A DNA stretch of 64,000 nucleotides from a virus (Duplodnaviria; Caudoviricetes). The translations under genes and the position numbers were made by a program. Below are positions 1-64,000 of the stretch, piece by piece. Where the stretch lies: the IMG/VR virus record IMGVR_UViG_3300049228_000061, positions 2,172 to 66,171 of that record; one strand, written 5' to 3'. The notes under the pieces were generated by a model. That model saw only the letters and a program-made list of their open reading frames with translations, had not been told where the DNA came from and ran no database searches. Positions within the stretch are counted from its first letter, which is position 1. The number at the start of each line of letters is the position of its first letter.

Positions 1-2
1 CG

Positions 3-224
3 ATGACTGGAATTCAGCCGACTATATTGGCTTCCCGGTTGATTACGCCCTCGACTGGCTTGGTCGCCTTTGTGGGCGGCTCACCGCTGCAGACTTTCGG
101 TATCCTGACCCCACAACAAGGTACGCTTACGTTCAATGGCAATGCGCCATCGGTCAACATTACTGATCCAAATTCGGCGATCAGCGGTTTTGGCCCGGCG
201 CGCAAGCTACGTCTCTGGCTCTAA
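3..224 (+). CDS. 3' end of a fibre-like virion protein (probably truncated by the window edge)
   Basis: Contains TPSTGLVAFVGGSP and TPQQGTLTFNGNAP, the same repeat seen in 30067-30885 and 59048-61561. Confidence 0.6.
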   Translation: MTGIQPTILASRLITPSTGLVAFVGGSPLQTFGILTPQQGTLTFNGNAPSVNITDPNSAISGFGPARKLRLWL

Positions 225-235
225 TTGGAGGATTT

Positions 236-601
236 ATGGCTATCACCACGGCAAAGCAGGTCGAGAAATTCCGCAACCACACCGGCTATTTTGCCGCTGG
301 CAGTGCGGCAGGGGACATCCTCATCACGCTGAGCGCCGATGAATGCGACCAGTTCGATTCGTATGTTTTTCTATCAACCACCGGTGTGGTGACGGTAGAA
401 GTTGCGATGAATCGGGCCCAAACGCGATGGTCAAACCCAGTCGCCTTGCAAGATATGGCGGGCACTCTGATTGACCAGGCAGCCGTGACCACCAATCTGA
501 ACCTGTATGGACTGGTCGGTCGGTTCAGTGGATTGCGCGTGAAGGCCAGCGGCGCTGCAGCGGATTGCGACATCAACGCCTGGTCAAGCGGTAAAAACTG
601 A
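236..601 (+). CDS. hypothetical protein, probably virion-associated
   Basis: 121-aa ORF with RBS GGAGG upstream; co-oriented with the fibre genes. Confidence 0.7.
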   Translation: MAITTAKQVEKFRNHTGYFAAGSAAGDILITLSADECDQFDSYVFLSTTGVVTVEVAMNRAQTRWSNPVALQDMAGTLIDQAAVTTNLNLYGLVGRFSGLRVKASGAAADCDINAWSSGKN

Positions 602-735
602 TGGCTGCGTATCTGAGGCTGGGCAAAAAACAGCGCAAGCCACCACCGAAACCCCCAACCGATCCGCCTCCACCGCGCGTGGAAGTACGGATCGGTGGCG
701 GAGCTCCTCAGAAAGCGCCACCACCGAAACCTTGA
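601..735 (+). CDS. 44-aa Pro/Lys-rich peptide
   Basis: ATG overlaps the upstream TGA; translates MAAYLRLGKKQRKPPPKPPTDPPPPRVEVRIGGGAPQKAPPPKP; below the ORF-track cutoff. Confidence 0.5.
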   Translation: MAAYLRLGKKQRKPPPKPPTDPPPPRVEVRIGGGAPQKAPPPKP

Positions 736-764
736 ACGTCAAGTCTGAAACTGGTTAAGCTGAC

Positions 765-795
765 TTATACACAGCTTATCCACAGGTTATTCATG
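765..795 (+). promoter_or_regulatory. DnaA-box array 1
   Basis: TTATACACA (765-773) and TTATCCACA (776-784) both fit TTWTNCACA; degenerate TTATTCATG (787-795); 11-bp period. Confidence 0.7.
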
Positions 796-1002
796 CTTGC
801 GCCGGGGGTCGATGCTGATAAGTACCACGCCAGTCGGTGCCACAAGGTTCCCTATGCAGAGCCGTCCCAGGCTCAATCGACGCTCACTCACCTGCGTGCA
901 AAGCAGAAAAAACGCGGTCGGCGCAACAATAACAAAGCCGTTAGCGGCACTTACCGGTGTGATCGGTGTGGGTACTGGCATCTGACCAGCCATCCGTATT
1001 AA
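793..1002 (+). CDS. small phage zinc-binding protein
   Basis: C-x-K near the N-terminus and C-terminal YRCDRCGYWHLTS, a pattern common in small phage proteins. Confidence 0.65.
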   Translation: MLAPGVDADKYHASRCHKVPYAEPSQAQSTLTHLRAKQKKRGRRNNNKAVSGTYRCDRCGYWHLTSHPY

Positions 1003-1003
1003 T

Positions 1004-1078
1004 TGGTAGCAGGGGCGGGAATCGAACCCGCGACCTTTGCGTTATGAGCGCAACGAGCTGCCGCTGCTCTACCCTGCA
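1004..1078 (-). tRNA. tRNA-Met(CAU), initiator (fMet)-type, with encoded CCA
   Basis: Reverse complement TGCAGGG-TA-GAGC-AGCGGCA-GCTC-G-TTGCG-CTCATAA-CGCAA-AGGTC-GCGGG-TTCGATT-CCCGC-CCCTGCT-A-CCA folds as a cloverleaf; 1:72 mismatch, G2-C71, C3-G70 and A11-U24 are initiator hallmarks. Confidence 0.95.
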
Positions 1079-1085
1079 ATATCAA

Positions 1086-1397
1086 TTAACCACCAGAATC
1101 CGCAATCGCCTTATCCAGCTTCGCCTTGCGTTCGCGCAAATTGCGCGCCGGATTGAGCGTCATGGTCGCCAGCTCAGGCTTGGCGGGCTCAGGCTTGGTG
1201 TACAGCCCTTTGGGCTCGCGCTCAGCCAGCCGTGCCTTGAGCATGCGCTTGCGGGTCGCGTCGTCAGCTTCATAGCTGCGATCTGGGCCGTCGTCACGCA
1301 CAACCTCTCTGCGTATTTCTTTGCCGGTTTTGTCTACGGTGACGCGCTCCTCTTTAATGCGAACACCAAGCTTGGGTTTATTGGCCATTATCATCAC
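1086..1397 (-). CDS. hypothetical protein
   Basis: 103-aa charged ORF, coupled to its neighbour. Confidence 0.65.
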   Translation of the reverse strand: MMIMANKPKLGVRIKEERVTVDKTGKEIRREVVRDDGPDRSYEADDATRKRMLKARLAEREPKGLYTKPEPAKPELATMTLNPARNLRERKAKLDKAIADSGG

Positions 1398-1642
1398 TCC
1401 TGCGGTTTCGGGCGATTGTCATAGTTTGCCTTGCAGAACGCAACATAGTCATCCAGTGACTGCCGATACTTGAGCTTGAACGACTCAGCCCATGTGACCC
1501 TGATCTTGATCCCATCCTTGTCCATGTGCATCGCTGGGCATGGCTGGTTGCGTCTGGGCCATATGTAACGGGCGAACGAATATTTCATTTGTTCGGCAAT
1601 GGGCAGATGGCGGACGTGGGCGATGGGGTCGATGTCGGTCAT
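1394..1642 (-). CDS. hypothetical protein
   Basis: Probable start MTDIDP at 1642 overlapping the MTase stop (ATGA). Confidence 0.6.
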   Translation of the reverse strand: MTDIDPIAHVRHLPIAEQMKYSFARYIWPRRNQPCPAMHMDKDGIKIRVTWAESFKLKYRQSLDDYVAFCKANYDNRPKPQE

Positions 1643-2148
1643 GATCGCGGATCCAGAATGAAGCACGCAATATGCCGACCTGTGCCCTTGCCTTGTGACC
1701 CATCCTCGGTCGCCATCCAGCGGACATCTCCTAAGTTGCGCACCTGCGTGACGCCGCTTGCTTTGAGCATCATCAATACCCATTTATCGACTGGATACAC
1801 GATGACGGACAATCGGCCTTTCTCCATTTCGGCGATTGCTTTGCGCATCCACGCTGTCGGCCCCTTCTTCTTGCCCTGGTGGATGATGGATCCGAAGGGA
1901 GGGTTCACGTAGTTGCGCTCGCCCCATTCGCACGTCAGGCCGTCAAAACCTGGTGGTAGCGGATATGGGCATGGGTCGAACGTGAAGTCAAACTCAGCAT
2001 TTAACTGCGCATACAGGTCTGGCGGCGTGAGCCAGTAATGCTTGCCGTCGGATCCATTGCCGACATGGAATTTATTGTCACTTGGGGCAAGCATACTCTG
2101 ATGCTGAACCACGCCAGAATCGCCAACACTGTTTTCCCACTCACTCAT
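1639..2148 (-). CDS. phage Dam-family DNA N6-adenine methyltransferase
   Basis: WLTPPDLY..LNAEFDFTFDPC and NYVNPPFG catalytic motif; start set at MSEW (2148), coupled to the upstream stop. Confidence 0.85.
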   Translation of the reverse strand: MSEWENSVGDSGVVQHQSMLAPSDNKFHVGNGSDGKHYWLTPPDLYAQLNAEFDFTFDPCPYPLPPGFDGLTCEWGERNYVNPPFGSIIHQGKKKGPTAWMRKAIAEMEKGRLSVIVYPVDKWVLMMLKASGVTQVRNLGDVRWMATEDGSQGKGTGRHIACFILDPRS

Positions 2149-2374
2149 GGCCAATCCCCAGCCTACATTCTTCGCAGCAATGATCGACCGGCAGCCATGG
2201 TGAGCAGTGGTCAAACTCTGGTTCTGGTCGCGCAGGCCGCACTGGCGTGAACAACGCCCCATAGTTATCCATCTGCATAATGGCAATGATTGACTCGTAT
2301 CCAATCGGGCCACCGCACGGTCTCATGCCGGTTTCGACCAACCACGCTTGGCTGTTGCGTATCGGATGCATCAT
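2141..2374 (-). CDS. hypothetical protein
   Basis: 77-aa ORF in a coupled operon. Confidence 0.55.
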   Translation of the reverse strand: MMHPIRNSQAWLVETGMRPCGGPIGYESIIAIMQMDNYGALFTPVRPARPEPEFDHCSPWLPVDHCCEECRLGIGHE

Positions 2375-2616
2375 AGTCGGTACGGCGCTGGCGCTTGCCG
2401 CTCCACGGGTGTAGGTGGGTCAACGTCAGCCAGGTCGCACAACCACTTCAACTGGCTGTAGCTGAGATACATCTGCAGCCCATGTTCATTGGCTTTGCGC
2501 ATCATCTGAAAAGCGAATTCTTCTGCTTTCTCGCCCTTGGCCATCGACTGCGCATCACCGCAAAGTTGCAGGAATTCTGCTGTGTCTTTGAACCATGTGC
2601 TGGCTTGGGTGTTCAT
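2371..2616 (-). CDS. hypothetical protein
   Basis: 81-aa ORF, ATGA-coupled. Confidence 0.65.
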   Translation of the reverse strand: MNTQASTWFKDTAEFLQLCGDAQSMAKGEKAEEFAFQMMRKANEHGLQMYLSYSQLKWLCDLADVDPPTPVERQAPAPYRL

Positions 2617-2996
2617 GGTTTTGCCTCAAACATATCGATGGCCTTACCGCTCCGTCTCGTCTGATACGAATTCTGCCGGTGATGATCGGCGTCATAGGCG
2701 AGGTGGCAACGCTGACACCAGTACTTCAAGTTTCCGTCGGAGCAATTTTCTGGCTGGTGATCGAGATGCGCCACAGTACAAACGATGCGCGTTACCTTGT
2801 CGCCATCGAGCAGCGCCCAGTCATCTGCCTGCATCACGTTGTTTGTCCACGCATCAGTCGTATTGTTGCGGAATGCATAGTTCGGTACGTGGCATTGCTC
2901 GCAACGAAAATGTGCACGCGCTGCGATTCGTTGCCGAATCACCGGCCAGTCCTTTGGGTAGCGCGCCTTGTTTTCAGGCTTGATCGGCATTACCAA
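2613..2996 (-). CDS. HNH-family zinc-binding protein
   Basis: RYPKDW..IR.R...RCEQC then VCTVAHLDHQPENC..GNL..WCQRCH. Confidence 0.85.
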   Translation of the reverse strand: MVMPIKPENKARYPKDWPVIRQRIAARAHFRCEQCHVPNYAFRNNTTDAWTNNVMQADDWALLDGDKVTRIVCTVAHLDHQPENCSDGNLKYWCQRCHLAYDADHHRQNSYQTRRSGKAIDMFEAKP

Positions 2997-3187
2997 CCTC
3001 CATTTCCAGACGATTCTTCTCGTCCGTCGTAATTCCCTTGCGAATAGGCATCGCGTGCGTCGCGCTCGGCTTCGCGAAGTTCGTCGTTATGCCCCTTGAT
3101 CAGCTTGCGAATATACGCCGCCGCTTCCTTGCAAAGTTCGTTGTCGCTGGCGTCCAGTCGCGACAGTAGGGGTTTCTGCATGTTCAT
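2990..3187 (-). CDS. hypothetical protein
   Basis: 65-aa coupled ORF. Confidence 0.6.
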   Translation of the reverse strand: MNMQKPLLSRLDASDNELCKEAAAYIRKLIKGHNDELREAERDARDAYSQGNYDGREESSGNGGW

Positions 3188-3780
3188 GCCTCCTCCGGCG
3201 TCTTCAGGTAGTCATCCACGTTCTGCTTGATGACCTCAAAGTCGATGACCCAAACCCATTGGTTGTCGTCCCAGCTTCCTGGGCCGTTGATCTTATTCCA
3301 AAGGTGCTCATACCAGATCAATGGAGCTATTGTTCCTGGATACCCCTCATCGCACGCATCATCTTCGCTGATGTCATGCAGCCGCTCCATCTGCACGTCA
3401 ATGATGCGCAGCGTGATCCGCGATGCCCAGCGCGGCATGTGGATCGATGGAACGATGCGATACGCCTTTCCTTCCGGAAAACCACCATCAGCGCAATAAC
3501 CAAGCACATCAATCAGCGGCCTCGGCGGTGCAAAGTAATTCTCCCGGACATACACCAGATCGCCTCGCCTACCCCATGGGCACGGGCTACCTTGCGTCGT
3601 ATTCATTTGCACTTCGCCGTCATAGTTGGTTGGAAAATCCCAGGATGGAATGCCATCAACAACATCTACTGGCGCGCGCTCGAATTGAGGCTTCACGATC
3701 CGTCTGGTCTGCGTTTTCCTGCCATCCATTAGCGCCAGCACCATGCTTGATTGGAACAATAGGCCTGTTACTTTTTGCAT
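3184..3780 (-). CDS. ASCH/PUA-like phage protein
   Basis: LLF.SSMV.AL.DGRKTQTRR..KPQ, PSIHMPRWASRITL and N.WVWVIDF motifs. Confidence 0.8.
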   Translation of the reverse strand: MQKVTGLLFQSSMVLALMDGRKTQTRRIVKPQFERAPVDVVDGIPSWDFPTNYDGEVQMNTTQGSPCPWGRRGDLVYVRENYFAPPRPLIDVLGYCADGGFPEGKAYRIVPSIHMPRWASRITLRIIDVQMERLHDISEDDACDEGYPGTIAPLIWYEHLWNKINGPGSWDDNQWVWVIDFEVIKQNVDDYLKTPEEA

Positions 3781-3783
3781 TAG

Positions 3784-4083
3784 CTATACCTTCAATGGTT
3801 TTACCGGTGGAGTAATCACTCGCGCGTATCGCTCCTGCAGCTTGTCGATTTTGTCAGCTTCGTCGCGCAAAGATGCAGAGAGCTTTTTAAGCCTTTCGGG
3901 CGCCGTCACCACGTAGCAAAGCGCATCATAGGTGTCCACCACAGCAATCGTGGTATTTACGCAAAAACGGTTCTGCAAAGCGGTGTCGCTTTCATAAGTG
4001 GTGTTCCCAGTAATCCGTTTCAGCTCATTGAACGTCGCCTCCAAAAGCACACCTTCTGAGCCTGTCTTAGCAATAATGCGCAT
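3784..4083 (-). CDS. hypothetical protein
   Basis: 99-aa ORF. Confidence 0.6.
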   Translation of the reverse strand: MRIIAKTGSEGVLLEATFNELKRITGNTTYESDTALQNRFCVNTTIAVVDTYDALCYVVTAPERLKKLSASLRDEADKIDKLQERYARVITPPVKPLKV

Positions 4084-4099
4084 ACATCACCTCGGTTTG

Positions 4100-4438
4100 T
4101 TAAACGTGAATGCCCTGCTTTCGGGCGGAATTCCAAGAACGCCAAATTTCCAAAATCATCACTTTCGTATCTCGCTCAGCCTTCAATTTCTCAAACGCTT
4201 CAATCGCATCGTAGTGAGCATTCCATGCGGTCACCGCTCGTTCTGCTGACTCCGATACGGCCTTGCGAACCTGCGCGCTGCCATCCGCGCACATCACCTC
4301 CAGCGCCTCGACGCGCTTGGCCTTGTGTTTCGTTCGCTCAACATCGGCTTTAAGTTTGGCGTACTCGGCATCTGTGCTCACCAAGTACGCCAAGGCTTCT
4401 TCAATGCGGTCTTCGTGAAGGGTGTCGCGCAGCATCAT
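4100..4438 (-). CDS. hypothetical coiled-coil protein
   Basis: 112-aa helical ORF. Confidence 0.65.
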   Translation of the reverse strand: MMLRDTLHEDRIEEALAYLVSTDAEYAKLKADVERTKHKAKRVEALEVMCADGSAQVRKAVSESAERAVTAWNAHYDAIEAFEKLKAERDTKVMILEIWRSWNSARKQGIHV

Positions 4439-4977
4439 TAATCGTCGGTAAAGTGTTTCAGTTGTGGCACTACTGCATTGTCACGCAGCCTTGACGATGG
4501 CTCTCCACCGAGCCGGAGTTGCAATTCATGCAGTGTAATTTCCGGCAATGCTTCCCTAATTTCTTCCACATCAGCAAGGTCTTCATACGCCTCCTTGAAT
4601 CGTCGCTCGATGTGAGGAATAGCAGTTTCGATATTTGCCATACCCATGTTGTAATAGCCACCAACGGCAAGCGCCGCGCGATCTATGCGACCACCGGGTG
4701 TCGGGCCTCGCTTATGAGCACAATACGCAAATGCTTTTTCCCATGCTTCGCCTGATGTTGGTTCGCCGGCCCGCTTGAGTTGGTTGAAGTCGTAGGGGGT
4801 AGGCATGAACTGACAGCTTCCAACGAGATGTGCGGCAGCGGCCTTAAAGTCGGCAAGCTCCCACTTCTGCATGGACATCCACCACAGATCCAGCGCTTCT
4901 ACTGCCAGAGACTTTCCCTTCAAGGCAGACAGTCCATTCAGTACCTTTAGAAATTCCTCACGATCTTTGGGCTGCAT
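4438..4977 (-). CDS. putative helicase loader / replication accessory protein (DUF6475-like)
   Basis: Immediately downstream of the initiator; EFLKVL..L..L...WW.......F..A..........PTP..F and EAWEKA motifs. Confidence 0.55.
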   Translation of the reverse strand: MQPKDREEFLKVLNGLSALKGKSLAVEALDLWWMSMQKWELADFKAAAAHLVGSCQFMPTPYDFNQLKRAGEPTSGEAWEKAFAYCAHKRGPTPGGRIDRAALAVGGYYNMGMANIETAIPHIERRFKEAYEDLADVEEIREALPEITLHELQLRLGGEPSSRLRDNAVVPQLKHFTDD

Positions 4978-5833
4978 CAGCTTGCTCCTGTTGCGCCAAC
5001 CACTGCAGACTGGCATCTATGTTTTGATCGCGGATAACTTCCGCCTTACCAGCAGGTAAGGACCATGGCAGCAGGTAATGCTTGTCTGGCCCAAAAAATG
5101 TACCAGCTTGCTTGACGTATTCTGTGCCAACCTTCCCGGTTGCCTTGCAGTAGGCGTAATACCGGCGCGTTCCAGCAAGCATGTCGTCCCATGTCGAGCC
5201 ATCCTTGATCCGCGCATTACATGCCTTGGCAGCCCTTCCCCATCCTTGGTCGCCAGCCCGTTTTGGGTATTCGCGCTTCAATTCTTCAAACTCAATCGGA
5301 GGCGAAGCCGACAATAGATTCTTCTTCCGATCTGAGTCTGAGTCTGAGTCTGAGTCTGAGTCTGAGTCTGAGTCTGAGTGGGCTGACGGCGGCTGACCAT
5401 GGCTGACACTGCTGACATTTGGTAACTGGTCAATTACTGTCAATGACAAATCATTTGACGTTGATTTTGTTTTTGCTCGGTGCTCCGCCTGCTTAATCCG
5501 GTTGTACTCTCGCCGCTCCTCATCATTTCGCATTGACCGGTAGTACCCAAAATTCACAACCCGGTATAGATATTCCCCCTCTTTCACCAGCCTGCGGCCG
5601 TCCTCTGCCTTGCTTCTGCTCGCTGGATCGGGTGCCTGCAGGAATTCCAGCGCGGTTGATATTTTTTCCACTGATTCGCCAATAACGCTGGCAAGCATCT
5701 TTGGGTTCAGCTCTACGCAGCCATCTGGCTTTGTGTTGGCGATGGCGTATCCCCAAAGAGCAAATACCGCCGCGCCGCTACCGAACATTGATCCCGTGAA
5801 TGTCGATTCAAACAGCTTGCCGTACATCAGCAC
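4958..5833 (-). CDS. phage replication initiator (replisome organiser)
   Basis: N-terminal wHTH-like region, low-complexity linker carrying iteron-like repeats, C-terminal FEEL..EYPKR..YVKQAGTFFGP domain. Confidence 0.8.
   Translation of the reverse strand: MLMYGKLFESTFTGSMFGSGAAVFALWGYAIANTKPDGCVELNPKMLASVIGESVEKISTALEFLQAPDPASRSKAEDGRRLVKEGEYLYRVVNFGYYRSMRNDEERREYNRIKQAEHRAKTKSTSNDLSLTVIDQLPNVSSVSHGQPPSAHSDSDSDSDSDSDSDSDRKKNLLSASPPIEFEELKREYPKRAGDQGWGRAAKACNARIKDGSTWDDMLAGTRRYYAYCKATGKVGTEYVKQAGTFFGPDKHYLLPWSLPAGKAEVIRDQNIDASLQWLAQQEQADAAQRS
5331..5378 (+). repeat. (TCTGAG)8 perfect hexamer repeat encoding (SD)8 in the initiator
   Basis: Eight exact copies counted in the sequence. Confidence 0.98.
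5381..5470. other. putative iteron replication origin inside the initiator gene
   Basis: GCTGAC at 5382, 5392, 5402 and 5411; GTCAAT at 5429 and 5439; TTGAC at 5455; AT-rich flank. Same layout as lambda ori within O. Confidence 0.65.
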
Positions 5834-6059
5834 TCTCCCAGATGGATTTGCATTTGCGACACTGAATAGCTGATGGCATAAATCCAGCTGGTGGAATGGA
5901 GCCTGGTGGATCCATCACCAACCCGAGGCCGATCGTTGCGATGATTGATGCGCCAGCAAGCCCATTAGTTGGGCACTTGGCGGATGTTTTGCACCTCGGG
6001 CAGCACAACTCAATGTCGCCATCTGACTCGAATGCGGTTAATACCTTGAATGTTGCCAT
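5808..6059 (-). CDS. small zinc-finger protein
   Basis: CCPRC and QCRKC motifs; probable start MATF at 6059. Confidence 0.6.
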   Translation of the reverse strand: MATFKVLTAFESDGDIELCCPRCKTSAKCPTNGLAGASIIATIGLGLVMDPPGSIPPAGFMPSAIQCRKCKSIWESADVRQAV

Positions 6060-6066
6060 GTCAAAC

Positions 6067-6120
6067 CATGTCAATTACTTGTTGTGTTGACATGCTACAA
6101 GGTGGCCGTCCGCTCCGCAA
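6067..6120 (-). promoter_or_regulatory. leftward sigma70-like promoter with overlapping inverted-repeat operator
   Basis: Minus strand TTGCGG (6120-6115) N17 TAGCAT (6097-6092); perfect CATGTCAA-N12-TTGACATG (6067-6094). Confidence 0.5.
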
Positions 6121-6129
6121 TGGTATTTC

Positions 6130-6160
6130 TGTTCACAACCTGTGCAAAAGTTGTGGATAA
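6130..6160 (-). promoter_or_regulatory. DnaA-box array 2
   Basis: Minus strand TTATCCACA-ac-TTTTGCACA-gg-TTGTGAACA. Confidence 0.7.
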
Positions 6161-6250
6161 CTTTGATTTTGGTGTATGTTCCCTCCATCGCGCCGCCGTG
6201 ACCGCGTAATCACGACATTCGCAACTCCAGCGCACGGGGAAAATGACCGA

Positions 6251-7294
6251 ATGGCAACTGACAACACGACTGACGAAGTAGATCCCATTGAGGCACTGCT
6301 TGAGTCAGGCAAGTTTGATGATTCGACCGATGTGAGTGATTTGGCTGCTGCGCTGAGTGGCGCCGGGCCAACCCCAGGTACTGACGACGTTGATGCTGGT
6401 AAGGCTGCCGACAAGGTAGGCGATCCAGATCCTGCTCAGGACGCTGCGAAAGCAGTAGATGACGACAAGGACGACAGCGACGCCAAAGGCAAGCCGTTCG
6501 ACAAGAACGACCCGCTGTACGGCGCATTGTCGGGCACTCGAAAGGCTTTGAAAGAAGCCAACCGACGTGCCGAGGAAAAGGATTTGTTGCATGAGCAGGA
6601 AGCTGCCAAATTGCGACAGCAGAACGAGGAATTGTTGGCGAGGGTCAACGCGAAAGCCTCTGGTTCTACGGCAGCAGTTCAGCAGGCAGCAGACGCCGCA
6701 GGTATCACGGACGACCAGGGCAATGCAGTTGATGTGACAACCATCGACGTAGAGGCATTGCGAGAGGTGTATGACGGCCCAGTGGTGGATGCCATTGCCG
6801 CTTTACAGGCTCAAGTCCAGAAGTATGGGGCTGTTATCAAGGATCTGACTGCGAAAAACGCGAGTCGGGAGAGAACAGATGAAGAGGTCAGGGCAGATCA
6901 GGTGCAGCGTGACATTGATGCGGTTCCCGTCTTGGCCGAATGGCAGGCAGGCAACCCCAGGCTCTGGAGCGCAGCCATCGCAGTCGAACAAGAATTGCTG
7001 AATGACCCTGAATGGCAGGGCAAGTCACGGGTTGAGCGGTTTCAAGAGGTCGCGCGGACACTGGGCGGAAACGCCAAGCCCGCCGCAAAGCAGGATACGA
7101 CGAAGACAGCAGATGCCCTCAAGGCAGCCGCGAGTCGCGCCGTACCCACCAGTCTTTCAGAACTGCCCTCTGGAACTGCGCCCGGACAAAGCGAAACGGA
7201 AACTCTTGAAGAATTGGATGTGACTCAGCTGGCCGCAAAAATGGCTGGCATGACCAAATCCCAGCAAGATGCTTTCCTGGAGCGAATGGCCTAG
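6251..7294 (+). CDS. capsid scaffolding protein
   Basis: Acidic coiled-coil protein immediately upstream of the MCP; start MATDN at 6251. Confidence 0.75.
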   Translation: MATDNTTDEVDPIEALLESGKFDDSTDVSDLAAALSGAGPTPGTDDVDAGKAADKVGDPDPAQDAAKAVDDDKDDSDAKGKPFDKNDPLYGALSGTRKALKEANRRAEEKDLLHEQEAAKLRQQNEELLARVNAKASGSTAAVQQAADAAGITDDQGNAVDVTTIDVEALREVYDGPVVDAIAALQAQVQKYGAVIKDLTAKNASRERTDEEVRADQVQRDIDAVPVLAEWQAGNPRLWSAAIAVEQELLNDPEWQGKSRVERFQEVARTLGGNAKPAAKQDTTKTADALKAAASRAVPTSLSELPSGTAPGQSETETLEELDVTQLAAKMAGMTKSQQDAFLERMA

Positions 7295-7327
7295 CGGTGA
7301 CGGACGGCTTCACTTCATGGAGTCGCT

Positions 7328-8548
7328 ATGTCTACTACTCAGATCACCACGACCAGCCCGCTGGCCGTAAAACTCTTTTCGATTGCGCTGTTCAACGAGT
7401 CCCTGCGCTTGGGGACTTTTCGGAAAAATCTCACTGGCCCATCGCCCAAATCGGGCGCAGCCGAGATGAAGATGAAGGGGCAGTCACCGCCTGAATACCC
7501 GTTTGTCAATATCACCGACCTCTCAAGTGGTGCGGGTGATCGAGTGTCGGTTGACTTGTTCAACATCATCGGTGGTAAGCCGGTAATGGGCGACAGAAAA
7601 CTGGCGGGTCGCATGATGGGGCTGACCAGTTCCAGCATGGAAATCGTGATTAACCAGTGTCGCGGTGGCGTTGAAACTGGCGGCAAGATGAGCCAGAAGC
7701 GCACCAAGCATCAGCTGCAGACAATTGCCAGAGCAAATCTGGCGGGCTGGAATGCCCGTCTGTACGACCAACTGGCGATGGTGCATGTTTCTGGTGCGCG
7801 CGGCACACAAAATGATGGTGAGTGGATTGTTCCGCTGACCACGGATGCCGACTTCGCCGACATCTGCGTCAATCCCGTGCTGGCGCCGACGCGCAATCGT
7901 CGATTCTTTGCCGGTGACGCCACCAGCGTGACCAACCTGGACACGGCGGACATCCTGACGCTGGATAACATCGACCGCATTCGCATGCAGTTGGATGAGA
8001 TGCCGTTCACCCTGCAGCCGATCAAGCTGGAAGGTGATGTGGCAGCAGAAGACAGCCCACTGTACTGCCTGTACGTGACCTCGAAGGTGTGGTTCAACAT
8101 CGAGCGGTCTACCACTGGTCAGAACTGGCGCACTTTCCTGGCTGCATCACTGCAGCGAACAAAGGGTTTCGATAACCCTCTGTTCCTCGGTGACACAGGC
8201 ATGTGGGCAGGCATCCTCATCAAGAAGATGCGTCGTGGCATCCGCTTTACTGCGGGCGACACGGTGGTCGAATACGACGCCAGTGATGTGGCTCAGAACG
8301 TCACCGCTGCGGTTGGGTTTGATCGTTGCTTCCTGCTGGGTGGCCAGGCCTTGGGTATCGCCTATGGTGCGAGCGAGGGCAGCGGCTACCACTTCGGTTG
8401 GCGCGAGGAAACGACTGACCACGGCAACATCAAGGAAATTTCCAGTTCCTCGATGTCGGGCATGGCGAAGATCCGATTCACCGGCACTGACGGAGCCCCG
8501 ACGGATCACGGCGTGGCCACCATCGACTGCTACGTGCCAGCGGCTTAA
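7328..8548 (+). CDS. major capsid protein (N4-gp56/DUF4043 type)
   Basis: ITDLSSGAGDRVSVDL...GKPVMGD, GGKMSQKRT.H.L and A.LLGGQALGIAYG; 406 aa. Confidence 0.9.
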   Translation: MSTTQITTTSPLAVKLFSIALFNESLRLGTFRKNLTGPSPKSGAAEMKMKGQSPPEYPFVNITDLSSGAGDRVSVDLFNIIGGKPVMGDRKLAGRMMGLTSSSMEIVINQCRGGVETGGKMSQKRTKHQLQTIARANLAGWNARLYDQLAMVHVSGARGTQNDGEWIVPLTTDADFADICVNPVLAPTRNRRFFAGDATSVTNLDTADILTLDNIDRIRMQLDEMPFTLQPIKLEGDVAAEDSPLYCLYVTSKVWFNIERSTTGQNWRTFLAASLQRTKGFDNPLFLGDTGMWAGILIKKMRRGIRFTAGDTVVEYDASDVAQNVTAAVGFDRCFLLGGQALGIAYGASEGSGYHFGWREETTDHGNIKEISSSSMSGMAKIRFTGTDGAPTDHGVATIDCYVPAA

Positions 8549-8597
8549 CGCTGGTTCGTGACTGAAGGTTTAATCTTTTTTGGTTTAGGAGATTCAC

Positions 8598-9041
8598 ATG
8601 GCTGCTCTCAAAGTATCGAATGTTGACAAAGAGACGATGATGGCCCACGTCTATGGTCAAACCGCGCACAAGTACGTGGAATACACGTTGCTGATCGGCG
8701 CGGCGGTCGCGGACACGATTGATTTCATCCGCATTCCCGCCAATGTCCGCATCGTGGATTTCTACGAAACCCATGACGGTGCCAATACGGCGGCGACCAC
8801 GGCCAATTTTGGCCTGGCTGCAGTGGCGGGCGGCCCAACCGCCCAAGTAGATGCAGACTACTTCCTGGCTGCGGCGGATCTGAATGCGGCGGGTCGTAAC
8901 CGGTGGGGTAACACAGCGGTGTATCCCATCCTGACGGGTGGTGAGTATTACGTCCGAGCGGTGTTGGCGGGCGCGAATGCAGCGGGCGCCAACATGGTGA
9001 TCGGCGTGTACCTGCAGTACGAGTTCATCGGCAACCCGTAA
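8598..9041 (+). CDS. putative capsid decoration/cement protein
   Basis: 147-aa beta-rich ORF directly after the MCP; RBS GGAGA. Confidence 0.6.
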   Translation: MAALKVSNVDKETMMAHVYGQTAHKYVEYTLLIGAAVADTIDFIRIPANVRIVDFYETHDGANTAATTANFGLAAVAGGPTAQVDADYFLAAADLNAAGRNRWGNTAVYPILTGGEYYVRAVLAGANAAGANMVIGVYLQYEFIGNP

Positions 9042-9049
9042 CACACTAT

Positions 9050-9081
9050 CCGGCTGATCTCCCTGGACAGCCGGGTCTTTT
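9050..9081 (+). terminator. putative intrinsic terminator
   Basis: CCGGCTG (9050-9056) pairs with CAGCCGG (9068-9074), followed by GTCTTTT. Confidence 0.5.
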
Positions 9082-9128
9082 AGACGCTTGGAAACAGGCG
9101 TCTTTTTTCGTGATCGCGAGGTATTTTT

Positions 9129-9740
9129 ATGTCGCAAGCTGAAGTAAAAACAGTTGAAGTCATGTATGTCGGTCGGAAAGTCAGAAAAACCGACCCAGTG
9201 ACGGGGCACATCTGGGATGGGCTGGGTGCGGTGGTTTCCGTAACTCCATTTGAGTGGCAGAAAGAGCTGCGTCCGCACGAGGACATCTGGATGGATGTCA
9301 CCAAGCTGGACGAGAAGGCCCGCGCCAAAGTGGTGGAGGCTGTCAGAGAGCAGATGCGTGCCGAACGCCGGTCTATGCAAACCCGCGTGCTGCTGTCGGA
9401 TGCCAGCGATCAGGACATTCAGGAAGAATGGAGCCGTCGCCATGAAGGCCCACTGAAAATTGTCAAAACGAAGGCCAAGCAAGTGCCTGCGTCAGATCGT
9501 CGTGGCGATGAGGGCGAAAATCAGGAAGATGGCGGGGCGGTTGATCGTCCGCAAAAGCCCACCGAGGTGGTGGATGCCATTGTCAACGCCATTCGCACGC
9601 TTGATGTTGACAATGCGGCGCTGTTTGACGAAAGCGACAACCCCACCAAGGAAGCCATCGAGGCCGTGCTGCACTACCCAATCAGCAAGTCGGAGCTGAA
9701 GGCCGCGATTGCGGCCAATCTGCAGCTGCTCGCGAGTTAA
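9129..9740 (+). CDS. hypothetical protein (head morphogenesis region)
   Basis: 203-aa ORF with RBS GAGGT. Confidence 0.7.
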   Translation: MSQAEVKTVEVMYVGRKVRKTDPVTGHIWDGLGAVVSVTPFEWQKELRPHEDIWMDVTKLDEKARAKVVEAVREQMRAERRSMQTRVLLSDASDQDIQEEWSRRHEGPLKIVKTKAKQVPASDRRGDEGENQEDGGAVDRPQKPTEVVDAIVNAIRTLDVDNAALFDESDNPTKEAIEAVLHYPISKSELKAAIAANLQLLAS

Positions 9741-9743
9741 TGC

Positions 9744-10448
9744 ATGGGCACCCTCCAAGCACGCGCGGTCTTGCTGCGAGCGCAGCGGATACTGAACGAT
9801 CAGACCGCCGTGCTATGGGGGTTCGATGAGCTGGTGGATTGGCTGAATGAAGGCCAGCGCCGTGTTGTTTCGCTGAGACCCGATGCCAGCTCTGCCGTTA
9901 CATCACTGACGCTGGTGGCTGGTGCCCGGCAAACGATGCCGACGGGCAGCATTCGGTTGCTGGACATCCCGAACAACCTGAATGGCCGCGCTTGTACTTA
10001 CGTGAATAAGTCGGCGCTAGATTCATACAACCCAAGCTGGCGAAGTGATACCGCGTCAGCAGTGGTGAAACACTGGACATACGACGACAAACTACCGACT
10101 CGGTTTGAGGTGTATCCGCCTCAGCCCACGTCTGGCTTCGGCACAGTGGAGATGGTGCGCAGCGTCTTGCCGACAGACTGCACCCTGGATGCGGTGAATG
10201 GCGCCAGCGTGGATTCCGTAATCAGTCTGCCAGATCAGTACGATGCGGCTTTGATTGATTACGTGGTGTATCGCGGCTATACCAAGGATGCGGCGTACAC
10301 CGTGCGCGGCGGTAAGGCGGATCAGGCTTGGGAGAAGTTTCTGCAAGGGCTGGGTTTCCAGCTGACGACTGATCGCCGGTTCTCGCCGGCCAATACGTCA
10401 CCACCCCATGCAGTTGACCAACAGGCGAGTCAAGGAGCGTTCCCATGA
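9744..10448 (+). CDS. head-tail adaptor (DUF6682-like)
   Basis: W...ELVDWLNEGQR....RPDA and ALIDYVVYR.Y.KDA motifs. Confidence 0.75.
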   Translation: MGTLQARAVLLRAQRILNDQTAVLWGFDELVDWLNEGQRRVVSLRPDASSAVTSLTLVAGARQTMPTGSIRLLDIPNNLNGRACTYVNKSALDSYNPSWRSDTASAVVKHWTYDDKLPTRFEVYPPQPTSGFGTVEMVRSVLPTDCTLDAVNGASVDSVISLPDQYDAALIDYVVYRGYTKDAAYTVRGGKADQAWEKFLQGLGFQLTTDRRFSPANTSPPHAVDQQASQGAFP

Positions 10449-11167
10449 GCGCGTTCGCTGACCTGGTTGCTGAGGTACTGGATACCTGCCAGCAGGCACC
10501 AGAACCCTTGGTTGAGCGCCACATTCGCAATGCGGTGATTGCGTTTTGTTCCAGAACCCTGCTGCTGCGCAAAGACCTCTCGGCAATCAGCATCATCGCC
10601 GACCAGTATCTGTATCAGCTGAATCCACCTGCAGGTCGGGAGATTGTCGAGGTTCGTTCTGCCCAGATCGGTGAAGACAGTCCCCTGATCGAGCGCAGCG
10701 AGGATTACTTCGACCTGCAGTGGCGTGATCCGGTAATCATGCGCAGTGATTTTTGCTGCACGGATGATGACGGTAACGTGATTTCAACTGGCGACGATTG
10801 GCGGCAGTACACCCAGAACCGCCCGCAGTTCTATTTCATCGACCGCACTGAAAACACGTACCGCATGCGCTTGGTGGGGATTCCCATTGCCAGCTTGACC
10901 GATACCCTGGCGGTGAATGTGGTGTTGAAACCATCGCGCACCGCAACCGAGGTGGACGATTGGTTGTTGAGCGACCACTTCCAGTGCCTGCTGCACGGTG
11001 CAAAGGCGCGCATGCTGGAATTACCAAAGCGCCCCTGGACGGACTTACAGCTGGCGGGCTATCACAACGGACTGTTTGAAGAAGCCACCGAAATGGCCCG
11101 CATGAAAGGCCAGCGTTCACATATCCGCAACGATCAAACCAACCGACGGGTAAAGGCATACGTATGA
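10445..11167 (+). CDS. second adaptor / tail tubular protein
   Basis: P...VERHIRNAVIAFC.RT and L.HGAKAR.L..P..PW motifs; position in the cluster. Confidence 0.65.
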   Translation: MSAFADLVAEVLDTCQQAPEPLVERHIRNAVIAFCSRTLLLRKDLSAISIIADQYLYQLNPPAGREIVEVRSAQIGEDSPLIERSEDYFDLQWRDPVIMRSDFCCTDDDGNVISTGDDWRQYTQNRPQFYFIDRTENTYRMRLVGIPIASLTDTLAVNVVLKPSRTATEVDDWLLSDHFQCLLHGAKARMLELPKRPWTDLQLAGYHNGLFEEATEMARMKGQRSHIRNDQTNRRVKAYV

Positions 11168-11643
11168 ACAGCGACGGGCCAGACACCAAACGGCTGCGCG
11201 ACGTGGTGCGGCAGGAGCTTGCTGGAGTCAACCCAGAGCCAGACGAGGGGCTGATTGTCAGGTTGTGGGACAAGGACTGGTTCAAGACCGTCGCGTTCAT
11301 ATGGTGCGCAATGTTGTTTTTGTTCACGCTCGCGGTGACGGGCTCCCCTTACACGCCCCGATTGATTGCCAACGCAGAAGCTGAGCAGCTGCAAAGTAAC
11401 ACCAAGGCGATTCATGAAATTCAGACCAGCGTGGCGAAAATATCTACCAGTCTGGATGCCATTGCCAAGTATGCAAGGGCACAGCAAATCAAGGACGTGG
11501 TGAGTGAAATTTGTCGCAGCTCGATGCGGCGAGCCAAGGAAACCGATATAGCGGAGCGCCAGCGACTGCTCGACATCATCACATCGGCCAGAAATACGTA
11601 CTACGAACTGACGGCGAAAGACTTTCAAGCGAGTGACTGCTGA
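11164..11643 (+). CDS. single-TM membrane protein in the lysis cassette
   Basis: Hydrophobic segment VAFIWCAMLFLFTLAV, then a helical C-terminal domain with two Cys. Confidence 0.65.
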   Translation: MNSDGPDTKRLRDVVRQELAGVNPEPDEGLIVRLWDKDWFKTVAFIWCAMLFLFTLAVTGSPYTPRLIANAEAEQLQSNTKAIHEIQTSVAKISTSLDAIAKYARAQQIKDVVSEICRSSMRRAKETDIAERQRLLDIITSARNTYYELTAKDFQASDC

Positions 11644-11720
11644 TGACTTCATTTATCGCCTGCATCGCCGTGATCGCGCTTCTGTTGTGGGTGATCACAC
11701 ATCCGAAGGATAGATCATGA
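11643..11720 (+). CDS. 25-aa TM peptide
   Basis: MTSFIACIAVIALLLWVITHPKDRS; overlaps the stop/start codons of both neighbours. Confidence 0.45.
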   Translation: MTSFIACIAVIALLLWVITHPKDRS

Positions 11721-12208
11721 ATTTTGATACTGCGTTTGATCGCTTGATCGGGCATGAGGGCGGTTACGCCAATCACCCAGCTGACCCCGGCGGGGAAACC
11801 ATGTGGGGCGTCACCAAGCGTGTAGCGGTGGCCTACGGCTATACGGGTGAGATGCGCGACTTGCCACGCGAAACAGCCAAACACATCGCCAAGCTGCTGT
11901 ACTGGGACGCAGCCAACTGTGATGCGCTCTTACCTGCTATTGCATGGCAGGTATTCGACACGGCCTACAATAGTGGGGTCGAGACTGCGCTGCGATTGCT
12001 GCAACGGGCGGCGGGCGTGGCGGATGATGGCCATGTCGGGCCGGTGACCATGGCGGCCATCAGCGCCCTGCCGATCACTGACCTGCTGGCCAGGTACAAC
12101 GGCGAACGACTGGATTTCATGACGCGCCTGTCTACCTGGCCATCGTTCGGCAAAGGCTGGGCGCGACGCATCGCCAATAACCTTCGCTACGAGGCAGAGG
12201 ACGCATGA
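11717..12208 (+). CDS. endolysin, glycoside hydrolase family 108
   Basis: HEGGYANHPADPGGETMWGVT motif and C-terminal FGKGW.RR peptidoglycan-binding region. Confidence 0.92.
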   Translation: MNFDTAFDRLIGHEGGYANHPADPGGETMWGVTKRVAVAYGYTGEMRDLPRETAKHIAKLLYWDAANCDALLPAIAWQVFDTAYNSGVETALRLLQRAAGVADDGHVGPVTMAAISALPITDLLARYNGERLDFMTRLSTWPSFGKGWARRIANNLRYEAEDA

Positions 12209-12408
12209 ACATCAAAGATATTCCCACCTGGCTGTGGAGTAACCGCACCAAGGTGTTCGGATTCATCCAAGTCACGATTGCTTATTTTGCTGCCGCTGAG
12301 GGTGTTTTCAGTCCGCAGCAGCTCAAGATTTACCTGTTCGCGAATGGCTTGCTGACGGTCTGGCTTGGTTTTTTTAATTCCACCAAGATCAAACAGGCCG
12401 ATCAATGA
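12205..12408 (+). CDS. holin
   Basis: 67 aa, two hydrophobic segments, adjacent to the endolysin. Confidence 0.65.
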   Translation: MNIKDIPTWLWSNRTKVFGFIQVTIAYFAAAEGVFSPQQLKIYLFANGLLTVWLGFFNSTKIKQADQ

Positions 12409-12848
12409 GCTGGATACTCAGACAACTGTCTGGCGCACTGGGCCCTTACCTCCTGATCGCGCTGGGCATGGCGCTGCTGGGCCTGTCTGTTACCACCAAA
12501 GTGCTGTGGTCGAGCAACACGGAGCTTCGTGAAGACTTGGCTGTAGCAAGGGCCAGCATCACTTCGCTGTCTTCTGCCAATGAAGCAGGCCAGGATGCGA
12601 TTGGCAAGCTGAAAATAGCCAATGAACAGTGGGTAACGCTGTTTGACTCGCAGAAAGCCAAGAATTATGAGGCAGTGGCCCAACTGGAATTGCTCAAGCG
12701 CCAGCTGGTTAATCAATCACAAACCGACGCGGTTCACCGCGAACGACAGGAGCCTGACTGTGCAATTCTTATGGCGATGGATATTCAGCGCATGTGTCCT
12801 GTTACTGCTCAGCGCATGCGAGACGACGCTTCCCGCAGTGCGCACTGA
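12405..12848 (+). CDS. inner-membrane spanin (Rz-like)
   Basis: N-terminal TM followed by coiled coil. Confidence 0.75.
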   Translation: MSWILRQLSGALGPYLLIALGMALLGLSVTTKVLWSSNTELREDLAVARASITSLSSANEAGQDAIGKLKIANEQWVTLFDSQKAKNYEAVAQLELLKRQLVNQSQTDAVHRERQEPDCAILMAMDIQRMCPVTAQRMRDDASRSAH

Positions 12849-13041
12849 GACCGTTGAGGTCAAAGTACCGGTCAAGGTTCCCATTGATCCGCGCCTACTG
12901 GCCGACTGCGCTGCGCACTACCTTTTCCCGCAAACCGACAAACTGACCGTTGGCCAAGCCGCCGACCGACTTCATGCCACGGAAGATGCGTTGGCGCTGT
13001 GCGCAAATCAAATTCAGCTGATCAAGGAAACACAACGGTGA
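12760..13041 (+). CDS. outer-membrane spanin lipoprotein (Rz1-like)
   Basis: GTG start after AGGAG; lipobox LLLSAC; Pro-rich; overlaps the 3' end of the i-spanin. Confidence 0.75.
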   Translation: MQFLWRWIFSACVLLLLSACETTLPAVRTETVEVKVPVKVPIDPRLLADCAAHYLFPQTDKLTVGQAADRLHATEDALALCANQIQLIKETQR

Positions 13042-13086
13042 TCAATCGGTGGATAATCGGGTTGTTCCTGTATGTGGTGCTGCTGA

Positions 13087-14226
13087 TTGGCAGCGCCATT
13101 TACTGCAATACCGATCCGGTCATGCGGTCTTTGGGATGGTGACGTGATTCAAGGCTCAACAGTGCGGGCAGTGATGGGGCGCGACGATATTGTCGTGTGG
13201 CCGGTCGTGTCTGCGAATCAGCTGACCAGTCCAAGCGTAGTGACTCGCTGCCTGATCCACTGCAAGCGCGACGGCAAGCAGGACGTGATCATTGACAGTG
13301 CCGACGTACCAGATGCATTTGTGTTCGACGAGCAAGCGACAGTACGCGGCAAGCTGGTCGATGCGGTGAAGTGGATGCCAGGCCTTGCTGTCGGCGAGCA
13401 ATTCACGGAAACCGCCAAGTGGAAATGTCAGGTGTTTCTGTTCGATGCCGTGCATACGAGCGGCGTGGATCATGGCGCGTTCTGGTTGGATGTGGCGTTT
13501 GCTGGGCTGCCCGTAGCGGGGGGCGCGGTGATGTATGTGCCGGGCTCAAAAGATGTGTTCTCGCCAACCGCCGCAACCAGCATGACATTGACGTTGGTCA
13601 ATTCTGATGTTGATGAAGGAACGTATCCAGACGCGGTGGTTGTGTTGTCGTTGAATGTACATTCAACCAGTACCGCAGGAACTATCGTAGCGCCAACATC
13701 AGTCACCATTGGCGGTGTCGCAGCAAGCCTTTTATGGAAGAAAGGAACCGTTGGCGCGTTTACCGGACAGACCCATGCTGTTGTCGCAATGGCCAGGGTT
13801 CCGGTTGGCGGATTCACTAGCAGTGGCATTGTTGTGACGTGGGGAAGCCTAATCACGTCAGGCGCGGTGGTTCGTGGAAGTACAAATGCGTTCTATAACG
13901 TAGATGTTACTTCGGATGGATTTGCTCTTGGGCATTCAGAGGTGGATAACGTAGGAGTCACTGGGTCGCTAACCGTACCGGACGGCGGCGCTGTGTTTGC
14001 TGACAACATCCAGTACACAGGCGGGGACTTTGATGCGAACGTGTACACGGACGGCGGAGCCATCTACACGATGCAGACACCAGATGTTTCTATGCAAAAC
14101 GGCCATTACTACATGACCGGATACAAATTGTTTGCAACTGGCGCCTCTGAAGTTGCTTCGCCCAATGCGCTAAACGACGACAAGTTCCGTCCAGGCATCG
14201 TCTTTGTGATGGCGGGGACTGCGTAA
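13087..14226 (+). CDS. virion structural / fibre-like protein (start uncertain)
   Basis: Long beta-rich ORF between the lysis and nozzle genes. Confidence 0.6.
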   Translation: MAAPFTAIPIRSCGLWDGDVIQGSTVRAVMGRDDIVVWPVVSANQLTSPSVVTRCLIHCKRDGKQDVIIDSADVPDAFVFDEQATVRGKLVDAVKWMPGLAVGEQFTETAKWKCQVFLFDAVHTSGVDHGAFWLDVAFAGLPVAGGAVMYVPGSKDVFSPTAATSMTLTLVNSDVDEGTYPDAVVVLSLNVHSTSTAGTIVAPTSVTIGGVAASLLWKKGTVGAFTGQTHAVVAMARVPVGGFTSSGIVVTWGSLITSGAVVRGSTNAFYNVDVTSDGFALGHSEVDNVGVTGSLTVPDGGAVFADNIQYTGGDFDANVYTDGGAIYTMQTPDVSMQNGHYYMTGYKLFATGASEVASPNALNDDKFRPGIVFVMAGTA

Positions 14227-16487
14227 TGGTTATGCTCAGTATCACCAGCTTCTCCCTTGCTCGCCCTGCGGTGGACAAGCGACTGCTGCCCGCCAATGCG
14301 GCGCAGAGTGCCGTGAATGCTTACTGCGACACCGGCAAGCTGCAGGCGTTGCTCAAACCGAAGCGCGATGGCTTTGCTCACTTCAATCCGCCGGTGAGTT
14401 TGTACCGCGAGCGCGAGAATGGCGGATGGCGGGATTGGGATACGGTAGTGGACGTGATTCGCTCGCCGCTTGATACCACGCCTGCAACCTTGATTTACAC
14501 CGGGGATGGCCGACCCAAGATCACGTTCGTGGGATCATCTACCGTGTATGACTTGGGGCTGCCCGCCCCCATTACCGCGCCGACTGTAGAGGCCTTGACG
14601 GACGCCAGCACCGGCCTGCTGAACAATGTGGAGCGGGTGATTTCGACAACCTATTCGTCGGGTGGCCCTATATATGACGGAAAGGGTGCGACTGATCGAT
14701 ATTCTCTGATTACATTCCCAGCAGCAGTTTCGGTAACGTCTGATGGTGAGTATGTCACTGCGTTCTATTGCACGACCGCGGTGGCCTTCAATGTGGTTGA
14801 TTCTGGCGGCGATCATTCCATTGATTTTGATGTGTGGGTCATTCTGTATCGCGACAGCGTGGAGGTTAACCGAGCCAAGGTAGGTCGGGCACATGGCGAG
14901 TACTACACTCCCGGGCTGCCAGTCACCACGCTCAGCGGCGAATTGATTGACCTGCCTGCTGCTGGAACTTATGCCTACACCTTCAAAGTAGAGGTGAAGG
15001 ACGGCAACAACGGCATGTTATGCAACGCCTCTATGGATGTGGAGGTGCGCCGCAGCAATCGGTTACGTGTTTATTCAACAACAAACCATGAGCTGCAGGT
15101 AGATGCGCGGGTTCGCTTTGCAGACATTACGGCAACCGGGGTGATGCCCGCGACGCTGAACGGCAAGATTTTCACGGTGGCTGAAATTATATCGCCCACT
15201 GTATTTGAGATTCTGGCGATGTCAGAAGGCACCTATACCAGCGGTGGTACGTGGACGCAGTATTGGTCATCCGCTGACGTAGAAAGCCGCGCTTACCGAT
15301 ACACCTACGTGGCCACCATCAACGATGTGGATTATGAAGGGCCAGCCAGTGAAGCCTCTGAGGTGGTGGATGCAGGTCAAGGGCAGAGCGTGGTGGTGAG
15401 CGACTTTGCCGCATTCCCTGGTGACTGGGATAGCCTGCCCACCAAGATTCGCATTTATCGGTTTGCGGCAACCTCATCGACCACCGGCCAATATCAGTTT
15501 GTGGCCGAGATAGACATCGGGGCATTGACCTACACTGATTTGATCCTGGGCGAAAATCTGGGTGAGTCGCTGCCTGATCCTGCGCGTGATGCGCCGCCAG
15601 AAACGCTGCAAGGAATCGTTGAGCTGCCAAACGGAGGCGCAGCCGCCTTTACTGGCAAGACGGTTTGGTTTGCCGAGCCCAATTACCTGCATGCATGGCC
15701 AGAGACCTATGCCCGCAATGCGCACGAAGATATTGTGGCTATCGGCGCCTTTGGTTCATCCATCGCGGTGGCCACAAAAGCGCAGCCCTATGTACTGACC
15801 GGTACTGATCCCTCATCCATGACCATGGACAAGGTGGAATTGAGTCAGCCATGCTTGAGTAAGGCGGGCTGCGTGGATTTCGGGTATGCCTGGACGTATC
15901 CGAGCCCAGATGGACTGGTGCTGATTACTACCGGCAGAGCCGAAGTGATTTCGCTGCCGCTGTTCACGGAATATCAGTGGCGCGCCTACAACCCAGCCAG
16001 TTTCAAAGCCGCTCGCTACGACAATCTGTACGTGTGCTTTTACGAAAAGACGGATGGGGAACGGGGCGGATTTTATTTTGATCCGCTGGACATGGCGAAA
16101 GGCGTTGGCTTTCTGGACTTCTGGGCCGACGCGATCTGGACAGATCCCAGCGATGGCAGCCTGTACATCGCGCGCAACAACGTCATCAGCAAGTTTGACG
16201 ATGATGTCACGGAACTGGACATGGCGTGGCGCAGTAAAGAATTTGCGACACCGGCTGTCACGTTCACGACGGCGCGCGTTGAAGCGGCGAAGTACCCGGT
16301 TTCGTTCAGCGTGTTTTGCGATGGCCAAGAAGTCAGTTCAGCTCAGGTGTATTCAAAGCAAGCATTCCGCATCGGCAAACCACACGGATCGCTATGGTCA
16401 TTTGAAGTGCGCGGCCAACACCGAATTGATGGCGTGTTTCTGGCTGAGAACATGCAAGAGCTGGGTAGTTACCCGGGCGGTGCATGA
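14226..16487 (+). CDS. tail nozzle / tail tubular protein B-like
   Basis: N-terminal SF...RP....LLP.NAAQ.AVN; beta-propeller-like C-terminal half; 753 aa. Confidence 0.75.
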   Translation: MVMLSITSFSLARPAVDKRLLPANAAQSAVNAYCDTGKLQALLKPKRDGFAHFNPPVSLYRERENGGWRDWDTVVDVIRSPLDTTPATLIYTGDGRPKITFVGSSTVYDLGLPAPITAPTVEALTDASTGLLNNVERVISTTYSSGGPIYDGKGATDRYSLITFPAAVSVTSDGEYVTAFYCTTAVAFNVVDSGGDHSIDFDVWVILYRDSVEVNRAKVGRAHGEYYTPGLPVTTLSGELIDLPAAGTYAYTFKVEVKDGNNGMLCNASMDVEVRRSNRLRVYSTTNHELQVDARVRFADITATGVMPATLNGKIFTVAEIISPTVFEILAMSEGTYTSGGTWTQYWSSADVESRAYRYTYVATINDVDYEGPASEASEVVDAGQGQSVVVSDFAAFPGDWDSLPTKIRIYRFAATSSTTGQYQFVAEIDIGALTYTDLILGENLGESLPDPARDAPPETLQGIVELPNGGAAAFTGKTVWFAEPNYLHAWPETYARNAHEDIVAIGAFGSSIAVATKAQPYVLTGTDPSSMTMDKVELSQPCLSKAGCVDFGYAWTYPSPDGLVLITTGRAEVISLPLFTEYQWRAYNPASFKAARYDNLYVCFYEKTDGERGGFYFDPLDMAKGVGFLDFWADAIWTDPSDGSLYIARNNVISKFDDDVTELDMAWRSKEFATPAVTFTTARVEAAKYPVSFSVFCDGQEVSSAQVYSKQAFRIGKPHGSLWSFEVRGQHRIDGVFLAENMQELGSYPGGA

Positions 16488-17059
16488 TGGCGGAACCGAC
16501 CGGCATCCCTTCCACCCCCGCCGGCGCGCCCAAAGAAATCGTGGGCTGGATGGGTGCTGTTCGCAGTCGATTATTGGCGTTGACCAGTAGTCCGTTCACG
16601 GATTCGGAAGTGACGCGGTTACGCGCCTTGCTGCGAACCGGAACAACAACAACAACGAGCACTACGGTATCGGGTGGGCCGGTATTTCTGGCGCCTTACC
16701 AATTTTACTCTGGAAGCGCGGTTGCCTGGACAAGCAAAAGCGCTGTTGATGCAGGCGTGCCTGCGGGGGCTTCTGCGGTCATCATCGACGGGTACTGGGG
16801 GTGGGCCGGAAAGCATGACGCACACTCTTTTGCGTTGATCCGAAGTGATACAACCAAAGGCAATACTGGGAACCCAGAGAGTGAAACCTATGTTGCGCTG
16901 CATGGGTTCCTTGGCCGTGACAGCAATGTGGATGGATCGGGTGGTAGTCAGCAGGGGGTTTTTCCCTTGCGGGAAGACGGGACATTTGATTTTGCGGTGG
17001 TGGAAACCATGTCGGTTTGGCTGAGAATCGTCGGGTATTATCCAGGCAGCAGCACATGA
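16484..17059 (+). CDS. hypothetical virion protein
   Basis: Coupled ORF following the nozzle gene. Confidence 0.65.
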   Translation: MMAEPTGIPSTPAGAPKEIVGWMGAVRSRLLALTSSPFTDSEVTRLRALLRTGTTTTTSTTVSGGPVFLAPYQFYSGSAVAWTSKSAVDAGVPAGASAVIIDGYWGWAGKHDAHSFALIRSDTTKGNTGNPESETYVALHGFLGRDSNVDGSGGSQQGVFPLREDGTFDFAVVETMSVWLRIVGYYPGSST

Positions 17060-17583
17060 AACGATTTTTGATCACCGGCCTTCCCCGCATCCGCTCTGCC
17101 TGGCTGGCGGCCTTGTTCAGTGGCGATAAGGTGCAGTGTTTTCATGATGCGATTCACCATGGTGGGGTTGACCGAATGCTGGAGACGATTGAACAATCGA
17201 CGGCCCCGGTTGTGGGGCTGATTGACCCCGGTGCGGCCAGCGTCTACCCGCGTGATGCGCTGGCGGTTTTCGGCAGCAGCACGATCATTATGGTGTTTCG
17301 CAATGAGGAAGAAAGCCGTGCTGGGCTGGCGCGGTGGTTTGGCAAAGATCTGACGCACTGGGATGATTTGGTGAAAAACCATGGTTGGTTTATGACGCAG
17401 GCCACCAAGCAGTTTTACGCCATCGACTATGTCAGCCTGGACGATTATGCTGCGGTAGCAGAGGTGTACCGTATTTGCACTGGCATGACGCTGGACAAGC
17501 ATCGCTTCGACCTGTTCAATACCCTCAAGATTGAGCAGCATTATGGCAAGGCCGCACAGGCGGCGGCAGCGCTTCTGAATTGA
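17056..17583 (+). CDS. P-loop sulfotransferase-fold-like protein
   Basis: FLITGLPRIRSAWL resembles the 5'-PSB loop and IIMVFRNEEES resembles the 3'-PB motif; the CDS is solid, the fold call is tentative. Confidence 0.5.
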   Translation: MKRFLITGLPRIRSAWLAALFSGDKVQCFHDAIHHGGVDRMLETIEQSTAPVVGLIDPGAASVYPRDALAVFGSSTIIMVFRNEEESRAGLARWFGKDLTHWDDLVKNHGWFMTQATKQFYAIDYVSLDDYAAVAEVYRICTGMTLDKHRFDLFNTLKIEQHYGKAAQAAAALLN

Positions 17584-17595
17584 CGGGAGACGAGC

Positions 17596-18297
17596 ATGGG
17601 CTGGATTACGGCGATTGTGGCAATTGGGGGGGCGGTTGCTAATAAGCAAAAGCAAAACTCTGCCAATAAAAAAGCAACGCTGATTGCCAATAAGCAGCAG
17701 CAAATCGGCGACGATCAATACAACCAGTACTCCTCAATTGTTGCGCCGCGATACAAGCAACTGGTGGCCGAGGCCTTCGACCAATCGAAAACGCCCACTG
17801 CCGAAGCGGCACGCGCAGGCGCTCAAGCCACTGCCACCGCCGATAATGCCGAGCAAATCACTCTGCGCAACGCCCGCAAGGCAGGAATCAATACCAGTTC
17901 TCCGGCCTTCGCGGGCATTAACCGTGAAAACCAAGCAGCGCGGATGGGGTTGATTTCGGGCGCAAAGACCTATGCTCGCCGAACCGCCGCTGAGACAAAC
18001 TTGGCCAACCAGTCCGCACTGGTTAATCAAGGTCAGGGCATGTTGACGAATGCCGTGGCGGCCAACAATTCTGCGTACAACATGCAGAGCGAGTTGGCTG
18101 CCCAGAAGTCATCTCAAGATATAGCCCAGGGTCAGCTGTACGGCCAGGCTGCCGGGTATCTGGGCGGCGCCTTGAAAGGCTACCTCACAAAAACACCCGC
18201 AACGACAGGGAATGCGGGTACGTGGGGGTCGAATACTGGCGGCGTCACTGATTCGCTGGGCGGTAGCCTGACCAAGAAATACAAGTTTGGAACATAA
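17596..18297 (+). CDS. DNA ejection / pilot protein 1
   Basis: N-terminal hydrophobic MGWITAIVAIGGAVA, Ala/Gln-rich; first of three successively larger ORFs. Confidence 0.7.
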   Translation: MGWITAIVAIGGAVANKQKQNSANKKATLIANKQQQIGDDQYNQYSSIVAPRYKQLVAEAFDQSKTPTAEAARAGAQATATADNAEQITLRNARKAGINTSSPAFAGINRENQAARMGLISGAKTYARRTAAETNLANQSALVNQGQGMLTNAVAANNSAYNMQSELAAQKSSQDIAQGQLYGQAAGYLGGALKGYLTKTPATTGNAGTWGSNTGGVTDSLGGSLTKKYKFGT

Positions 18298-18299
18298 CC

Positions 18300-19421
18300 A
18301 TGCCCTCCATCGAAAAAGTTACTGGGTTTATGTCTGGGTTCAAGGGAGCCCTGGCAGACGTGCAGCAGCGCAAACTGGCTGACGGACAAGCACAGCTGCA
18401 GAAATCCGAACTGGCCTATGCCCAGCAGCGCCGCAGCATTCAGGATCAGCGCGCCGATACGGAATGGCAGCAGGGCCAAGATGACCGGGCAGCAAAGCAA
18501 TCTGAGCTGCAAAAGGCACAGCAGGACAAGGCAACCGCACTGCAAAAGCAAGCCCAGAAGGAAGGGATTGGCCAGATGTTTGATTACATTGATGCGGGCG
18601 GTGACCCTACGGCGGCAGGTGATAAATTCAGCAGCATCGGGACATTGAAACTGAAACTGAGCCAAAACGAGGATGGGACGCTTACTGCGACTGGCCCAGA
18701 GGGTGGCAGCCATACCGGAACATCGGAGCAACTGCGTATCCTGTTTGGCGTGCCGCGCCAGAAGATAGAGGGCGTTGAACTGAATGAAGGCGCGCGGTAT
18801 GTGAACAAGCAAACCGGTGAAGAAATCGCCAACAACCCAAAGCCGTCAACGCTTACCCAGATCAATCCTGAAAACGACCTGTACGAAACAGTGAACGGCG
18901 TTCGCAAGCTGGTTAAGAAAGGCGTGCCGAAGGCTGGCGAAGGGGTGGGGGCTGGTGGTCAGAAGGTGAGCACCTACAACCCGCAGTCACACCAAGAGCA
19001 GGCCATGAAGGCCGCCCACGATCTGTACAAAAAGAAGCAGGACGAGCTGGGCAATTTCGAATTTGTGAATCCGGAAGACTCTGAGCGTCAGGGCTATGCA
19101 GATGATCTGGTGACGAGTTGGATGTCGCAGAAGGGCGCTGAGGGTCAGGCATATGGTGCTGGCGAGCTGGGTAATCTGGCCTTCAAGGCGTCCAAGGCAC
19201 ACATGACTGCGAAAGAGGCGGGCGAGGCAGCAGTGAAAGCTGGGAATGCCGCTGGCTCACCGGGTTACAACCGCGAGGTTGCACGGTTGATCCGTGATAG
19301 TGACGTGAAAGCCGCCCAGGTCTGGAATGATGGTATTGATGCCATCGAGGCCAAACGCGAGGCGAAAGAAAAGGCAGCCAATGGCGGCAAGCGACCCCTC
19401 AAAGACATTCTTGGCGAGTAA
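18300..19421 (+). CDS. DNA ejection protein 2
   Basis: Gln/Ala-rich coiled coil; position. Confidence 0.65.
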   Translation: MPSIEKVTGFMSGFKGALADVQQRKLADGQAQLQKSELAYAQQRRSIQDQRADTEWQQGQDDRAAKQSELQKAQQDKATALQKQAQKEGIGQMFDYIDAGGDPTAAGDKFSSIGTLKLKLSQNEDGTLTATGPEGGSHTGTSEQLRILFGVPRQKIEGVELNEGARYVNKQTGEEIANNPKPSTLTQINPENDLYETVNGVRKLVKKGVPKAGEGVGAGGQKVSTYNPQSHQEQAMKAAHDLYKKKQDELGNFEFVNPEDSERQGYADDLVTSWMSQKGAEGQAYGAGELGNLAFKASKAHMTAKEAGEAAVKAGNAAGSPGYNREVARLIRDSDVKAAQVWNDGIDAIEAKREAKEKAANGGKRPLKDILGE

Positions 19422-19423
19422 CC

Positions 19424-22400
19424 ATGGCACTGAACATCGAGGCTGCCCGCAAAGAAGGTTACTCGGACGCGGAGATTGTTGATTACCTGGGTACCCAGCG
19501 TAAGCTAGACATTCGTGCTGCCCGCAAAGAAGGTTACAAAGACAGCGAGATTCTGCAACATCTTGCGTCATCGAATTCATCACCCACCGCACCGCAGGGA
19601 GCCTCGGGCCAAGCGCCAGGGATGGCAAGCGATGGGTTGAAGCGCGCGACGGGTGATTTAGCCACTGGCCGTCCCGAGCTTGACATTCAGGTTGATGATC
19701 CCATCGCACCGGTTGTGACGCCGGAGCCGTCATTCTTGGATCAAGCAAAGCAGGCATGGAATATCGCCATGAATCAGCTGGGCGGACAGACCCTGGAGCA
19801 AGTCCAGATGTCTCACCAGCCGAAGCCTACTTCGGTTCTGGATACAACTTCAGCGGAGGCGCCGGCTTTTGAGAACCCCGCTTCTGTCAGGATTCCGATC
19901 AACAAGAAGTACCGCCAGCAGTTTGAGGAACACTGGGATTCGCTATCAGAGGGCGAGCGGGCACTGATGTCGCGCCAGCCCGGCGTGGCCGGCATGCTGG
20001 CCAAGGAGCGACTCGAGCTATTTGCGAACCAAGACCAAACAGCGCCAGATGCCGCAGACGATCTGGACACCAGGGCAGAGAAGCGCGCCAGCCGACTGGT
20101 AGAGCAAGGCATCGCGCCTGATGTGGCTGCGCTGGCCGCGCGCATGGGCGCCAAGTATGGGGCGCTGCCCGGTACTGAAATGGGTCTGCTTGGCGTGACC
20201 GGCGAAGCCAGCGAATCAGACTTCGATTTCGAGACCGCCGAAGCATTCAACCGCGATGTTGGGTCACAAAATGTTCTCAAGCGTGGCGCTGCCAAGGGCG
20301 CCCTGGGTCTCGGCAAGGCTGTCACCGGCATGGGCGAGTTCATCGCTGATGTGATTGGCACCGAAAGGGTTGGTGAGGCAATTGGTCGAGGCAGCAAGGC
20401 CATCCGTCGCCAAGAGGAAGCAATTGGCGCCAGCCGCGGTGATCTGATGGCGCGCGCCGTTGAGGGCGCTGTGGCCTCTATCGGGCAGCAACTGCCATTC
20501 ATGATGGCTGGCGCCGCAACCGGCGGGGCGGGAATTCCGCTGGCGGCGATTGCCGTCACCTCCTTCGGTAACGAGTACAGCGATGGGCGCAGCCAAGGCC
20601 AGTCGATGGAGCAAGCGCTGGCGCGCGCCTCCATGTATTCAGCATTTGAGGTCATCGGCGAACGGTTTGGATTGGGCGAGCAAATGGAAATGGTGCGTCG
20701 TGCGATGCGCGTCAAGGGCAAGATCCCAGATCAGCGAACGGCTGCTGGGCTGCTGTGGGATATGTTGGTCAAGCAGGTTCCGGGCGAGGTGTTGACCACA
20801 ACTGGCCAATTTTCCACCGACAAGTTCACCGGTGGCGGTGTTGGGCTGTCGCCTGACGCGACCTTTGATGACTACTTCGATCAGGTTGTCGAGACAATCG
20901 CTACCACCATGGTGCAGTCCGTCATGATGGGCGGCGGCACCATGATTCTGTCTGGCAACAAGCCTCCGGCCGACTCACAGCCGCCCAGCACGCCGGGAAT
21001 ACCTGAATCGCAGGCATTCGCAACCGAACCCGAAATTCAGCCGGGAGTGTCAACCAATGCTCAACCTACGCCCCCACCAGCCCCTGCCGCACCTCAAGAA
21101 GCGGCTCCCGCCCTGGCGGGCGAAGCTGCTGGCCCATCCGCCAGCCCTGATACCGCAAGTACGCCCGTTACCATTGACCGTCGGGCTTTGGCTGATGCTT
21201 TCACCATTGACGACGAGGGAACCATCGATGCTGCCCAAGCCACTACCGCTGTACGTGCCCAAGTGGAGTCCGCTTTGGCCGCCGGAACCACGGTCACCCA
21301 AGGACGAGGAAAAAACCGCGTTGCTGTTTCGTCAGCTGATGAAGTCGATGTGCCAGCAATCCTTGCAGGCAAGTCCCGTCTCCAAATTGGTGGACAGCCT
21401 TTACCAGCAACACAGCAAACGAAAGGGGGTGAAATCAATGTCAGCAATCAACAAACGACGAGCCAAGATGATGTGGGACTTGGCAGCGAAGCCAGTGGCC
21501 AAGAGCAAGAAACCCCGCCCGCCGGGCAAGCCGAGCAAGCGGATGCCGTACTAGCCCCCGAGCCGACGCTGGCTGAGAAGGCCAAAGCGCCGGTAGTGAT
21601 CGCACCCAGCGAGGAAGGGCTCACGGTTTCTGTGGACGGGAAACCGCAAGCAACCTACCCGACCAATGAGCTGCCTGAGCCGCTGGTTGCCGCCGAAACA
21701 CCGCCAGATGCTGCACCGAAAAAGCGGTCGATTATCAAGGCTGAGAATGAAGCGCCGAAGCCGGGAAAGGTTGGCGCAATGCTGGGCGCTGGCGAGACAG
21801 TGTTGACGACTACTGGCCGTGAGACATCTCCATTTCCAAAGATCGACATAACCACGAACGGCAAGGCCGGAAATACGGTTAAGCGAGTCGAAAAGTGGCT
21901 GATGGAGAATGCGCTGGCGGAGGCGGAGTCACGCGGCGATGAATTCAATGCGCGGCAGTTCCGCGCAAACTTGAGTAAACCATCGCAGGCAGATAAGGAC
22001 TCTGCTGAGTATTACTTGTTCGATCAGGGCTTCGTTCAGCCGGCACGCAAGTCGGCATTGAAGCCGCTGGTTGAAACACAGCCAGAGACTCCACCCAAGA
22101 AGTCCATCGTCAAGGCTGAGAACGAGAAGCCGACATTGCGGCGCGGCGACTCGGTTTCCTTTCCTATCGATGCTGACGGAAACAGAAACATAGGTGAAAT
22201 CACTTCAATCTTTGGCAACAAGCTCACCGTTACTACTGACGATGGCGCGAGAGTAACTATATCGGCGCGCGGTGCTGAATATGTGAGTAAGGACGCGCCA
22301 GCCACGCCGCAGCCGACGCGAAACATTTCCGGGCCAGAATCCCGTTTGACGAAATCGGCCGTAGATGTTGATCCATTCGCTCCGCCATCGCTTGAGCAGC

Positions 22401-25400
22401 GCTTGCAATCAGATGCCGAGCTGCGCGGCCATCTGGAACGCATGGCATCGGAAGCAGGCTGGGAGGAAGAAGGCGGCAAGCTGATCCGCGCCACCGAGGA
22501 TGAAACCAGCCCTGACTATGGCAAGGTGGTTGGTCGTACCAAGTGGCTGCCGAAGGCATTGTGGTGGGCCGCACGCCCCACTGGCTTCAACGAAAAGCGC
22601 ACCAAGGAAACGATTCGCAAAGCGCTGGCTGGTGAGCCATTGAGCAAACCTGAGCGCCGCATGGTCGAATTTTTGCGCGACGTAGCGGACGGCAAGGTGG
22701 AGGATTTCTTGCCCACCAGGGAAGAAGCGCAGAGCAGCAAACCAGAGGATGTGCTGGATGTGGCACTGGTAGCGCGTATGATCGAGCGTGCCAACGAGAT
22801 AGACGAAGCCGCTGTGGAGCGGCTGGCGATTCAACACGGCGATGACGATGATGGCTTTATGACCGCCATCAAGGAGCTGGTCCATGACACTGACACCCAA
22901 ACAACTGCTGGAAGCGGCGCGCAAAGTGGTCCAGCGCCGAGCGAAAGCCAAGCAGGCAAAACCGAAGCCAAAAAGCCCGTAGGGGATTTGTTCGGCGATG
23001 ATGTTGCCGCCAAGCAGGCCGTCGCAGATGAGGCGCGTAAGCGAGATGCGAAGCGCAACAGCGGCCAAGATTCGCTGGAGACCGGCGACCCATCGGATAT
23101 GTTCAGTCAGGCGAAGAACCAGACTGATTTGATGGATACTCCCGCGCCAAAGAAGGCGCAGGAGGTCAGCAAGAATAAGCTGGTTAGTGATGATGCTGCC
23201 GCCGTTGCGCGCGCCAAAGACAAGACACCAGAGCAGTTTGCCAACTGGGTGCGCGGCCGATACGGCAAACCCAAGGCGAAAGAGCTGACCGAAAGCGGGC
23301 AGGTGGATCGCTGGTATGCGGAGGCGAACCCAGCCAAAGCAGAACCTGTTGTGGAGCCGGAAGCGCCGAAGCCTGTCGAACAAAAGCCTGCGACGCCTGC
23401 CCCAGCAAAGCCGACCGCCAATATCCAGGATTTCGGCCAGAGGATAGAAGGGGCCAGAAAAGACTACGCCGCCAAACTGCGTGATGCGCAAACCGCCGAC
23501 ATCGCCAAGGTGCCGCTGTCTGAATCATGGCCGGAGCCGGATTACGCCAAGCTGCTGGAGGGTGGTGCCGACTCGTGGGCCGTTGGTTTTATGCATGCTG
23601 CGCGCGATGATATTCCCACCAAGCCGCAGAAATCATGGAAGCTGGGGCGGTGGGTTTCACAGGTAACCGGCCTACGTGACATGGTTCAGAAGGTGATGGA
23701 CGGAGCCTATGATCGAGACATGATAGAGGGAAGGGAATCGCTCAAGTCTGTCTATGATCGCATTGAGCTGTATCAAACCGTCGGCCACGACAAGAGCCTG
23801 AAGGGCGTTCGCGTAGTCAGCGGTCATTACAGCGTGTTCAAGGGCATTGAATATAAGCCGTCCAAGACCATCTGGTCGGTTGAAAGCAATGGCAAGCAAA
23901 GCGCTTTGTCGAACTGGCCCAACATGCTTGGACATGGCGACACGCGCGCCGAAGCGATTGCTGCGTTCAAGAAGACTTGGGATGCCACCACACCTGAACA
24001 AGATGCCAAGAAGGCCATCAAGTTTGAACTGTATGGCCGTCGTGCCGACAAGACTTACTTCATTGGCAAGAAAGTCGGCCGGAACGTTGTCGAGTTGAAA
24101 GACGGCTTCACGGATGTCAAAACGGCCAGGGCATACTTGCTGGAGCATCACGACGAGCTGGTCACGCTGTTGGCCAAGAAGAAAGAATTGCCCAGTGAGC
24201 GCCGTGAGGAAAACGCGCCGCGCATTGGCATTGACCATCGCAATGGTGCGGATGTCACGCCAGAGCAGTTCCAAGAAGCCTTTGGGTTCCGTGGAGTTCA
24301 ATTCGGCACGCAGATGGAAGGCGCGCGGCGTCAAGCCGATTTGAATGATTCGTATGATGCGCTGATGGACTTGGCTGGGGTGCTGGGCGTGCCACCCAAA
24401 GCGCTCTCGCTTAACGGCGAACTGGGCTTGGCATTCGGTGCGCGCGGTCACGGTGGCAAGCTGGCACCGAAGGCGCATTACGAACGCGGCGAAGTCGTGA
24501 TCAACCTAACCAAGCGAACAGGTGCAGGCAGTCTGGCGCATGAATGGCTGCATGGCCTGGATAACTACTTCTCGCGACGCGGCGGTAACAAAGCTGGATT
24601 TATTTCGCTGATCCAGAAAGCACCGGAAGGTGTGCGACCAGAATTGTTTGAAGCGTTCAAGAATGTGATTCGTGCGATCAACAGTACTGAGTTGCCGAAG
24701 CGCTCCGGCAAGCTGGATCAGACGCGCAGCAAGCCGTACTGGGTGACCACCGAAGAAATGGTGGCGCGATCCTTCGAGTCTTACATCATTGCCAAACTGC
24801 AAGATCAAGGTGCGTCTAACGATTACCTCGCCAACATTGTGTCGCCCGCGTATTGGGATGCGGCGACCGGATTAGGTATGCAGAAGGATGGCACCTACCC
24901 CTATCCGCTTGAATCTGAGATGCCGATTGTCCGCGCGGCGTTCGATCACTTTTTTGACGTGATTGAGTCGAAGCCTACCGATGCGGGCGTGGCGCTGTAT
25001 CAGCGTGGTGATGCCACCCCCGGCAAGCTGCCGGAGAGGCAGGTTACCGCAGCCATTAACGAAGTCCTGCGCCCATTCCACCGGCGTCCTGTGTTGATCG
25101 TTCGGCAGACCTACGCTCAACTGCCGTCTGATGTGCGCGCGGCCATTGAGCGTCGTGGTGATAAGCCGGGCGACATGCGCGCCATCTACTGGAACGGAAA
25201 GTTCTATGCCGTGGCCGATGATATCCCCTCAATGGAAGCAATCCCTGAGCTGGTGCTGCATGAGGTCGTCGGTCACTTTGGCTTGGATGCCATGCTGACC
25301 GAAGCCGATAAGCAGGCGATTCTGGATGGTTTTTACGACTCCATGACAGACGCCGTGAACGAGCGAGGCGTTCAGGAATTTGGAGCAAAGTGGGATGTTG

Positions 25401-28400
25401 GAAACATCAAAACACGTCGTCTTGCGACAGAAGAAGTGCTGGCTTATCACTTTCAAGACTACCTGAAGGATCGACAGAGCGTGCCGGAGCCAGCGAAGAC
25501 ATGGATGGAGCGACTGAAGGCAAAAATTTCCGCGTTCATCAAAAAAATGTTGAGACTGGCCCCGGTTTACAAACTGCCCAAGCAATACGACCAGACGTTC
25601 ATGAATCGGCTTGCAGATGACCTGTTGCGATCCCTGAAGTCTAACAAGCCACTATCGGGCGATGGCAAGACCAAGGCTGAGGCGGCACGCGATGCCCGCT
25701 ATACCGAGAAGGCTGGCATCTTCTATTCGCATCTGACGCGCTCCGCGCAGTTGGCCAAGATCAGCGTCGGGCGGGGCGAGCAGTGGCTGAACACGCTGCG
25801 CAACATGCCGGGTGTCAAAGCAGAGGAAATTGAAGCCGTAGACCTTGAGCAGTTTCTGGGTGATCGCATCAAGATCAGCAAGCAGGAGGTGGTGGATTAC
25901 CTGGGCTCGAATGGGGTGCAGGTTACGGAGACGGTTCTTGGTGGCGACGGAAAAGTAAAATTCATGGATTCGTTGAGCGCAGCAGAGAGCCAGCGCTTCA
26001 ATGAGCTTCTGAATATCCCGGGCGGCGAATGGAACGGTAACGGCTACTCAGGTGGACGACCACTTACAGCAGAAGAGCAAAGCGAACTATCCGACCTTCA
26101 GGAAACGCACCTTCATGATCGTGTAACAACCGATGCAGCGAGACGCGATGCAGAGAAATCGGCAACCAAGTTCTCCAAATACGCCCTACCCGGTGGCTCC
26201 AACTATCGCGAGCTGCTGCTGACGCTGCCATCTGATACGAAAGCAGAAGATAGTGGTGGTGCGTATTACCGTGAAACGACCGGAGACTTTCGCTCATCCC
26301 ACTGGGATCAACCCAACGTCATCGCCCACATTCGCTTCGATGAACGTGCTGATGCCGATGGCAAGCGCGTGATGCACATCGCTGAGGTACAGAGTGATTG
26401 GCATCAGGCGGGGCGGAAGAAAGGTTATCGGTCTCCTAAAAAAGAAACATCAGTTGCAGATGTAAAATTGGTCAAAGAAGATCAATGGAACTGGTGGCTG
26501 GCAGATGCTAATGGAGATGAGCACAAGGTTAGCAAAGCGGATTACGAACGAACCGGGATAGATAAAGCAAAGCAGGACATTGCTTTCTGGGAAACACGGA
26601 AACTTGCTGACCAGAACTTGCTGGCAGTTCCAAACGCCCCCTTCAAAACCACATGGCCAGAACTCGCGATGAAGCGTGCTATTCGCTACGCCGCTGAGAA
26701 TGGTTTCGACAGGATAACTTGGGACACCGGTGCCACCAATGCGGAGCGGTATGACCTGAGCAAAACACTATCGTCTGTTGCATTGAGCGGCAGCAATTTC
26801 AAGGCGTTCGATCTTGACGGTGAAGAGGTCATGTCACGTACCGGCGTGCGCCCGGAAGATTTGCCAGATTTGATTGGTAAGGACGCTGCCGAGAAGTTAA
26901 TGGCCAAAAAGCCAAATGGAACTCTACGTGTGCTTGAAGGACTAGACCTCAAAGTAGGCGGCGAAGGCATGATTGGCTTCTACGACCGCATCCTGCCCGC
27001 AACGGTCGGCAAGCTGATCAAAAAGTGGGGCGGGAAAATCCTTTCCGTAAGACTGCCAGGATCAGCAACTTATGAACAGCTGAAAGCAGCCGGCACATCA
27101 ACCGGATTGACGCAGGCGCAACTTGATCAAATGCCAGTCGCGGAACGTAAGGCGCTAGTTGATTCAAAATTGCCATTATCCCATGGCTTCAACATCACCG
27201 ACGCCATGCGCCAGTCCGCGATGCAGGGACTGCCACTATTCCAGCGCAATTTGCCAACAGCGAATAAATCCACCCCCACTGCTGGAAAATCAGCCGACCC
27301 AGCCGATGCGCAATGGCAGTACCCGCAAGTAACCAAGCTGGGCGACGGCCGGCTGATCCGGGTGATCAACGGCATTCATAGCCGTGTCGATCAATTCCTG
27401 TATGACCGAGTTGACTACTACTTGGATACTCGCCGAGTGGTGAAAGCAATCGCGCAAAAGCAGGGAGTGGAAACACTGCCTGACAATGTTGATCCGATGC
27501 TGGGCTTGGAGCTGATGCCGCGCCGCATCTCTGATCGTGTCGATACGATGATGAAGGATGAATTCCTGCCGATCTTGGAAAAGATGCACGCGCTCGGCCT
27601 AGATATCAAACGCGTGGAGGATCACTTGCAGTTCCGGCATGCGCGCGAACGCAACGAGACCATAGCGCAGCGCAACCTGAATAATCCTGCCATGCAGGAC
27701 GGTGGCAGCGGCAAGTTTGAGCGAGAGATCGCTGATTACTTCGCAGCACTTGACCCGAAGGACAAAGCCAAGCTGGATGAAGTGGCTGCCATGGTGAAGG
27801 AATACATCAAAGGCACTCGGCAGACACTGGTTGGATATGGCTTGGAAAGCCAGGTCACCATGGATCTGCGCGCCGCAGCGTGGCCGGACTACGTGCCATT
27901 GCAACGAGCTGATTACGAGAACGACGCGGTGTACGGCATTGGCCAAGGCATCAGCGTCAAGGGCTCGGACTCCAAGGCAGCGCTGGGTTCGCACAAAGAG
28001 GTGGTCAACATCCTGTCCAATATCACCAAGCAGCGCGAGCAAGCGATTATTCGTGGCGAGAAAGAGCGCGTGGCCGTGGCGTTGTATGGGTTGGCGGAGA
28101 TGAATCCTAATCCAGATTTTTGGAGCACGACAAACTTGCCGAAAATTCGCCATCTGGATAAGCAGACTGGCCAGGTCGTCAGTCAGACCGACCCGAAGTG
28201 GAAATCACGCGACAATGTGATCGTGGTCAAGAGGCCGAATCGCGCCGGCCGCATCGTCGAGCGCGCCATCGTGTTCAGCGAGCGCAATCCCATGGCAAAG
28301 CGCATGGTGACGGCGCTGAAGGGCTTGGACTTGCCGGAGATGGACAAAAAGACGCGCCTGTTCGGCGCGTATTCGCGGTTCATTTCCGCGATCAACACGC

Positions 28401-30067
28401 AGTGGAGCCCATCGTTCGGCATGGTGAACTTTCATCGTGACTGGCAGGAAGCCATGGCCAATCTGAGCACGACGCCACTGAAAGGCAAGCAGGTAAAGGT
28501 GGCCAACTATTCCCGCAAGGCATTGGGTGGCATCTTTGCCGATGCGCGCGCGCGCCGCAAAGGCAAACATCCGACCTCCGAATGGGCCAAGTGGTATGAG
28601 CGGACGTCGGCGGCCGGCGGCCTGACCGGGTTTCGGGACATGTTTGAGACCGATGCCAAGCGCGCCGACAAGGTGGAGCAACTGTTCAAGCAGCTGGACC
28701 AAGGCATTATTGCCAAAGCGCCCAGAGAAATTGCGGGCCTGATCGAAGACATGAACACCATGTTCGAGTCTGCGGTGCGCGTTGCGGCGTTCCGGGCATA
28801 CGTGGAAATGAAAGCCGCCGAGAATGGCAACACGGATGCGACCAAGACCACCGATTACGATACTTCTTTCGACGCACGCGCCGCACAGATTTCCAAGTCC
28901 ATCACCGTGAACTTCAACAAGCGCGGTCGCCTCGGCTATTCGATGAATGCTTGGTATGCGTTCAGCAATGCCATCATCCAGGGCGTGGGCCGTAACTACG
29001 AAACACTCACCGGGCCACGTGGCCGAGCCATCATCGGCGGAGCACTGCTGGTGGGCGCGTTGCAAGCGTTCTGGCTGGCCGCTGCTGGCTTTGACGATGA
29101 TGACGATGAATCCACCCACATCGATTCGTTCGTGAAGAATCGTAGCTTCCTGATTCCCACCGGCGATGGCACCTACAAACAGTGGCCCATACCGCACGGC
29201 TTACGTTGGATCGTGGCCTTGGGGCGCATAGTGACCGAGCAGGCCATCCACAAAGGCAAGACAGCAGGAGATGCCGCCAGCGAGAGCTTTGGCGTGCTGA
29301 TGGATGCCTTTAACCCGCTGGGCACCAGTGGCAGCCTGTTGCAGATGGCGGCGCCCACCATCGCCGACATTCCGGCTGGCTTGGCAGAGAACAAGAACTA
29401 CCTTGGCCGATCAATCTATCTGGAAGGCTATGGCGACAGCGACCCCACCCCAGGCTTCGCGCGCCAGAAAGACACCGCCACGCCCGTCGGGAAGGTGGTG
29501 GCCAGAGTGATGAATACCCTGAGTGGCGGCAGCGACTTCACGCGCGGCATGGGTTCCGATGGCCGGTTTGTGGGCGACCTGTTCAGCCCGACCCCGGACC
29601 ATGTTGATTACCTCATTCAGCAACTCACCGGCGGCCCTGGGCGTGAAATTTCCAAGATTTGGCAGACCGGCGAGTCCATGTTGACCGGCGAAGACCTGCC
29701 CACCTACAAAGTGCCGCTGTGGGGCATGATTTCTGGCTCAGTGAATGAGCGCGCCGCAGAGCGCAATGCGTTCTACAAGCTGGCCACCGAAGGCGCCAAG
29801 CACAAAGCGGAGCTGGAAGGGCGTCAGGCTGATCCGTTTGGCTCGCAACAGACGCTGGATGATTACCTCAAGGAGCATCCTGGTTATCGCGGCCCCATGA
29901 TCGCGGCCACCAATGCGCAAAAGCTCAGCACCATTCGCAGCGAGAAACGTAAAGCGGCAGCCAATGGCGCGACTCAGGAGCAGCTGAATGCGTATGATGA
30001 CCGCGCCGCAGCGCTCATCACCAAGACGCTGCAGCGCAATAAAGAACTTCGTCAGGAAGCCCGCTGA
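19424..30067 (+). CDS. giant ejection / large polyvalent protein (LPD5-, LPD1-, LPD38-like and HExxH domains)
   Basis: 3547 aa; duplicated N-terminal AARKEGYxDxEI; IQDFGQRIEGARKD; GFRGVQFG...GSLAHEWLHGLDNY; LHEVVGHFGL; C-terminal ITVNFNKRG region. Confidence 0.85.
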   Translation: MALNIEAARKEGYSDAEIVDYLGTQRKLDIRAARKEGYKDSEILQHLASSNSSPTAPQGASGQAPGMASDGLKRATGDLATGRPELDIQVDDPIAPVVTPEPSFLDQAKQAWNIAMNQLGGQTLEQVQMSHQPKPTSVLDTTSAEAPAFENPASVRIPINKKYRQQFEEHWDSLSEGERALMSRQPGVAGMLAKERLELFANQDQTAPDAADDLDTRAEKRASRLVEQGIAPDVAALAARMGAKYGALPGTEMGLLGVTGEASESDFDFETAEAFNRDVGSQNVLKRGAAKGALGLGKAVTGMGEFIADVIGTERVGEAIGRGSKAIRRQEEAIGASRGDLMARAVEGAVASIGQQLPFMMAGAATGGAGIPLAAIAVTSFGNEYSDGRSQGQSMEQALARASMYSAFEVIGERFGLGEQMEMVRRAMRVKGKIPDQRTAAGLLWDMLVKQVPGEVLTTTGQFSTDKFTGGGVGLSPDATFDDYFDQVVETIATTMVQSVMMGGGTMILSGNKPPADSQPPSTPGIPESQAFATEPEIQPGVSTNAQPTPPPAPAAPQEAAPALAGEAAGPSASPDTASTPVTIDRRALADAFTIDDEGTIDAAQATTAVRAQVESALAAGTTVTQGRGKNRVAVSSADEVDVPAILAGKSRLQIGGQPLPATQQTKGGEINVSNQQTTSQDDVGLGSEASGQEQETPPAGQAEQADAVLAPEPTLAEKAKAPVVIAPSEEGLTVSVDGKPQATYPTNELPEPLVAAETPPDAAPKKRSIIKAENEAPKPGKVGAMLGAGETVLTTTGRETSPFPKIDITTNGKAGNTVKRVEKWLMENALAEAESRGDEFNARQFRANLSKPSQADKDSAEYYLFDQGFVQPARKSALKPLVETQPETPPKKSIVKAENEKPTLRRGDSVSFPIDADGNRNIGEITSIFGNKLTVTTDDGARVTISARGAEYVSKDAPATPQPTRNISGPESRLTKSAVDVDPFAPPSLEQRLQSDAELRGHLERMASEAGWEEEGGKLIRATEDETSPDYGKVVGRTKWLPKALWWAARPTGFNEKRTKETIRKALAGEPLSKPERRMVEFLRDVADGKVEDFLPTREEAQSSKPEDVLDVALVARMIERANEIDEAAVERLAIQHGDDDDGFMTAIKELVHDTDTQTTAGSGAQSGPAPSESQAGKTEAKKPVGDLFGDDVAAKQAVADEARKRDAKRNSGQDSLETGDPSDMFSQAKNQTDLMDTPAPKKAQEVSKNKLVSDDAAAVARAKDKTPEQFANWVRGRYGKPKAKELTESGQVDRWYAEANPAKAEPVVEPEAPKPVEQKPATPAPAKPTANIQDFGQRIEGARKDYAAKLRDAQTADIAKVPLSESWPEPDYAKLLEGGADSWAVGFMHAARDDIPTKPQKSWKLGRWVSQVTGLRDMVQKVMDGAYDRDMIEGRESLKSVYDRIELYQTVGHDKSLKGVRVVSGHYSVFKGIEYKPSKTIWSVESNGKQSALSNWPNMLGHGDTRAEAIAAFKKTWDATTPEQDAKKAIKFELYGRRADKTYFIGKKVGRNVVELKDGFTDVKTARAYLLEHHDELVTLLAKKKELPSERREENAPRIGIDHRNGADVTPEQFQEAFGFRGVQFGTQMEGARRQADLNDSYDALMDLAGVLGVPPKALSLNGELGLAFGARGHGGKLAPKAHYERGEVVINLTKRTGAGSLAHEWLHGLDNYFSRRGGNKAGFISLIQKAPEGVRPELFEAFKNVIRAINSTELPKRSGKLDQTRSKPYWVTTEEMVARSFESYIIAKLQDQGASNDYLANIVSPAYWDAATGLGMQKDGTYPYPLESEMPIVRAAFDHFFDVIESKPTDAGVALYQRGDATPGKLPERQVTAAINEVLRPFHRRPVLIVRQTYAQLPSDVRAAIERRGDKPGDMRAIYWNGKFYAVADDIPSMEAIPELVLHEVVGHFGLDAMLTEADKQAILDGFYDSMTDAVNERGVQEFGAKWDVGNIKTRRLATEEVLAYHFQDYLKDRQSVPEPAKTWMERLKAKISAFIKKMLRLAPVYKLPKQYDQTFMNRLADDLLRSLKSNKPLSGDGKTKAEAARDARYTEKAGIFYSHLTRSAQLAKISVGRGEQWLNTLRNMPGVKAEEIEAVDLEQFLGDRIKISKQEVVDYLGSNGVQVTETVLGGDGKVKFMDSLSAAESQRFNELLNIPGGEWNGNGYSGGRPLTAEEQSELSDLQETHLHDRVTTDAARRDAEKSATKFSKYALPGGSNYRELLLTLPSDTKAEDSGGAYYRETTGDFRSSHWDQPNVIAHIRFDERADADGKRVMHIAEVQSDWHQAGRKKGYRSPKKETSVADVKLVKEDQWNWWLADANGDEHKVSKADYERTGIDKAKQDIAFWETRKLADQNLLAVPNAPFKTTWPELAMKRAIRYAAENGFDRITWDTGATNAERYDLSKTLSSVALSGSNFKAFDLDGEEVMSRTGVRPEDLPDLIGKDAAEKLMAKKPNGTLRVLEGLDLKVGGEGMIGFYDRILPATVGKLIKKWGGKILSVRLPGSATYEQLKAAGTSTGLTQAQLDQMPVAERKALVDSKLPLSHGFNITDAMRQSAMQGLPLFQRNLPTANKSTPTAGKSADPADAQWQYPQVTKLGDGRLIRVINGIHSRVDQFLYDRVDYYLDTRRVVKAIAQKQGVETLPDNVDPMLGLELMPRRISDRVDTMMKDEFLPILEKMHALGLDIKRVEDHLQFRHARERNETIAQRNLNNPAMQDGGSGKFEREIADYFAALDPKDKAKLDEVAAMVKEYIKGTRQTLVGYGLESQVTMDLRAAAWPDYVPLQRADYENDAVYGIGQGISVKGSDSKAALGSHKEVVNILSNITKQREQAIIRGEKERVAVALYGLAEMNPNPDFWSTTNLPKIRHLDKQTGQVVSQTDPKWKSRDNVIVVKRPNRAGRIVERAIVFSERNPMAKRMVTALKGLDLPEMDKKTRLFGAYSRFISAINTQWSPSFGMVNFHRDWQEAMANLSTTPLKGKQVKVANYSRKALGGIFADARARRKGKHPTSEWAKWYERTSAAGGLTGFRDMFETDAKRADKVEQLFKQLDQGIIAKAPREIAGLIEDMNTMFESAVRVAAFRAYVEMKAAENGNTDATKTTDYDTSFDARAAQISKSITVNFNKRGRLGYSMNAWYAFSNAIIQGVGRNYETLTGPRGRAIIGGALLVGALQAFWLAAAGFDDDDDESTHIDSFVKNRSFLIPTGDGTYKQWPIPHGLRWIVALGRIVTEQAIHKGKTAGDAASESFGVLMDAFNPLGTSGSLLQMAAPTIADIPAGLAENKNYLGRSIYLEGYGDSDPTPGFARQKDTATPVGKVVARVMNTLSGGSDFTRGMGSDGRFVGDLFSPTPDHVDYLIQQLTGGPGREISKIWQTGESMLTGEDLPTYKVPLWGMISGSVNERAAERNAFYKLATEGAKHKAELEGRQADPFGSQQTLDDYLKEHPGYRGPMIAATNAQKLSTIRSEKRKAAANGATQEQLNAYDDRAAALITKTLQRNKELRQEAR

Positions 30068-30885
30068 TGCCCACGCCGAACGCCGCATCGCTTTCAATGA
30101 CCGGCTACGCGCCCACGCGGCGAGTAGACACCCGTATTGCGCCCGGCGAAACCAGTCTGGCGTTTGGTGGCTATGTGCCGTTGGTGGCAGTCAACACCAA
30201 ATCGCTGATCGTGAACCTGCCCTCCATGCTGGCCACGTTTACCGAGCGCCGCCGGCTGATTCGCGCCACCACTGACGAATTGCGGGATCTGGTGTTCCAG
30301 GGCCGAGATACGGAGTTGTACGTAGCCTTTGAGCTGAACGGAGAGGTATTCGACGCGGCCAACCTCACCGGTGTGGAGCTGGTTTATGAGGATACGGACG
30401 GCAATGACGGGATGGTGACGCAAGCCGCCTACCCAGCGGTTTTCGATATGTCCACTCGCGCGAACGTGCGCGGCAAGACAGTGAATATCCTGCGCCTGGT
30501 GTTGGACGATGCGTTCATTGCCGAATTGTTTGATGTCGGGCTGTGGACGGTGGAGGTGTTCGGATTCGATGCGGATCACCCTGGTGGCGCATTGTGGGGA
30601 GCGATGGAATGGGAAGTGCGCACTTTGTTTGATGGCGTGGCCATTGTCCCGAATACGGGCAGCTTGGCATTCACTGAACGTGCGCCAACAGTTCGCTATG
30701 ACCGCGCCCTGCCTATTACGGGCGCGCTGACGTTTACTGGAGATCAGCCTGACGTATACCTGCGCTTTGCGGGCATCCCATCTGCCGGAGCGATGGCATT
30801 CACTGGCTACCGGCCAGTGTTGAGTCCGGTTACGGTGCCGACTGGCACTCTCACGATGACGGGGGCGGCGCCAGCGATTAGTTAG
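30067..30885 (+). CDS. virion protein with Px(2-3)GxLxFxGxxP repeats
   Basis: At least six copies, e.g. PNAASLSMTGYAP, PNTGSLAFTERAP, PSAGAMAFTGYRP, PTGTLTMTGAAP. Confidence 0.7.
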   Translation: MPTPNAASLSMTGYAPTRRVDTRIAPGETSLAFGGYVPLVAVNTKSLIVNLPSMLATFTERRRLIRATTDELRDLVFQGRDTELYVAFELNGEVFDAANLTGVELVYEDTDGNDGMVTQAAYPAVFDMSTRANVRGKTVNILRLVLDDAFIAELFDVGLWTVEVFGFDADHPGGALWGAMEWEVRTLFDGVAIVPNTGSLAFTERAPTVRYDRALPITGALTFTGDQPDVYLRFAGIPSAGAMAFTGYRPVLSPVTVPTGTLTMTGAAPAIS

Positions 30886-31579
30886 GTAGCGCCAGCTGCC
30901 GCGTTTCAGCCTCAAACCGTTCCTTGGCCGCCCGCCAGTAGTCGGCATCTATCTCGCACCCCACAAAATCCACCCCGTAGTAGTGCGCTGCAATCGCCGC
31001 GCTTCCGCTGCCAAGATGGGTGTCCAAAACCTTCATGCCCGGCTGCGCGTACTGCTGCAGAAGCCATTCGTACAGTTTCACTGGCTTCTGTGTTGGGTGA
31101 ATCCGGCGCTCGTTCAGCGCCTTGTTACCCTGCTGGCGCATGCTGCCCACGCCGTCGCCCTGCATCATTCCGCGCCACATATAGCGCACCACGTCCACGC
31201 GCTCGTTCAGGCTGCAATAGGCAATTTCCGCGCCGCTCTGGTCGGCTCCGTCATTCACCTTGTCCCAAACAATCGCGCCGCCTTGCAGCTTCACCGGCAT
31301 GTAGTTCGCCCCCCATACAATCTGGTGGCGTGCCACGCGCCGCAGTTCCTCAAAGTATTTCGGTGGCGGTGGCTCGCGGTCCCAATCTTTTTTCGCGTAA
31401 CCGCCGTCAATGCACTGCAGCACCGTGCCGTTCTTTTGCTTCACGCTGTGACAACGGTTCGTGCCGCCGTCCTCGCCGCGCCCGTATGGCGGGTCAACGC
31501 AAGCCAGATCAAAGTATTGATCTGGATACCGTGCCATAACGATCATGCAGTCCTCATTGAAAAGCTCTATTTTTGGCAT
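30878..31579 (-). CDS. N6/N4 DNA methyltransferase (beta class)
   Basis: DLACVDPPY, HPTQKP and LDTHLGSGS motifs in beta order. Confidence 0.92.
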   Translation of the reverse strand: MPKIELFNEDCMIVMARYPDQYFDLACVDPPYGRGEDGGTNRCHSVKQKNGTVLQCIDGGYAKKDWDREPPPPKYFEELRRVARHQIVWGANYMPVKLQGGAIVWDKVNDGADQSGAEIAYCSLNERVDVVRYMWRGMMQGDGVGSMRQQGNKALNERRIHPTQKPVKLYEWLLQQYAQPGMKVLDTHLGSGSAAIAAHYYGVDFVGCEIDADYWRAAKERFEAETRQLALPN

Positions 31580-32028
31580 ATGGCGTCTTCCAATAAGAAA
31601 TCTGCCAAATATCTTCCGCGAACAACGGTGTTGATATTCTCGTCCCGATAACTTCCGCGCAAGCTCTCAACCCGAAAGAACATGGTTTGCTTTACGTCTG
31701 CGTTCTTCACATAGGCTATCTGTTTTTCGTCAAGTGCAACCAAGGCAAATAAATCGCAACTTGCTTCTGTATGCAACGCCCTATTCTTCTTCCCGCATCG
31801 CTTGATATTGAATGCGTATGTATTGATGTTGCTTACTCGCTGCGGGGTTTGTTTGTGCGTTCTTGTCGTTTTAACTTGAACCTTGAACAGCTTGCCGTTT
31901 GCATCAAGAACAACGTCGTATGGAAGCCCTTGCTCAGACGGGAATGCCACAAACCCCTTGGCTATCAAGTCAGCGCAAACCAAATATTCGCCAGCCTTAC
32001 CAATTTGCATGTCATCTATTTTATCCAT
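31567..32028 (-). CDS. PD-(D/E)XK endonuclease (PDDEXK_5 / I-Ssp6803I-like homing type)
   Basis: GKAGEYLV..DL...G......GLPYDVV........VQVKT; visibly more AT-rich than its flanks. Confidence 0.8.
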   Translation of the reverse strand: MDKIDDMQIGKAGEYLVCADLIAKGFVAFPSEQGLPYDVVLDANGKLFKVQVKTTRTHKQTPQRVSNINTYAFNIKRCGKKNRALHTEASCDLFALVALDEKQIAYVKNADVKQTMFFRVESLRGSYRDENINTVVRGRYLADFLLEDAICQK

Positions 32029-32049
32029 ACTGCCATTGTGCTTATGCTC

Positions 32050-32139
32050 TTATGCGAGGTCAACAATCGCCAGGTCAAAGGCTGCGTCTGGCAGCGTCGC
32101 CATGTACGTCATGCAGTCGGTATGTAGCAGCTCAATCAT
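32050..32139 (-). pseudogene. truncated MTase 5' fragment ending at the DPPY motif
   Basis: MIELLHTDCMTYMATLPDAAFDLAIVDLA* aligns with the intact MTase N-terminus KIELFNEDCMIVMARYPDQYFDLACVDPPY. Confidence 0.85.
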
Positions 32140-32170
32140 TTGCGATCGCTGTGCTTTATTAGCAGTATGC

Positions 32171-32518
32171 TCATGATTGGGTCGCCTTTATTTCAATGAT
32201 GATGCCAAATGCCTTTCCCTGCTTCTGCTTGTAGGCCCATGTCAGCAGCGGCGAGCCGTCGTCCACGCCGATCTTGTCGGCAATCCCATCGACAACGCCC
32301 TTGAATGCAGCCGTTAATCCATCTTGGCTATCCATTGGTTTGCCACGTTTTCCGTAGATCCTGGTCAGCGTGATGGCCAGCGGTGGCTTGAGCCCCGCTG
32401 GAGTGGCAAGACCAGCGATCATCCTGTCGCTTTTGGCCCTGCGCGCCCGCTTCGTCCAGTGTTCGCGCTGATTGAGGCCGTTGACGACGCGCAGCGGCAG
32501 ATGAATGGTCGGCATCAA
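32171..32518 (-). CDS. RusA-like Holliday junction resolvase
   Basis: LN.REHW.KR.R.AK, TLTR, MDSQDGL..AFK.VVDGIA...GVDD. Confidence 0.75.
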   Translation of the reverse strand: MMPTIHLPLRVVNGLNQREHWTKRARRAKSDRMIAGLATPAGLKPPLAITLTRIYGKRGKPMDSQDGLTAAFKGVVDGIADKIGVDDGSPLLTWAYKQKQGKAFGIIIEIKATQS

Positions 32519-32745
32519 AGTGGCTGGATACTATCGGCCAAGAACTTATCAATAATTTCACGCGGGACGCAGTGCTTGTGCATTATTCCTGCCGCTTGGT
32601 GCAGCACTGGAGCAATCCCATTGACGATGACGCAGCCATCAGGAAACCCTTCGGTTTTACCGTTCGCGTAGATCACATACTTATGCACGTCGCTCATGCG
32701 CACTACTACAAACGCAGCACCGTCTGGTAGGTTTTTCTCTGACAT
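32515..32745 (-). CDS. hypothetical protein
   Basis: Coupled ORF starting MSEKN. Confidence 0.55.
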   Translation of the reverse strand: MSEKNLPDGAAFVVVRMSDVHKYVIYANGKTEGFPDGCVIVNGIAPVLHQAAGIMHKHCVPREIIDKFLADSIQPL

Positions 32746-33086
32746 CACGCCCCTCTCCAATAAACACGCCGCCACCCTGTGACATTGAATGAGTCAACGT
32801 CGTAAGCGCGTTGCCCAAATTCACTGGCTTCTCCATAGGCACGAATTGACAGTACGCCGCCATGGCTGATCACGAATCCGTAATATCCTCGCCAATCGTC
32901 ACCTTGACGAAAGGTTTTTTCTGTTCCATCGGCCAGCTCGACAACTAGCGATTGGGATGATTTTGCTTTTTTATTGACGACAGGCTCATCACGCGGCCAA
33001 CCAGCCCCCATTGTTCCAATCAAAGCAATAACAGCAAAAGCAAAAGCAACAAGCAGGCCGGTAGCTAAGTAAAGTGCCCACATCAC
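32745..33086 (-). CDS. membrane-anchored hypothetical protein
   Basis: N-terminal TM helix. Confidence 0.6.
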   Translation of the reverse strand: MMWALYLATGLLVAFAFAVIALIGTMGAGWPRDEPVVNKKAKSSQSLVVELADGTEKTFRQGDDWRGYYGFVISHGGVLSIRAYGEASEFGQRAYDVDSFNVTGWRRVYWRGA

Positions 33087-33292
33087 GACACCTTCCGGTG
33101 CGGGAATGCGCCTTTGATGTGCTGGCCCAAGAATCGGCCAAGCGATTCCGACTTCACAAAGGCATCAGCCATCGTATCGGGTACGCCCTCATAGGCGTAG
33201 GTGCCTCCGTTCTTGAAGGAAACGTGAAGCTCCTGAATAGCCGGGTCATAGCCGACGGCGGCGATCTGAGTGCTGTTTTCCACGGCAGACAT
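33083..33292 (-). CDS. KTSC-domain protein
   Basis: STQIAAVGYDP...L.V.FKNGG.Y.Y.GVP......F..S.S.GRF....IKG. Confidence 0.9.
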   Translation of the reverse strand: MSAVENSTQIAAVGYDPAIQELHVSFKNGGTYAYEGVPDTMADAFVKSESLGRFLGQHIKGAFPHRKVS

Positions 33293-33304
33293 TTTCACAA
33301 AGAC

Positions 33305-33362
33305 CTCTTGTTTAATCACTCTCGAATCAATACTATTACAACAGAGAGTCATAAATCAAGAG
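33305..33362. promoter_or_regulatory. divergent promoter region with a 19-bp imperfect inverted repeat
   Basis: CTCTTGtttaatcACTCTC (33305-33323) versus GAGAGTcataaatCAAGAG (33344-33362); 16/19 complementary. Confidence 0.6.
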
Positions 33363-33373
33363 TGCTTAATTGA

Positions 33374-34219
33374 ATGCCGGAATTTGACAACGAAATCCAA
33401 CCAGACTTGATTATCCGGGCCAGCTCGCTGAGCGGTCTTTGGGATTGTCCGGCAAAATGGAAGGCTGAGCACCTGCTGGGTATGCGCATGCCGTCTGGTT
33501 CTGCTTCTGTGATCGGTACAGCCATTCACGCCGGTACTGCTGTATTCGACACGGCCAGGCTTGAGGGCGGCGCTGGCAGCGCGGAGGACGCCGTAGATGC
33601 TGCCGCTGATGCGGTACGCAATCCGCGCGATGAGGTGAGGTGGGATGATTGTCGGCCTGCTGAGGCTATTGATACCGCCGCCCGGCTGACGAACGCCTAC
33701 TGCGCCGACATTGCCCCTTCATTCACATTCAGTAAGGTTGAGGTGAGGCTGAATCATCTGGATGTGAAAGCGACCAATGGTTTAATACTTCGATTCACCG
33801 GCAACATTGACAGGGAGCGCGTGGTAGACGATCAGATCGGCGTGGCTGATTTGAAGTCTGGGGCCAACTTAGTGGATGCGAGCGGCAATGTGAAGGTATC
33901 GCTGTCAGCCGCACAAATCGGCACCTACGAATTGATTACGATCATGAGCGATGCTACCGAGCAGAAACCACACCTGCTGCCCGCTCAGATCATTGCGCTG
34001 CCAACCAAAGGCAAACATCAGCCGAAGGTGGCGACGCTGAGCAGGCCACCGCACAGTCTGCTGATTGGCGATGAACAGAACAAAGGCATGATTGATATTG
34101 CTGCGGACTATTTCAAGAACGATCTTTTCGTGGGGAATCCGCGATCCGTTTTATGTTCCGAACGCTACTGCCCAGCCTGGTCGAAATGCCGCTGGCGCAT
34201 GACTGCGGAGGCGGAATGA
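33374..34219 (+). CDS. PD-(D/E)XK (Cas4/RecB-like) recombination exonuclease
   Basis: IRASSL..LWDCP, GTAIHA, FTGNIDR..VADLKSG, C-terminal CSERYCPAWSKC; near recT. Confidence 0.85.
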   Translation: MPEFDNEIQPDLIIRASSLSGLWDCPAKWKAEHLLGMRMPSGSASVIGTAIHAGTAVFDTARLEGGAGSAEDAVDAAADAVRNPRDEVRWDDCRPAEAIDTAARLTNAYCADIAPSFTFSKVEVRLNHLDVKATNGLILRFTGNIDRERVVDDQIGVADLKSGANLVDASGNVKVSLSAAQIGTYELITIMSDATEQKPHLLPAQIIALPTKGKHQPKVATLSRPPHSLLIGDEQNKGMIDIAADYFKNDLFVGNPRSVLCSERYCPAWSKCRWRMTAEAE

Positions 34220-34413
34220 GCGCGTACAAACTGGATGAAAGTCGTCAGTGTCGGTCGGTTTGCTATGTTGGCAGATGGCTGCCTTTTGGAAGCAATCATG
34301 TCCGCTGCGATTTGCACAATGACCATGCTGGGCCTCATTGGTCTATGCCGCATGAGTGGGCATCTAGCGACCCACATTCTTTCTTTATTGAGACAGAGGT
34401 AAAAATCAAATGA
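34216..34413 (+). CDS. small Cys/His-rich protein
   Basis: MSAYKLD...QCRS...RCDLHNDHAGPH; coupled on both sides. Confidence 0.5.
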   Translation: MSAYKLDESRQCRSVCYVGRWLPFGSNHVRCDLHNDHAGPHWSMPHEWASSDPHSFFIETEVKIK

Positions 34414-35546
34414 ATGCCCCCGTATCCATGCAAGACCTGCAACGCGCCCAGCAGCAGGGAAATGCCAGCAAGGCGCTAACCACATTCCCGATCATGCTCA
34501 AGAAGCTGACTGGCGAGATTGGCCATGCGTTACCCAAGCACATGAACGCTGATCGCATGACGCGCATCGCGCTGACCGAGTTTCGCAAGAATCCGAATCT
34601 CGGTAAGTGCGACCCAAAGTCCATCTGCGCGTCCATCGTGATCGCATCACAGTTGGGGCTTGAGCCTGGCGTATTGGGGCAGGGGTATCTTGTCCCGTAC
34701 AAGGAAACCTGCCAGTTCATTCCTGGTTGGCAGGGTTTTGCGGATCTGGTGTCGCGCACGGGCCGCGCGTCGGTATGGACGGGCGCCGTATTTAAGGGCG
34801 ATGAATTCGAGTACGCCTTGGGCGACAGCCCGTTTCTTAAGCATAAGCCGGGCGACAGCGACCAAGACCTGAAAGACCTGCTGTGCGTGTATGCCATCGG
34901 CAGGATCAAGGATGCTCAGTGGCCAGTGATTGAGGTGTGGTCTGTCAATAAGGTCAAGAAGCACCGCGACCGCTACAACAAGCAGGGTGACAAGCATTAT
35001 TCGTTCGCTCACTTTGAAATGTATGCCCGTAAGGTAGTGTTGCTGCAAGTCATCAAGTACATGCCGAAGAGTGTTGAATTGGCCATGGCCAGCGACCTGG
35101 ACAATGCGGCATCAACGACTGGCCAGAACATCAGCCTGGACGATGCACTGAGCGGTGATTACGTGGACGTTACCGAACCGATTCAACCGGATGAGCCGAA
35201 CAGGCCAGAAGCAAAGCAGGCCAAGCAAGAGCCTGTACAGGAAGTGACAACCAAGGAAGTGGTGCAGGAGCGGCAAGATACTGAAATCCCGCCTGATAAG
35301 AAAAAACCAGATAGCTCGCCACCTCCATCCGATCTATTCACCAGCTTTCGCGATGAAATGAAGGAATGCACTAGCACAGCTGAATTGGTGCCGATCAAGA
35401 AAAACATCGAAGTGAGGCTACGCGACAGCGATGATGAGCGTGAGCTGCTGCTGGATCATTTGGCGCGCCGTATGGTGGAGCTGAACAAGAAAGAGGCCGG
35501 TAGCCAGCCAGAACAGCCAGCGCGCCGCCCCCGTAACATTGAGTAA
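34410..35546 (+). CDS. recT: RecT-family single-strand annealing protein
   Basis: LPKHMNADRM.RIALTEFRKNP.L..CDP.S....SQLGLEPG..GQ.YLVPY and EMYARKVVL.QVIKYMPKS. Confidence 0.93.
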   Translation: MNAPVSMQDLQRAQQQGNASKALTTFPIMLKKLTGEIGHALPKHMNADRMTRIALTEFRKNPNLGKCDPKSICASIVIASQLGLEPGVLGQGYLVPYKETCQFIPGWQGFADLVSRTGRASVWTGAVFKGDEFEYALGDSPFLKHKPGDSDQDLKDLLCVYAIGRIKDAQWPVIEVWSVNKVKKHRDRYNKQGDKHYSFAHFEMYARKVVLLQVIKYMPKSVELAMASDLDNAASTTGQNISLDDALSGDYVDVTEPIQPDEPNRPEAKQAKQEPVQEVTTKEVVQERQDTEIPPDKKKPDSSPPPSDLFTSFRDEMKECTSTAELVPIKKNIEVRLRDSDDERELLLDHLARRMVELNKKEAGSQPEQPARRPRNIE

Positions 35547-35552
35547 TTTTTC

Positions 35553-35927
35553 ATGAAAATCTATCAGTCAAAATTAGAGGCCGCGTGGAATAAGATTGTT
35601 TCTGCGCTTTGGTACTGCTGGTGTCGGCTAACCCAGCCGTGGCCACGCAGATACATGATGATTCTTATTGAGATACCAAAGTTTGGGGACAGAAACTTCT
35701 CAGTAGAAGAAGTGGCGCTTTTGAAGGTTTATATCGCTCAGGTTGAGAGAGGTGCTGTTGGTGCGGAAATCTACATGGGAGGGTTAATTAGATCCGCGAT
35801 TGGTACGCCACTTGATCATCCTGATAGGCTGTTTGTAGTTAATCTGCATGCCATTGGTGATCGTGCAAGATGGCATCAGAGAATAGCCGTGTGGATTGCA
35901 AGAAAGATTATCAAGCTGGGTGAATAA
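35553..35927 (+). CDS. hypothetical protein
   Basis: 124-aa ORF, more AT-rich than its flanks. Confidence 0.55.
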   Translation: MKIYQSKLEAAWNKIVSALWYCWCRLTQPWPRRYMMILIEIPKFGDRNFSVEEVALLKVYIAQVERGAVGAEIYMGGLIRSAIGTPLDHPDRLFVVNLHAIGDRARWHQRIAVWIARKIIKLGE

Positions 35928-35929
35928 CG

Positions 35930-36244
35930 ATGCGCATTACACCAAAAATAATCACAGTCCTGACGTTGCTGGAAAAGAGCGGGCCGAAGTACGGACAGGC
36001 GCTTGTCGATCTGGCTCCGACCCTATTTTTCGGTACGTGCCGCCTTGCGGGTGTCAAAAATTTAACCAGCATCTACTCCGTGCTTAAAACCATGGAGAAA
36101 GGCGGAGTGATTGAGTACATGAAGGACTTCCACCCTGATGTGGAAGATGGTAGCGGTCAAGCGGGTGCAAGAAAGTGGTACACGCTGACTGCTGCGGGCC
36201 GAAAAGTGCTGGCTGATGCGCGTGCTGCACTGGGAGTGAATTGA
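35930..36244 (+). CDS. PadR-like winged-helix regulator
   Basis: L.LL...GPKYG, SIYSVLKTMEKGG.I and RKWYTLTAAGRK.L. Confidence 0.75.
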   Translation: MRITPKIITVLTLLEKSGPKYGQALVDLAPTLFFGTCRLAGVKNLTSIYSVLKTMEKGGVIEYMKDFHPDVEDGSGQAGARKWYTLTAAGRKVLADARAALGVN

Positions 36245-36245
36245 T

Positions 36246-38060
36246 ATGCTTGAACGAATTGTTATTGACGGCTTCCTGCGCATTGCAGAAGCCGATCTTG
36301 ACCTGACAAGTCATCGAATCCATGCCTTTACCGGCGATAACGAGGCCGGGAAAAGCTCCTTGGTTGAGGCCATTGCGTTCTGTTATCGCGGCTTGAGCCC
36401 GCGCGTGCGGCTCAAAGGCCAGTTCGATGAGCTGCTGTTTCGCGGTAAGAAGAAAGGCTCTGTGCAGTTGGCTCAAGATGGCTTTGATTTAACCCGCAAC
36501 ATCAAGACTGGCAAACTAGAAACCACAGCACCGCTGGATTACCACGATCTGCTGGTGGATATTCAGCTGGGCCGTGAACAATTTGGCAAAGCTGATCCCA
36601 AAGAATTGCGGCAGATGATGTCCAAGACCTTCGGTATTGAGTCCACCACCAAGTACATCGGTGAGCGGCTGGAAAAGAAGGGCATCACGACCGAAATGGT
36701 GACGCGCATCCTTCCTTTGCTTAAAGCCGGTGGCTTTGAAACCGCCTGCGAAACCGCACAGCAGCGTTACCTGGAAAGGCGGGGTGCATGGGAGGCTGTG
36801 ACGGGCGAGAAATACGGCAGCGTCAAGGCAACTGACTGGAAGCCTGCGGATGCCGACCAATACCGGCCTGTGGAGCCAGCGCAGCTTGAGGCAGCGCGCG
36901 CCGATGTTGAGGACGCGCGACACAGGGTTGCACAAGCCAACCAGAAAGTAGGCGCGCTGAGCCATGCTGTGGAGGTGCAGGACGCTGCCGAGCAGCTAGA
37001 GTCGATTGAAGACATTGAGACGCACCTGCAATCGCTGGTAGAGGTGGAGAATGCCTATAACGACGAACTGATCACGCTGCGCACCAAGTTGACTGCCGAG
37101 CTGGAGTCGGTTGATGCCGAGCTGACCAAGCTGCAAGCGGATATTTTGCAGGCCAAGATGGCTGCCGCTTCGCTGGAGTGCCCCGGGTGTGGGTTGCCGC
37201 TCAAGGTTCATACAGAAAAAGACAAAGTGAGCCTGCTGAAACTCGAAGGCGCTAAGCGCCGCGAAGGGATTTCGCTGAACACGCTGATGGAGCAGCTGGA
37301 GGAAGCAAAATCGCTACGCGCTGATCTGGTTGATTCCAGAACCAAGAAAATCCGCAAGATTGAGTCAACGCTGATCGAAGTGCAGGCCGACAAGACCAAG
37401 GAAAAGCGGAAGCTGGAGGTAGCAAAGTCGGCTGATGGGGCGGAACCTGTTACACCAGAGAATGTAATCGCGGCGCAGCAGGCCGTTGAGACCGCCAACA
37501 AAGATTACGAGCACGCCAAGTCGGCATTGGCCAAGCTGCAAAGCGATCAGCAAAACCATGCCTCGCTGGGTGAACGCAAGACGAAAGCAGATGCATTATC
37601 TGTGGAGGCGGCTCAATGGTCGCTGGCAGCCGATCTGCTGAGTAACAAACCCGAATCCATCCCCAGCGAGTTGGTGCAGCGTACCTGCGGGCCGATCAAT
37701 GCCACGCTGATGCAGATTTGCGGTCGGTGGAAACAACTACCGATTGTGGTGGATGGCAGCATGACGTTGAGCCGTGGCGATGGCTGCAAGTACTACATGC
37801 TGAGCGAGTCTGCAAAGTGGCGTGCCGACGTGGCCATACAGCTTGCCTTGGCGGCGCTCGGGTCACTCAAGTTGGTAGCGATTGATCGGTTTGATGTGCT
37901 GGCACCGAATGCGAGAAACGCGCTGTTCGATATGCTGGAATGGTTCAGCGATAAACACCCGGACGTTTCAGTCATCGTGACGGGCACGCTCAAGAGCAAG
38001 CCAGACTTGGGCGACAACATCAAGTCGTGGTGGATTGAGAATGGGGAGGTGTCAGTATGA
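36246..38060 (+). CDS. SbcC/Rad50-like SMC ATPase
   Basis: Walker A GDNEAGKSS, coiled coils, CPGC hook, LSES signature, AIDRFD Walker B-like. Confidence 0.85.
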   Translation: MLERIVIDGFLRIAEADLDLTSHRIHAFTGDNEAGKSSLVEAIAFCYRGLSPRVRLKGQFDELLFRGKKKGSVQLAQDGFDLTRNIKTGKLETTAPLDYHDLLVDIQLGREQFGKADPKELRQMMSKTFGIESTTKYIGERLEKKGITTEMVTRILPLLKAGGFETACETAQQRYLERRGAWEAVTGEKYGSVKATDWKPADADQYRPVEPAQLEAARADVEDARHRVAQANQKVGALSHAVEVQDAAEQLESIEDIETHLQSLVEVENAYNDELITLRTKLTAELESVDAELTKLQADILQAKMAAASLECPGCGLPLKVHTEKDKVSLLKLEGAKRREGISLNTLMEQLEEAKSLRADLVDSRTKKIRKIESTLIEVQADKTKEKRKLEVAKSADGAEPVTPENVIAAQQAVETANKDYEHAKSALAKLQSDQQNHASLGERKTKADALSVEAAQWSLAADLLSNKPESIPSELVQRTCGPINATLMQICGRWKQLPIVVDGSMTLSRGDGCKYYMLSESAKWRADVAIQLALAALGSLKLVAIDRFDVLAPNARNALFDMLEWFSDKHPDVSVIVTGTLKSKPDLGDNIKSWWIENGEVSV

Positions 38061-38314
38061 GCGGATCAACAAAATTTTCTCCTGCGATGATGAGGGCTCT
38101 TGTTCGCGGGAAGGTGCCAATCTATGCGAATGGGCTGGTTATCAAGCTTGAAAAAGCCGTGCGTGGTCGTGCTAGGTTTTCGGTAGATGTAATTGATCAG
38201 AACGGAAACCCGTTGCTTACTCTAAATGATGGAAGCAAGGAGCTTAGGACCGGAAACACGATGACAATTCTGCGCTTTCACGAAGCGTTCACAATCAATG
38301 TGACGGCGACGTAG
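38057..38314 (+). CDS. hypothetical protein
   Basis: Coupled 85-aa ORF. Confidence 0.6.
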   Translation: MSGSTKFSPAMMRALVRGKVPIYANGLVIKLEKAVRGRARFSVDVIDQNGNPLLTLNDGSKELRTGNTMTILRFHEAFTINVTAT

Positions 38315-38323
38315 AGGGTAACT

Positions 38324-38911
38324 ATGCGTATCAAGGTTCAAGTCCGCCAAGCGGGCGTTTTTCAGGATATGGTCATCGACCCGGCGAGCAAAAATATGCT
38401 GGGCGTTGAATGCACCGCCGCCGATGTGGAGTACATCGCCAAGCGCCACATACTGGGCGGCAGCCCTCAGCGATTGTTGCTGGGCATGATGCCGAGACGT
38501 ATCAAGACGATGGTGACATCGCTCAGTGGCCAGCCGGTGGAGTACTTCGCAGACAGAACCGATGGGGACTGGCTTGCCATCGAATTGACGCCACTGGACG
38601 TGCTGCGGTTCGCGAAGGCAGAGCCTGGTCTTGGTGAGGTGCTGCGTTTTTATGCGACGCAACCAAACACGTCTATCAGTCTGGCTGACAGGGACAAGTT
38701 CATGAGTAACTGGCCAGATCCAAAGAGCCTGCTGGATCTGCACTTTCCAGATGAGGGCTTGGGCGGTGCGCCACGCTCCATGCGTGGTAATGACTCGCAG
38801 ATTGCGGCATTCAACCTGTGGGTGAAGGACTGGCCTCCGGTATTCCACAACAGTGACCGCGCGCCAGAAGCAAAGATTCTCGGGCCGAATGGGAAGGCGC
38901 TGAATGGATAG
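38324..38911 (+). CDS. hypothetical protein
   Basis: 195-aa ORF with RBS. Confidence 0.7.
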   Translation: MRIKVQVRQAGVFQDMVIDPASKNMLGVECTAADVEYIAKRHILGGSPQRLLLGMMPRRIKTMVTSLSGQPVEYFADRTDGDWLAIELTPLDVLRFAKAEPGLGEVLRFYATQPNTSISLADRDKFMSNWPDPKSLLDLHFPDEGLGGAPRSMRGNDSQIAAFNLWVKDWPPVFHNSDRAPEAKILGPNGKALNG

Positions 38912-39206
38912 CCACGACTGGACAGTTGCTTACCTCGGCTGGCTGCTGGCAGCGCTTGCTGGCGGCTTGGTCGGGTGTCGTGTTGCCTATTGGCATTACC
39001 GATACCGGCGCGCCAAATTGATTCAGCGCTGGCGGTTTGAACGCCGCAAGCATCGGCAGCGGAATCCGTGGGTGAAGGTATGGATCGCTAGCGAGCTTTA
39101 CAGCGGGCACCAGTGGACGAAAGCCGAACAAGGTCGGATGATTAACAAGAAGCACAAGCCATTTGTGCCAAGCATGATTAAGGTCGCTGACAATGAACCC
39201 GTATGA
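38904..39206 (+). CDS. membrane-anchored hypothetical protein
   Basis: N-terminal TM followed by a basic region. Confidence 0.55.
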   Translation: MDSHDWTVAYLGWLLAALAGGLVGCRVAYWHYRYRRAKLIQRWRFERRKHRQRNPWVKVWIASELYSGHQWTKAEQGRMINKKHKPFVPSMIKVADNEPV

Positions 39207-39816
39207 CCTCTTAGATGTTCCGCGTGACGCTGACGAAGCCACTATCAAGAAGGCTTTTCGGCAGAAGGCCAAAGAAGCACATCCAGATCGTGAAGATGGC
39301 GATGCTGAGCTGATGTCGCAACTCAATCAGGCGAAAGATATTCTGCTTGATCCAGAGAAACGCGCCCGGTACGACGCAACAGGCGAAACGGGTTCTGCCA
39401 GAACGGATGAGGCTATGGCGCTGGAATTGCTGCTGACCTTAATGTCTGAGCTGCTGACCGATCACAAATTGATGATGCGGTTTGGAAACGTCCGCAAGGC
39501 GCTCACTAATGGCTTATCTAACCGGACGACAGAAATCGCGCTTGCCATTGAAGACGCCAACGAAAAGCTGGGCCACATTGAAAAGACGCGCAAGCAGGTC
39601 AAGGCGAAAGATGGCAAGGTGAACCATTTTGACACGCTGTGCGGCACCTACATTGCAGGCTTTACCAAGCACATCGGCGAGATGCGGCGCGACTTGGAAA
39701 TCACGGCGGTGGCCACTAAGATGCTAAAGTCAGATTACGAATTCACAGAGTCGGATATGCCCCAAGGCATGTTTGGCGAATCGTTTCTTCTATCAATCCA
39801 GCGAGTACAGAAATGA
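39193..39816 (+). CDS. J-domain (DnaJ-like) protein
   Basis: NPYDLL.V...A....IKKAFR.KAK..HPDR...LNQAK.IL.DPEKRA.YD. Confidence 0.92.
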   Translation: MNPYDLLDVPRDADEATIKKAFRQKAKEAHPDREDGDAELMSQLNQAKDILLDPEKRARYDATGETGSARTDEAMALELLLTLMSELLTDHKLMMRFGNVRKALTNGLSNRTTEIALAIEDANEKLGHIEKTRKQVKAKDGKVNHFDTLCGTYIAGFTKHIGEMRRDLEITAVATKMLKSDYEFTESDMPQGMFGESFLLSIQRVQK

Positions 39817-40055
39817 GCGATAAGACACAAGAACTGATAGAGCACAGCAAGTCATTGCAGGCTTTGATGGAGGAAGTGGCCGAGATTGACAGCAAGTTGC
39901 TTGAGAAGTATGGGGACGTGGGTTTGTACATGTCACTGGCCGCCTCAATCGGTGCTTTGACGGATCAGCTTGACAAGGCGGGCATCATCAACAAGAAAGA
40001 AATGCTGCTGGAGTCAATCAGTCGGCGCAGGGAGATGCTGAAGGATTTACAGTGA
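39813..40055 (+). CDS. hypothetical protein
   Basis: Last gene of the rightward block. Confidence 0.6.
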   Translation: MSDKTQELIEHSKSLQALMEEVAEIDSKLLEKYGDVGLYMSLAASIGALTDQLDKAGIINKKEMLLESISRRREMLKDLQ

Positions 40056-40085
40056 CCCTGCTGACTGGCCTGAAAGCACAAGGCT

Positions 40086-40460
40086 CTATCGCCTGGCATT
40101 TTGCTCCGCCTCTATCAATCGTGCGGCGAGGTGACAGGCGACGTTTGACGACAGGGCCTGGGCCGGTGATTGCTGCACGCAGTAAAGCCAGTCAACAGCC
40201 GACTGCGTTGACTCAAGCGTTCGCGGCTCATCACTCATTTCTGTTTCGAAATTGACGCCCCACACTCGAATTACGGTATTAGGATAGATTGATACCTTTC
40301 TACCGCCATGCCATATCTCTATTAACTGTGTGTACTGTTCACGCAGCGCCTTCAGTTCGTGTAGGGCGGCTATTGCATCTATAAAACAGTCGAACTCCTC
40401 CTCTGTCGTGAAGTCTAAAATCAGCTCATCCAGCCGCTCGTTGCTTATTGGATCAGTCAT
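40086..40460 (-). CDS. hypothetical protein
   Basis: RBS AGGAG upstream of MTDPIS. Confidence 0.55.
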   Translation of the reverse strand: MTDPISNERLDELILDFTTEEEFDCFIDAIAALHELKALREQYTQLIEIWHGGRKVSIYPNTVIRVWGVNFETEMSDEPRTLESTQSAVDWLYCVQQSPAQALSSNVACHLAARLIEAEQNARR

Positions 40461-41091
40461 GAGTAGCTCCTTTATCGATCAGCTTGAATAGCAAGCGGCC
40501 AAGATCAGATGGTGGATCATAGGCGTGCTGGCTGACACCATTTATGCTGCCCGCCCAATTGAACGCACCGTCCGGGCGAACGGAAATTGACACCGTATTA
40601 TCGTGGTCAATGAAGACCTCAATATTCATATCGCCGTCGTCTTCGCGGAAGGCAATCAGCTCCGGTGATGGATGGTCAGCGCTCATTTGCGCTTCACTGC
40701 CGTTGTAGCCGGACAGGATGCTCTCCCGCCATGCCTTCGCCTCCATCAGCTTTGCGGCGAGGTGTTTTGCTTTTCGTTCGTAATAGTCGCGCTCGTGCTT
40801 TGCGGCTTTCAATTCAACTTCGTCGTCGTACCGACAGCCACAGAACGGTGGACAGCCGTATCCACAAGAACATGAACGCTCATCAGTTAATGGCTCAAGC
40901 CGCTCAACCTCGGCCGACTCGGTGGTCTGGTAAATCTCCAGCTCGCGCTTCCATTGTAAAACTTCTGCTTCGAGGCTTGCTATGGTTGATTCAGCTAATG
41001 CAAGATCATTGCGCGCTGTTGCGTAATATGGAGCCTGCTGCATTTCGTACAGCCTATTAAGTATCTTTGCATATGCGCTTGCAGTACTCAT
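40453..41091 (-). CDS. hypothetical (mosaic) protein
   Basis: Coiled coil plus CxCxxxCxxxCxC cluster. Confidence 0.55.
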   Translation of the reverse strand: MSTASAYAKILNRLYEMQQAPYYATARNDLALAESTIASLEAEVLQWKRELEIYQTTESAEVERLEPLTDERSCSCGYGCPPFCGCRYDDEVELKAAKHERDYYERKAKHLAAKLMEAKAWRESILSGYNGSEAQMSADHPSPELIAFREDDGDMNIEVFIDHDNTVSISVRPDGAFNWAGSINGVSQHAYDPPSDLGRLLFKLIDKGATHD

Positions 41092-41354
41092 AGCAGCACC
41101 TTCATCAGTTCGGCTCTGGCTTCTAAAATAGCTTCATCCAGCGTAATGGCGTTGCGCGTCCATTTTTGCCACAATTCCCTGTTTTCTGGCATAGGCATGC
41201 GGCGATGCGCATACATTTCTTCAAGCGCCTTGCACACGCGCATGGCGGCAAGTCCGATTCGTTCTGGACGGCATTCGTATCCGACATCGCGCATTGAATT
41301 CATTGCGCGTTCGGCGTAACCAATCTCCGCCTGAATTCGTTCTGCGTTGGTCAT
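41088..41354 (-). CDS. hypothetical protein, paralog A
   Basis: MTNAERIQAEI...RAELMKVLL. Confidence 0.65.
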   Translation of the reverse strand: MTNAERIQAEIGYAERAMNSMRDVGYECRPERIGLAAMRVCKALEEMYAHRRMPMPENRELWQKWTRNAITLDEAILEARAELMKVLL

Positions 41355-41521
41355 TTCTTTAACTCCAATCGACGCTTGTTTTTACGCTGCCGCTTCTCTT
41401 CAGCAGCTGCCATAATTTCGGCAGCAAATGCCCTAGGGCGCGCCTTGTTCGTTACGATCACGCTTGAGCCCTCCCTCAAATCCACTTTTACGCGCGGCGG
41501 CCTTGATGAATAGCTGGTCAT
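41351..41521 (-). CDS. small basic protein
   Basis: MTSYSSRPPRVKVDLREG...KRQRKNKRRLELKK; overlaps both neighbours. Confidence 0.5.
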   Translation of the reverse strand: MTSYSSRPPRVKVDLREGSSVIVTNKARPRAFAAEIMAAAEEKRQRKNKRRLELKK

Positions 41522-41904
41522 GACAGCACCTTCATGAGTTCGGCTTTAGCAACGGTAAGCAGGTGATCTAGTCTTTTACCTTCTTCATCCCACACCTCAA
41601 GCTCGTGCTGGTTTTTAATGAGCTCAAGTGAAGCTGTATCCGTATGCGCCTGCGAAACATCCAGCGCCAAACACACGCGCAGGGCGGCGAGGGTAATTTG
41701 TTCGGGCAAGTGTCCAAACCCGACAGCATTCAGCATCTCTACCGAACTCTCGAAGAACTTAATTTCCACTTGGATTCGTTCTGCGTTTGTCATGGCCTTT
41801 CGCTCGTTGCGCTGGCGCTCGACCGTGGTCTGTAACTCGTCGATATGCTTCCGCATATCGATTATGCCGTTCGGGTAACCGCGCGTATGATTAGTTTCGC
41901 TCAT
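41518..41904 (-). CDS. hypothetical protein, paralog B
   Basis: Internal MTNAERIQVEI (41793)...KAELMKVLS. Confidence 0.65.
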   Translation of the reverse strand: MSETNHTRGYPNGIIDMRKHIDELQTTVERQRNERKAMTNAERIQVEIKFFESSVEMLNAVGFGHLPEQITLAALRVCLALDVSQAHTDTASLELIKNQHELEVWDEEGKRLDHLLTVAKAELMKVLS

Positions 41905-42088
41905 GTCGATATTCTAGGATGCCTGCCGCCGCAGAAGCGATGACAGTGGTTGTTTGCTCTCAACACGCAAATAAGCAGGTACTTCAAACCGCGACCAATC
42001 GCGGTACAGCGGTTCCCATCTCTGCAATATCTCGCCGGAAATTGGCGCAACGGGTATGCGCTGCCATGGGCGCAGTCTGAACATCAGG

Positions 42089-42421
42089 TTATGTATATAG
42101 AAGATCACCATTTGTTTTGTCGAGTAGCTCAAGTTCTGTGCCAAACACTTTGACAAACTCGCGCTTGCTTAATGCAAGGGAAGGTCCATATTTTTCTGCC
42201 ATTTGACGGGCATTAGTGCCTGGCAGGCAAATCCCGCGATGGTGCCATGCGTCAAGGGGTATGGTGCTTTGATCGCCACCGGACAGCCTTCTGTATCCAT
42301 GACTAACAATGTGGTGCGCCTCCGTGTTGAATGGCTGACTGACTTTCATGGATGCGCAGGCTACGCACGGCAGGTCGTGTATCTTATCAATTCGCAGCTG
42401 ATCTTCTTTCTTACGCGACAT
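42089..42421 (-). CDS. Ref/DUF968-like HNH nuclease
   Basis: LPCVAC, EAHHI, IPL...HHRG, GPSLA..KREF...FGTE.ELL. Confidence 0.7.
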   Translation of the reverse strand: MSRKKEDQLRIDKIHDLPCVACASMKVSQPFNTEAHHIVSHGYRRLSGGDQSTIPLDAWHHRGICLPGTNARQMAEKYGPSLALSKREFVKVFGTELELLDKTNGDLLYT

Positions 42422-42872
42422 TTTTGCGCGCCTCTGCCCATGCCCGTACCGTGGCCGCTGTCGGCCTGAGTCGATCAATGATGTCCACCACCTGATAGCA
42501 TTGATCGATTCCGAAATGACCAATATGGGTATCCTCAATACTCAGCCCCATCTTTTCAGCCAGCCAGGCATAGGCCCGGCCCTTCATGGTGCGACGCACC
42601 TTGGCGCTGCCCGTCTTGAGGTCAGGGTACGCCACATCCCAATCCTTCCACAGTGGGTCGAATGCTCTGTGGGCCTCAATCTTGGCATCACGCAAGGGCT
42701 TGTCTGCCAACCTGCCCAGCGGCAAGCCATTCGGATGCGATCCGACATAGGCGAAGTCTGTAGGGCACACCCACACCGGCCCAAACTCACGGCTGTATGG
42801 GTACAGCGGCTGGCCGAACTTGCGGAATACGGCGCGGCCATGGCAGTAGGGGCAGATGGTGAGGTCGGTCAT
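42411..42872 (-). CDS. DUF3268-family zinc-finger protein
   Basis: CPYCHG, VWVCP...AYVG.H...PLGRLA...LR..K..AH..FDPLWK, HIGHF. Confidence 0.85.
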   Translation of the reverse strand: MTDLTICPYCHGRAVFRKFGQPLYPYSREFGPVWVCPTDFAYVGSHPNGLPLGRLADKPLRDAKIEAHRAFDPLWKDWDVAYPDLKTGSAKVRRTMKGRAYAWLAEKMGLSIEDTHIGHFGIDQCYQVVDIIDRLRPTAATVRAWAEARKNVA

Positions 42873-43105
42873 GCTCGTGTGTCCCATAGTGCCAAAACAG
42901 CGGCCCGCAGCTCATCAAAAGTGAGTAGCTTTTCTTCTGGTGCCACTGCGCAACGAATCGACGGGCCAAGCTGCTGAATGCCTACTGCTGGTTTGGCTGG
43001 GCACAGGTCATTGATGCACCTGATGTACAGCATGTGATGCTGAACGCGCGCATCATTCAGGCTGTTTTCAGTCGGCAGGCACCCGCAGAATGGACATGTT
43101 TTCAC
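42869..43105 (-). CDS. Lar-like (restriction alleviation) zinc-ribbon protein
   Basis: GTG start after GGAGG; KTCPFCG...IRC...C.A; W..R end. Confidence 0.55.
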   Translation of the reverse strand: MKTCPFCGCLPTENSLNDARVQHHMLYIRCINDLCPAKPAVGIQQLGPSIRCAVAPEEKLLTFDELRAAVLALWDTRA

Positions 43106-43284
43106 TTGCACCTCCAGCAAACGTAGCAGCCAATGTTCTCTGTGGTGGTTGGAAAATCTCGCCCACAATGCCGACAGATGGTCACCATGGGTAGGACTGG
43201 CGGCGTGGTGGCGCCGGTCAGATCGTCACCCGGCAGCCGGCCAGGCGGTGGCTGCAAGGGTACTGGTTCAAGTGGTTCGGTCAT
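43102..43284 (-). CDS. small Pro/Cys-rich protein
   Basis: CRHCG and CYVC. Confidence 0.5.
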   Translation of the reverse strand: MTEPLEPVPLQPPPGRLPGDDLTGATTPPVLPMVTICRHCGRDFPTTTENIGCYVCWRCK

Positions 43285-44963
43285 AGTCCCTCCGCCAGTC
43301 GGTAGCTATCGCCGTCTTTGATGATCAGTTCAAGGTTCAGCAGCTCTTTCAGGCCAGATCCAAGGCCACTGCTGGTGGGGCTGATGCCAGTAATGTCAGC
43401 CAATCGGTCTTTGCCGATGGGCGCGTGGATGCTGATCGCGGATAGCATCCGGCCACAGTTTGGTGGCAAGCGATCAACCCATTGTTGCAAGCTGTCTGGC
43501 TCTGGGCCGCCAATTTCAAAGCCTTTCTTGCTGCGATACCGCCCACTACCTGGGCTGGACTCAAGCTCGTCGCAATCGGCGACTTCCCGCATATATTTTC
43601 CGTATGCGCTCGACTTTTTACTGATACCAGCCCGGCGCGCAGCAGCATCGAATGACATCGACACCGGATGAGCGCGATGGATGCAGTCCACGATCTTGCG
43701 GGCAGAGGGGGAGAGCGTTGAGTCTGCCGCAATTTTATTGCGGGCCATCTTTCGATTGATGGCTTCAAACTCCGCTGTGCCGCGCGCAACCAATGATTCC
43801 AAGGCCTTGGTGCGCATTTTGTTGAATTCATCCTGTAGCGCTGGGCGGCTCATGTCAGATACATCTGTCGGCTCCAGTGAGTCCAGGTCCTGCACTACGT
43901 CATTGAGGGAATCAATGAATCGGCGCTTGCACGCGAACCAGCCGCCGTTGTAGCCAGACTTTCTACCCTCGCCATAACCCGCAATGCGGCCAGCGTCATA
44001 GGCGGCAGTAGCGGCCAGCCGATCAACCGTCAAGGGATTCTTGCGTTCCAGCTCGGCAATGCGCGCCTTCAGCGCCTTTGGGTCATTGGCGTGGTGTTCG
44101 GCTGTAACGGTCGCCAGTCGCTCAGATACCGCATCCAGGTCCACACTGGTCCAGCCAGGCAACGCCGTCACGTCGTCCACGGTGCTGGGGCTGAACGAGT
44201 CGTAGGTTTTGAATTTGGGAAACTGGAATTTCACAGGTCCAATACCCGCTTCTGGACTCCATACCCACGCCTGCCCGCGCGCCAGGCTGGCCAGCTCGGT
44301 CAGTACCTGCTTGCCCATGGTGATGTCGGCACAGCCATCGATCCAGTCTTTGATTGCGTCGCGGTCGAGCTTGTGGATTACCTTCATGGCAATCAAGGTT
44401 TCAGCACAGGTCAGAAAGTCTTTATGCACTTTCTGCGGTCGCTGTGAAGCAGAGAGGATTGTCAATCCCAATCCTCGGCCCTCGCTGGCCAAGCGATTGG
44501 CCCAATGCAGCATCTTGCCAGCTGACGGGTCCAGCACCTTGCCCTGTGGGGCGAAGTTGTGAACCTCGTCCATCACCAGATAGCGCGATCCGCGCGTGGT
44601 GCGGAACAGCGTATGAGCGAAGTCTGTGAAGAACTTGGTTCGGTCACTAACCATCCAGCCGCGCATGTCGATGATGCAGGACCGATTGCCAGTGCCCACC
44701 AGCTCCGCAATCTCGTTTCCAGCCTGCGGAGAGATGGGCACATCAGCATGATCACCGCCGAAGATCACGACTGGGTATCCCCATTCGGTCCCATTCGCGC
44801 CTGCCCGCAGTCCGTGCCAATCTCCCTTGGGGTCCAAGATGCACACTGGTTTCTGCGCATCAAGCAGCCGCTCGACCAAGACGCGGAGCACGCTGCTTTT
44901 ACCAGCCCCGGTCTTACCCAGCACGACAAGGTGCTGCTTCAGGATGTCATCGTATTTCAGCAT
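43281..44963 (-). CDS. HerA/FtsK-family (DUF87) ATPase with C-terminal winged helices
   Basis: HLVVLGKTGAGKS, ILDPKGDW, LVMDEVH and SASQRPQ. Confidence 0.85.
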   Translation of the reverse strand: MLKYDDILKQHLVVLGKTGAGKSSVLRVLVERLLDAQKPVCILDPKGDWHGLRAGANGTEWGYPVVIFGGDHADVPISPQAGNEIAELVGTGNRSCIIDMRGWMVSDRTKFFTDFAHTLFRTTRGSRYLVMDEVHNFAPQGKVLDPSAGKMLHWANRLASEGRGLGLTILSASQRPQKVHKDFLTCAETLIAMKVIHKLDRDAIKDWIDGCADITMGKQVLTELASLARGQAWVWSPEAGIGPVKFQFPKFKTYDSFSPSTVDDVTALPGWTSVDLDAVSERLATVTAEHHANDPKALKARIAELERKNPLTVDRLAATAAYDAGRIAGYGEGRKSGYNGGWFACKRRFIDSLNDVVQDLDSLEPTDVSDMSRPALQDEFNKMRTKALESLVARGTAEFEAINRKMARNKIAADSTLSPSARKIVDCIHRAHPVSMSFDAAARRAGISKKSSAYGKYMREVADCDELESSPGSGRYRSKKGFEIGGPEPDSLQQWVDRLPPNCGRMLSAISIHAPIGKDRLADITGISPTSSGLGSGLKELLNLELIIKDGDSYRLAEGL

Positions 44964-45020
44964 TCCATCACCTCGTTAAATCAATGCCCCTGCTGGTCTG
45001 CAAGCCAGCAGGGAACAAAC

Positions 45021-45770
45021 CTATTTCGACACTGCCTGCCTCAGAATTCTGTCATCGCGGTCTTTCAGCAGGGTTAGCAGTTCGTCGCGGCGCACGTACT
45101 GCGGATCGGGCTTGGCATCCACCGGGGGCGGAGTCTGCGCAACACGCTGGCCCTCGTAGACGCGCAGGGCGATGGCCTTGCAGTCAGGCGTGTACTTCTG
45201 GCGCTTGAATGCCTTGCGATTCACGTCCACCCACAACACGCAGGCTTCCTCGATGGCTCCAATGGCCACGAAATTGGTGCCATTCTTGAAGTCGTAGCAC
45301 TTGTCGGTCGTCCAGGTGAACCCGAACGCGCCAGCGCCGCCCACCTTGGAGCCGCCGGCATTGACACCGCTGCCACAGTCATTGGCGAAGATACTGGGCA
45401 GGATCACCCAAGGAGTTTGGCGAGCTTCCTGAACTGCGATGGACTGATTACCCGTCGTGGTGTCACCCACGTCGCCCCCGTGAGCGGTAACAGCGTTTGA
45501 ATTGGTGGCAGTGTTGGAGCTGGTGAGGGACGCATCGCCGCCCGTAGCCGTTTGCTCTGCGTGGCCTCCGGCACCGCCAGTTGCAGATGCGTTCGAGTCC
45601 GACGCAGCGCCCGCAGTAGATTGGCTCTTGCTGTTGGCGTGAGCGTTGGACTTTGCAGCGCTGCTGCTATTTGCATGGCTGTCATGTTGGTCCCCTTGTG
45701 GTTGATTGGTGGCCATCGCTGAGACTGAAAGCATAGAAGCGATGGCAAGTGCGAGAATGCGTGAAGACAT
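45021..45770 (-). CDS. secreted Ser/Ala/Thr/Gly-rich protein
   Basis: Signal peptide MSSRILALAIASMLSVSAMA, low-complexity region, Cys-containing C-terminal domain. Confidence 0.75.
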   Translation of the reverse strand: MSSRILALAIASMLSVSAMATNQPQGDQHDSHANSSSAAKSNAHANSKSQSTAGAASDSNASATGGAGGHAEQTATGGDASLTSSNTATNSNAVTAHGGDVGDTTTGNQSIAVQEARQTPWVILPSIFANDCGSGVNAGGSKVGGAGAFGFTWTTDKCYDFKNGTNFVAIGAIEEACVLWVDVNRKAFKRQKYTPDCKAIALRVYEGQRVAQTPPPVDAKPDPQYVRRDELLTLLKDRDDRILRQAVSK

Positions 45771-45800
45771 GATTGATACCTTGTGTTGAAAAAAAACGGG

Positions 45801-46169
45801 TTAGTTATTGAGCAGCCATTGCTGCAATGCAGGATCGTTGATGGTGAGAGCAGTACGACGAGCGATGTTCTCCACGCGCAGCTTCTCATCCACCGGCATT
45901 TTGCGCGTGAAGTCGCCCGGATAGGCCAAGCACACAATGCACCAATCCACATCCTCTTCAAACCAGTGGCTGGTGCCGGAGCCATTCCGGGCCACGAACG
46001 GCACATAGTCACGCAGCGGCTTGGGCATGGTAGCAATGCGCTCAATGCTCAAGTAATAACCACCATGCGATGCAGTGTCCACGCGCCAGATGCCAGTTGC
46101 GACGTTCTCGCAGCCATGGATATGGCCCCAAGGTGAATGACTTGGGCGGTCATTGTCAGTGAATTTCAT
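45801..46169 (-). CDS. DUF7007-like protein
   Basis: SPWG, GIWRVDTASHGG..LS.ER and WFEEDVDW.IV. Confidence 0.75.
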   Translation of the reverse strand: MKFTDNDRPSHSPWGHIHGCENVATGIWRVDTASHGGYYLSIERIATMPKPLRDYVPFVARNGSGTSHWFEEDVDWCIVCLAYPGDFTRKMPVDEKLRVENIARRTALTINDPALQQWLLNN

Positions 46170-46277
46170 GGTGTATCGCCTCATTTTTAGCGACCTGCAC
46201 TCGCGCATCCAAACGTCGGCAAAGTCGCATGTAGCGCCCTATCGTGCGGAGCTTTGATTCAATTTTACGTTTTCGGC

Positions 46278-46679
46278 TCATGATTGATCTCCCTCAATCA
46301 ATTTTGCCACGTTGGCTGGATTAGGCGCCCAGTTGGTGATGCGGCCAGTCGCGTCAATGACCAGCTGCACGTAATCCCCGTACTCCCCTGGAATTAGGGC
46401 ATGCGGAACGTATTCGCCGATCAGCGCAAGGATTGTTTCACCGCCCGCATCTAGTAGCGTGTAGCAGCCCTCGTCCACCACCTTCATGGTCAGCTCGCCA
46501 TCCCGACCTTGCGGCCAACCAATGATGGCACCGGCATCGACATCAATCAGGGCTTCCCAGCGATTCCCCTTGCGAAACGGAAAATCGTCTGGAATATCCT
46601 CTGTTCCATATCGGATAGGCAAGCTCACTTTTAGGTGAGTTACATCCACTCCCGTGGGTTTGCGGATGGTAATTTTCAT
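46278..46679 (-). CDS. hypothetical early protein
   Basis: 133-aa ORF. Confidence 0.7.
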   Translation of the reverse strand: MKITIRKPTGVDVTHLKVSLPIRYGTEDIPDDFPFRKGNRWEALIDVDAGAIIGWPQGRDGELTMKVVDEGCYTLLDAGGETILALIGEYVPHALIPGEYGDYVQLVIDATGRITNWAPNPANVAKLIEGDQS

Positions 46680-46864
46680 GGCCGTGTCTCCAACTCATCC
46701 AATTCAGTCAGGTCAACCTGAGTCTGATTACCATCCACATCAGTAACCGTAAACACCGTAGCGAGGGTGTCCGGGCGGGTTTGCGCCGCTCGGGCTTGCC
46801 GCGCAGCGTCTTCTGGCGTTTCAGCCTCAAGATCAATTTCCCAAGTAACAACGTAGCTATTCAT
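46676..46864 (-). CDS. hypothetical early protein
   Basis: YVVTWEIDLEAETPEDAAR..motif. Confidence 0.65.
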   Translation of the reverse strand: MNSYVVTWEIDLEAETPEDAARQARAAQTRPDTLATVFTVTDVDGNQTQVDLTELDELETRP

Positions 46865-46875
46865 GATTGCACCAC

Positions 46876-47184
46876 TCAGACTTTCAAGTGACGCACGGCT
46901 GGGTGGCAGCCGCCGTGATATTGGCCGAATCGGTTGAGCCGCACTGGGCCAACAAACGCATCAATGGCCACTTTCTTGGCATCATTGCGCCTTATTTGAT
47001 CCAGGCAGGCGAACTTGTTGCAAATTGCCTCCGCCTCGCGAATTGCATCGCCAGACTCATGCTCGTTGCAGGCATAGGCACCGGCCACGCGGCTGAGGAT
47101 CACCAGTTCGTGATCTGTCATCTGTTCGCGGTGCTTGAAGCAAGCTTGCAGGCAATTGTTGTGCTGGAATATGTCAGGTTTCAT
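46876..47184 (-). CDS. hypothetical early protein
   Basis: Coupled ORF. Confidence 0.55.
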   Translation of the reverse strand: MKPDIFQHNNCLQACFKHREQMTDHELVILSRVAGAYACNEHESGDAIREAEAICNKFACLDQIRRNDAKKVAIDAFVGPVRLNRFGQYHGGCHPAVRHLKV

Positions 47185-47384
47185 GGTTGCACCCCAATAA
47201 CCTGATAAGCCTCAGCGACCAGCTCGCCAGCCTTGTTCTTGATGAAAGTCTCACCGGATTCAACCCGGCGCGACCCGCCCTGCTGCATGACTTCCCGGAG
47301 CACCTGACGCCAGTCATTGATCGGCATGGCAACGGTATGTCCCTTGCGGTAGTCAAAGCCTTGGATGTTGTGGCCCCGGCTCAT
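47181..47384 (-). CDS. hypothetical early protein
   Basis: Coupled ORF. Confidence 0.6.
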   Translation of the reverse strand: MSRGHNIQGFDYRKGHTVAMPINDWRQVLREVMQQGGSRRVESGETFIKNKAGELVAEAYQVIGVQP

Positions 47385-47584
47385 GCGTCACCATCCGCGC
47401 TGGCAACAGCTTGGCCAGCATTGAGCAACGTCGCCAATTGGCCTGCGGCGTCTATGCGGGCAGTCTCGCGGGCCTGATCGTGCGGGTAGTCGGCCTCGCA
47501 GATAATAGCCTGGGCGACAAATTCGCCTCTGGCATTGAGGATGTAACCGCCTTCGTGCGCGGCTCTAAATGTTTGTGTTGTCAT
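47381..47584 (-). CDS. hypothetical early protein
   Basis: Preceded by leader TGAGGGCTTAGAGCCATG. Confidence 0.65.
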   Translation of the reverse strand: MTTQTFRAAHEGGYILNARGEFVAQAIICEADYPHDQARETARIDAAGQLATLLNAGQAVASADGDA

Positions 47585-47634
47585 GGCTCTAAGCCCTCAA
47601 GTTATGAGATTTTTCAGGAGATTCACGGGGAACG

Positions 47635-47940
47635 TCAGACCTCTACGGCCTCCGTGCGTGGCTCAATCCCAGCAACATCGCAGGCACGCAGATAGCCAGA
47701 TTCATCCACCTCAATGGTTCGGCTGCCGACATTCGATCCGTCATTGCGAGAGCTGGCCCAGATGCTGTAGGTGCGCACAAACATCCTGCCAGTGCGTGGA
47801 CCACGCCAGATGCCGGTCAGCCAAACCCCAGTGCCAAAATCCTCCTGGCCAGATTTCGATGCTGAGTATTCAGGTTGCGGCAGCGTCACGCGCTCGTGCT
47901 CGCCAGAGAGATTGATGATGGTTTGCGATTGCGATTTCAT
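47635..47940 (-). CDS. hypothetical early protein
   Basis: Start MKSQ preceded by TGAGGATCGAGCCATG. Confidence 0.65.
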   Translation of the reverse strand: MKSQSQTIINLSGEHERVTLPQPEYSASKSGQEDFGTGVWLTGIWRGPRTGRMFVRTYSIWASSRNDGSNVGSRTIEVDESGYLRACDVAGIEPRTEAVEV

Positions 47941-48019
47941 GGCTCGATCCTCATGTATTGAGATTGGTAACAACTCACCGGATTGCGCCCTCAGGCGAAG
48001 GCGCAACACCGCTGGGCTG

Positions 48020-48454
48020 TTAATCCTTCCGCTTGGCGCTGTAGAACGCCACCGCAGCCGCTGCAATGCGCTCGATCTGCTGCACAGCGATGGTATGGGC
48101 TTCGGCAATCGCTTTGCTGGTGGCTCTTGTGGCTCCGCCTGTTGCGTGTTCACGGTGCGAGAAGTCGCCGAACGTGGATCGCATGTACCCAACACCATTA
48201 ACCGAGTACGACTGCATCACATGCCAACTGTGCACAATCCCGCGCGATCCTTTCGCAGTGCGCAACTCAATGACCCATTCGCCCGGCTCATCGCCTTCTA
48301 AGGCAGGCCGCTCACTGAACAGCCACTCTGTTTTACCAACCCAATCACCCTGTCGCTGTCGATCTTTGCGCACAACCGACGCAAACGACTGCTCGCGCGC
48401 AGGTACGAACGACTCGCAGCCTGTGGATAACTCTGAATTCGCTTGAAGATTCAT
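48020..48454 (-). CDS. hypothetical early protein (first gene of the leftward operon)
   Basis: Preceded by TGAGGGCTTAGAGCCATG. Confidence 0.7.
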   Translation of the reverse strand: MNLQANSELSTGCESFVPAREQSFASVVRKDRQRQGDWVGKTEWLFSERPALEGDEPGEWVIELRTAKGSRGIVHSWHVMQSYSVNGVGYMRSTFGDFSHREHATGGATRATSKAIAEAHTIAVQQIERIAAAAVAFYSAKRKD

Positions 48455-48511
48455 GGCTCTAAGCCCTCATTTGGTGAGTTAAAATGGACTGGTTGCGAGC
48501 CAGTGGAATGA

Positions 48512-48604
48512 AGTTTAAAGTACTCTATATTCAAGAGTCAAGCTTTTATTACTCTATATTTCAATACTCTTGTATAAGGACGCTGTAAAAGGTGTATATT
48601 TCAA
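48512..48604. promoter_or_regulatory. AT-rich divergent control region with leftward promoter and repeated operator-like sites
   Basis: Minus strand TTGACT (48541-48536) N18 TAAACT (48517-48512); TACTCTATATT at 48521 and 48550; ACTCT-N7-AGAGT palindrome at 48522-48538. Confidence 0.6.
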
Positions 48605-48663
48605 CTCGCAAAATGCCAACTGATACTTGTATTCTTAGGTAACGCACAAATGCTTTTAATATC

Positions 48664-49020
48664 ATGAGCTTGGGAAAACGATCAAGAGTACAAGTACCAG
48701 AGGCTGACTTTGAGTCACTTCCGTACCTGGGAATCACCATCGCGCAAAAATCTGCTGAAAAGATCGCGAATCAGTACAGGAAGCGCGGTAGGCATTCGAT
48801 GGGAGAGAAGGATTACGTCACTGCCGGGCGTAATTTCGCGGCATCCTTGTTCACTGAGTTGAGTTCTAAAAGTATTCGATGGGACGTGGTGAGAGATTTG
48901 AGAGAGTTGATAGAGCGGGCTTGTGATGCGCGCGTGGCTGATGCTGTTGCGGTCAAGAAGCCTTTAACGAGCGCACAGATCAGATCAAAGCGGGAGATGA
49001 ATGCCGCCAACTTGGTTTGA
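48664..49020 (+). CDS. hypothetical protein (possible regulator)
   Basis: First rightward ORF after the control region; no recognisable motif. Confidence 0.55.
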   Translation: MSLGKRSRVQVPEADFESLPYLGITIAQKSAEKIANQYRKRGRHSMGEKDYVTAGRNFAASLFTELSSKSIRWDVVRDLRELIERACDARVADAVAVKKPLTSAQIRSKREMNAANLV

Positions 49021-49024
49021 TTAG

Positions 49025-49055
49025 TTATCCACAACTTATCCACAGGATATGCACA
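49025..49055 (+). promoter_or_regulatory. DnaA-box array 3
   Basis: TTATCCACA-ac-TTATCCACA-gg-ATATGCACA immediately before the ATG at 49056. Confidence 0.75.
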
Positions 49056-49331
49056 ATGCTGAAACTTACCCAAATTGATGGCCGCGATGCGCTGACATTC
49101 AGCCTGCCCTGCGGCTGCGGCGTGATTGGCTCATTCGCCCTGGACGCAGAGGCTGGCGACATGGCGATGGCGCTGATTGCATTCGCAGAGGCCGTGAACA
49201 ATCTGGAAACCATGCACGAGCTGAAACATCGGGCCGACATAGAGGGCCGCGAGGTCACACCTGCTGAGGTTTCTGCTGCGCTGGGCGTAGCGGTTGATGT
49301 TGTTGTTGATCCGAGCAATAGGAGTCACTGA
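49056..49331 (+). CDS. hypothetical protein
   Basis: Start MLKL; CxC motif. Confidence 0.6.
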   Translation: MLKLTQIDGRDALTFSLPCGCGVIGSFALDAEAGDMAMALIAFAEAVNNLETMHELKHRADIEGREVTPAEVSAALGVAVDVVVDPSNRSH

Positions 49332-49477
49332 TGCGCACTGATTCAACTGATCCACGGCTCGACTTGATCCAGCGCATCGGTGCGCAGATGGATCATTTGC
49401 GATTTACACGCGGACTTGCTGTAGGATTTGCCATCGCTGGCTGGTTCTGTCTGGCCGTTGATTTGATGGTGCGATGA
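49331..49477 (+). CDS. 48-aa membrane peptide
   Basis: MRTDSTDP...GLAVGFAIAGWFCLAVDLMVR; overlaps the upstream stop. Confidence 0.45.
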   Translation: MRTDSTDPRLDLIQRIGAQMDHLRFTRGLAVGFAIAGWFCLAVDLMVR

Positions 49478-49659
49478 GGCTGGCAGACCTCATATTATGA
49501 TGATGATCGTGCCGAGACTGCGCGCGTTTTCGACGCTGAACGTTGGGCGCTTCAGCTTCCAGCTGGAGAAGCACCCAAGCGAAGCAATGACGCATTATTT
49601 GGTTTATTTGGTGGTGTGGCTGATAGATCACGACCGCGCGGCAAATGATGATTGATGGA

Positions 49660-49845
49660 CGGCTGGCCACCGTAACGGCTGGGCGGATACTCGCATAGGT
49701 GGCCCGGTTCTCTGGTTTCCCGAATAACCGGCGAGTATTGGCAGGCGCGCCCTCACTGATTCATGTCCGCGCCGTGGCTAATCGGCACCAAGCGCCGTGA
49801 CTTGGATGGTGCCCCGACTGGATCAAAGTCGGGGCATCTATATTT
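49660..49845 (+). ncRNA. candidate structured RNA / attenuator upstream of the terminase genes
   Basis: No convincing ORF; several perfect 7-9 bp helices (see findings). Confidence 0.35.
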
Positions 49846-49919
49846 AGTACAATTGAGGCAGCCGGAAACTGCGGCTGTGACTCTCAAGGCGTGCAAAAAG
49901 TACAAACGAGGCTGATTTA

Positions 49920-50567
49920 GTGGACGCTGACGTACTCCGAGCCATCGAACGAGATTGGAAAGACGGCCTGCTGTCGCCCACGCTGATCCGCATCAAGCAC
50001 GGGCTGGGCGATTCGGATGCCGTGGTTGCCTTGGCTGCCCGGCATGGCTGGGGAGATCGCAAGAGCATCCAGGCGAAAATCAAGGATGGAACACTGCGCG
50101 AGGTGGTGAATCAGTCGGCACCCAAGTCTGATCCAGGCGGCTCATTCGTCGATGAAGACCAGCAGATGTCGGCCTACAACCAGATGGTGGCCGGTGTGAT
50201 TCGTCACCACCACCAAGGGCTGGGTCGTGGCCGAACCCTCGCCGACCGCATGCTGGTCGAGCTGGAGGAGATTCAGCCACCGGAGGTGGATCAGGGAGCC
50301 ATAGATTCGCTGGCCAACGTCGTCGAAAAGACCAATCCCGAGCTTGCTGCACACCTGCGCGCCCACATCGGGCCGGTGAATCCGAAGGAAAAGCTGGCTT
50401 TCCTGGGCAAACGCATCGGCATGCTGCGAGATTTAAGCCAAACACAGGTCACGTATATCGATGCCGAGCGCACTGCGTATGGTCTCAACGAGGAATCCAA
50501 CCGGGACGGCGTACAGTTCGACGATGTAGTGGACGAGGCGCAGCGTCGTATTGCTCATCTGAGTTGA
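49920..50567 (+). CDS. terS: terminase small subunit
   Basis: N-terminal HTH-like W..G..S...I...HG......A.RHGW; upstream of the large subunit. Confidence 0.65.
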   Translation: MDADVLRAIERDWKDGLLSPTLIRIKHGLGDSDAVVALAARHGWGDRKSIQAKIKDGTLREVVNQSAPKSDPGGSFVDEDQQMSAYNQMVAGVIRHHHQGLGRGRTLADRMLVELEEIQPPEVDQGAIDSLANVVEKTNPELAAHLRAHIGPVNPKEKLAFLGKRIGMLRDLSQTQVTYIDAERTAYGLNEESNRDGVQFDDVVDEAQRRIAHLS

Positions 50568-50614
50568 TATACACTGCGCGTGCTGATCTTTTTTAAACCA
50601 GAGAGGTATTCCGT

Positions 50615-51097
50615 ATGCGCATTGAACCGACCGTAGGCCGCACGATCCACTATCACCCAGCGGCAGATCATCCTGACGCTGGGCAGTTGCTGACCGCCTT
50701 CATCTGCAAGGTGAACGCAGATGGTACCGTGAATCTGGCCATCTTCGACTCGTGCGGCCATCAGTTCAGCCGGCAGCGCGTGCCACTGATGCAAGATGAT
50801 GTGGTGCCGCTTGATGCTGGCAGTCAATACTGCCGGTGGATGCCCTATCAGCTTGGACAGGCGGCGAAGACCGAGCAGGTCATTTCCCAGCACGCCAACG
50901 TCATACTGCACAATCCAGAGCAGCATCAGCTTGATGAACGCGGCGTGCCGATTGCGGAGATTCCATGTCGTCCTGCCGGTGGGGCAAACCCACTGGATCA
51001 TTACACGGAGAGCGTGAACGTGCCTGTGCTCGGCGCTGGCATGGAGATGATCGGTGACCGGCCAGCAAGCGAAGCAACTCGATTGGGTGGCGAATGA
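50615..51097 (+). CDS. conserved phage protein
   Basis: PTVGRTIHY...AFICKV...TVNLAIFD motif. Confidence 0.7.
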   Translation: MRIEPTVGRTIHYHPAADHPDAGQLLTAFICKVNADGTVNLAIFDSCGHQFSRQRVPLMQDDVVPLDAGSQYCRWMPYQLGQAAKTEQVISQHANVILHNPEQHQLDERGVPIAEIPCRPAGGANPLDHYTESVNVPVLGAGMEMIGDRPASEATRLGGE

Positions 51098-51420
51098 ACA
51101 TCCTTGTTAATTTTGGTGAAGCGCTTGCCTGGCTCAAAGCCGATTCGCATCATCGGGCAGCGCGGGCAGGCTGGAACGGCAAAGGTATGTGGATTGCCTA
51201 CTCACCGGGGGTATTGGCGCTACCAGCTGAACGCTTTTGGTCTGGTGCAAACAAGGAATACGCAATTACCCAAGGCTATCGGGCGACCGTTCTGCCCTGC
51301 CTGACTATGAAGACCGCAACCGGCGAAATCCTCATGGGCTGGCTGGCCTCACAGACGGATATGCTGGCCGAGGATTGGGAGTTGTTGTCGCCATTGCTGA
51401 GTAAGCCAGCGGTGGAATGA
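51094..51420 (+). CDS. DUF2829 / Tad2-like protein
   Basis: NFGEAL..LK....AR.GWNGKGMW....MKTA.....GWLASQTDMLAEDW. Confidence 0.85.
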   Translation: MNILVNFGEALAWLKADSHHRAARAGWNGKGMWIAYSPGVLALPAERFWSGANKEYAITQGYRATVLPCLTMKTATGEILMGWLASQTDMLAEDWELLSPLLSKPAVE

Positions 51421-51421
51421 T

Positions 51422-51622
51422 ATGGAAGTCGGAATAGCTATTGATGACTGGAAGGCTCTCATCTTTGAGCGCCATCTGAAGCAATCTGGGTACACCTACA
51501 AGCAGTGCGCACTGGCCGAAGGTGCGCAGCTTCTGTTAGTGACAACCGATAACGCCGAAGCGCTTGGCAAAGTCGTTTATGCCGCCAACACTGAATGCCG
51601 GATGCGTGGTAACAAGCAATGA
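51422..51622 (+). CDS. hypothetical protein
   Basis: 66-aa ORF. Confidence 0.6.
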   Translation: MEVGIAIDDWKALIFERHLKQSGYTYKQCALAEGAQLLLVTTDNAEALGKVVYAANTECRMRGNKQ

Positions 51623-51876
51623 CCTCTTCCGTCTCCTTCCTGCCGGTGTGGAAGGCAAATGCCACACCGGCAGAGCGTTTGTATGAGCTTGCTCAGGTTG
51701 CCGAGAAGCACCCAGAAGACTTCCAGAAATTCGTGATCGTGTATGTAGAGGATCGCAAGACATCGAAGTCTCACGTCACCTACACACGCTTTCATTGCTT
51801 CAACACCAGCACCTTCGAGGCGTTGGGCATTCTGGAAAACGGCAAGCTCAAGTTGTTCGAGGATACGAATCGGTGA
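51619..51876 (+). CDS. hypothetical protein
   Basis: Coupled 85-aa ORF. Confidence 0.6.
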   Translation: MTSSVSFLPVWKANATPAERLYELAQVAEKHPEDFQKFVIVYVEDRKTSKSHVTYTRFHCFNTSTFEALGILENGKLKLFEDTNR

Positions 51877-53471
51877 GCGCCGAGGAATACACCCTCATTC
51901 CAGGCCAAGACGCGCGCCGGGCACGGATGCGAGAGGTAACGGAGTTTCTCAACCTGCCGTTCCCGGTGTATGCAAAGAAGTACTTGAAGATACGAACCAA
52001 GCAGGATGGCATTCAGCCATTTGAACTGAATGCAGGGCAGATGAAACTGCTTGAGCACACGGAAGCACAGATGCAGTTGCGTGGTTATGTGCGCACGGTT
52101 TTGCTGAAAGCCAGGCAATGGGGGGGGTCAACCTTAATTCAGGCTATGGCTTACAGAGACATGACCTGCGGTCCGCGTGGCAGTAAGGCATTCATCATGT
52201 CGCATTTGCAGAGCACGACTTCTGCGCTGTTTGCGATGACAAAGCGATTCAATGACTTGATGGACCCACGGTTCCGGCCTTATTCAACCGGCGGTTCAGC
52301 TACCTCGCTCAAATTCGATAAACGCGACTCCATGTACAGCGTTGGTACGGCGGGCTCAAAGAATGTGGGCCACGGTGAGACCACGCAGTTCCTTCATGCC
52401 TCTGAATTCGCCCTGTGGGACAACGCAAACGACCATTTAAACGGTATCTTCCAAACCGTGCCAACCGGCGGCAAGGGCACCAAGGTGTTCGTGGAATCAA
52501 CTGCGGTTGGTATGGGTAATGAATTCCACCGCATGTCCATGGATGCCCGCAAATGCAACAGTGATTACTGGTTTTTGTTCGTCCCCTGGTTTTGGTTCCC
52601 TGAATATCAGGCGCGCGTCCCTGACAGCATGATCCTGACGCCTGATGAGGAGCTGATGCAGGAGGTCATGGGGCTGTCAGATGAACAAATGGCATTCCGT
52701 GCGCTCAAGATCAACGAAATGGGCGGGGGTGAGCGTGGCGAGGTCAAGTTTTGCTCGCAGTACCCAACCATTCCAGAGGATGCATTCCGCACTGCGACCG
52801 CTGGTAGCTATTTCAGCGCCATGTACGTGGTGCGCGCGCGAAAGTCACGGGTTGAGGTTCCCTATGGCGCCAAGATCATGGGCATTGACCCTTCTCATAT
52901 TGGCGGGGATCGGTTCTCGGTGTGTGTTCGGCAGGGGCGGCGGGCCCGGCATGTGGGGGAATGGCGCGGGGAGCGAACGAATGTCAGTTTGGGTCGGGTG
53001 ATTATGCTGATTAAGCAGGAGCGGCCCGAGTATGTGTTCGTGGATCAAGGCGGCCCTGGCGCTGGCATCGTTGATCCGCTGATGGAAAACCAGCATGAGC
53101 TGGGTTGTCAGGTCATCCCCGTAGACTTCGGCGGCTCCCCGGATGATGACGACCGCTACACCAACAAGCGCGAGGAAATGTACGGTCGCGCCAAGGAATG
53201 GCTGGAGCAAGACCTGCCGGTGCAGATCGATGATCGGGACGACTTGCAGACAGATTTGACGAATCCGCAGTTTCGATACGACAATGCAGGCAGAGTGCAG
53301 CCAGAGTCCAAACAGACCATGTGCAAGCCGCCGCGCTCCCTGCCGTCGCCCGACCTGCTGGAGTCACTGGTGCTGACCTTCGCATACTTCGTCAAGTCGA
53401 AAGACCCTGAGCGGCAAATTGTCGGCTCCGTCCCTGATCCTCGCCGACCAATTAACTGGAGAGCGATGTGA
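51873..53471 (+). CDS. terL: terminase large subunit
   Basis: LKARQWGGST Walker A, LHASEFALW Walker B, ESTA coupling motif, GIDPS nuclease motif; GTG start overlapping the upstream TGA. Confidence 0.93.
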   Translation: MSAEEYTLIPGQDARRARMREVTEFLNLPFPVYAKKYLKIRTKQDGIQPFELNAGQMKLLEHTEAQMQLRGYVRTVLLKARQWGGSTLIQAMAYRDMTCGPRGSKAFIMSHLQSTTSALFAMTKRFNDLMDPRFRPYSTGGSATSLKFDKRDSMYSVGTAGSKNVGHGETTQFLHASEFALWDNANDHLNGIFQTVPTGGKGTKVFVESTAVGMGNEFHRMSMDARKCNSDYWFLFVPWFWFPEYQARVPDSMILTPDEELMQEVMGLSDEQMAFRALKINEMGGGERGEVKFCSQYPTIPEDAFRTATAGSYFSAMYVVRARKSRVEVPYGAKIMGIDPSHIGGDRFSVCVRQGRRARHVGEWRGERTNVSLGRVIMLIKQERPEYVFVDQGGPGAGIVDPLMENQHELGCQVIPVDFGGSPDDDDRYTNKREEMYGRAKEWLEQDLPVQIDDRDDLQTDLTNPQFRYDNAGRVQPESKQTMCKPPRSLPSPDLLESLVLTFAYFVKSKDPERQIVGSVPDPRRPINWRAM

Positions 53472-53565
53472 TCCGCATTCCGCTCTCCGTTAAGCTCTGG
53501 CTCAAGAAGCCGCTGCCCATCAGCCTGAAAGAGGTTTTGAAGCGCATCAATCGGAGTGCAAGACT

Positions 53566-55731
53566 GTGAAGCCCAGCAAGTATGCAGCCAGTGGCGCGCT
53601 GGATGTCTCGTCTTATACCAATACCTGGGGCACGGATCATGCATCGGCTGAAACCAAGAACGGTGCCATGTCGTTCGAGCAGATGAATGGCTTCATCAAC
53701 GAGATTATCGTCCAGCCACCCTGGCGTGGACGGGCTGATGTCGAAGCTGATTACTACGACTCCAATCAGTACGACGCCGAAACGCTTCAAGAGATGAAGA
53801 CTCGCGGTATTCCACCCATCGTGGTCAACCTGATCGCGCCGACCATCAACATGGTGCTGGGCCTTGAAGCCAAAACCCGCACGGATTGGGTGGTAAAGCC
53901 TGAGCTAGACCAGTATGAAGATGCTGCCCTGGCCATGAGCCAGAAGCTGAAAGAAGCTGAACGGATGTCCGGTGCCGATAGGGCCAACGCTGACGCCTAC
54001 GACAACCAGATCAAGGTCGGGTTGGGCTGGGTTGAGGTGGGCTACAACAAGCAAGACCCATTCGGTTACCGATATTCATGTCAGTTCGTGCATCGCCGTG
54101 AAATATGGTGGGACTGGCACGACAATGACCCAGGTTTGGCGAAGGCGCGGTATCTGGTTCGTCGTAAATGGTACGACGAGGATGTGGCTTGTGCGTATTT
54201 CCCGCAGCACGAAGCACTGATTAAGGGCGCACTACGCGGTTGGTCGAATTTCGACCCATCGCAACTGGATACCGCAGCCCCCCTCTACATCGACCTGGAT
54301 CATGAGAGGAACTTCGCGTGGCAGGAGGAGGAATGGCGCGACAGCCTGCGTAAGCGAATCTGCATCTACGAAGTCTGGTATCGCACCTACTCGCGCGGGT
54401 TCATCGTTCGGTTCAAGAATGGGCAGGTCAAGGAATTTGATGACCAAAATCCCGTGCAACTGGCTGCCGTCAATGCAGGCATGGCCAACATTGAGGCCGT
54501 GGTTATCCCCAAGATGCGCATGTCGTACTGGGTTGGGCCTCACCGCCTGGCCGACATGGAAACCCCGTATCCGCATCAGGAATTCCCCTACGTGCCATTC
54601 TGGGGATTTCGTGAAGACCGTACCGGCACCCCTTACGGCATGATCCGAGCGATGAAGCCACTTCAAGACGAAGTGAATGCACGCCGAGCCAAGATGTTGT
54701 GGCAGTTATCTGCCCGCCGGGTGTTTGTCGATGAGGACGCCGTGGCAGATCACGACAAATTCAAGGATGAGGTCGCCCGTCCAGACATGTACGCCTCCGT
54801 CAACACGATGAAAGGCAAGTACAAGGTCACAGATCGAATTCACATCGAGGACAATACGGGCTTGACCGCCCAGCAGTTCGATGTCTATCAGGACAGCAAG
54901 CAGAGTTTGCAGGACGCTGCTGGTGTGTATGCCTCGCAACTGGGCAAGAAGGATGGCTCTGCCGACTCTGGTATTGCTATCTCGCAGCTGATCGAGCAGG
55001 GCACTACTACCCTGGCTAAAATCAATGACAATTACGGCGTGGCGCGCATGTTGGTGGGCAATCGTCTGCTGGCGCTGATTTCGTTCGATATGGCCGGCAA
55101 GGAAGAATCGGTCAAGGTGCAGCAGTTCGGTGCCTATAAGCGGGTCAAGTTCAACCAGAAAAAGACCGATCCGGTTACAAACCGCACTTATCTGAACAAC
55201 GATATCACCCGCATGCAGATGTCGGTGGTGCTGGCCGACTTGCCACAGACGCCGACGTACCGCATGCAGCAGTTCATGGAACTGACCAAGATGGTGGCCA
55301 CACTGCCAGAACAGGTTCAGATGGCCGTGATCGACATCGTGATCAACGCCTCTGACATCCCTGACAAGCAGGAAATCTTGAAGCGTCTGCGTGATACGTT
55401 GGGCATTGGTTCCAAGCCGCAAGAGGATATGGACGAAGAAGAATTGGCGGAATTTCAGGCCAAGCAGCAGGAAGCGCAACGCCAGAAACAGATTCAGCAG
55501 CGCATCGAAGCAGCAACGGCTGCCGAGCTGGAGTCGAAAGTACCGCTCAACGATGCCAAGACTGAGCTCACGCTGGTGCAGGCCGATGCGATCAAGGTAG
55601 AGTCCAGCCTGGCGCCGGAGCTTTCCCGTCACGCTTCGACCGCACAGGCAGTCGAAGAACAAGAACAGGCAGCAGAACTGGCCAATCAGCCGCCTCCTGT
55701 TCAGCAACAGCCACAGCAAATCGAGGGTTGA
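53566..55731 (+). CDS. portal protein (P22-like)
   Basis: P.VVNLIAPTINMVLG, G.GWVEV, FPYVPFWG, PYGMIR.M..LQDEVN.RR; 721 aa. Confidence 0.9.
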   Translation: MKPSKYAASGALDVSSYTNTWGTDHASAETKNGAMSFEQMNGFINEIIVQPPWRGRADVEADYYDSNQYDAETLQEMKTRGIPPIVVNLIAPTINMVLGLEAKTRTDWVVKPELDQYEDAALAMSQKLKEAERMSGADRANADAYDNQIKVGLGWVEVGYNKQDPFGYRYSCQFVHRREIWWDWHDNDPGLAKARYLVRRKWYDEDVACAYFPQHEALIKGALRGWSNFDPSQLDTAAPLYIDLDHERNFAWQEEEWRDSLRKRICIYEVWYRTYSRGFIVRFKNGQVKEFDDQNPVQLAAVNAGMANIEAVVIPKMRMSYWVGPHRLADMETPYPHQEFPYVPFWGFREDRTGTPYGMIRAMKPLQDEVNARRAKMLWQLSARRVFVDEDAVADHDKFKDEVARPDMYASVNTMKGKYKVTDRIHIEDNTGLTAQQFDVYQDSKQSLQDAAGVYASQLGKKDGSADSGIAISQLIEQGTTTLAKINDNYGVARMLVGNRLLALISFDMAGKEESVKVQQFGAYKRVKFNQKKTDPVTNRTYLNNDITRMQMSVVLADLPQTPTYRMQQFMELTKMVATLPEQVQMAVIDIVINASDIPDKQEILKRLRDTLGIGSKPQEDMDEEELAEFQAKQQEAQRQKQIQQRIEAATAAELESKVPLNDAKTELTLVQADAIKVESSLAPELSRHASTAQAVEEQEQAAELANQPPPVQQQPQQIEG

Positions 55732-55734
55732 TAT

Positions 55735-57708
55735 ATGCAAGACATCAAGGTCACGCCGATCCAATTCAAGCAGACGTTTCAGGATGCTGAAATGTACAGA
55801 GGCGCCGCCGATATGCTGAATCGTGCTGCGCAGAATATTGCTCCACCACCGCAAGCTGGTAGCGCGCCGATTGTCATGGTGCGCACCATTGAGCAAACCA
55901 GAAAGGATCAGGCATGGGAGGCTGAGGAACTGGCGCGCAAGCAGTGGCGGAAGATCGAGGCGTTCAAGGCAACGCTGGGTACTGAGGAATCCGAGTTCTT
56001 TGCGTCAATCGTGGCTGCGCAGAGCGTGAATTGCCCTCCACTGGAGGCAAACAAGCATGCGGTCGGGCTTATCAATGCCAACCGCGAAGCGCGCAAGATT
56101 GCCAATTCGCCGCCAACCGATGCCGATAACCCGCAGGGTCAATCAAGGACAGTCATTGATCTATCTCACGTTCAGCCGCTGTCCAATGGCGACACCATTG
56201 AGATTACCCATGATGGCGAGGGCAATCTGATTAGCCATCGCGTGACCTATGAAGGCGAGGCAGAAGAAGTGTCAGGGATCGCCCTTGCCGCACAAGCCGA
56301 CACCACAACGATTGCCGACGCCGAGCGCATCAAGTACGAAAAGATGTGGCAGTTCGAGCAGTACCGCGCTGTAGCGCCTGGCGAAGGCATTGCTTCACGC
56401 TTCATGGACATCGCCAAACCCAAGGCTGGCAGCGAGGTCATCGACTTTGGCGCTGGCACGGGTCGCGGCGCGCTGATGTTGGCGATTATGGGCATGAAGG
56501 TGAAGATGCTGGACTTCGCCACCAACTGCTTGGACGAGGACGTGCGCAATGCGCTAACTACTCAGGCGCATGTGCTGAGCTTTGCCAAGCAGGATCTGCG
56601 TAAGTCCGTGCCGCATGTGGCTGAGTACGGGTACTGCACTGATGTGATGGAGCACATCGAGCCAAGCCAAGTGACGACGGTGGTCGGCAACATCTTGCGC
56701 AGTGCCCAGCATGTGTTTTTCCAGATCAGCTGTGTTGATGACGTCTGCGGTGCCCTGATCGGCGAGCCGCTGCACCTGTCCGTGCATCCCTATGCCTGGT
56801 GGCACGACCTGTTCACCCAGCTGGGCTGCGTGTTCCATTGGTCGAAGGACGAAGGCGACAGCTGCCTGTTCTACGTCTCCGGCTGGATCAAGGGCAAGGA
56901 CATGGTGGACGTCGGCGTGCTGAACATCACGATGGAGCAGGTTCGCGCAAATGTTGAGCACAATATGAATCAAGGCTGGCAGCAGGTGTCGCCGCATGCC
57001 ACCAACGATACGGAGGTGATGATTCTGGGCAGCGGACCGTCGCTGGGTCGAAGTCTGGAGGATATTCGCCGCCTCAAGGCGGAAGGCGTGAAGATCATCA
57101 CGCTGAACGGTGCCTACCAGTGGTGCCGGCAGAATGACCTGCTACCCGTCAATCAGGTGGTGGTTGACGCCAGGCCGTTCAATGACCGGTTCACGCGCCC
57201 AGTCGAGGAAGGCTGCAACTACTTCATTGCCAGCCAGTGCGATCCATCTGTGCTGGAAGGGCTACCAAAGGACCGAACCTGGCTGTGGCACACCACGGCT
57301 GAATCCATCAAGGACATTCTGGATAAGCACGAAGGCGTGTCATGGGGCATTCCCGGCGGCTCAACCGTGCTTCTGCGTGCTATCCCCATGTTCAGAATGC
57401 TGGGCTTCACCAAATTCCACCTGTTTGGCTGCGATTCCTGCTGCGATGAGGACGGGGCGCACCACACGACCCTGCAACCTGAGAACAACAACACCCCATT
57501 TCCGGTGATTGTGGGCGGCCGCCAGTTCCTATGCCACCCAGATCAGTTCTCCCAAGCCCAAGAGTTCATGGATCTGATCAAGATGATGGGCAATGTGATC
57601 GAACTGGAGGTCTATGGCAATGGCCTGCTGGCCTGGATTCTCAAGACGGGGGCCAGTTTGGCCGATTCGACCGCGACCCCTACGGCTGATGAAGAATTTG
57701 TGTTGTAA
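55735..57708 (+). CDS. class I SAM methyltransferase fused to a Maf/MptE-like (DUF115) domain
   Basis: VIDFGAGTGRG and YCTDVMEHI; then ILGSGPSL, ITLNGA, VVVDAR, FIASQCDP, GGSTV.LRAI and FHLFGCDSC. Confidence 0.8.
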   Translation: MQDIKVTPIQFKQTFQDAEMYRGAADMLNRAAQNIAPPPQAGSAPIVMVRTIEQTRKDQAWEAEELARKQWRKIEAFKATLGTEESEFFASIVAAQSVNCPPLEANKHAVGLINANREARKIANSPPTDADNPQGQSRTVIDLSHVQPLSNGDTIEITHDGEGNLISHRVTYEGEAEEVSGIALAAQADTTTIADAERIKYEKMWQFEQYRAVAPGEGIASRFMDIAKPKAGSEVIDFGAGTGRGALMLAIMGMKVKMLDFATNCLDEDVRNALTTQAHVLSFAKQDLRKSVPHVAEYGYCTDVMEHIEPSQVTTVVGNILRSAQHVFFQISCVDDVCGALIGEPLHLSVHPYAWWHDLFTQLGCVFHWSKDEGDSCLFYVSGWIKGKDMVDVGVLNITMEQVRANVEHNMNQGWQQVSPHATNDTEVMILGSGPSLGRSLEDIRRLKAEGVKIITLNGAYQWCRQNDLLPVNQVVVDARPFNDRFTRPVEEGCNYFIASQCDPSVLEGLPKDRTWLWHTTAESIKDILDKHEGVSWGIPGGSTVLLRAIPMFRMLGFTKFHLFGCDSCCDEDGAHHTTLQPENNNTPFPVIVGGRQFLCHPDQFSQAQEFMDLIKMMGNVIELEVYGNGLLAWILKTGASLADSTATPTADEEFVL

Positions 57709-57716
57709 TCCGCGCC

Positions 57717-58247
57717 ATGCCACGCCAGCCATCAACATGTTCGGTTCAGGATTGCGAAATACTCGCCAATCGTGGCAATGGTATGTGCGAGAAGCACTAC
57801 TATCGGCTGCGACGACATGGCGATGTTGAGAAGCGTTTGCGGAATGCCAACGGCGAAGGGACAGCCATCAAGGTGGGAAAATACTCGCGCGTCACCATCA
57901 ATGGAGAGCGGGTGCAGGCACATGTGGCCATCGTTGAGGCGGTGCTTGGCCGATCTCTGCCAGCTGGTGCAGAGATTCATCACGTAAACGAAGACAAGAC
58001 CGATAACCGCCACGAGAATTTGGTGGTCTGCCCTGATCGTGCTTATCACCAACTGCTGCATGCCCGCACCCGCGCCTTGGATTCTTGTGGCGATGCAAAT
58101 AAGCGAACCTGCCGGCATTGCCACGAGTATGATTCGCTCGACCAGTTGGTCAAGAACGGAACCAGCTATTATCATTTGGCGTGCGCAGCCGGGTACCAGC
58201 GTGAATATAAAACAAAGCAGCGAGGTAGCAATGCAGTAACAACTTAA
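57717..58247 (+). CDS. free-standing HNH homing endonuclease
   Basis: CS...C....G.GMCEKHY.R.RRHGD zinc finger; AHV.I.E..LGR.L....IHHVNEDKTDNRHENL; C-terminal CxxC. Confidence 0.9.
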   Translation: MPRQPSTCSVQDCEILANRGNGMCEKHYYRLRRHGDVEKRLRNANGEGTAIKVGKYSRVTINGERVQAHVAIVEAVLGRSLPAGAEIHHVNEDKTDNRHENLVVCPDRAYHQLLHARTRALDSCGDANKRTCRHCHEYDSLDQLVKNGTSYYHLACAAGYQREYKTKQRGSNAVTT

Positions 58248-58269
58248 CTTAACTGCGTAGGAGGCTACC

Positions 58270-58989
58270 TTGGCCGCTGGAACTTGGAAGATCGGTTAGG
58301 TCTCGCCGTGCAGTAATGCACGGTAGTAACGACGTGAATTGTCGGGAACCCTTAACGAGTGATGTCGATGGGAATCCGCAGCCAAGCGCCGTAGGAATAC
58401 GGTGAAGGTTCAGAGACTAGAGAAAGTAGGCCAGACCGGTTGAAATCTCCACGAGCGCGTCGCACCCCACGCGGGTGAAGAGATAGTCCCAGCCTCCGTG
58501 GAAACGCGGAGTGATCGGATAAAGAGCCGATCTATAAGGCGCTGTTACGCGAAAGCGAAAAAGTACATCGGGGCCGGGACCATCACCCTCGGCGCTGGCG
58601 TCATGAAAATGCAGCTGCACCGCGCTTCGGCGTCTGCGGCTATTCTCGTTCTCTCAACCCGTTCTACAAACGCATCGATTCCGGGCGAAATCTCGGCGAC
58701 GGGCGGGTATGTGGCGAACGGTCGAAACCTGGTGCCGGCAACGGCGCAATGGACGGTTGGCGCATCGGCCAAGCAGTACAAGTTCACCTACACCACGGCT
58801 GGTTTGGTGTTCACTGCGTCGGGTGCTGCACTGAACAACATCAAGTACGCCCTGATCCGTAATAGTACGGGCGCTGGTGCGGGCAAGGTGTTGTGCTTCT
58901 GCACGTTGTCAACGGCGGCGTTCACGATTGCGAGCGGAAATACGCTTACGATTGCTCCGGCTTCGACCGGCGTCTTCACATTGGCATGA
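58270..58989 (+). CDS. intron-split putative virion protein, join(58270..58292,58545..58989), 155 aa
   Basis: AGGAGG then TTG start; the spliced product reads MAAGTWKI|YAKAKKYIGAGTITLGAG... in one frame; unspliced it stops at TAG 58297. Confidence 0.85.
58293..58544 (+). ncRNA. group I self-splicing intron (IA-like, no internal ORF, 252 nt)
   Basis: P AATTGTCGGGAA (58337), Q AATCCGCAGC (58373), R GTTCAGAGACTA (58408), S AAGAGATAGTCC (58478); P1 with U.G wobble; P3, P7 and P9.0; terminal G 58544. Confidence 0.95.
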
Positions 58990-59047
58990 CGGTAAAGGTA
59001 TTGCACGCTGGCTTAGTAAAAATAAGCCAGTTGTGCAATGCGCCACC

Positions 59048-61561
59048 ATGGGCACCAATATCTACTACAGCGGATTTCTGATCCGCAATGCGTTGCGAAT
59101 ACCGCCCGCCGCCAGTATGTCAATGGCCGGTGTGGCTCCAACGATTACCAATAGCGCGCCGGATGTAACTGCTCCCACTACGCCTACGATCACAGCCACA
59201 CAAACTGGTAGTACATCGGTCAGCATTGCGTTGACCGCAGCCAGCACGGACGCAGTAGGCGTAACTGGGTATGAGCTGGACTGGAGTCCCAACGGTAGCA
59301 GCAGCTGGGCAAATTTGCCGGGTGTTACGGTAGCAGGATCATTCCCGTACACGCATACCTCACTTGCACCCAGTACTCAGTATTTTTACCGCTGCCGTTC
59401 GCGTGATCTGGCGGGTAATTTTAGTAATTACGGCTCCTCGAATGCAACGACTGCCGCCGCCAGTGGCGCAGTATTTGAGCGCACCATCACGCCTGCGAGT
59501 GATCCATCCGATGCGTTTGCAAAATACGATTTTGTTGATTCAGATAATGGCGCTCAATATACGTTCGGCATTGACTGCTGGAATCAGTCAGCAAATGGGT
59601 TTGGAACACACTATGGTTATTTCAACAGTAAAAATGATTGGGGAATTGCAGCAAGCCATCAAAATTTAACCCCTGGAGCTGTTAAAGCCTACACTAGCAT
59701 TTTACGTGGTTGGAAGCCTTCTGAAAACATTCGCAGTAGTGGCGACGATTTAACCGTCGGCATCCTCACCACAAGTATTACAAAATTAAAAATCAGCTGG
59801 GGGTACAGCAGCCCTTCTACAAGTACTGGATCGGGTTCCACTGCTTCAAATAGATACAATACGCTGATTGATTTTCATTTTACCGCGACGGCGACGGCCA
59901 CCTCGGCAACTCCGCAAACGACGAGTGTGATGTGGCAACCTCGAACAATAGATACTGATGGGTATTATGGGGGGTTGGCCAGCGTTGCACCTCAGTATGT
60001 ATTGGGCGGCATTACCTGTAGAGTCTTGGTAGATAGCCGATCCTGGGCAACGGGTAACACCATACAAATCTGGCCTGTACCCTGGAATGATTTCCTGAAT
60101 TTCGGTTATCAGGACATGGAGGTAGACTTTGCCGCCGTGTTCGCCGATCTAAGAACACTGACCTTTCTGCCTAGCGATGAGTACCTAAATGGGTATGAAG
60201 TTGGCGTTGAGCCCATTGCAGGCGGTATGCATACAACCACACGGTTCTGGTCTGCGATTCAAAGCGAAGCGGATATAGGCACGTCAGGCGACACTACTGC
60301 ACCGACAGCTGGAACATATACAGCCACGACTAATAGCTCCAGTCAAATCACCATCGCACAAACCACGGCGCCCACTGATAATGTTGCAGTTGTGCAAAAT
60401 GATTTAGAGCGTTCACCCAATGGAACTACCGGATGGGCGCAGATATTTTCTAATACCACATTCCCGCGTCAGGACAACGGACTTACTGGCAGCACGCAGT
60501 ATTTCTACAGAGTAAAACACTCTGATGCTGCGGGCAATTTTAGTTACTCAAGCACAATCAACAATACAACCAACGCGGCAAGCGGTGGTGCGCCTGGTGT
60601 GCCAACTAATGTAGAGGTTACAGCCTTTGCTCAAAATTCGATTTCTGTGCAATGCACGGCAGTTGCTGGGGCCACATCGTATACGTGGAGTCGGTCAACT
60701 GATAACGGTGGCTCATGGTCTGATTTAGCCACGGTTACATCCGCGTTTTACACAGACAACACAGCGACTGGTGCAACAGCGTATGTGGGTGATTACCTAC
60801 CGGGAGCGCCTCCCACTCGCTACGTGTATCGTGTAAAGGCTAACAACGGTGCAGGTAGCAGCGCATACACAACTGATGTATTTTTCAGTGTCTATAGAAA
60901 CGGCGTGCAGGGTTGGGTTTATAGCTTAAACTTTGGTGCAACGGTGACGCCGAATTACGCGAGCACCGGGCCAGATGGTAATGCTACCGTGCAGCATGTG
61001 AGTGGGTCTGGGTGGCAACCGGTGTCAAGCGGTAACTCGATGTTTACAAACATGCCGTCAAATATGTTCGCCTACAAAATACTGAAAGTTAAGCCGCTGT
61101 CATCTGGCTGGAACGGCTTTCTGAACCCTGTCTCCGTGGGAGATAGATTCTTCCATCCTGGTGGCGTAAACATGGCCTCAAATGTCACTGCACCAACGCC
61201 CGGTGTCATGACCGCAAATGTGTGGAATACCGTAAAAATCTCCTATGCGGACCTACTATTAGTTGACGTAACAGGTACAGCCTCATTTGCTGGTGGCGTG
61301 ATGACAGTGACTTCTGCGAGTGCTAACAGTCTGCGCAGGGGCATGATTATCGGGGCGACTGGCTTGAATTCTGGCTGTCAGATCGACACGCAAACCAGTG
61401 GTACAACGGGAGGTAGTGGTACCTATACGCTCTACAACAATACTCAAACACTCAGCAGTCGTTCAATATATGCCTCAGGCACCGACCAATACAAATGGTA
61501 CATTGACGTGCCCAGCAATTCTGCATATCTGGTTGATGATGTGAGGGATAGTCGGCAATGA
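59048..61561 (+). CDS. fibre / receptor-binding protein with fibronectin type III repeats and a GH12-like domain (start uncertain)
   Basis: Three Fn3-like units (WSPNG..YFYRCR, YFYRVK, YVYRVKA) around a GH12-like region. Confidence 0.75.
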   Translation: MGTNIYYSGFLIRNALRIPPAASMSMAGVAPTITNSAPDVTAPTTPTITATQTGSTSVSIALTAASTDAVGVTGYELDWSPNGSSSWANLPGVTVAGSFPYTHTSLAPSTQYFYRCRSRDLAGNFSNYGSSNATTAAASGAVFERTITPASDPSDAFAKYDFVDSDNGAQYTFGIDCWNQSANGFGTHYGYFNSKNDWGIAASHQNLTPGAVKAYTSILRGWKPSENIRSSGDDLTVGILTTSITKLKISWGYSSPSTSTGSGSTASNRYNTLIDFHFTATATATSATPQTTSVMWQPRTIDTDGYYGGLASVAPQYVLGGITCRVLVDSRSWATGNTIQIWPVPWNDFLNFGYQDMEVDFAAVFADLRTLTFLPSDEYLNGYEVGVEPIAGGMHTTTRFWSAIQSEADIGTSGDTTAPTAGTYTATTNSSSQITIAQTTAPTDNVAVVQNDLERSPNGTTGWAQIFSNTTFPRQDNGLTGSTQYFYRVKHSDAAGNFSYSSTINNTTNAASGGAPGVPTNVEVTAFAQNSISVQCTAVAGATSYTWSRSTDNGGSWSDLATVTSAFYTDNTATGATAYVGDYLPGAPPTRYVYRVKANNGAGSSAYTTDVFFSVYRNGVQGWVYSLNFGATVTPNYASTGPDGNATVQHVSGSGWQPVSSGNSMFTNMPSNMFAYKILKVKPLSSGWNGFLNPVSVGDRFFHPGGVNMASNVTAPTPGVMTANVWNTVKISYADLLLVDVTGTASFAGGVMTVTSASANSLRRGMIIGATGLNSGCQIDTQTSGTTGGSGTYTLYNNTQTLSSRSIYASGTDQYKWYIDVPSNSAYLVDDVRDSRQ

Positions 61562-62256
61562 CCACCGTTCATCAAACTGCAAGCGGAACACTGACAGCGG
61601 CGACACCAGCAATCGCTTCTTTTGCATCGTTGCCAACGGCTGTGCGTTCAGTGATTTCACTGTTCATGGCGGATAATAATTTCAGTCCCGGCGCTGCGAC
61701 AGGGGTGACGGACAATCAGAGCAATACCTACGTCAGCCTGGCCGCTGTAGAGGATGGTGTTGGTGGCAATGCCTGTGATGCTGCTGCCTATTGGGACGAT
61801 TCAATCGGCACGCCAAGCGGCACATTTACTGCGTCAGCGGCTTACACCGGCACGATGAATGCGCTTAACGTCTTGATTGAGGCGAGCGGGCTGTCTGCCA
61901 TTGATCGCGTCACGACGGCCAATGACGGCGGAGTTGTTGCAACATCGAAAACCCTCACCTCTGCGGGTGCTAATGCCAGTGCCACGGCGCTGGTGGTCGC
62001 GATTATCAGTTTGAGCGGATACTCCACACCGTCTGGACTCAATGTACCAACGGGCTACACCGACGTGGCATTTGACGATACCGGGTACGCGAAGCGTGTG
62101 GTGTACAAGATATGTACAGGCTCGGAAACAAGCTCAGTGGCATGGAGTTGGACCGACCTACAGGCATATGCTGCAATTTTACTAACGTTTGATACTTCAG
62201 CGGTAGCGGGCATCGTGCCGGTACTATTGTCACAATATCGTCAGCGGAGAGCATGA
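61558..62256 (+). CDS. virion structural protein (beta-rich)
   Basis: Ser/Thr/Ala-rich, VTDNQSNTY motif; coupled. Confidence 0.7.
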   Translation: MTTVHQTASGTLTAATPAIASFASLPTAVRSVISLFMADNNFSPGAATGVTDNQSNTYVSLAAVEDGVGGNACDAAAYWDDSIGTPSGTFTASAAYTGTMNALNVLIEASGLSAIDRVTTANDGGVVATSKTLTSAGANASATALVVAIISLSGYSTPSGLNVPTGYTDVAFDDTGYAKRVVYKICTGSETSSVAWSWTDLQAYAAILLTFDTSAVAGIVPVLLSQYRQRRA

Positions 62257-62774
62257 TGAGCTTCTTACGATCAAACACAGCGGTCATAGTGACGGTTGGC
62301 CCGTTTTACGACAAAACCGATGGGGTGACGATTGAAACCGCCCTGACCATCACCAACGAGCGCATCACGCTGATTGCGGACACAGATGCAGGTTCGGCAC
62401 CGACCATCATCCTGGACAACGTGACGGGGGCGACTTCTGGCACGTCGAATGACCTGAACTACATCACCGGCAACGATGCTGGCATGATGCAGCTGGAGTT
62501 GTCAGCAGCGGATACCAATCGGGTGGGCCGGATGTCCCTGTCCATCACCGATGCGGCTAACCATGTGCCAGTATTCCATAATTTCATGGTGCTGCCGCAA
62601 AACGTGTATGACGCGCTGATTCTGGGAACTGACTGGCTGCCGGTTACTTCATTGCTGGCGGACTACTCCATCAGCGGTGCGACACTGACGGTGAAAAAGC
62701 AGGATGGCAGCACCACGCAGTTCACCAAAACGATCACAACCGCCGCTGGAAATCCGATTGTGGGATTGGATTGA
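62253..62774 (+). CDS. virion structural protein
   Basis: Coupled 173-aa ORF. Confidence 0.7.
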   Translation: MMSFLRSNTAVIVTVGPFYDKTDGVTIETALTITNERITLIADTDAGSAPTIILDNVTGATSGTSNDLNYITGNDAGMMQLELSAADTNRVGRMSLSITDAANHVPVFHNFMVLPQNVYDALILGTDWLPVTSLLADYSISGATLTVKKQDGSTTQFTKTITTAAGNPIVGLD

Positions 62775-62783
62775 GGAAGCAAC

Positions 62784-63950
62784 ATGAGAGCTTTTCAACG
62801 AACCATTCGCCAGCGGCATGAGCCGATCATTCCAACCAACATCACTAGATTGGAGCGGTGGCTGGGCAAGGATGAGACTCATTTGTTGTCTACGCAATTC
62901 AAGGATTGGTATGGTCCACCTGTTGCGATTGGTGGCGTGCCCGGCAATGTATATGTGACAGGTGGAGGTGAGTTCGTCGGCAAGATTGATATTGGCGATG
63001 AGGTCTCGCACCTGGACATGATGGCTGCGATTTGCGCGCGCGAAAACAATATCCGGCGCATTCATCGTCTGCGTGGCCTGAAGCAGCTGGGTGCATTCAC
63101 GACAATGGATTCGCTGCTGGCAGCTCGATCAGGCGGCAAGGGCCTGGACCTGCTGATCAACAAGGTTGGCGTGACAGCAAACGCCATTGGCAACAGCAAT
63201 GAACTCTGGACGCGAGGCAATCAGCCTGCTGCCGGTGCTGCTGGTGCCGCTGCTCCGGGCGGCACAGCAACCACCAACAGCACCACTGGGCAGTGGGGGT
63301 ATGTAAACCCCTCCAGCGCAAACACAGGACATTTCCTTGGTGGCTGGGTCAGTGGCGGCACAATTGCCAATTCCCTGATGATTATTGATCAGCTGTTCCG
63401 AGTTGCCAAAACCATGAACAGCACTGCAACTGAGGCAGTGACAGGCACGTTCTCGCGGTATCAATCCGCAACCGCAACTGCTGCGGACTACATTGGTGGA
63501 AATTTCTGCTTTCCGGCTAATCCCACCACGGTGCTGGCTGCAACCGCCCATAACTGGACGGTGTGTCAATACACGGACCAGGCTTCCAACACGGCCAACA
63601 GCTTTGCCTCAACGGCAGGTGTATCAGCTTGCGTAGTGGGGGGTATTGATCTGGCAGTGGGAAGTTGGTTCTTACCACTGGCATCCGGTGACGTGGGCGT
63701 AAAGGCGCTGACTCAGATGCAGTGCTCCGCAGCGGTGGCAACTGGCACGATTGATTTTGTTGTTGCGCACGCGCTGGGCATGTTGCCCGTCTGGGTAGCC
63801 AACCAATGCTGCATGATCGACAACCTGACCACGGCTATCGATCAACTGAGCAACGTCTACGACAATGCATGTATCACTGGCTTGGAATTGCTCAAGCCAG
63901 CCACGACCGCAGTGACTTACAATGCGAAGTTGTCATTCTGCGGCGAGTAA
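62784..63950 (+). CDS. virion structural protein
   Basis: 388 aa, Gly/Ala/Thr-rich, LPLASGDVGV motif; RBS GAGGA. Confidence 0.7.
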   Translation: MRAFQRTIRQRHEPIIPTNITRLERWLGKDETHLLSTQFKDWYGPPVAIGGVPGNVYVTGGGEFVGKIDIGDEVSHLDMMAAICARENNIRRIHRLRGLKQLGAFTTMDSLLAARSGGKGLDLLINKVGVTANAIGNSNELWTRGNQPAAGAAGAAAPGGTATTNSTTGQWGYVNPSSANTGHFLGGWVSGGTIANSLMIIDQLFRVAKTMNSTATEAVTGTFSRYQSATATAADYIGGNFCFPANPTTVLAATAHNWTVCQYTDQASNTANSFASTAGVSACVVGGIDLAVGSWFLPLASGDVGVKALTQMQCSAAVATGTIDFVVAHALGMLPVWVANQCCMIDNLTTAIDQLSNVYDNACITGLELLKPATTAVTYNAKLSFCGE

Positions 63951-64000
63951 GCCGCCATCAGAAAGCTAAATGCCACCGCCGGTAGGGTACGTTCAGCAGC

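Follow-up and report, generated by a model that had tools for sequence, protein, structure and literature searches.

Several described systems come close to the locus analysed here. In T4-like phages, seg and mob encode free-standing homing endonucleases of the GIY-YIG and HNH families, which home without an intron, sit between genes and cut a neighbouring gene. They are not known to split a gene and then restore it with a spare end that they bring along. I-Ssp6803I, encoded by the group I intron of the Synechocystis tRNA-fMet gene, is the only enzyme of the PD-(D/E)XK homing family that we know to have been characterised. This enzyme (PDB 2OST; PF11645) and proteins closely homologous to it are for the most part cyanobacterial, according to a 2012 review (PMC3384342).

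In fungal mitochondria, “hybrid genes” were described in atp6 of Allomyces macrogynus (Paquin et al. 1994) and in atp6, atp9, cox2 and nad3 of Glomus (PMC3630166). In these cases an endonuclease ORF lies together with a foreign gene end in a conserved gene, the native end persists as a duplicate, and this native end is closer to the relatives than the inserted one (PMC3630166).

Here we analyse a DNA methyltransferase (MTase) gene in a stretch of 64,000 nucleotides, “the window”, from a virus of the class Caudoviricetes (IMG/VR record IMGVR_UViG_3300049228_000061, an uncultivated viral contig of 66 kb, positions 2,172 to 66,171). Judging from the sequence comparisons below, this gene very probably contains a homing cassette without an intron, about 566 bp long, which carries the foreign first 29 MTase codons as a replacement 5′ end and whose nuclease would cut cassette-free alleles. 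By analogy, the fungal mitochondrial hybrid genes are its closest precedent: both combine a foreign gene end with a retained native duplicate, and in the window too the duplicate is closer to the relatives (63–81% vs 43–63% identity). The mitochondrial elements, however, replace the 3′ (C-terminal) end and do so in organelles, whereas the element in the window replaces the 5′ end, in a phage, and has a PD-(D/E)XK enzyme. LAGLIDADG or GIY-YIG nucleases are used by the mitochondrial elements. Compared with this precedent, the host type and the nuclease family are new and the gene end is the opposite one.

With seg and mob, the locus shares a nuclease gene without intron or intein, whose distribution over related alleles is patchy and which is co-inherited with its flanks. 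With I-Ssp6803I, it shares the Pfam family, the best fold match, a YD...VQVK block and a size of about 150 aa. I-Ssp6803I is intron-encoded, whereas the window nuclease is free-standing in a phage, outside any intron; unlike I-Ssp6803I, it would have an MTase gene, which codes for a protein, as its target, and part of this gene moves with it. Our search of the open-access full-text literature for an element of this kind in a phage MTase gene turned up no account of one.

Organisation of the locus

On the minus strand, an orphan MTase start is followed by a nuclease gene and then by a full MTase (Table 1), the order already read in an earlier note made from the letters of this stretch and its open reading frames. 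The orphan ORF translates as MIELLHTDCMTYMATLPDAAFDLAIVDLA followed by a stop. Its MTase-homologous part (32139..32058) ends ...GCGATTGTTGACC, after which comes TCGCATAA; the GTTGACC that closes the homology encodes Val-Asp and the first base of Pro, and is followed by five non-homologous bases, TCGCA, and a TAA stop. The same heptamer forms a direct repeat at the edges of the cassette (32064–32058 and 31498–31492), and the cassette ends coincide with the homology breakpoints against relatives. In the MTase gene, the second copy continues into CGCCATAC at 31491..31484, completing the DPPY motif (codons 31495..31484). Thus both N-termini do reach GTTGACC at DPPY, as the earlier note had stated. 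The allele that it reconstructed needs a small correction: it ended the orphan part at 32056, the heptamer ends at 32058, and the junction is therefore 32139–32058 joined to the sequence from 31491 downward.

Table 1. Features of the locus, in window coordinates.
Feature	Position	Strand	Remarks
Orphan MTase 5′ end	32139..32050	-	29-codon ORF, native start of the MTase gene
Putative inserted cassette, 566 bp	31492..32057	-	Spacer on the left, then the nuclease gene and the replacement 5′ segment of the MTase
Cassette left end, 29-nt spacer	32029..32057	-	Contains the stop of the orphan ORF
Nuclease gene, PD-(D/E)XK homing-endonuclease-like, free-standing, 153 aa	31567..32028	-	I-Ssp6803I type, PF11645
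Replacement 5′ MTase segment (MPKIELFNEDCMIVMARYPDQYFDLACVD)	31492..31579	-	Carried with the nuclease; ATG overlaps the nuclease stop by 13 nt
Crossover zone and putative target region	31481..31525	-	FDLA(C)VDPPYG codons
Resident MTase body, beta-class N6/N4 DNA methyltransferase	30878..31491	-	PF01555; rest of the DPPY motif and C-terminal SAM-binding motif
Complete MTase ORF, 233 aa	31579..30878	-	Starts MPKIELFNEDCMIVMARYPDQYFDLACVDPPYG; intact ORF

The AT-richness noticed earlier is clear from the base composition. The spacer with the nuclease has a GC content of 45.0% and the new 5′ segment 43.2%, whereas the values are 57.5% in the upstream gene, 54.9% in the stub and 60.9% in the MTase body. 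The step from 43% to 61% falls at the DPPYG junction, the same point as the switch in homology.

A group I intron or an intein was considered and rejected. A scan of 30800–32600 against Rfam (E up to 1) gave no RNA family match and the MTase ORF is complete without splicing. There is also no room for an intron: the stub is followed by the nuclease after only 29 nt, and the nuclease in turn shares 13 nt with the start of the MTase. A megablast search of 30000–33400 against the phage collection returned no match, and for the upstream neighbour of 115 aa neither a relative in IMG/VR nor a family in Pfam, NCBIfam or PHROG was found.

The nuclease is of the I-Ssp6803I type

The assignment of the nuclease to the PD-(D/E)XK enzymes, first made by reading the translation, was borne out by a match to Pfam PDDEXK_5 (PF11645) over residues 7–121, with a score of 44.3 bits (cut-off 26.1; E 2.3e-11). 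From 36 relatives, an AlphaFold model was built with a mean pLDDT of 83.9, and its top four Foldseek matches in the PDB were all chains of 2OST (E 7e-7 to 1e-4, TM 0.54–0.64; best match E 7e-7, TM 0.60), at 12–15% sequence identity over the fold alignment. Weaker fold matches followed, to SPARDA nuclease domains, Holliday junction resolvases (Hjc) and EcoRV.

A profile search aligned the GLPYD..LKVQVK block of the family with SYD..LKVQVK of I-Ssp6803I, and D38 and Q51-V52-K53 of the window nuclease align with the YD...VQVK block of 2OST. An alignment of 36 relatives shows no change at E14, D38, V52 or K53 and almost none at Q51; D38 and Q51-V52-K53 would supply the catalytic acidic and lysine residues of the PD...(D/E/Q)xK motif. 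By its sequence and its predicted fold, the protein is of the I-Ssp6803I PD-(D/E)XK type, with a putative homing cleavage activity. Database searching gave 1462 homologues (E up to 0.001), with identities of 59–84% among the matches listed.

The MTase is a chimera

The 233-aa protein matches PF01555 (E 3e-17) and PHROG families named “DNA methyltransferase”. The orphan matches a profile of related MTases at positions 2–28 (E 2e-8) and is 81% identical in amino acids to the N-terminus of locus L004 (E 4e-12), so its likeness to MTases is not due to chance; at the nucleotide level, it is 88–89% identical to loci L008 and L040. Uninterrupted relatives, which the model of the earlier note implied, do exist. 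Scanning IMG/VR with the MTase gave 80 related loci, none of them with the nuclease, and the closest of these nuclease-free alleles begin MIELLN.DCM.YM...FDLAIVDPPYGRGEDGG, with N-termini that run to FDLAIV and resemble the orphan.

The two parts of the window MTase have different relatives. Downstream of DPPY, the body is 79–86% identical in amino acids to those of the nuclease-free loci L004, L005, L006 and L008, and the N-termini of these four loci are 63–81% identical to the orphan vs 43–63% to the current N-terminus. The current N-terminus is 81–94% identical in amino acids to those of six loci linked to related nucleases (L084, L086, L087, L088, L091 and L095), the bodies of which are 39–57% identical to the window body. 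It is also 89% identical to the N-termini of L034 and L035, where the bodies are 54% identical. Nucleotide homology to L034 and L035 (80%) extends over 31585–31481 only, and homology to the body lineage starts at 31525–31513 (31525–31514 for L006 and L008).

When the stub and the body were joined in silico, the resulting allele was closer to the body relatives than the current allele over the first 90 nt. Against L008, three 30-nt segments gave 60, 80 and 93% identity for the joined stub and body vs 36, 56 and 70% for the current allele. The MTase is a chimera, with the switch at the DPPYG codons.

Recurrence of the cassette in other MTase genes

Four homologues of the nuclease were looked up by exact sequence. 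All four overlap the start of an N6/N4 MTase by 10–13 nt and all four have an orphan MTase stub upstream, for example MIELLNMDCMEYMKTCKDNEFDLAIV, after which the sequence is unrelated. L087 has a stub that continues in frame into the nuclease as a fusion. A single-protein scan of IMG/VR for the nuclease gave one locus and a profile was used instead; applied to IMG/VR and GTDB genomes, it gave 81 loci with 62 distinct nucleases. The order stub, nuclease, full MTase was found for 23 of the 62, and nuclease followed by full MTase for six more, three of which have shorter stubs that the profile had missed. Most of the remaining distinct nucleases are more distant members or come from contigs that are truncated.

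In most stubs, the protein sequence ends at ...LAIV(D) and the nucleotide sequence at ...GCnATTGTT or ...GTTGAC. The 5′ segment of the downstream MTase follows the subtype of the nuclease, and the bodies linked to it differ widely. The subtype of the window nuclease goes with MPKIEL.NEDCM.VMARYPDNYFDLACV and a second subtype, which has a different C-terminal domain, with ITDKISIYNCDCMELLKQTPDNYYSLALV. Six loci of the second subtype have an identical cassette left end directly after ATTGTT, preceded by stubs from different native lineages. Left junctions vary by a few bases between cassette subtypes, and shorter stubs are seen at some loci. In other phage loci, a related subgroup of nucleases shows a mirror-image, 3′-end version of the arrangement at a second conserved MTase motif.

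It may be asked whether the cassette is by now a fossil, with a nuclease that is inactive or repurposed and an arrangement that persists only since the hybrid MTase works. Homing endonuclease genes often decay once they are fixed, and some loci would suit such a history: L092 retains only the C-terminal half of the nuclease, L034 and L035 have the cassette-type 5′ end without a nuclease, and L117, L128 and L130 are without an MTase body. In the window, however, the nuclease ORF is full length and has lost none of the invariant residues of the 36-sequence alignment. The nuclease group is conserved at the protein level, with dN values of 0.11–0.18 between the window protein and its relatives (given alone, without dN/dS, because synonymous sites are saturated). 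Moreover, the low GC content of the cassette has not drifted towards the host value, which suggests that the cassette is not old. A fossil is therefore unlikely, and a homing cassette that is still functional is the reading that we follow.

When 85 MTase bodies were placed in a tree, the window fell in a well-supported clade of 26 rows, in which no other row bears the cassette. At least nine gains or losses of the cassette are required by this tree, at least five of them forced by well-supported branches. Six bodies linked to the nuclease subtype of the window were chosen beforehand by nuclease similarity; constraining them to one clade cost 166 log-likelihood units and was rejected (AU p 2.9e-8). 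A second tree, of the 27 residues before DPPY, is short and weakly resolved. It places the window stub among native N-termini, nearest to L004, interleaves the orphans with native sequences, and gathers the cassette-linked N-termini in a cluster; the current N-terminus of the window sits there, as does L035. The two parts of the MTase are phylogenetically incongruent, in agreement with the model of the earlier note. The cassette is patchily present among related alleles and its 5′ segment is co-inherited with it, both of which are characteristic of free-standing homing endonucleases.

The same comparisons bear on the view that nuclease and MTase form a restriction-modification-like pair, in which the nuclease would cut short unmethylated sites and the MTase would protect the phage genome. 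Such a view is invited by a PD-(D/E)XK nuclease that adjoins a DNA MTase, is apparently coupled to it in translation and has a weaker fold likeness to Hjc and to EcoRV-type restriction enzymes. Yet the nuclease co-varies with the 29-codon 5′ segment and not with the body, which would hold the specificity region: nucleases 75–84% identical stand beside bodies 39–57% identical, the same bodies for which a single clade was rejected above. Furthermore, the nearest relatives of the MTase are solitary, the orphan stubs show insertion into a pre-existing solitary MTase gene, and the top match in both fold and family is a homing enzyme. On this evidence we consider a restriction-modification pair very improbable and retain the homing cassette.

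Putative target site and probable immunity

In the three codons that precede DPPY, A-I-V is encoded by 48 of the 58 distinct native alleles and by 15 of the 18 orphans. None of the 30 cassette-linked alleles reads so (they have ACV, ALV, AIC, AIT and others), a count that overstates the number of independent cases because the 30 N-termini represent only about 6–8 lineages. In the rebuilt gene of the window, the native ATTGTT (Ile-Val) is replaced by TGCGTT (Cys-Val). The stub retains ATTGTTGACC without the right half of the site, and the putative intact site, GCGATTGTTGACCCGCCATACGG, has no occurrence in the window at up to three mismatches. In some alleles, inspection by eye shows TGGCG...CGCCA arms in the putative target, like those of a pseudo-palindrome, but their presence varies with the codons used. 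Since no cassette-free version of the same phage was found, the empty site is deduced from MTase relatives in other phages.

This is the pattern to be expected if the nuclease recognises a site across the Ile-Val-Asp-Pro-Pro codons and the cassette both splits and mutates that site. The suggestion of the earlier note that the cassette alters its own target is thus supported comparatively. Ordinary shuffling of phage modules at DPPY, with the nuclease a passive passenger or having some other role and not acting as the driver, would be in line with the mosaic nature of phage genomes, in which short conserved motifs can serve as recombination joints, but it is hardly credible when one nuclease family occupies one and the same codon at nine or more separate places of the MTase tree, the Ile-Val codons beside the joint are changed in every cassette-linked allele, and a related nuclease subgroup has the mirror-image arrangement at a second conserved motif.

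Proposed mechanism of homing

An intron-less homing element with a replacement 5′ segment was also the simplest model of the earlier note, and the anatomy of the locus, the chimerism of the MTase and the recurrence of the cassette all argue for it. The endonuclease would cut cassette-free phage MTase genes at the sequence coding for L-A-I-V-D-P-P-Y-G, for which the consensus is GCnATTGTT/GAyCCnCCnTAyGG. During co-infection, the break would be repaired from the cassette-bearing genome. The right-hand exchange would resolve in the short conserved DPPYG stretch, because the bodies of different lineages are too diverged elsewhere. Only about 17–45 nt of conserved sequence would be available for this exchange, which is plausibly feasible for phage recombination.

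The left-hand exchange would take place within the 5′ end of the MTase gene, where the orphan of the donor could act as a homology arm. This would explain the common left end and the different native stubs of the six second-subtype loci. It does not account for every event: the variable left junctions and the shorter stubs indicate that at least some were not simple homologous exchanges, and suggest that the founding events used non-homologous joining.

As an outcome, the resident 5′ end would be left upstream as a dead stub of 29 codons, and a hybrid MTase would be restored by joining the imported 5′ end to the resident body, without any need for splicing; this is the arrangement seen in the window. 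The new allele is probably immune to the nuclease, because the stub has the left half-site only and the imported copy reads TGCGTT and not ATTGTT.

Wider occurrence and implications

We lean towards the view that the window belongs to a large and so far undescribed radiation of I-Ssp6803I-type nucleases (over 1,400 proteins in the protein search), which would occupy the two most conserved motifs of phage MTases and spread without introns or inteins by means of a spare gene end, 5′ at DPPY and, in a sister group, 3′ at the FGGSGST SAM-binding motif. If this is true, the ends of MTases would be continually reshuffled between unrelated phages, and the nucleases may serve competition between phages by breaking the protective MTase gene of a co-infecting rival. 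Anti-restriction MTases would then appear as a battleground between co-infecting phages.

Replacement of a gene end, until now described for fungal mitochondria, would join introns and inteins as a third means by which a homing nuclease can occupy a useful or essential phage gene and leave it functional. The PD-(D/E)XK homing family would grow from a single characterised cyanobacterial intron enzyme to a large phage-borne group with a predictable conserved target, and site recognition and immunity would therefore be directly testable (ATTGTT vs TGCGTT beside DPPY). The mechanism would also explain why phage annotations contain chimeric MTases and short orphan ORFs that are “MTase-like”, and the group may offer a pool of candidate rare-cutting enzymes.

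Proposed expression of the nuclease and the MTase

Judging from the layout of the reading frames, the nuclease and the MTase are probably expressed from the old MTase start and by translational coupling: the stub would be translated first, then the nuclease, which begins 19 nt past the stop of the stub, and then the MTase by coupling over the 13-nt overlap. A promoter-like match lies across the left junction (TTGACC, 17 nt, CACAAT), and such matches are no commoner than in shuffled sequence. Its CACAAT hexamer (32040–32035) is located in the spacer, 6 nt upstream of the nuclease ATG, and related cassettes carry CATAAG-TAyAAT at the equivalent position.

Variants and remnants of the cassette

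Two cassette-bearing relatives, L084 and L086, share one nuclease protein sequence and one orphan stub sequence (the stub being the stranded native 5′ end of the MTase gene), but their MTase sequences diverge completely directly after DPPYGIG; these loci appear to have undergone sequence exchange at the right junction. In another relative, L087, the nuclease is joined in frame to the orphan MTase stub (VIELLNMDCMEYIKDCEDNAFDLAIVD-DMQIGKAGEY...), and many of the 165–230 aa database homologues of the nuclease may be similar stub fusions or over-long gene calls.

Two loci, L034 and L035, carry the cassette-type MTase N-terminus (MPNIELFNEDCMIVMSRYPDNYFDLACV) with neither a nuclease nor, upstream of the MTase, a stub, and their MTase body groups with that of the cassette-bearing L091 and L095 (support 98). 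Either the nuclease and stub were lost from this lineage, or the 5′ segment that the cassette carries has its home here. At a further locus, L092, what looks like a decaying nuclease copy, reduced to its C-terminal half (profile positions 79–151), lies upstream of an MTase with the ...LACVDPPYG start. Three loci (L117, L128 and L130) lack the MTase body and hold an N-terminal MTase stub and the nuclease, followed at most by a C-terminal MTase remnant of 20–30 residues; here it seems that either the cassette destroyed the MTase gene or deletions followed insertion.

Mirror-image arrangement at a second MTase motif

Six loci (L112–L114, L116, L118 and L120), large ParB-MTase fusion genes, show the order full MTase, related nuclease, orphan MTase C-terminal fragment. 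The full MTase closes with a conserved tail (...FGGSGSTLIACEQTGR.CY..E..PEYVDVIIARYEKLTGNKAVLLT), the nuclease has about 200 aa and a helix-turn-helix tail, and the orphan fragment starts at the FGGSGST SAM-binding motif. L116 has the same tail but a different MTase body. This looks like replacement of the 3′ end by the same nuclease family at a second conserved MTase motif.

Insertion joint, gene neighbourhood and a cultured relative

A promoter-like pair spans the insertion joint in the window: TTGACC, supplied by the Val-Asp codons of the target, is followed after 17 nt by CACAAT, 6 nt upstream of the nuclease ATG. Other cassettes have TATAAT or TACAAT at the corresponding position; in a promoter scan, sites like the window's pair occurred at chance frequency.

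The MTase is the last gene in a minus-strand block of small genes, and a divergent exonuclease-like gene on the plus strand may provide a recombination function usable by a homing event.

Location of the features discussed
Feature	Position	Strand	Remark
Promoter-like pair	window 32063-32035	-	
Small-gene block upstream of MTase	window 32171-33352	-	no known family
Divergent gene	window 33374-34219	+	matches phage exonuclease families (phrog_69)
Nuclease-stub fusion	L087:2977-3501		
Cassette-type N-terminus	L034:3181-3840		
Cassette-type N-terminus	L035:4001-4660		
Nuclease remnant	L092:1444-2330		
Mirror-image locus	L113:1240-3242		example
MTase body absent	L117:2324-3144		
MTase body absent	L128:2339-3123		
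MTase body absent	L130:1635-2349		
Klebsiella phage KO-TP1 locus (L147)	PQ571297.1:23116-24281		

KO-TP1 is a phage of Klebsiella oxytoca that has been induced and cultured. It encodes a PDDEXK_5 protein, 37% identical to the window's nuclease, that overlaps an MTase at its start, and no MTase stub is evident at the locus. The motif of this MTase is DPPW, which we read as MT-A70 type, and the nuclease may be a tractable relative with another MTase family as target.

Follow-up and report, generated by a model that had tools for sequence, protein, structure and literature searches.

In the phage genome studied here, a free-standing HNH endonuclease gene lies directly upstream of a small, probably tail-associated gene that is split by a group I intron lacking an ORF. 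Judged from their distribution over related loci, the two elements are neighbours at an insertion hot spot rather than a fixed or co-evolved pair. The reading that we prefer, and to which we give slightly better than an even chance, is that two independent selfish elements have met at this hot spot, that the HNH protein probably mobilises the intron by co-conversion and that immunity is probably due to point changes. The DNA belongs to an IMG/VR virus record of 66 kb from freshwater sediment, most of which is covered by the window, i.e., the whole stretch of 64,000 nucleotides that was analysed.

The locus is part of a morphogenesis block with the order portal gene, 657-aa gene, 176-aa HNH gene, Shine-Dalgarno sequence, exon 1, intron and exon 2. 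Their positions in the window are as follows:

53566-55731: P22-like portal gene, two genes before the HNH gene
55735-57708, plus strand: upstream neighbour of 657 aa with methyltransferase and MptE-like domains (Pfam MptE-like, 1.6e-14)
57717-58247, plus strand: free-standing HNH_3 endonuclease gene, 176 aa, stop codon TAA at 58245-58247
58260-58264, plus strand: Shine-Dalgarno sequence GGAGG of the split gene, read from the sequence, 5 nt before the TTG
58270-58292, plus strand: exon 1, 23 nt, with the TTG start at 58270, six further codons and two bases (MAAGTWK, AT-)
58293-58544, plus strand: ORF-less group I intron, 252 nt (Rfam RF00028)
58545-58989, plus strand: exon 2, with the third base of codon 8, 147 codons and the stop codon at 58987-58989

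The HNH stop codon is separated by 22 nt from the TTG start of the split gene and by 45 nt from the intron, and the exon junction reads TGGAAGAT/TTACGCG. An earlier note on this DNA had given the span 57717-58544, the same two distances and the junction, all of which hold on re-reading. Its description of an HNH gene adjoining an ORF-less intron is borne out by a Pfam HNH_3 match above the curated cut-off and by an Rfam match above threshold to an intron with no ORF of endonuclease size inside, and its label of the split gene as a putative virion gene is reasonable in view of matches to tail, baseplate and fibre-adaptor folds.

Directly upstream of the 155-aa gene, every locus surveyed has a homologue of the 657-aa MptE-like gene, which forms the conserved left border of the slot. 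The product of this gene, which in the window follows the portal gene directly, has both a SAM-methyltransferase-like region and an MptE-like (Maf/DUF115-type) domain, and the variant in L167 has a DSPc phosphatase domain added. A promoter and terminator scan gave no signal beyond that of shuffles, and megablast and tblastn searches against the INPHARED phages returned no match. Elsewhere in the window, a tRNA gene is located at 1007-1078 on the minus strand (Rfam, 64.4 bits), and an ORF of 3547 aa at 19424-30067 carries the large-polyvalent-protein domains LPD5, LPD1 and LPD38. An assignment to the N4-like phages was rejected, this ORF being a large polyvalent protein and not a virion RNA polymerase.

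The intron scores 59.6 bits (E 1.3e-12) with the Rfam family Intron_gpI (RF00028), whose gathering score is 50, and is the sole group I intron found in an Rfam scan of the whole 66-kb record. Its IGS, GGUCU, lies at 58299-58303, the two strands of P7 at 58415-58419 and 58484-58488, and the terminal G at 58544. Joining the exons from 58292 to 58545 yields a protein of 155 aa that begins MAAGTWKI/YAKAKK (MAAGTWKIYAKAKK..., as in about 1,900 uninterrupted homologues). In length and N-terminus the predicted spliced product agrees with the uninterrupted homologues, one of which (P0001) is 97% identical, and the splice sites are not shiftable because the bases flanking each junction differ. Removal of the intron from the mRNA would restore the 155-aa protein, splicing itself being predicted from the sequence.

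For a test of structure, seven homologous introns were aligned, the alignment was folded, P7 was added by hand and the pairs were counted. The fold comprises P1, P2, P3, P4-P6, two extra helices, P8, P9 and P9.1, the extra helices being placed between the 5′ strand of P7 and the 3′ strand of P3. The 74 pairs are 98.4% paired, and both-side changes occur in 25 of them compared with 1-4 in controls whose 3′ partners were displaced by 1-3 columns; none of 500 shuffles reached the observed values. P7 is invariant among the seven introns. All seven have a U.G pair at the 5′ splice site (the last base of exon 1 is U; alignment columns 10 and 21) and a terminal G. P1 co-varies with the exon, i.e., AGAU/GUCU in the window, AAGCU/GGCUU in L082 and GCU/GGC at a second insertion site described below. 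Taken together, these comparisons show covariation in support of the conserved core helices P3-P9, the P3/P7 pseudoknot included, and point to a genuine intron whose structure is kept by selection. The sequencing runs found with the window stretch include no RNA run. Identical phage pieces occur in contigs of two further freshwater runs from other studies: in X2, a piece spans the end of the HNH gene, exon 1 and the start of the intron, and in X3 the pieces come from the HNH gene. They are the same phage and no new lineage, and neither run contains exon joints or an intronless variant.

The interrupted gene belongs to a large family. A search with exon 2 returned 1,942 homologues, mostly of 155 aa, the best 120 of which are all uninterrupted with the same N-terminus; the 155-aa protein has 329 clusters at 50% identity. 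The protein falls into phrog_644 (function unknown), and Pfam assigns it to no family. Its AF2 model, built with 104 sequences, has a pLDDT of 90.7. Foldseek of this model against the PDB returned nothing at E <= 0.001. The closest structures found with VIA all come from phage tails, led by the baseplate of Klebsiella phage KP1 (9f4a_AY, Z 12.5 over 131 residues) and followed by the Bxb1 tail tip (Z 9.3), the GP4 fibre-tail adaptor (8jou_a, Z 8.8), the HFTV1 tail (Z 7.1) and the tail fibres of phage 7-7-1 (Z 5.2). Matches in BFVD agree and include a structural protein of phage 7-7-1. The modelled fold thus makes a tail or fibre-anchoring part the most likely identity of the 155-aa product. In intron-bearing phages this virion gene is miscalled in annotation, as exon 1 is merely 23 nt long. 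Downstream, at 59048-61561 of the window, a protein of 837 aa with weak Fn3 matches is encoded; it has no counterpart in 80 related loci despite syntenic upstream genes. It is probably a fast-changing receptor-binding protein, as a variable protein of this kind fits a gene that is not conserved in any relative.

The HNH gene is intact. Its product matches Pfam HNH_3 (PF13392) over residues 67-108 (47.1 bits, E 1.9e-12; cut-off 24.8 bits) as well as 16 PHROG HNH families, and it carries zinc-knuckle-like Cys/His clusters at both the N- and the C-terminus. All columns that are invariant in 34 homologues are retained (H69, H88, H89, N97, N101, H111, H115, C132, C135 and H153), and these include the catalytic His/Asn residues H88, H89, N97, N101, H111 and H115. 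With regard to a beta-beta-alpha-metal fold, the AF2 model has a pLDDT of 90.7, and the top VIA match of its core is I-HmuI (1u3e_M), with a modest Z of 5.7 and an rmsd of 2.3 over 58 residues; Foldseek of the model against the PDB gave nothing at E <= 0.001, and phmmer against PDB sequences, I-HmuI included, found no match. Among 5.8 billion proteins, 55 relatives were found. The remoter ones are free-standing genes in unrelated phage contexts, e.g., before RecT or a polymerase exonuclease, and such varied contexts are typical of homing nucleases. Membership of this class also follows from the sporadic presence of the gene between conserved neighbours in otherwise syntenic genomes. The protein is, on these grounds, most likely an ordinary free-standing homing endonuclease, with predicted activity.

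The earlier note had gone further and proposed that the HNH gene and the intron form a collaborative homing pair and spread together. The layout part of this proposal stands, i.e., a free-standing HNH gene 45 nt upstream of an ORF-less intron in a virion gene, and the co-distribution part does not. Of the 80 IMG/VR loci with the 155-aa gene, 73 are free of intron and nuclease gene alike, and their spacer to the upstream gene measures about 41 nt; about 47 lineages with the same flanking genes carry neither element. The three closest relatives of the HNH gene occupy the same slot, between the MptE-like and 155-aa genes, and all three precede an uninterrupted gene. They are found in L110, the sister and nearest relative of the window genome (HNH 69% identical, host gene 97-98% identical), in L116 (HNH 66% identical) and in L111/L112 (HNH 51% identical). 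Conversely, the intron occurs in six lineages besides the window, none of which has this HNH gene: L005 has the intron without any nuclease gene, and L008, L009-12, L013, L082 and L136/L147/L158 have it together with a NUMOD3/Phage_endo_I-like ORF. The intron is therefore present in one of four HNH lineages and the HNH gene in one of seven intron lineages, in both cases that of the window (Fisher p 0.42), and the NUMOD3/Phage_endo_I-like nuclease accompanies the intron in five of five lineages (Fisher p 5e-6); these p-values are indicative only, as the lineages are few and were gathered from different collections by different searches. The two elements are thus distributed largely independently at homologous loci and are not gained or lost jointly. 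In a tree built from the 155-aa protein, rows with the intron are dispersed over a clade of 18 rows and absent from one of 43 rows. Each element is sporadic among syntenic relatives, as mobile elements are.

Wider searches gave little more. A tblastn search with the window HNH protein against the 80 IMG/VR loci, together with the related-locus search, yielded only distant core matches of 35-56% identity. A metagenome pattern scan for exon 1 plus a P3 strand returned 37 matches, of which only those in L136 and L147 lie in the 155-aa gene, the rest being unrelated. A protein search for intron-bearing alleles with the peptide of the 3′ part of the intron found only normal 155-aa proteins, and a related-locus search with the NUMOD3/PD-(D/E)xK alignment, limited to two peptide patterns, found no new loci. 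By eye, the exon flanks of intron-bearing alleles revealed no shared co-conversion tract. A 17-mer from the intron core matched 12 unrelated contigs, of which only L089, an unrelated viral contig of 109 kb, has related introns: two group I introns at 1062-1291 and 1394-1615, about 100 nt apart (79.4 and 46.7 bits). Both are adjoined by an ORF of 297 aa with LAGLIDADG-like motifs (30-923, minus strand), and L089 may represent another case of a free-standing nuclease with ORF-less introns. In L166, the closest nuclease-free relative, the spacer (1485-1557, 73 nt) keeps both HNH flanks; it retains the HNH ATG and the last ~20 nt of the coding end, which together make a mini-ORF of 14 codons, and resembles either an empty site or the scar of a deletion.

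The second nuclease, unrelated to the HNH protein, is a NUMOD3 plus T7-endonuclease-I-like PD-(D/E)xK ORF of 215-340 aa that fills the same slot in five phages:

L008, 3138-3785: NUMOD3/PD-(D/E)xK ORF
L009, 2994-3773: NUMOD3/PD-(D/E)xK ORF
L013, 2391-3299: NUMOD3/PD-(D/E)xK ORF
L136, 9407-10222: NUMOD3/PD-(D/E)xK ORF
L082, 6902-7924 in reverse-complement coordinates, reverse strand of the locus: NUMOD3/PD-(D/E)xK ORF

In all five, this ORF crosses exon 1 in a different frame and continues for 23-195 nt into the intron before it ends. The intron itself occurs at two insertion sites 6 nt apart. In the window it is inserted at 58292/58293, after ..TGGAAGAT, and L005 (3745/3746) and L009-12 (L009, 3750/3751) use a second, downstream site after ..TAYGCT, the introns being homologous and 78-84% identical. 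The guide at the second site, GGGC, matches that of L082, whose first site reads AAGCU. The 6-nt shift could have come about through a guide retargeted to the next GCU, which hints at an RNA-guided relocation.

The start codon of the 155-aa gene is the position at which HNH-bearing genomes stand apart. It is ATG wherever an allele without a nuclease gene was examined: in 44 of 44 distinct IMG/VR alleles as well as in L166, L167 and L169, the three closest nuclease-free relatives. In the four HNH alleles it is never ATG: TTG is found in the window (58270-58272), L110 (619-621) and L111 (1171-1173), and an apparent ATC, deduced from a partial gene, in L116 near 763. The association between start codon and HNH gene has a p of ~1e-5 and represents about three independent lineages, the window and L110 being sisters. 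The ribosome-binding region also differs in HNH-bearing genomes. These differences suggest an HNH target region extending as far as the start codon, and immunity that is due to altered sequence and not to the intron. Two readings fit the pattern, namely immunity substitutions in the target or a co-conversion tract travelling with the HNH gene, and under either of them the HNH zone of influence would lie within ~23 nt of the intron site. The start codon is among the few changeable positions in the very conserved 5′ end of the 155-aa gene, and the pattern could also stem from translational coupling or hitch-hiking.

The source of immunity can be approached from the intronless HNH lineages. Since L110, L116 and L111 carry the HNH gene without the intron, immunity without an intron exists in this HNH family, and L110 in particular argues that the intron is not the general source of immunity for genomes with this gene. 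With identities of only 51-69%, the HNH orthologues may not share one specificity, so L110 is no proof of what protects the window genome. It nevertheless appears more likely that the immunity of HNH genomes rests on changes in the ribosome-binding site and the start codon (TTG or ATC for ATG) rather than on the intron.

In the model that we prefer, one element is the ORF-less, putatively self-splicing intron in codon 8 and the other the HNH gene, inserted in the short spacer before the 155-aa gene. During a mixed infection, the HNH protein would nick or cut nuclease-free alleles somewhere in the stretch from the spacer to the opening codons of the 155-aa gene, and recombinational repair would then copy the HNH gene into the cut allele. 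Flanking DNA would be co-converted in the process, and the intron 45 nt away would be carried along, i.e., trans homing as in the case of the T4 mobE/nrdB intron. The target may yet span the intron insertion site; HNH nickases of the I-HmuI type have long footprints, and the start codon is only 21-23 nt from that site. With a zone of influence so near the intron site, repair that copies the HNH gene should carry the intron too. We infer the nuclease activity, the position of the target, the co-conversion and the source of immunity.

The collaborative homing proposed in the earlier note would, in its strict form, have the HNH protein recognise the uninterrupted junction, so that the intron splits the site and protects its genome, and both elements are copied together. 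The layout, with an ORF-less intron and a free-standing nuclease gene 45 nt away, is that of published cases (PMC3984707, PMC10448857). Within ~50 nt of the first 10 codons, which are very conserved, three mobile elements converge, namely an intron with two sites 6 nt apart and nucleases of two unrelated families; this suggests that the stretch is their common target, and the strict linkage of the other nuclease family to the intron makes collaboration at the site plausible in principle. We nevertheless consider the strict form unlikely for the window phage, as three of four HNH lineages, including the sister L110, lack the intron and six of seven intron lineages lack the HNH gene. Moreover, the L110 junction is one base off the joined exons of the window near the site, and intronless HNH genomes must be immune by other means; the window shares the candidate determinant of that immunity, a TTG start with an altered ribosome-binding region. 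At the other extreme, there may be no functional interplay at all: the HNH protein would be inactive or target another place, the intron would be inherited passively or would owe its mobility solely to the NUMOD3/PD-(D/E)xK nuclease in other phages, and the adjacency would reflect nuclease turnover by recombination. This would agree with the independent distribution of the two elements, with an intron core about equally similar (78-84%) to introns travelling with the other nuclease and with the origin by nuclease turnover that Barth et al. proposed for such loci (PMC10448857). It is a decidedly unlikely reading in our judgement: double-strand-break repair that copies the HNH gene would almost unavoidably co-convert a marker 45 nt away, given the co-conversion tracts known from phage homing (PMC2790892). 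In addition, the HNH protein keeps all family-invariant catalytic and zinc residues in a confident fold, and the start-codon region is systematically different in HNH-bearing genomes.

HNH proteins can also serve in packaging, HK97 gp74 being one that assists the terminase, and the gene considered here could be a morphogenesis gene of this kind instead of a mobile element. Its position within the morphogenesis block, two genes after a P22-like portal gene, would suit such a role, the chance of which we put close to nil: the protein belongs to the HNH_3 family, its core is closest to I-HmuI and its relatives occur in varied non-packaging contexts. The packaging assignment was rejected, as the gene is absent from ~47 syntenic relatives, the closest included.

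In a broader scenario, tentative and on balance doubtful, the locus family would show the birth and turnover of a mobile intron as they happen in nature. The intron would have been linked to the NUMOD3 nuclease, would have hopped by 6 nt and, in the window phage, would have had its partner nuclease replaced by the unrelated HNH protein, with start-codon immunity. The NUMOD3 ORF, ending in the first helices of the intron, would be one illegitimate recombination away from an intron-encoded nuclease. The relatives provide the more original material here, with a nuclease ORF ending inside an intron, an insertion site displaced by 6 nt and one nuclease family that has given way to another. In this locus family a single conserved target region of 30 nt comes with two intron positions, two unrelated nuclease families in one slot and abundant empty alleles, and its natural variants could reveal whether a nuclease targets the intron site, whether immunity comes from the intron or from point changes, and how nucleases are replaced.

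The arrangement of a nuclease gene beside an ORF-less intron is of an already known kind. I-HmuI (PDB 1U3E) is an HNH nicking endonuclease of Bacillus phage SPO1, encoded inside the group I intron of that phage. Both it and the window protein are phage HNH proteins associated with group I introns; unlike it, the window protein is free-standing and has extra Cys/His clusters at both ends. Collaborative homing is described in a review (PMC3984707) for the T7-like phages T3, PhiI and W31 and for the psbA intron of cyanophage S-PM2 with F-CphI, and the primary work reviewed there is that of Zeng, Bonocora & Shub 2009 and Bonocora & Shub 2009. The window layout matches these systems in its ORF-less intron and adjacent free-standing nuclease gene. 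It differs from them in that its HNH family lacks the intron in three of four lineages, the intron being mostly with another nuclease family, in that the host gene encodes a small tail-associated protein and not a polymerase or psbA product, and in the position of the nuclease gene upstream of exon 1.

The closest parallel is provided by phage T4, in which the nrdB intron, with its defunct I-TevIII, moves by trans homing through mobE (Wilson & Edgell 2009; PMC2790892). There, too, a free-standing HNH gene stands beside an intron-bearing gene, and the intron moved as a by-product of the repair of the HNH break; trans homing of the mobE type is, in our judgement, the most likely mechanism in the window phage. 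The T4 intron, however, keeps a degenerate nuclease ORF, whereas introns of the window type are ORF-less in seven of seven lineages, and MobE activity was shown genetically, that of the window HNH protein being predicted. In Vibrio phage ICP1, for which collaborative homing has also been noted, an intron in the large-terminase gene adjoins a T5orf172 nuclease gene (Barth et al. 2023; PMC10448857), which, as in the window, is directly beside a very short N-terminal exon missed by annotators. The nuclease family and the host gene are different in ICP1, whose authors raised nuclease turnover as an alternative origin (PMC10448857); the locus family described here displays such turnover, with two unrelated nucleases in one slot.

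Follow-up and report, generated by a model that had tools for sequence, protein, structure and literature searches.

A Probable Group I Intron of Subgroup IA Type in a Tail-associated Phage Gene and the Nuclease Gene beside It

The Intron-bearing Locus

The window, the whole 64-kb stretch of DNA analysed here, is part of a 66,171-bp IMG/VR record from an uncultured, podovirus-like, high-GC phage whose host is probably among the Proteobacteria. Its genes run in the order small terminase, portal, MptE-like/methyltransferase fusion, the gene that is the subject of this report, and a gene for an 837-aa protein with Fn3 repeats. The portal is distantly related to the portals of a phage set that includes Ralstonia phages, and it is 38-43% identical to the best-matching portals, which come from an Achromobacter phage and from 933W-like Stx phages. 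A kinship with N4-like phages had been guessed from a 3547-aa ORF and is unsupported; this ORF matches only PHROGs without known function.

The gene under study is very probably interrupted in codon 8 by a functional group I intron of subgroup IA type that lacks an ORF of its own (Table 1). A preliminary description of this DNA had proposed such an intron at 58293-58544 and had suggested Infernal with the Rfam group I models as a check. The search returned RF00028 above its cut-off (59.6 bits, gathering cut-off 50, E 1.3e-12) at 58249-58511, the sole match to this model in the window and in the entire record. The coordinates of the match are not those of the intron ends, because the model assigned its P1 and P2 to the 5' UTR and extended no further than P9. 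The only frames in the intron are chance ones, a 37-aa minus-strand ORF inside it and a 67-aa minus-strand ORF that overlaps it. A scan for promoters and terminators across 57500-59200 found none that scored above shuffled sequence.

Table 1. Features of the intron-bearing locus, in window coordinates. Percentages and changed pairs refer to the alignment of seven introns.
Feature	Position	Strand	Description
Free-standing HNH endonuclease gene, candidate homing endonuclease	57717..58247	+	176 aa; between the MptE-like/methyltransferase gene and the intron-bearing gene
Ribosome-binding site GGAGG	58260..58264	+	5 nt before the TTG start; read from the sequence; aligns with GGAGG/GGAGA of relatives
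Exon 1, coding part	58270..58292	+	23 nt; TTG start, MAAGTWK and two bases of codon 8
Group I intron	58293..58544	+	252 nt; subgroup IA type; without an ORF of endonuclease size; from RF00028, covariation and frame restoration
P1	58289..58303	+	AGAU/C (A58289-C58293; slash, splice site) with GGUCU (G58299-U58303); U58292.G58300 wobble; folds as a 5-bp hairpin
P2	58306-12/58317-23	+	7 bp; GUAA (GNRA) loop; 5/7 pairs changed on both sides
P3	58330-36/58456-62	+	100% paired; 2 covarying pairs; agrees with the Rfam alignment
P4	58340-46/58375-80	+	Invariant, fully paired
P5	58349-51/58370-72	+	Invariant, fully paired
P5a hairpin	within 58340..58380	+	Sequence and length vary; chosen columns pair in only 47.6% of cells
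P6	58381-83/58407-09	+	Invariant
P6a	58387-93/58398-404	+	GGAA loop; 5/7 pairs covary; 98% paired
P7	58415-19/58484-88	+	GACUA/UAGUC; guanosine-binding helix, pseudoknotted with P3; invariant, paired in 7/7
P7.1	58420-23/58446-49	+	100% paired; 2 pairs changed on both sides
P7.2	58429-32/58438-41	+	100% paired; one pair changed on both sides, one on one side
P8	58463-67/58473-77	+	Hairpin; 94% paired
P9	58494-500/58505-11	+	7 bp; invariant GAAA loop; 100% paired; one covarying pair
P9.1	58513-18/58527-32	+	6 bp; invariant AUAAAGAG loop; 100% paired; 3 pairs covary
P9.0, candidate	58491-93/58541-43	+	AGC/GCU; partly conserved, by eye
Terminal G	58544	+	Intron ends with G in 7/7 variants
Exon 2	58545..58989	+	Third base of codon 8, 147 codons, TGA; with exon 1 gives the 155-aa protein

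The Splice Junction and the Restored Reading Frame

Excision of 58293-58544 fuses TTG58270...AAGAU with UUACGC and leaves a frame for a 155-aa product. Only one pair of sites, the 5' site after U58292 and the 3' site after G58544, agrees with the group I rules, by which the exon ends in U and the intron in G, and also restores the frame; within the limits of sequence comparison, the junction K-I-Y-A named in the preliminary description is therefore confirmed. Junction and length both match the intronless homologues. A search with exon 2 found 1942 homologues. Each of the best 120 has a length of exactly 155 aa (8 + 147), and the first 27 residues of the best homologue, P0002 (97% identical over exon 2), are those of the spliced product. 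Homologues had been expected to start in the manner of MA.G.WK. The N-termini of eleven homologues were read, and they consist of MAAGTWKIYAKAKKY (MAAGTWKI), with which the 155-aa product itself begins, or a close variant. This agreement extends to the 227 hits of a phmmer search run exhaustively through 1.84 billion representatives. Nearly all of the full-length hits align their residue 9 with query residue 1, so that eight residues precede the start of exon 2, and those N-termini that were sampled have the form MAA.AW even at about 30% identity. In the DNA of intronless relatives, the insertion site is spanned by AAG ATC TAT (L001) or AAG ATA TTC (L002), and TTG58270 aligns with the ATG or GTG starts of relatives.

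An in-frame TAG at 58297-58299 lies inside P1, the helix in which translation of the unspliced RNA had been said to stop. Automated gene calling misreads the gene. At exon 2 the ORF list shows just a 163-aa frame from GTG58498, which starts inside P9, so that the conserved tail-like protein receives a wrong N-terminus, as had been noticed from the letters alone. The 16 extra residues of the 163-aa frame fall in P9 and P9.1, and such an N-terminus occurs in no homologue read. The same error probably affects every intron-bearing relative.

Secondary Structure and Covariation

The structure was written in window coordinates and projected on an alignment of seven introns, that of the window and six variants described below. 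In this alignment 96.8% of cells are paired, compared with 31-39% when partners are slid by 1-3 columns, and 21 pairs are changed on both sides, compared with 1-4 when slid. The covariation score was reached by 0/500 shuffles, and the single-sequence fold of the intron has z = -3.1. Compensatory changes occur in P2, P3, P6a, P7.1, P7.2, P9, and P9.1 and are also listed for the variable P5a; P4, P5, P6, and P7 are invariant among the seven variants. The RF00028 match, the 21 covarying pairs, and the restored 155-aa frame together bear out the proposed intron.

The elements drawn in the preliminary description (P1, P2, P3, P4, P6a, P7, P8, P9, and the terminal G58544) are present where it placed them. 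Its P9.0, formed by AGC and GCT, holds in part: by eye, three pairs are found in 3/7 variants and two pairs in another 3/7, and none can be placed in L015. The P9.1 hairpin with its AUAAAGAG loop was missing from that list of elements.

The window-type P1 pairing is also seen in L094, L010, and L015, where it reaches 8 bp in L015, and a 4-bp GAUC/GGUC pairing can be drawn by eye for L097 that is absent from the computed fold. All seven variants have a U.G wobble at the 5' splice site and an in-frame UAG two to five codons inside the intron. P2 is entirely missing from L015. A search by eye for a convincing P10 at the window-type site found none.

The preliminary description had pointed to an extra segment between P7 and P3 as in subgroup IA. 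This segment contains P7.1 and P7.2, both fully paired and with compensatory changes. P7.1/P7.2 are named among the features that classify group I subgroups (PMC3984707), and their position between P7 and the 3' strand of P3 places the intron, as judged from its predicted structure, in the subgroup IA type.

The Host Gene and Its Predicted Product

The 155-aa protein matches no Pfam family, and among PHROGs it matches just phrog_644, whose function is not known. An AlphaFold2 model of a 97%-identical intronless orthologue, made with 96 aligned relatives, has a pLDDT of 84.5 and a pTM of 0.82. When this model was aligned structurally with 48,161 PDB representatives, phage tail parts alone filled the top of the list: a baseplate chain of Klebsiella phage KP1 (9f4a_AY; Z 13.1, rmsd 2.4, 131 aligned), the tail tip of Bxb1 (9d93_Ra; Z 9.1, rmsd 2.3, 101 aligned), the fibre-tail adaptor of Ralstonia phage GP4 (8jou_a; Z 8.8, rmsd 3.3, 121 aligned), the tail of HFTV1 (9h4p_BD; Z 7.9), and the tail fibres of phage 7-7-1 (9rkv_A; Z 5.0). 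Among the BFVD matches are a "structural protein" of phage 7-7-1, through its N-terminal domain, and numerous proteins labelled as tail-collar fibre. Foldseek against the PDB gave no match at E <= 0.001, the family profile gave none among PDB sequences, and tblastn of exon 2 gave none among 50,697 GenBank phage records. The predicted fold is thus shared with the GP4 adaptor (8jou_a), 9f4a_AY, 9d93_Ra, and 9rkv_A in the absence of sequence-level similarity.

The gene had been called a putative virion structural gene, and the fold matches to tail, baseplate, and fibre-adaptor proteins agree with that label. The model supports a virion structural, tail-associated role for the product at the level of fold only.

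Intron Variants and a Second Insertion Site

BLAST of the intron against the fetched loci and two pattern scans recovered six further distinct variants from viral and metagenome contigs. All are in the equivalent gene, and they are 78-92% identical to the window intron: L094 (92%), the L011 group (84%), L097 and L007 (83% each), L010 (82%), and L015 (78%). In the window, L094, L097, L010, and L015, insertion is after AAGAU and the guide is GGUC(U). The introns of L011 and L007 are inserted after UACGCU, 6 nt downstream of the window-type site, and their P1 is GCUC/GGGC. There, exon 2 opens with AAGGCG or AAAGCG, and a 4-bp P10 covaries between L011 and L007 (GCCU/AGGC versus GCUU/AAGC). Both insertion sites restore ...WKIYAKAKKY.

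Among 86 loci with the host gene, the intron is present in 10 (7 distinct variants) and absent from 76. The intron-bearing alleles do not form one clade in a maximum-likelihood tree of exon 2, which has at least four state changes. The window pairs with the intronless L001 (support 81/92) and L015 with the intronless L017 (97/93), and a clade of L010, L011, and L097 (100/99) contains both insertion sites. New in this analysis are the two variants 6 nt downstream with their re-tuned guide, the scatter of intron-bearing alleles, the upstream nuclease slot discussed below, and the tail-like fold.

Predicted Splicing and Alternative Readings of the Intron

The chemistry of the family suggests how splicing would proceed. 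The end of the 5' exon, AGAU, would pair with the guide GGUCU as P1, with U58292 and G58300 forming the wobble. External guanosine bound in P7 would attack after U58292, the terminal G58544 would then occupy the guanosine site, and the exons would be ligated to AAG AU/U UAC. The ligated exons are predicted to read ...UGGAAGAU up to the junction and UUACGCGAAA beyond it, and the spliced mRNA would be translated as MAAGTWK-I-YAKAKKY. Unspliced RNA would yield only a 9-residue peptide. We infer both the self-splicing chemistry and the dependence of the protein on it, the latter because the UAG in P1 ends the unspliced frame.

It is very improbable that the element is a decayed relic that no longer splices, with the gene dead or with the 163-aa ORF made unspliced from the internal GTG58498. 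ORF callers do report the 163-aa frame, but its additional N-terminal residues are those of P9/P9.1 and no homologue read starts in this way. A relic would also have to retain all core helices intact, and these are kept by compensatory changes across the seven variants; exon 1, the start codon, and the ribosome-binding site are likewise retained in frame. Moreover, exon 2 is open in intron-bearing alleles and its differences, judged by eye, lie mostly at third codon positions, so the host gene appears to be in use. A regulatory gate is unlikely. It would require translation and P1 formation to compete through the ribosome-binding site, the weak TTG, and the UAG in P1, so that the supply of tail protein would be tuned to late-infection conditions. 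The geometry is compatible with such competition, given that 19 nt separate the start codon from P1 and that the stop codon lies within this helix, and translation affects the splicing of T4 introns (reviewed in PMC3984707). The start codon is TTG or GTG in 2/7 intron-bearing alleles versus ATG in 18/18 intronless alleles checked, although this sample is small. However, an early in-frame stop is a generic trait of group I introns in bacteria and phages (PMC3984707), and with the intron lacking in most relatives a regulatory need is not evident. The suggestion in the preliminary description that virion assembly is gated by splicing conditions was speculation and overstated.

The Upstream Nuclease Slot and Possible Collaborative Homing

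In Pfam the HNH ORF matches HNH_3 (PF13392; 47.1 bits against a cut-off of 24.8, E 1.9e-12), and in PHROGs it matches 13 families that carry the annotation HNH endonuclease. The distance from its end is 22 nt to the start codon and 45 nt to the site of intron insertion. When the window and L001 were compared by local BLAST segments, homology ended at 57719 and restarted at 58546, with 77 nt of intergenic DNA in L001 instead; the HNH gene and the intron are therefore both missing from this nearest intronless relative. The relatives of the HNH protein in IMG/VR are distant (35-56% identical over parts of the protein), and no copy of the window intron was found at their loci. Conversely, no HNH gene was found beside the related introns at the other intron-bearing loci.

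The same upstream slot holds a different nuclease, NUMOD3 + Phage_endo_I-like, in L010, L011, L015, L094, and L097. In L010 and L011 the nuclease reading frame continues through exon 1 into P1-P2 of the intron. The intron is present in L007 and a nuclease gene is not. A nuclease ORF of one or the other of two unrelated families is therefore found upstream of 6/7 intron variants versus 0/76 intronless loci. The distance between the upstream gene and the start codon is <100 nt in 72/76 intronless loci, so most of them have no room for a nuclease ORF. Phylogenetically independent contrasts between intron and nuclease number 2 on well-supported branches and 4 on all branches. All point in the same direction and the sign test is not significant; with only 2-4 such contrasts, the association lacks significance when relatedness is taken into account.

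These observations can be read in two ways. There is about an even chance that the HNH protein is a free-standing homing endonuclease that spreads itself and the intron by collaborative homing. Its cuts in intronless alleles would fall close to where the intron inserts, repair-mediated gene conversion would then spread the nuclease gene and the intron together, and the intron would shield its own genome by splitting the nuclease target. An ORF-less intron with an adjacent free-standing nuclease is the arrangement of collaborative or trans homing (PMC3984707; for F-CphI, PMC6083498). At somewhat under even odds, the HNH gene and the intron may instead be independent selfish insertions that came to lie side by side by chance. 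HNH genes of phage morphogenesis regions can serve other roles, and in this reading the HNH protein would home to an intergenic site of its own or act in packaging or some other process, and the intron would have been inherited vertically or moved by reverse splicing or general recombination. The lack of any nuclease gene in L007 favors independent insertion, as do the other nuclease family upstream of the closest intron relative (L094), the small number of independent contrasts, and the failure to find close HNH relatives. On the other hand, two unrelated nuclease families share the slot only at intron-bearing loci, intronless loci mostly have no space for such an ORF, and the HNH gene comes very close to both the start codon and the insertion site, all of which speak against independent insertion. 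Collaborative homing is further favored by the HNH_3 domain, by the joint absence of HNH gene and intron from L001, and by the scatter of intron-bearing alleles in the exon 2 tree.

A broader reading, which we hold tentatively, is that two unrelated nuclease families have settled in one slot, both targeting the conserved first ten codons of the tail gene, and that the variants are a snapshot of intron-endonuclease co-evolution. As parts of the same tentative reading, the intron would have moved 6 nt through a re-tuned guide, GGGC in place of GGUCU, and would have gained a 4-bp P10, and a nuclease ORF that reaches into exon 1 and P1-P2 would represent a stage between a free-standing and an intron-encoded nuclease. 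The variants, which comprise intronless alleles, insertion sites separated by 6 nt, and a slot shared by two nuclease families, make up a compact and testable system in which to see how free-standing homing endonucleases and ORF-less introns work together and displace each other.

Comparison with Known Systems

Separate parts of this arrangement are already documented, including phage introns in structural genes, introns that have no ORF but are accompanied by a free-standing nuclease, and in-frame stops near the intron start (PMC3706429, PMC3984707). In cyanophage S-PM2, an ORF-less psbA intron is accompanied by the free-standing endonuclease F-CphI (PMC3984707; PMC6083498). This and Aeh1 nrdA/mobE are cases of collaborative or trans homing (Zeng et al. 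2009 and Bonocora & Shub 2009, both reviewed in PMC3984707). The window locus shares with S-PM2 psbA/F-CphI and Aeh1 nrdA/mobE an intron without an endonuclease, a separate nuclease gene adjoining the interrupted gene, and a patchy distribution. It differs from them in the nuclease families, which are HNH_3 in the window and NUMOD3 + endonuclease-I-like in its relatives, and in the position of the candidate nuclease in an upstream, intergenic slot.

The preliminary description had called the location in a structural gene unusual. Such locations are indeed rare; the claim is overstated nonetheless, for they are documented in Cluster J mycobacteriophages (PMC3706429). The Cluster J introns interrupt capsid and minor-tail genes, and their splicing was demonstrated by RT-PCR (PMC3706429). 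The tail-gene intron of the Cluster J phage BAKA is also ORF-less, at about 265 nt, and its host gene is likewise a virion structural one. A further likeness is to a 257-nt gap between two annotated tape-measure CDSs of Bacillus phage Tavor_SA, which is 69% identical to the core of the window intron. The host genes and phage lineages of the Cluster J introns and of Tavor_SA differ from those of the window, and splicing was shown by RT-PCR for Cluster J whereas it is predicted for the window.

Documented phage introns lie mostly in DNA-metabolism genes. The present case contributes a well-supported group I intron from a virion structural gene, in a high-GC phage that probably infects Proteobacteria; the understanding of group I intron function itself is unchanged by it. 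The introns of phage T4 td, nrdB, and sunY and of the DNA polymerase genes of SPO1-like Bacillus phages belong to subgroup IA2. Like these introns, that of the window interrupts a protein-coding phage gene and has P7.1/P7.2 between P7 and the 3' strand of P3, GNRA-capped P2 and P9, the U.G wobble, a terminal G, and an early in-frame stop. Unlike them, it has no internal ORF, lies only 23 nt into the coding sequence, and is found in a tail-associated structural gene rather than a DNA-metabolism gene, in a high-GC phage probably of Proteobacteria. Of the shared features, the early in-frame stop is common among bacterial and phage group I introns (PMC3984707). Over about 195 nt, the intron core shares 72% identity with the sequence interrupting the DNA polymerase genes of two Bacillus phages, Hakuna and OmnioDeoPrimus, and likeness to the DNA polymerase introns of SPO1-like phages offers a lead to a finer, IA2-like placement within subgroup IA.

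Variation in the insertion site and upstream nuclease genes

Not all introns in the gene for the 155-aa tail-associated protein occupy the same position. The L011 and L007 loci have the intron 6 nt downstream of the site used in the window, after UACGCU, where codon 10 meets codon 11. Both of these introns have an altered guide sequence, GGGC, and the 4-bp P10 present at the shifted site covaries. L011 clusters with L010 and L097, which both carry the intron at the window-type site.

Directly upstream of the intron-bearing gene, L010, L011, and L015 carry nuclease ORFs whose frames extend over exon 1 and the first intron helices; that of L011 apparently stops at a UAA in the P2 loop. These overlapping ORFs may represent an intermediate towards an intron-encoded endonuclease. 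L015, bearing both intron and nuclease, has an intronless sister locus, L017, in which a 684-nt gap (L017:2311-2977) separates the upstream gene from the 155-aa gene. This gap displays no plus-strand ORF of at least 70 aa and may be a decayed nuclease gene remaining after intron loss.

A TTG or GTG start is found in two of the seven intron-bearing alleles (window 58270-58272 and L015:2744-2746) and an ATG start in all 18 intronless alleles checked, a comparison based on a small sample. The non-ATG starts may be due to chance. Alternatively, a weak start may ease the competition between the ribosome and P1 folding.

Coordinates of intron relatives, nuclease ORFs, and other window genes
Feature	Location	Strand	Remarks
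Introns at shifted site	L011:2736-3016; L007:2731-3010		Relatives of window 58285-58554
Nuclease ORFs	L010:2138-2785; L011:1994-2773; L015:2025-2933		NUMOD3 + Phage_endo_I-like (PD-(D/E)XK-type)
Tavor_SA tape-measure gap	L106:2502-2758 (KY963369.1 9240-9496)		257 nt between two CDSs
Distant intron-core relatives	L093:5151-6272; L091:7839-9151		~79% over ~100 nt
657-aa protein	window 55735-57708		Directly after portal; MptE-like (PF01973) domain, SAM-methyltransferase-like region
3547-aa ORF	window 19424-30067		PHROG matches only to families of unknown function (phrog_616, phrog_14770)
tRNA gene, CAU anticodon	window 1007-1078	minus	RF00005, 64.4 bits

Core relatives in other genes

The tape-measure gene of Bacillus phage Tavor_SA is annotated as two CDSs, and the gap between them is 69% identical to the window intron core. 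The GenBank annotation of this interval has no intron feature; the gap is probably a group I intron as well, again interrupting a structural gene. More distant core relatives are located in other genes of two other contigs (L093 and L091), each near an ORF with a LAGLIDADG-like motif.

Other genes of the window

An N4-type virion RNA polymerase identity for the 3547-aa ORF was not confirmed by its matches. In relatives, the 155-aa gene is likewise preceded by a conserved gene for the 657-aa protein, whose SAM-methyltransferase-like region scores under the Pfam cut-offs; the counterpart in the intronless relative L002 additionally carries a DSPc phosphatase domain.
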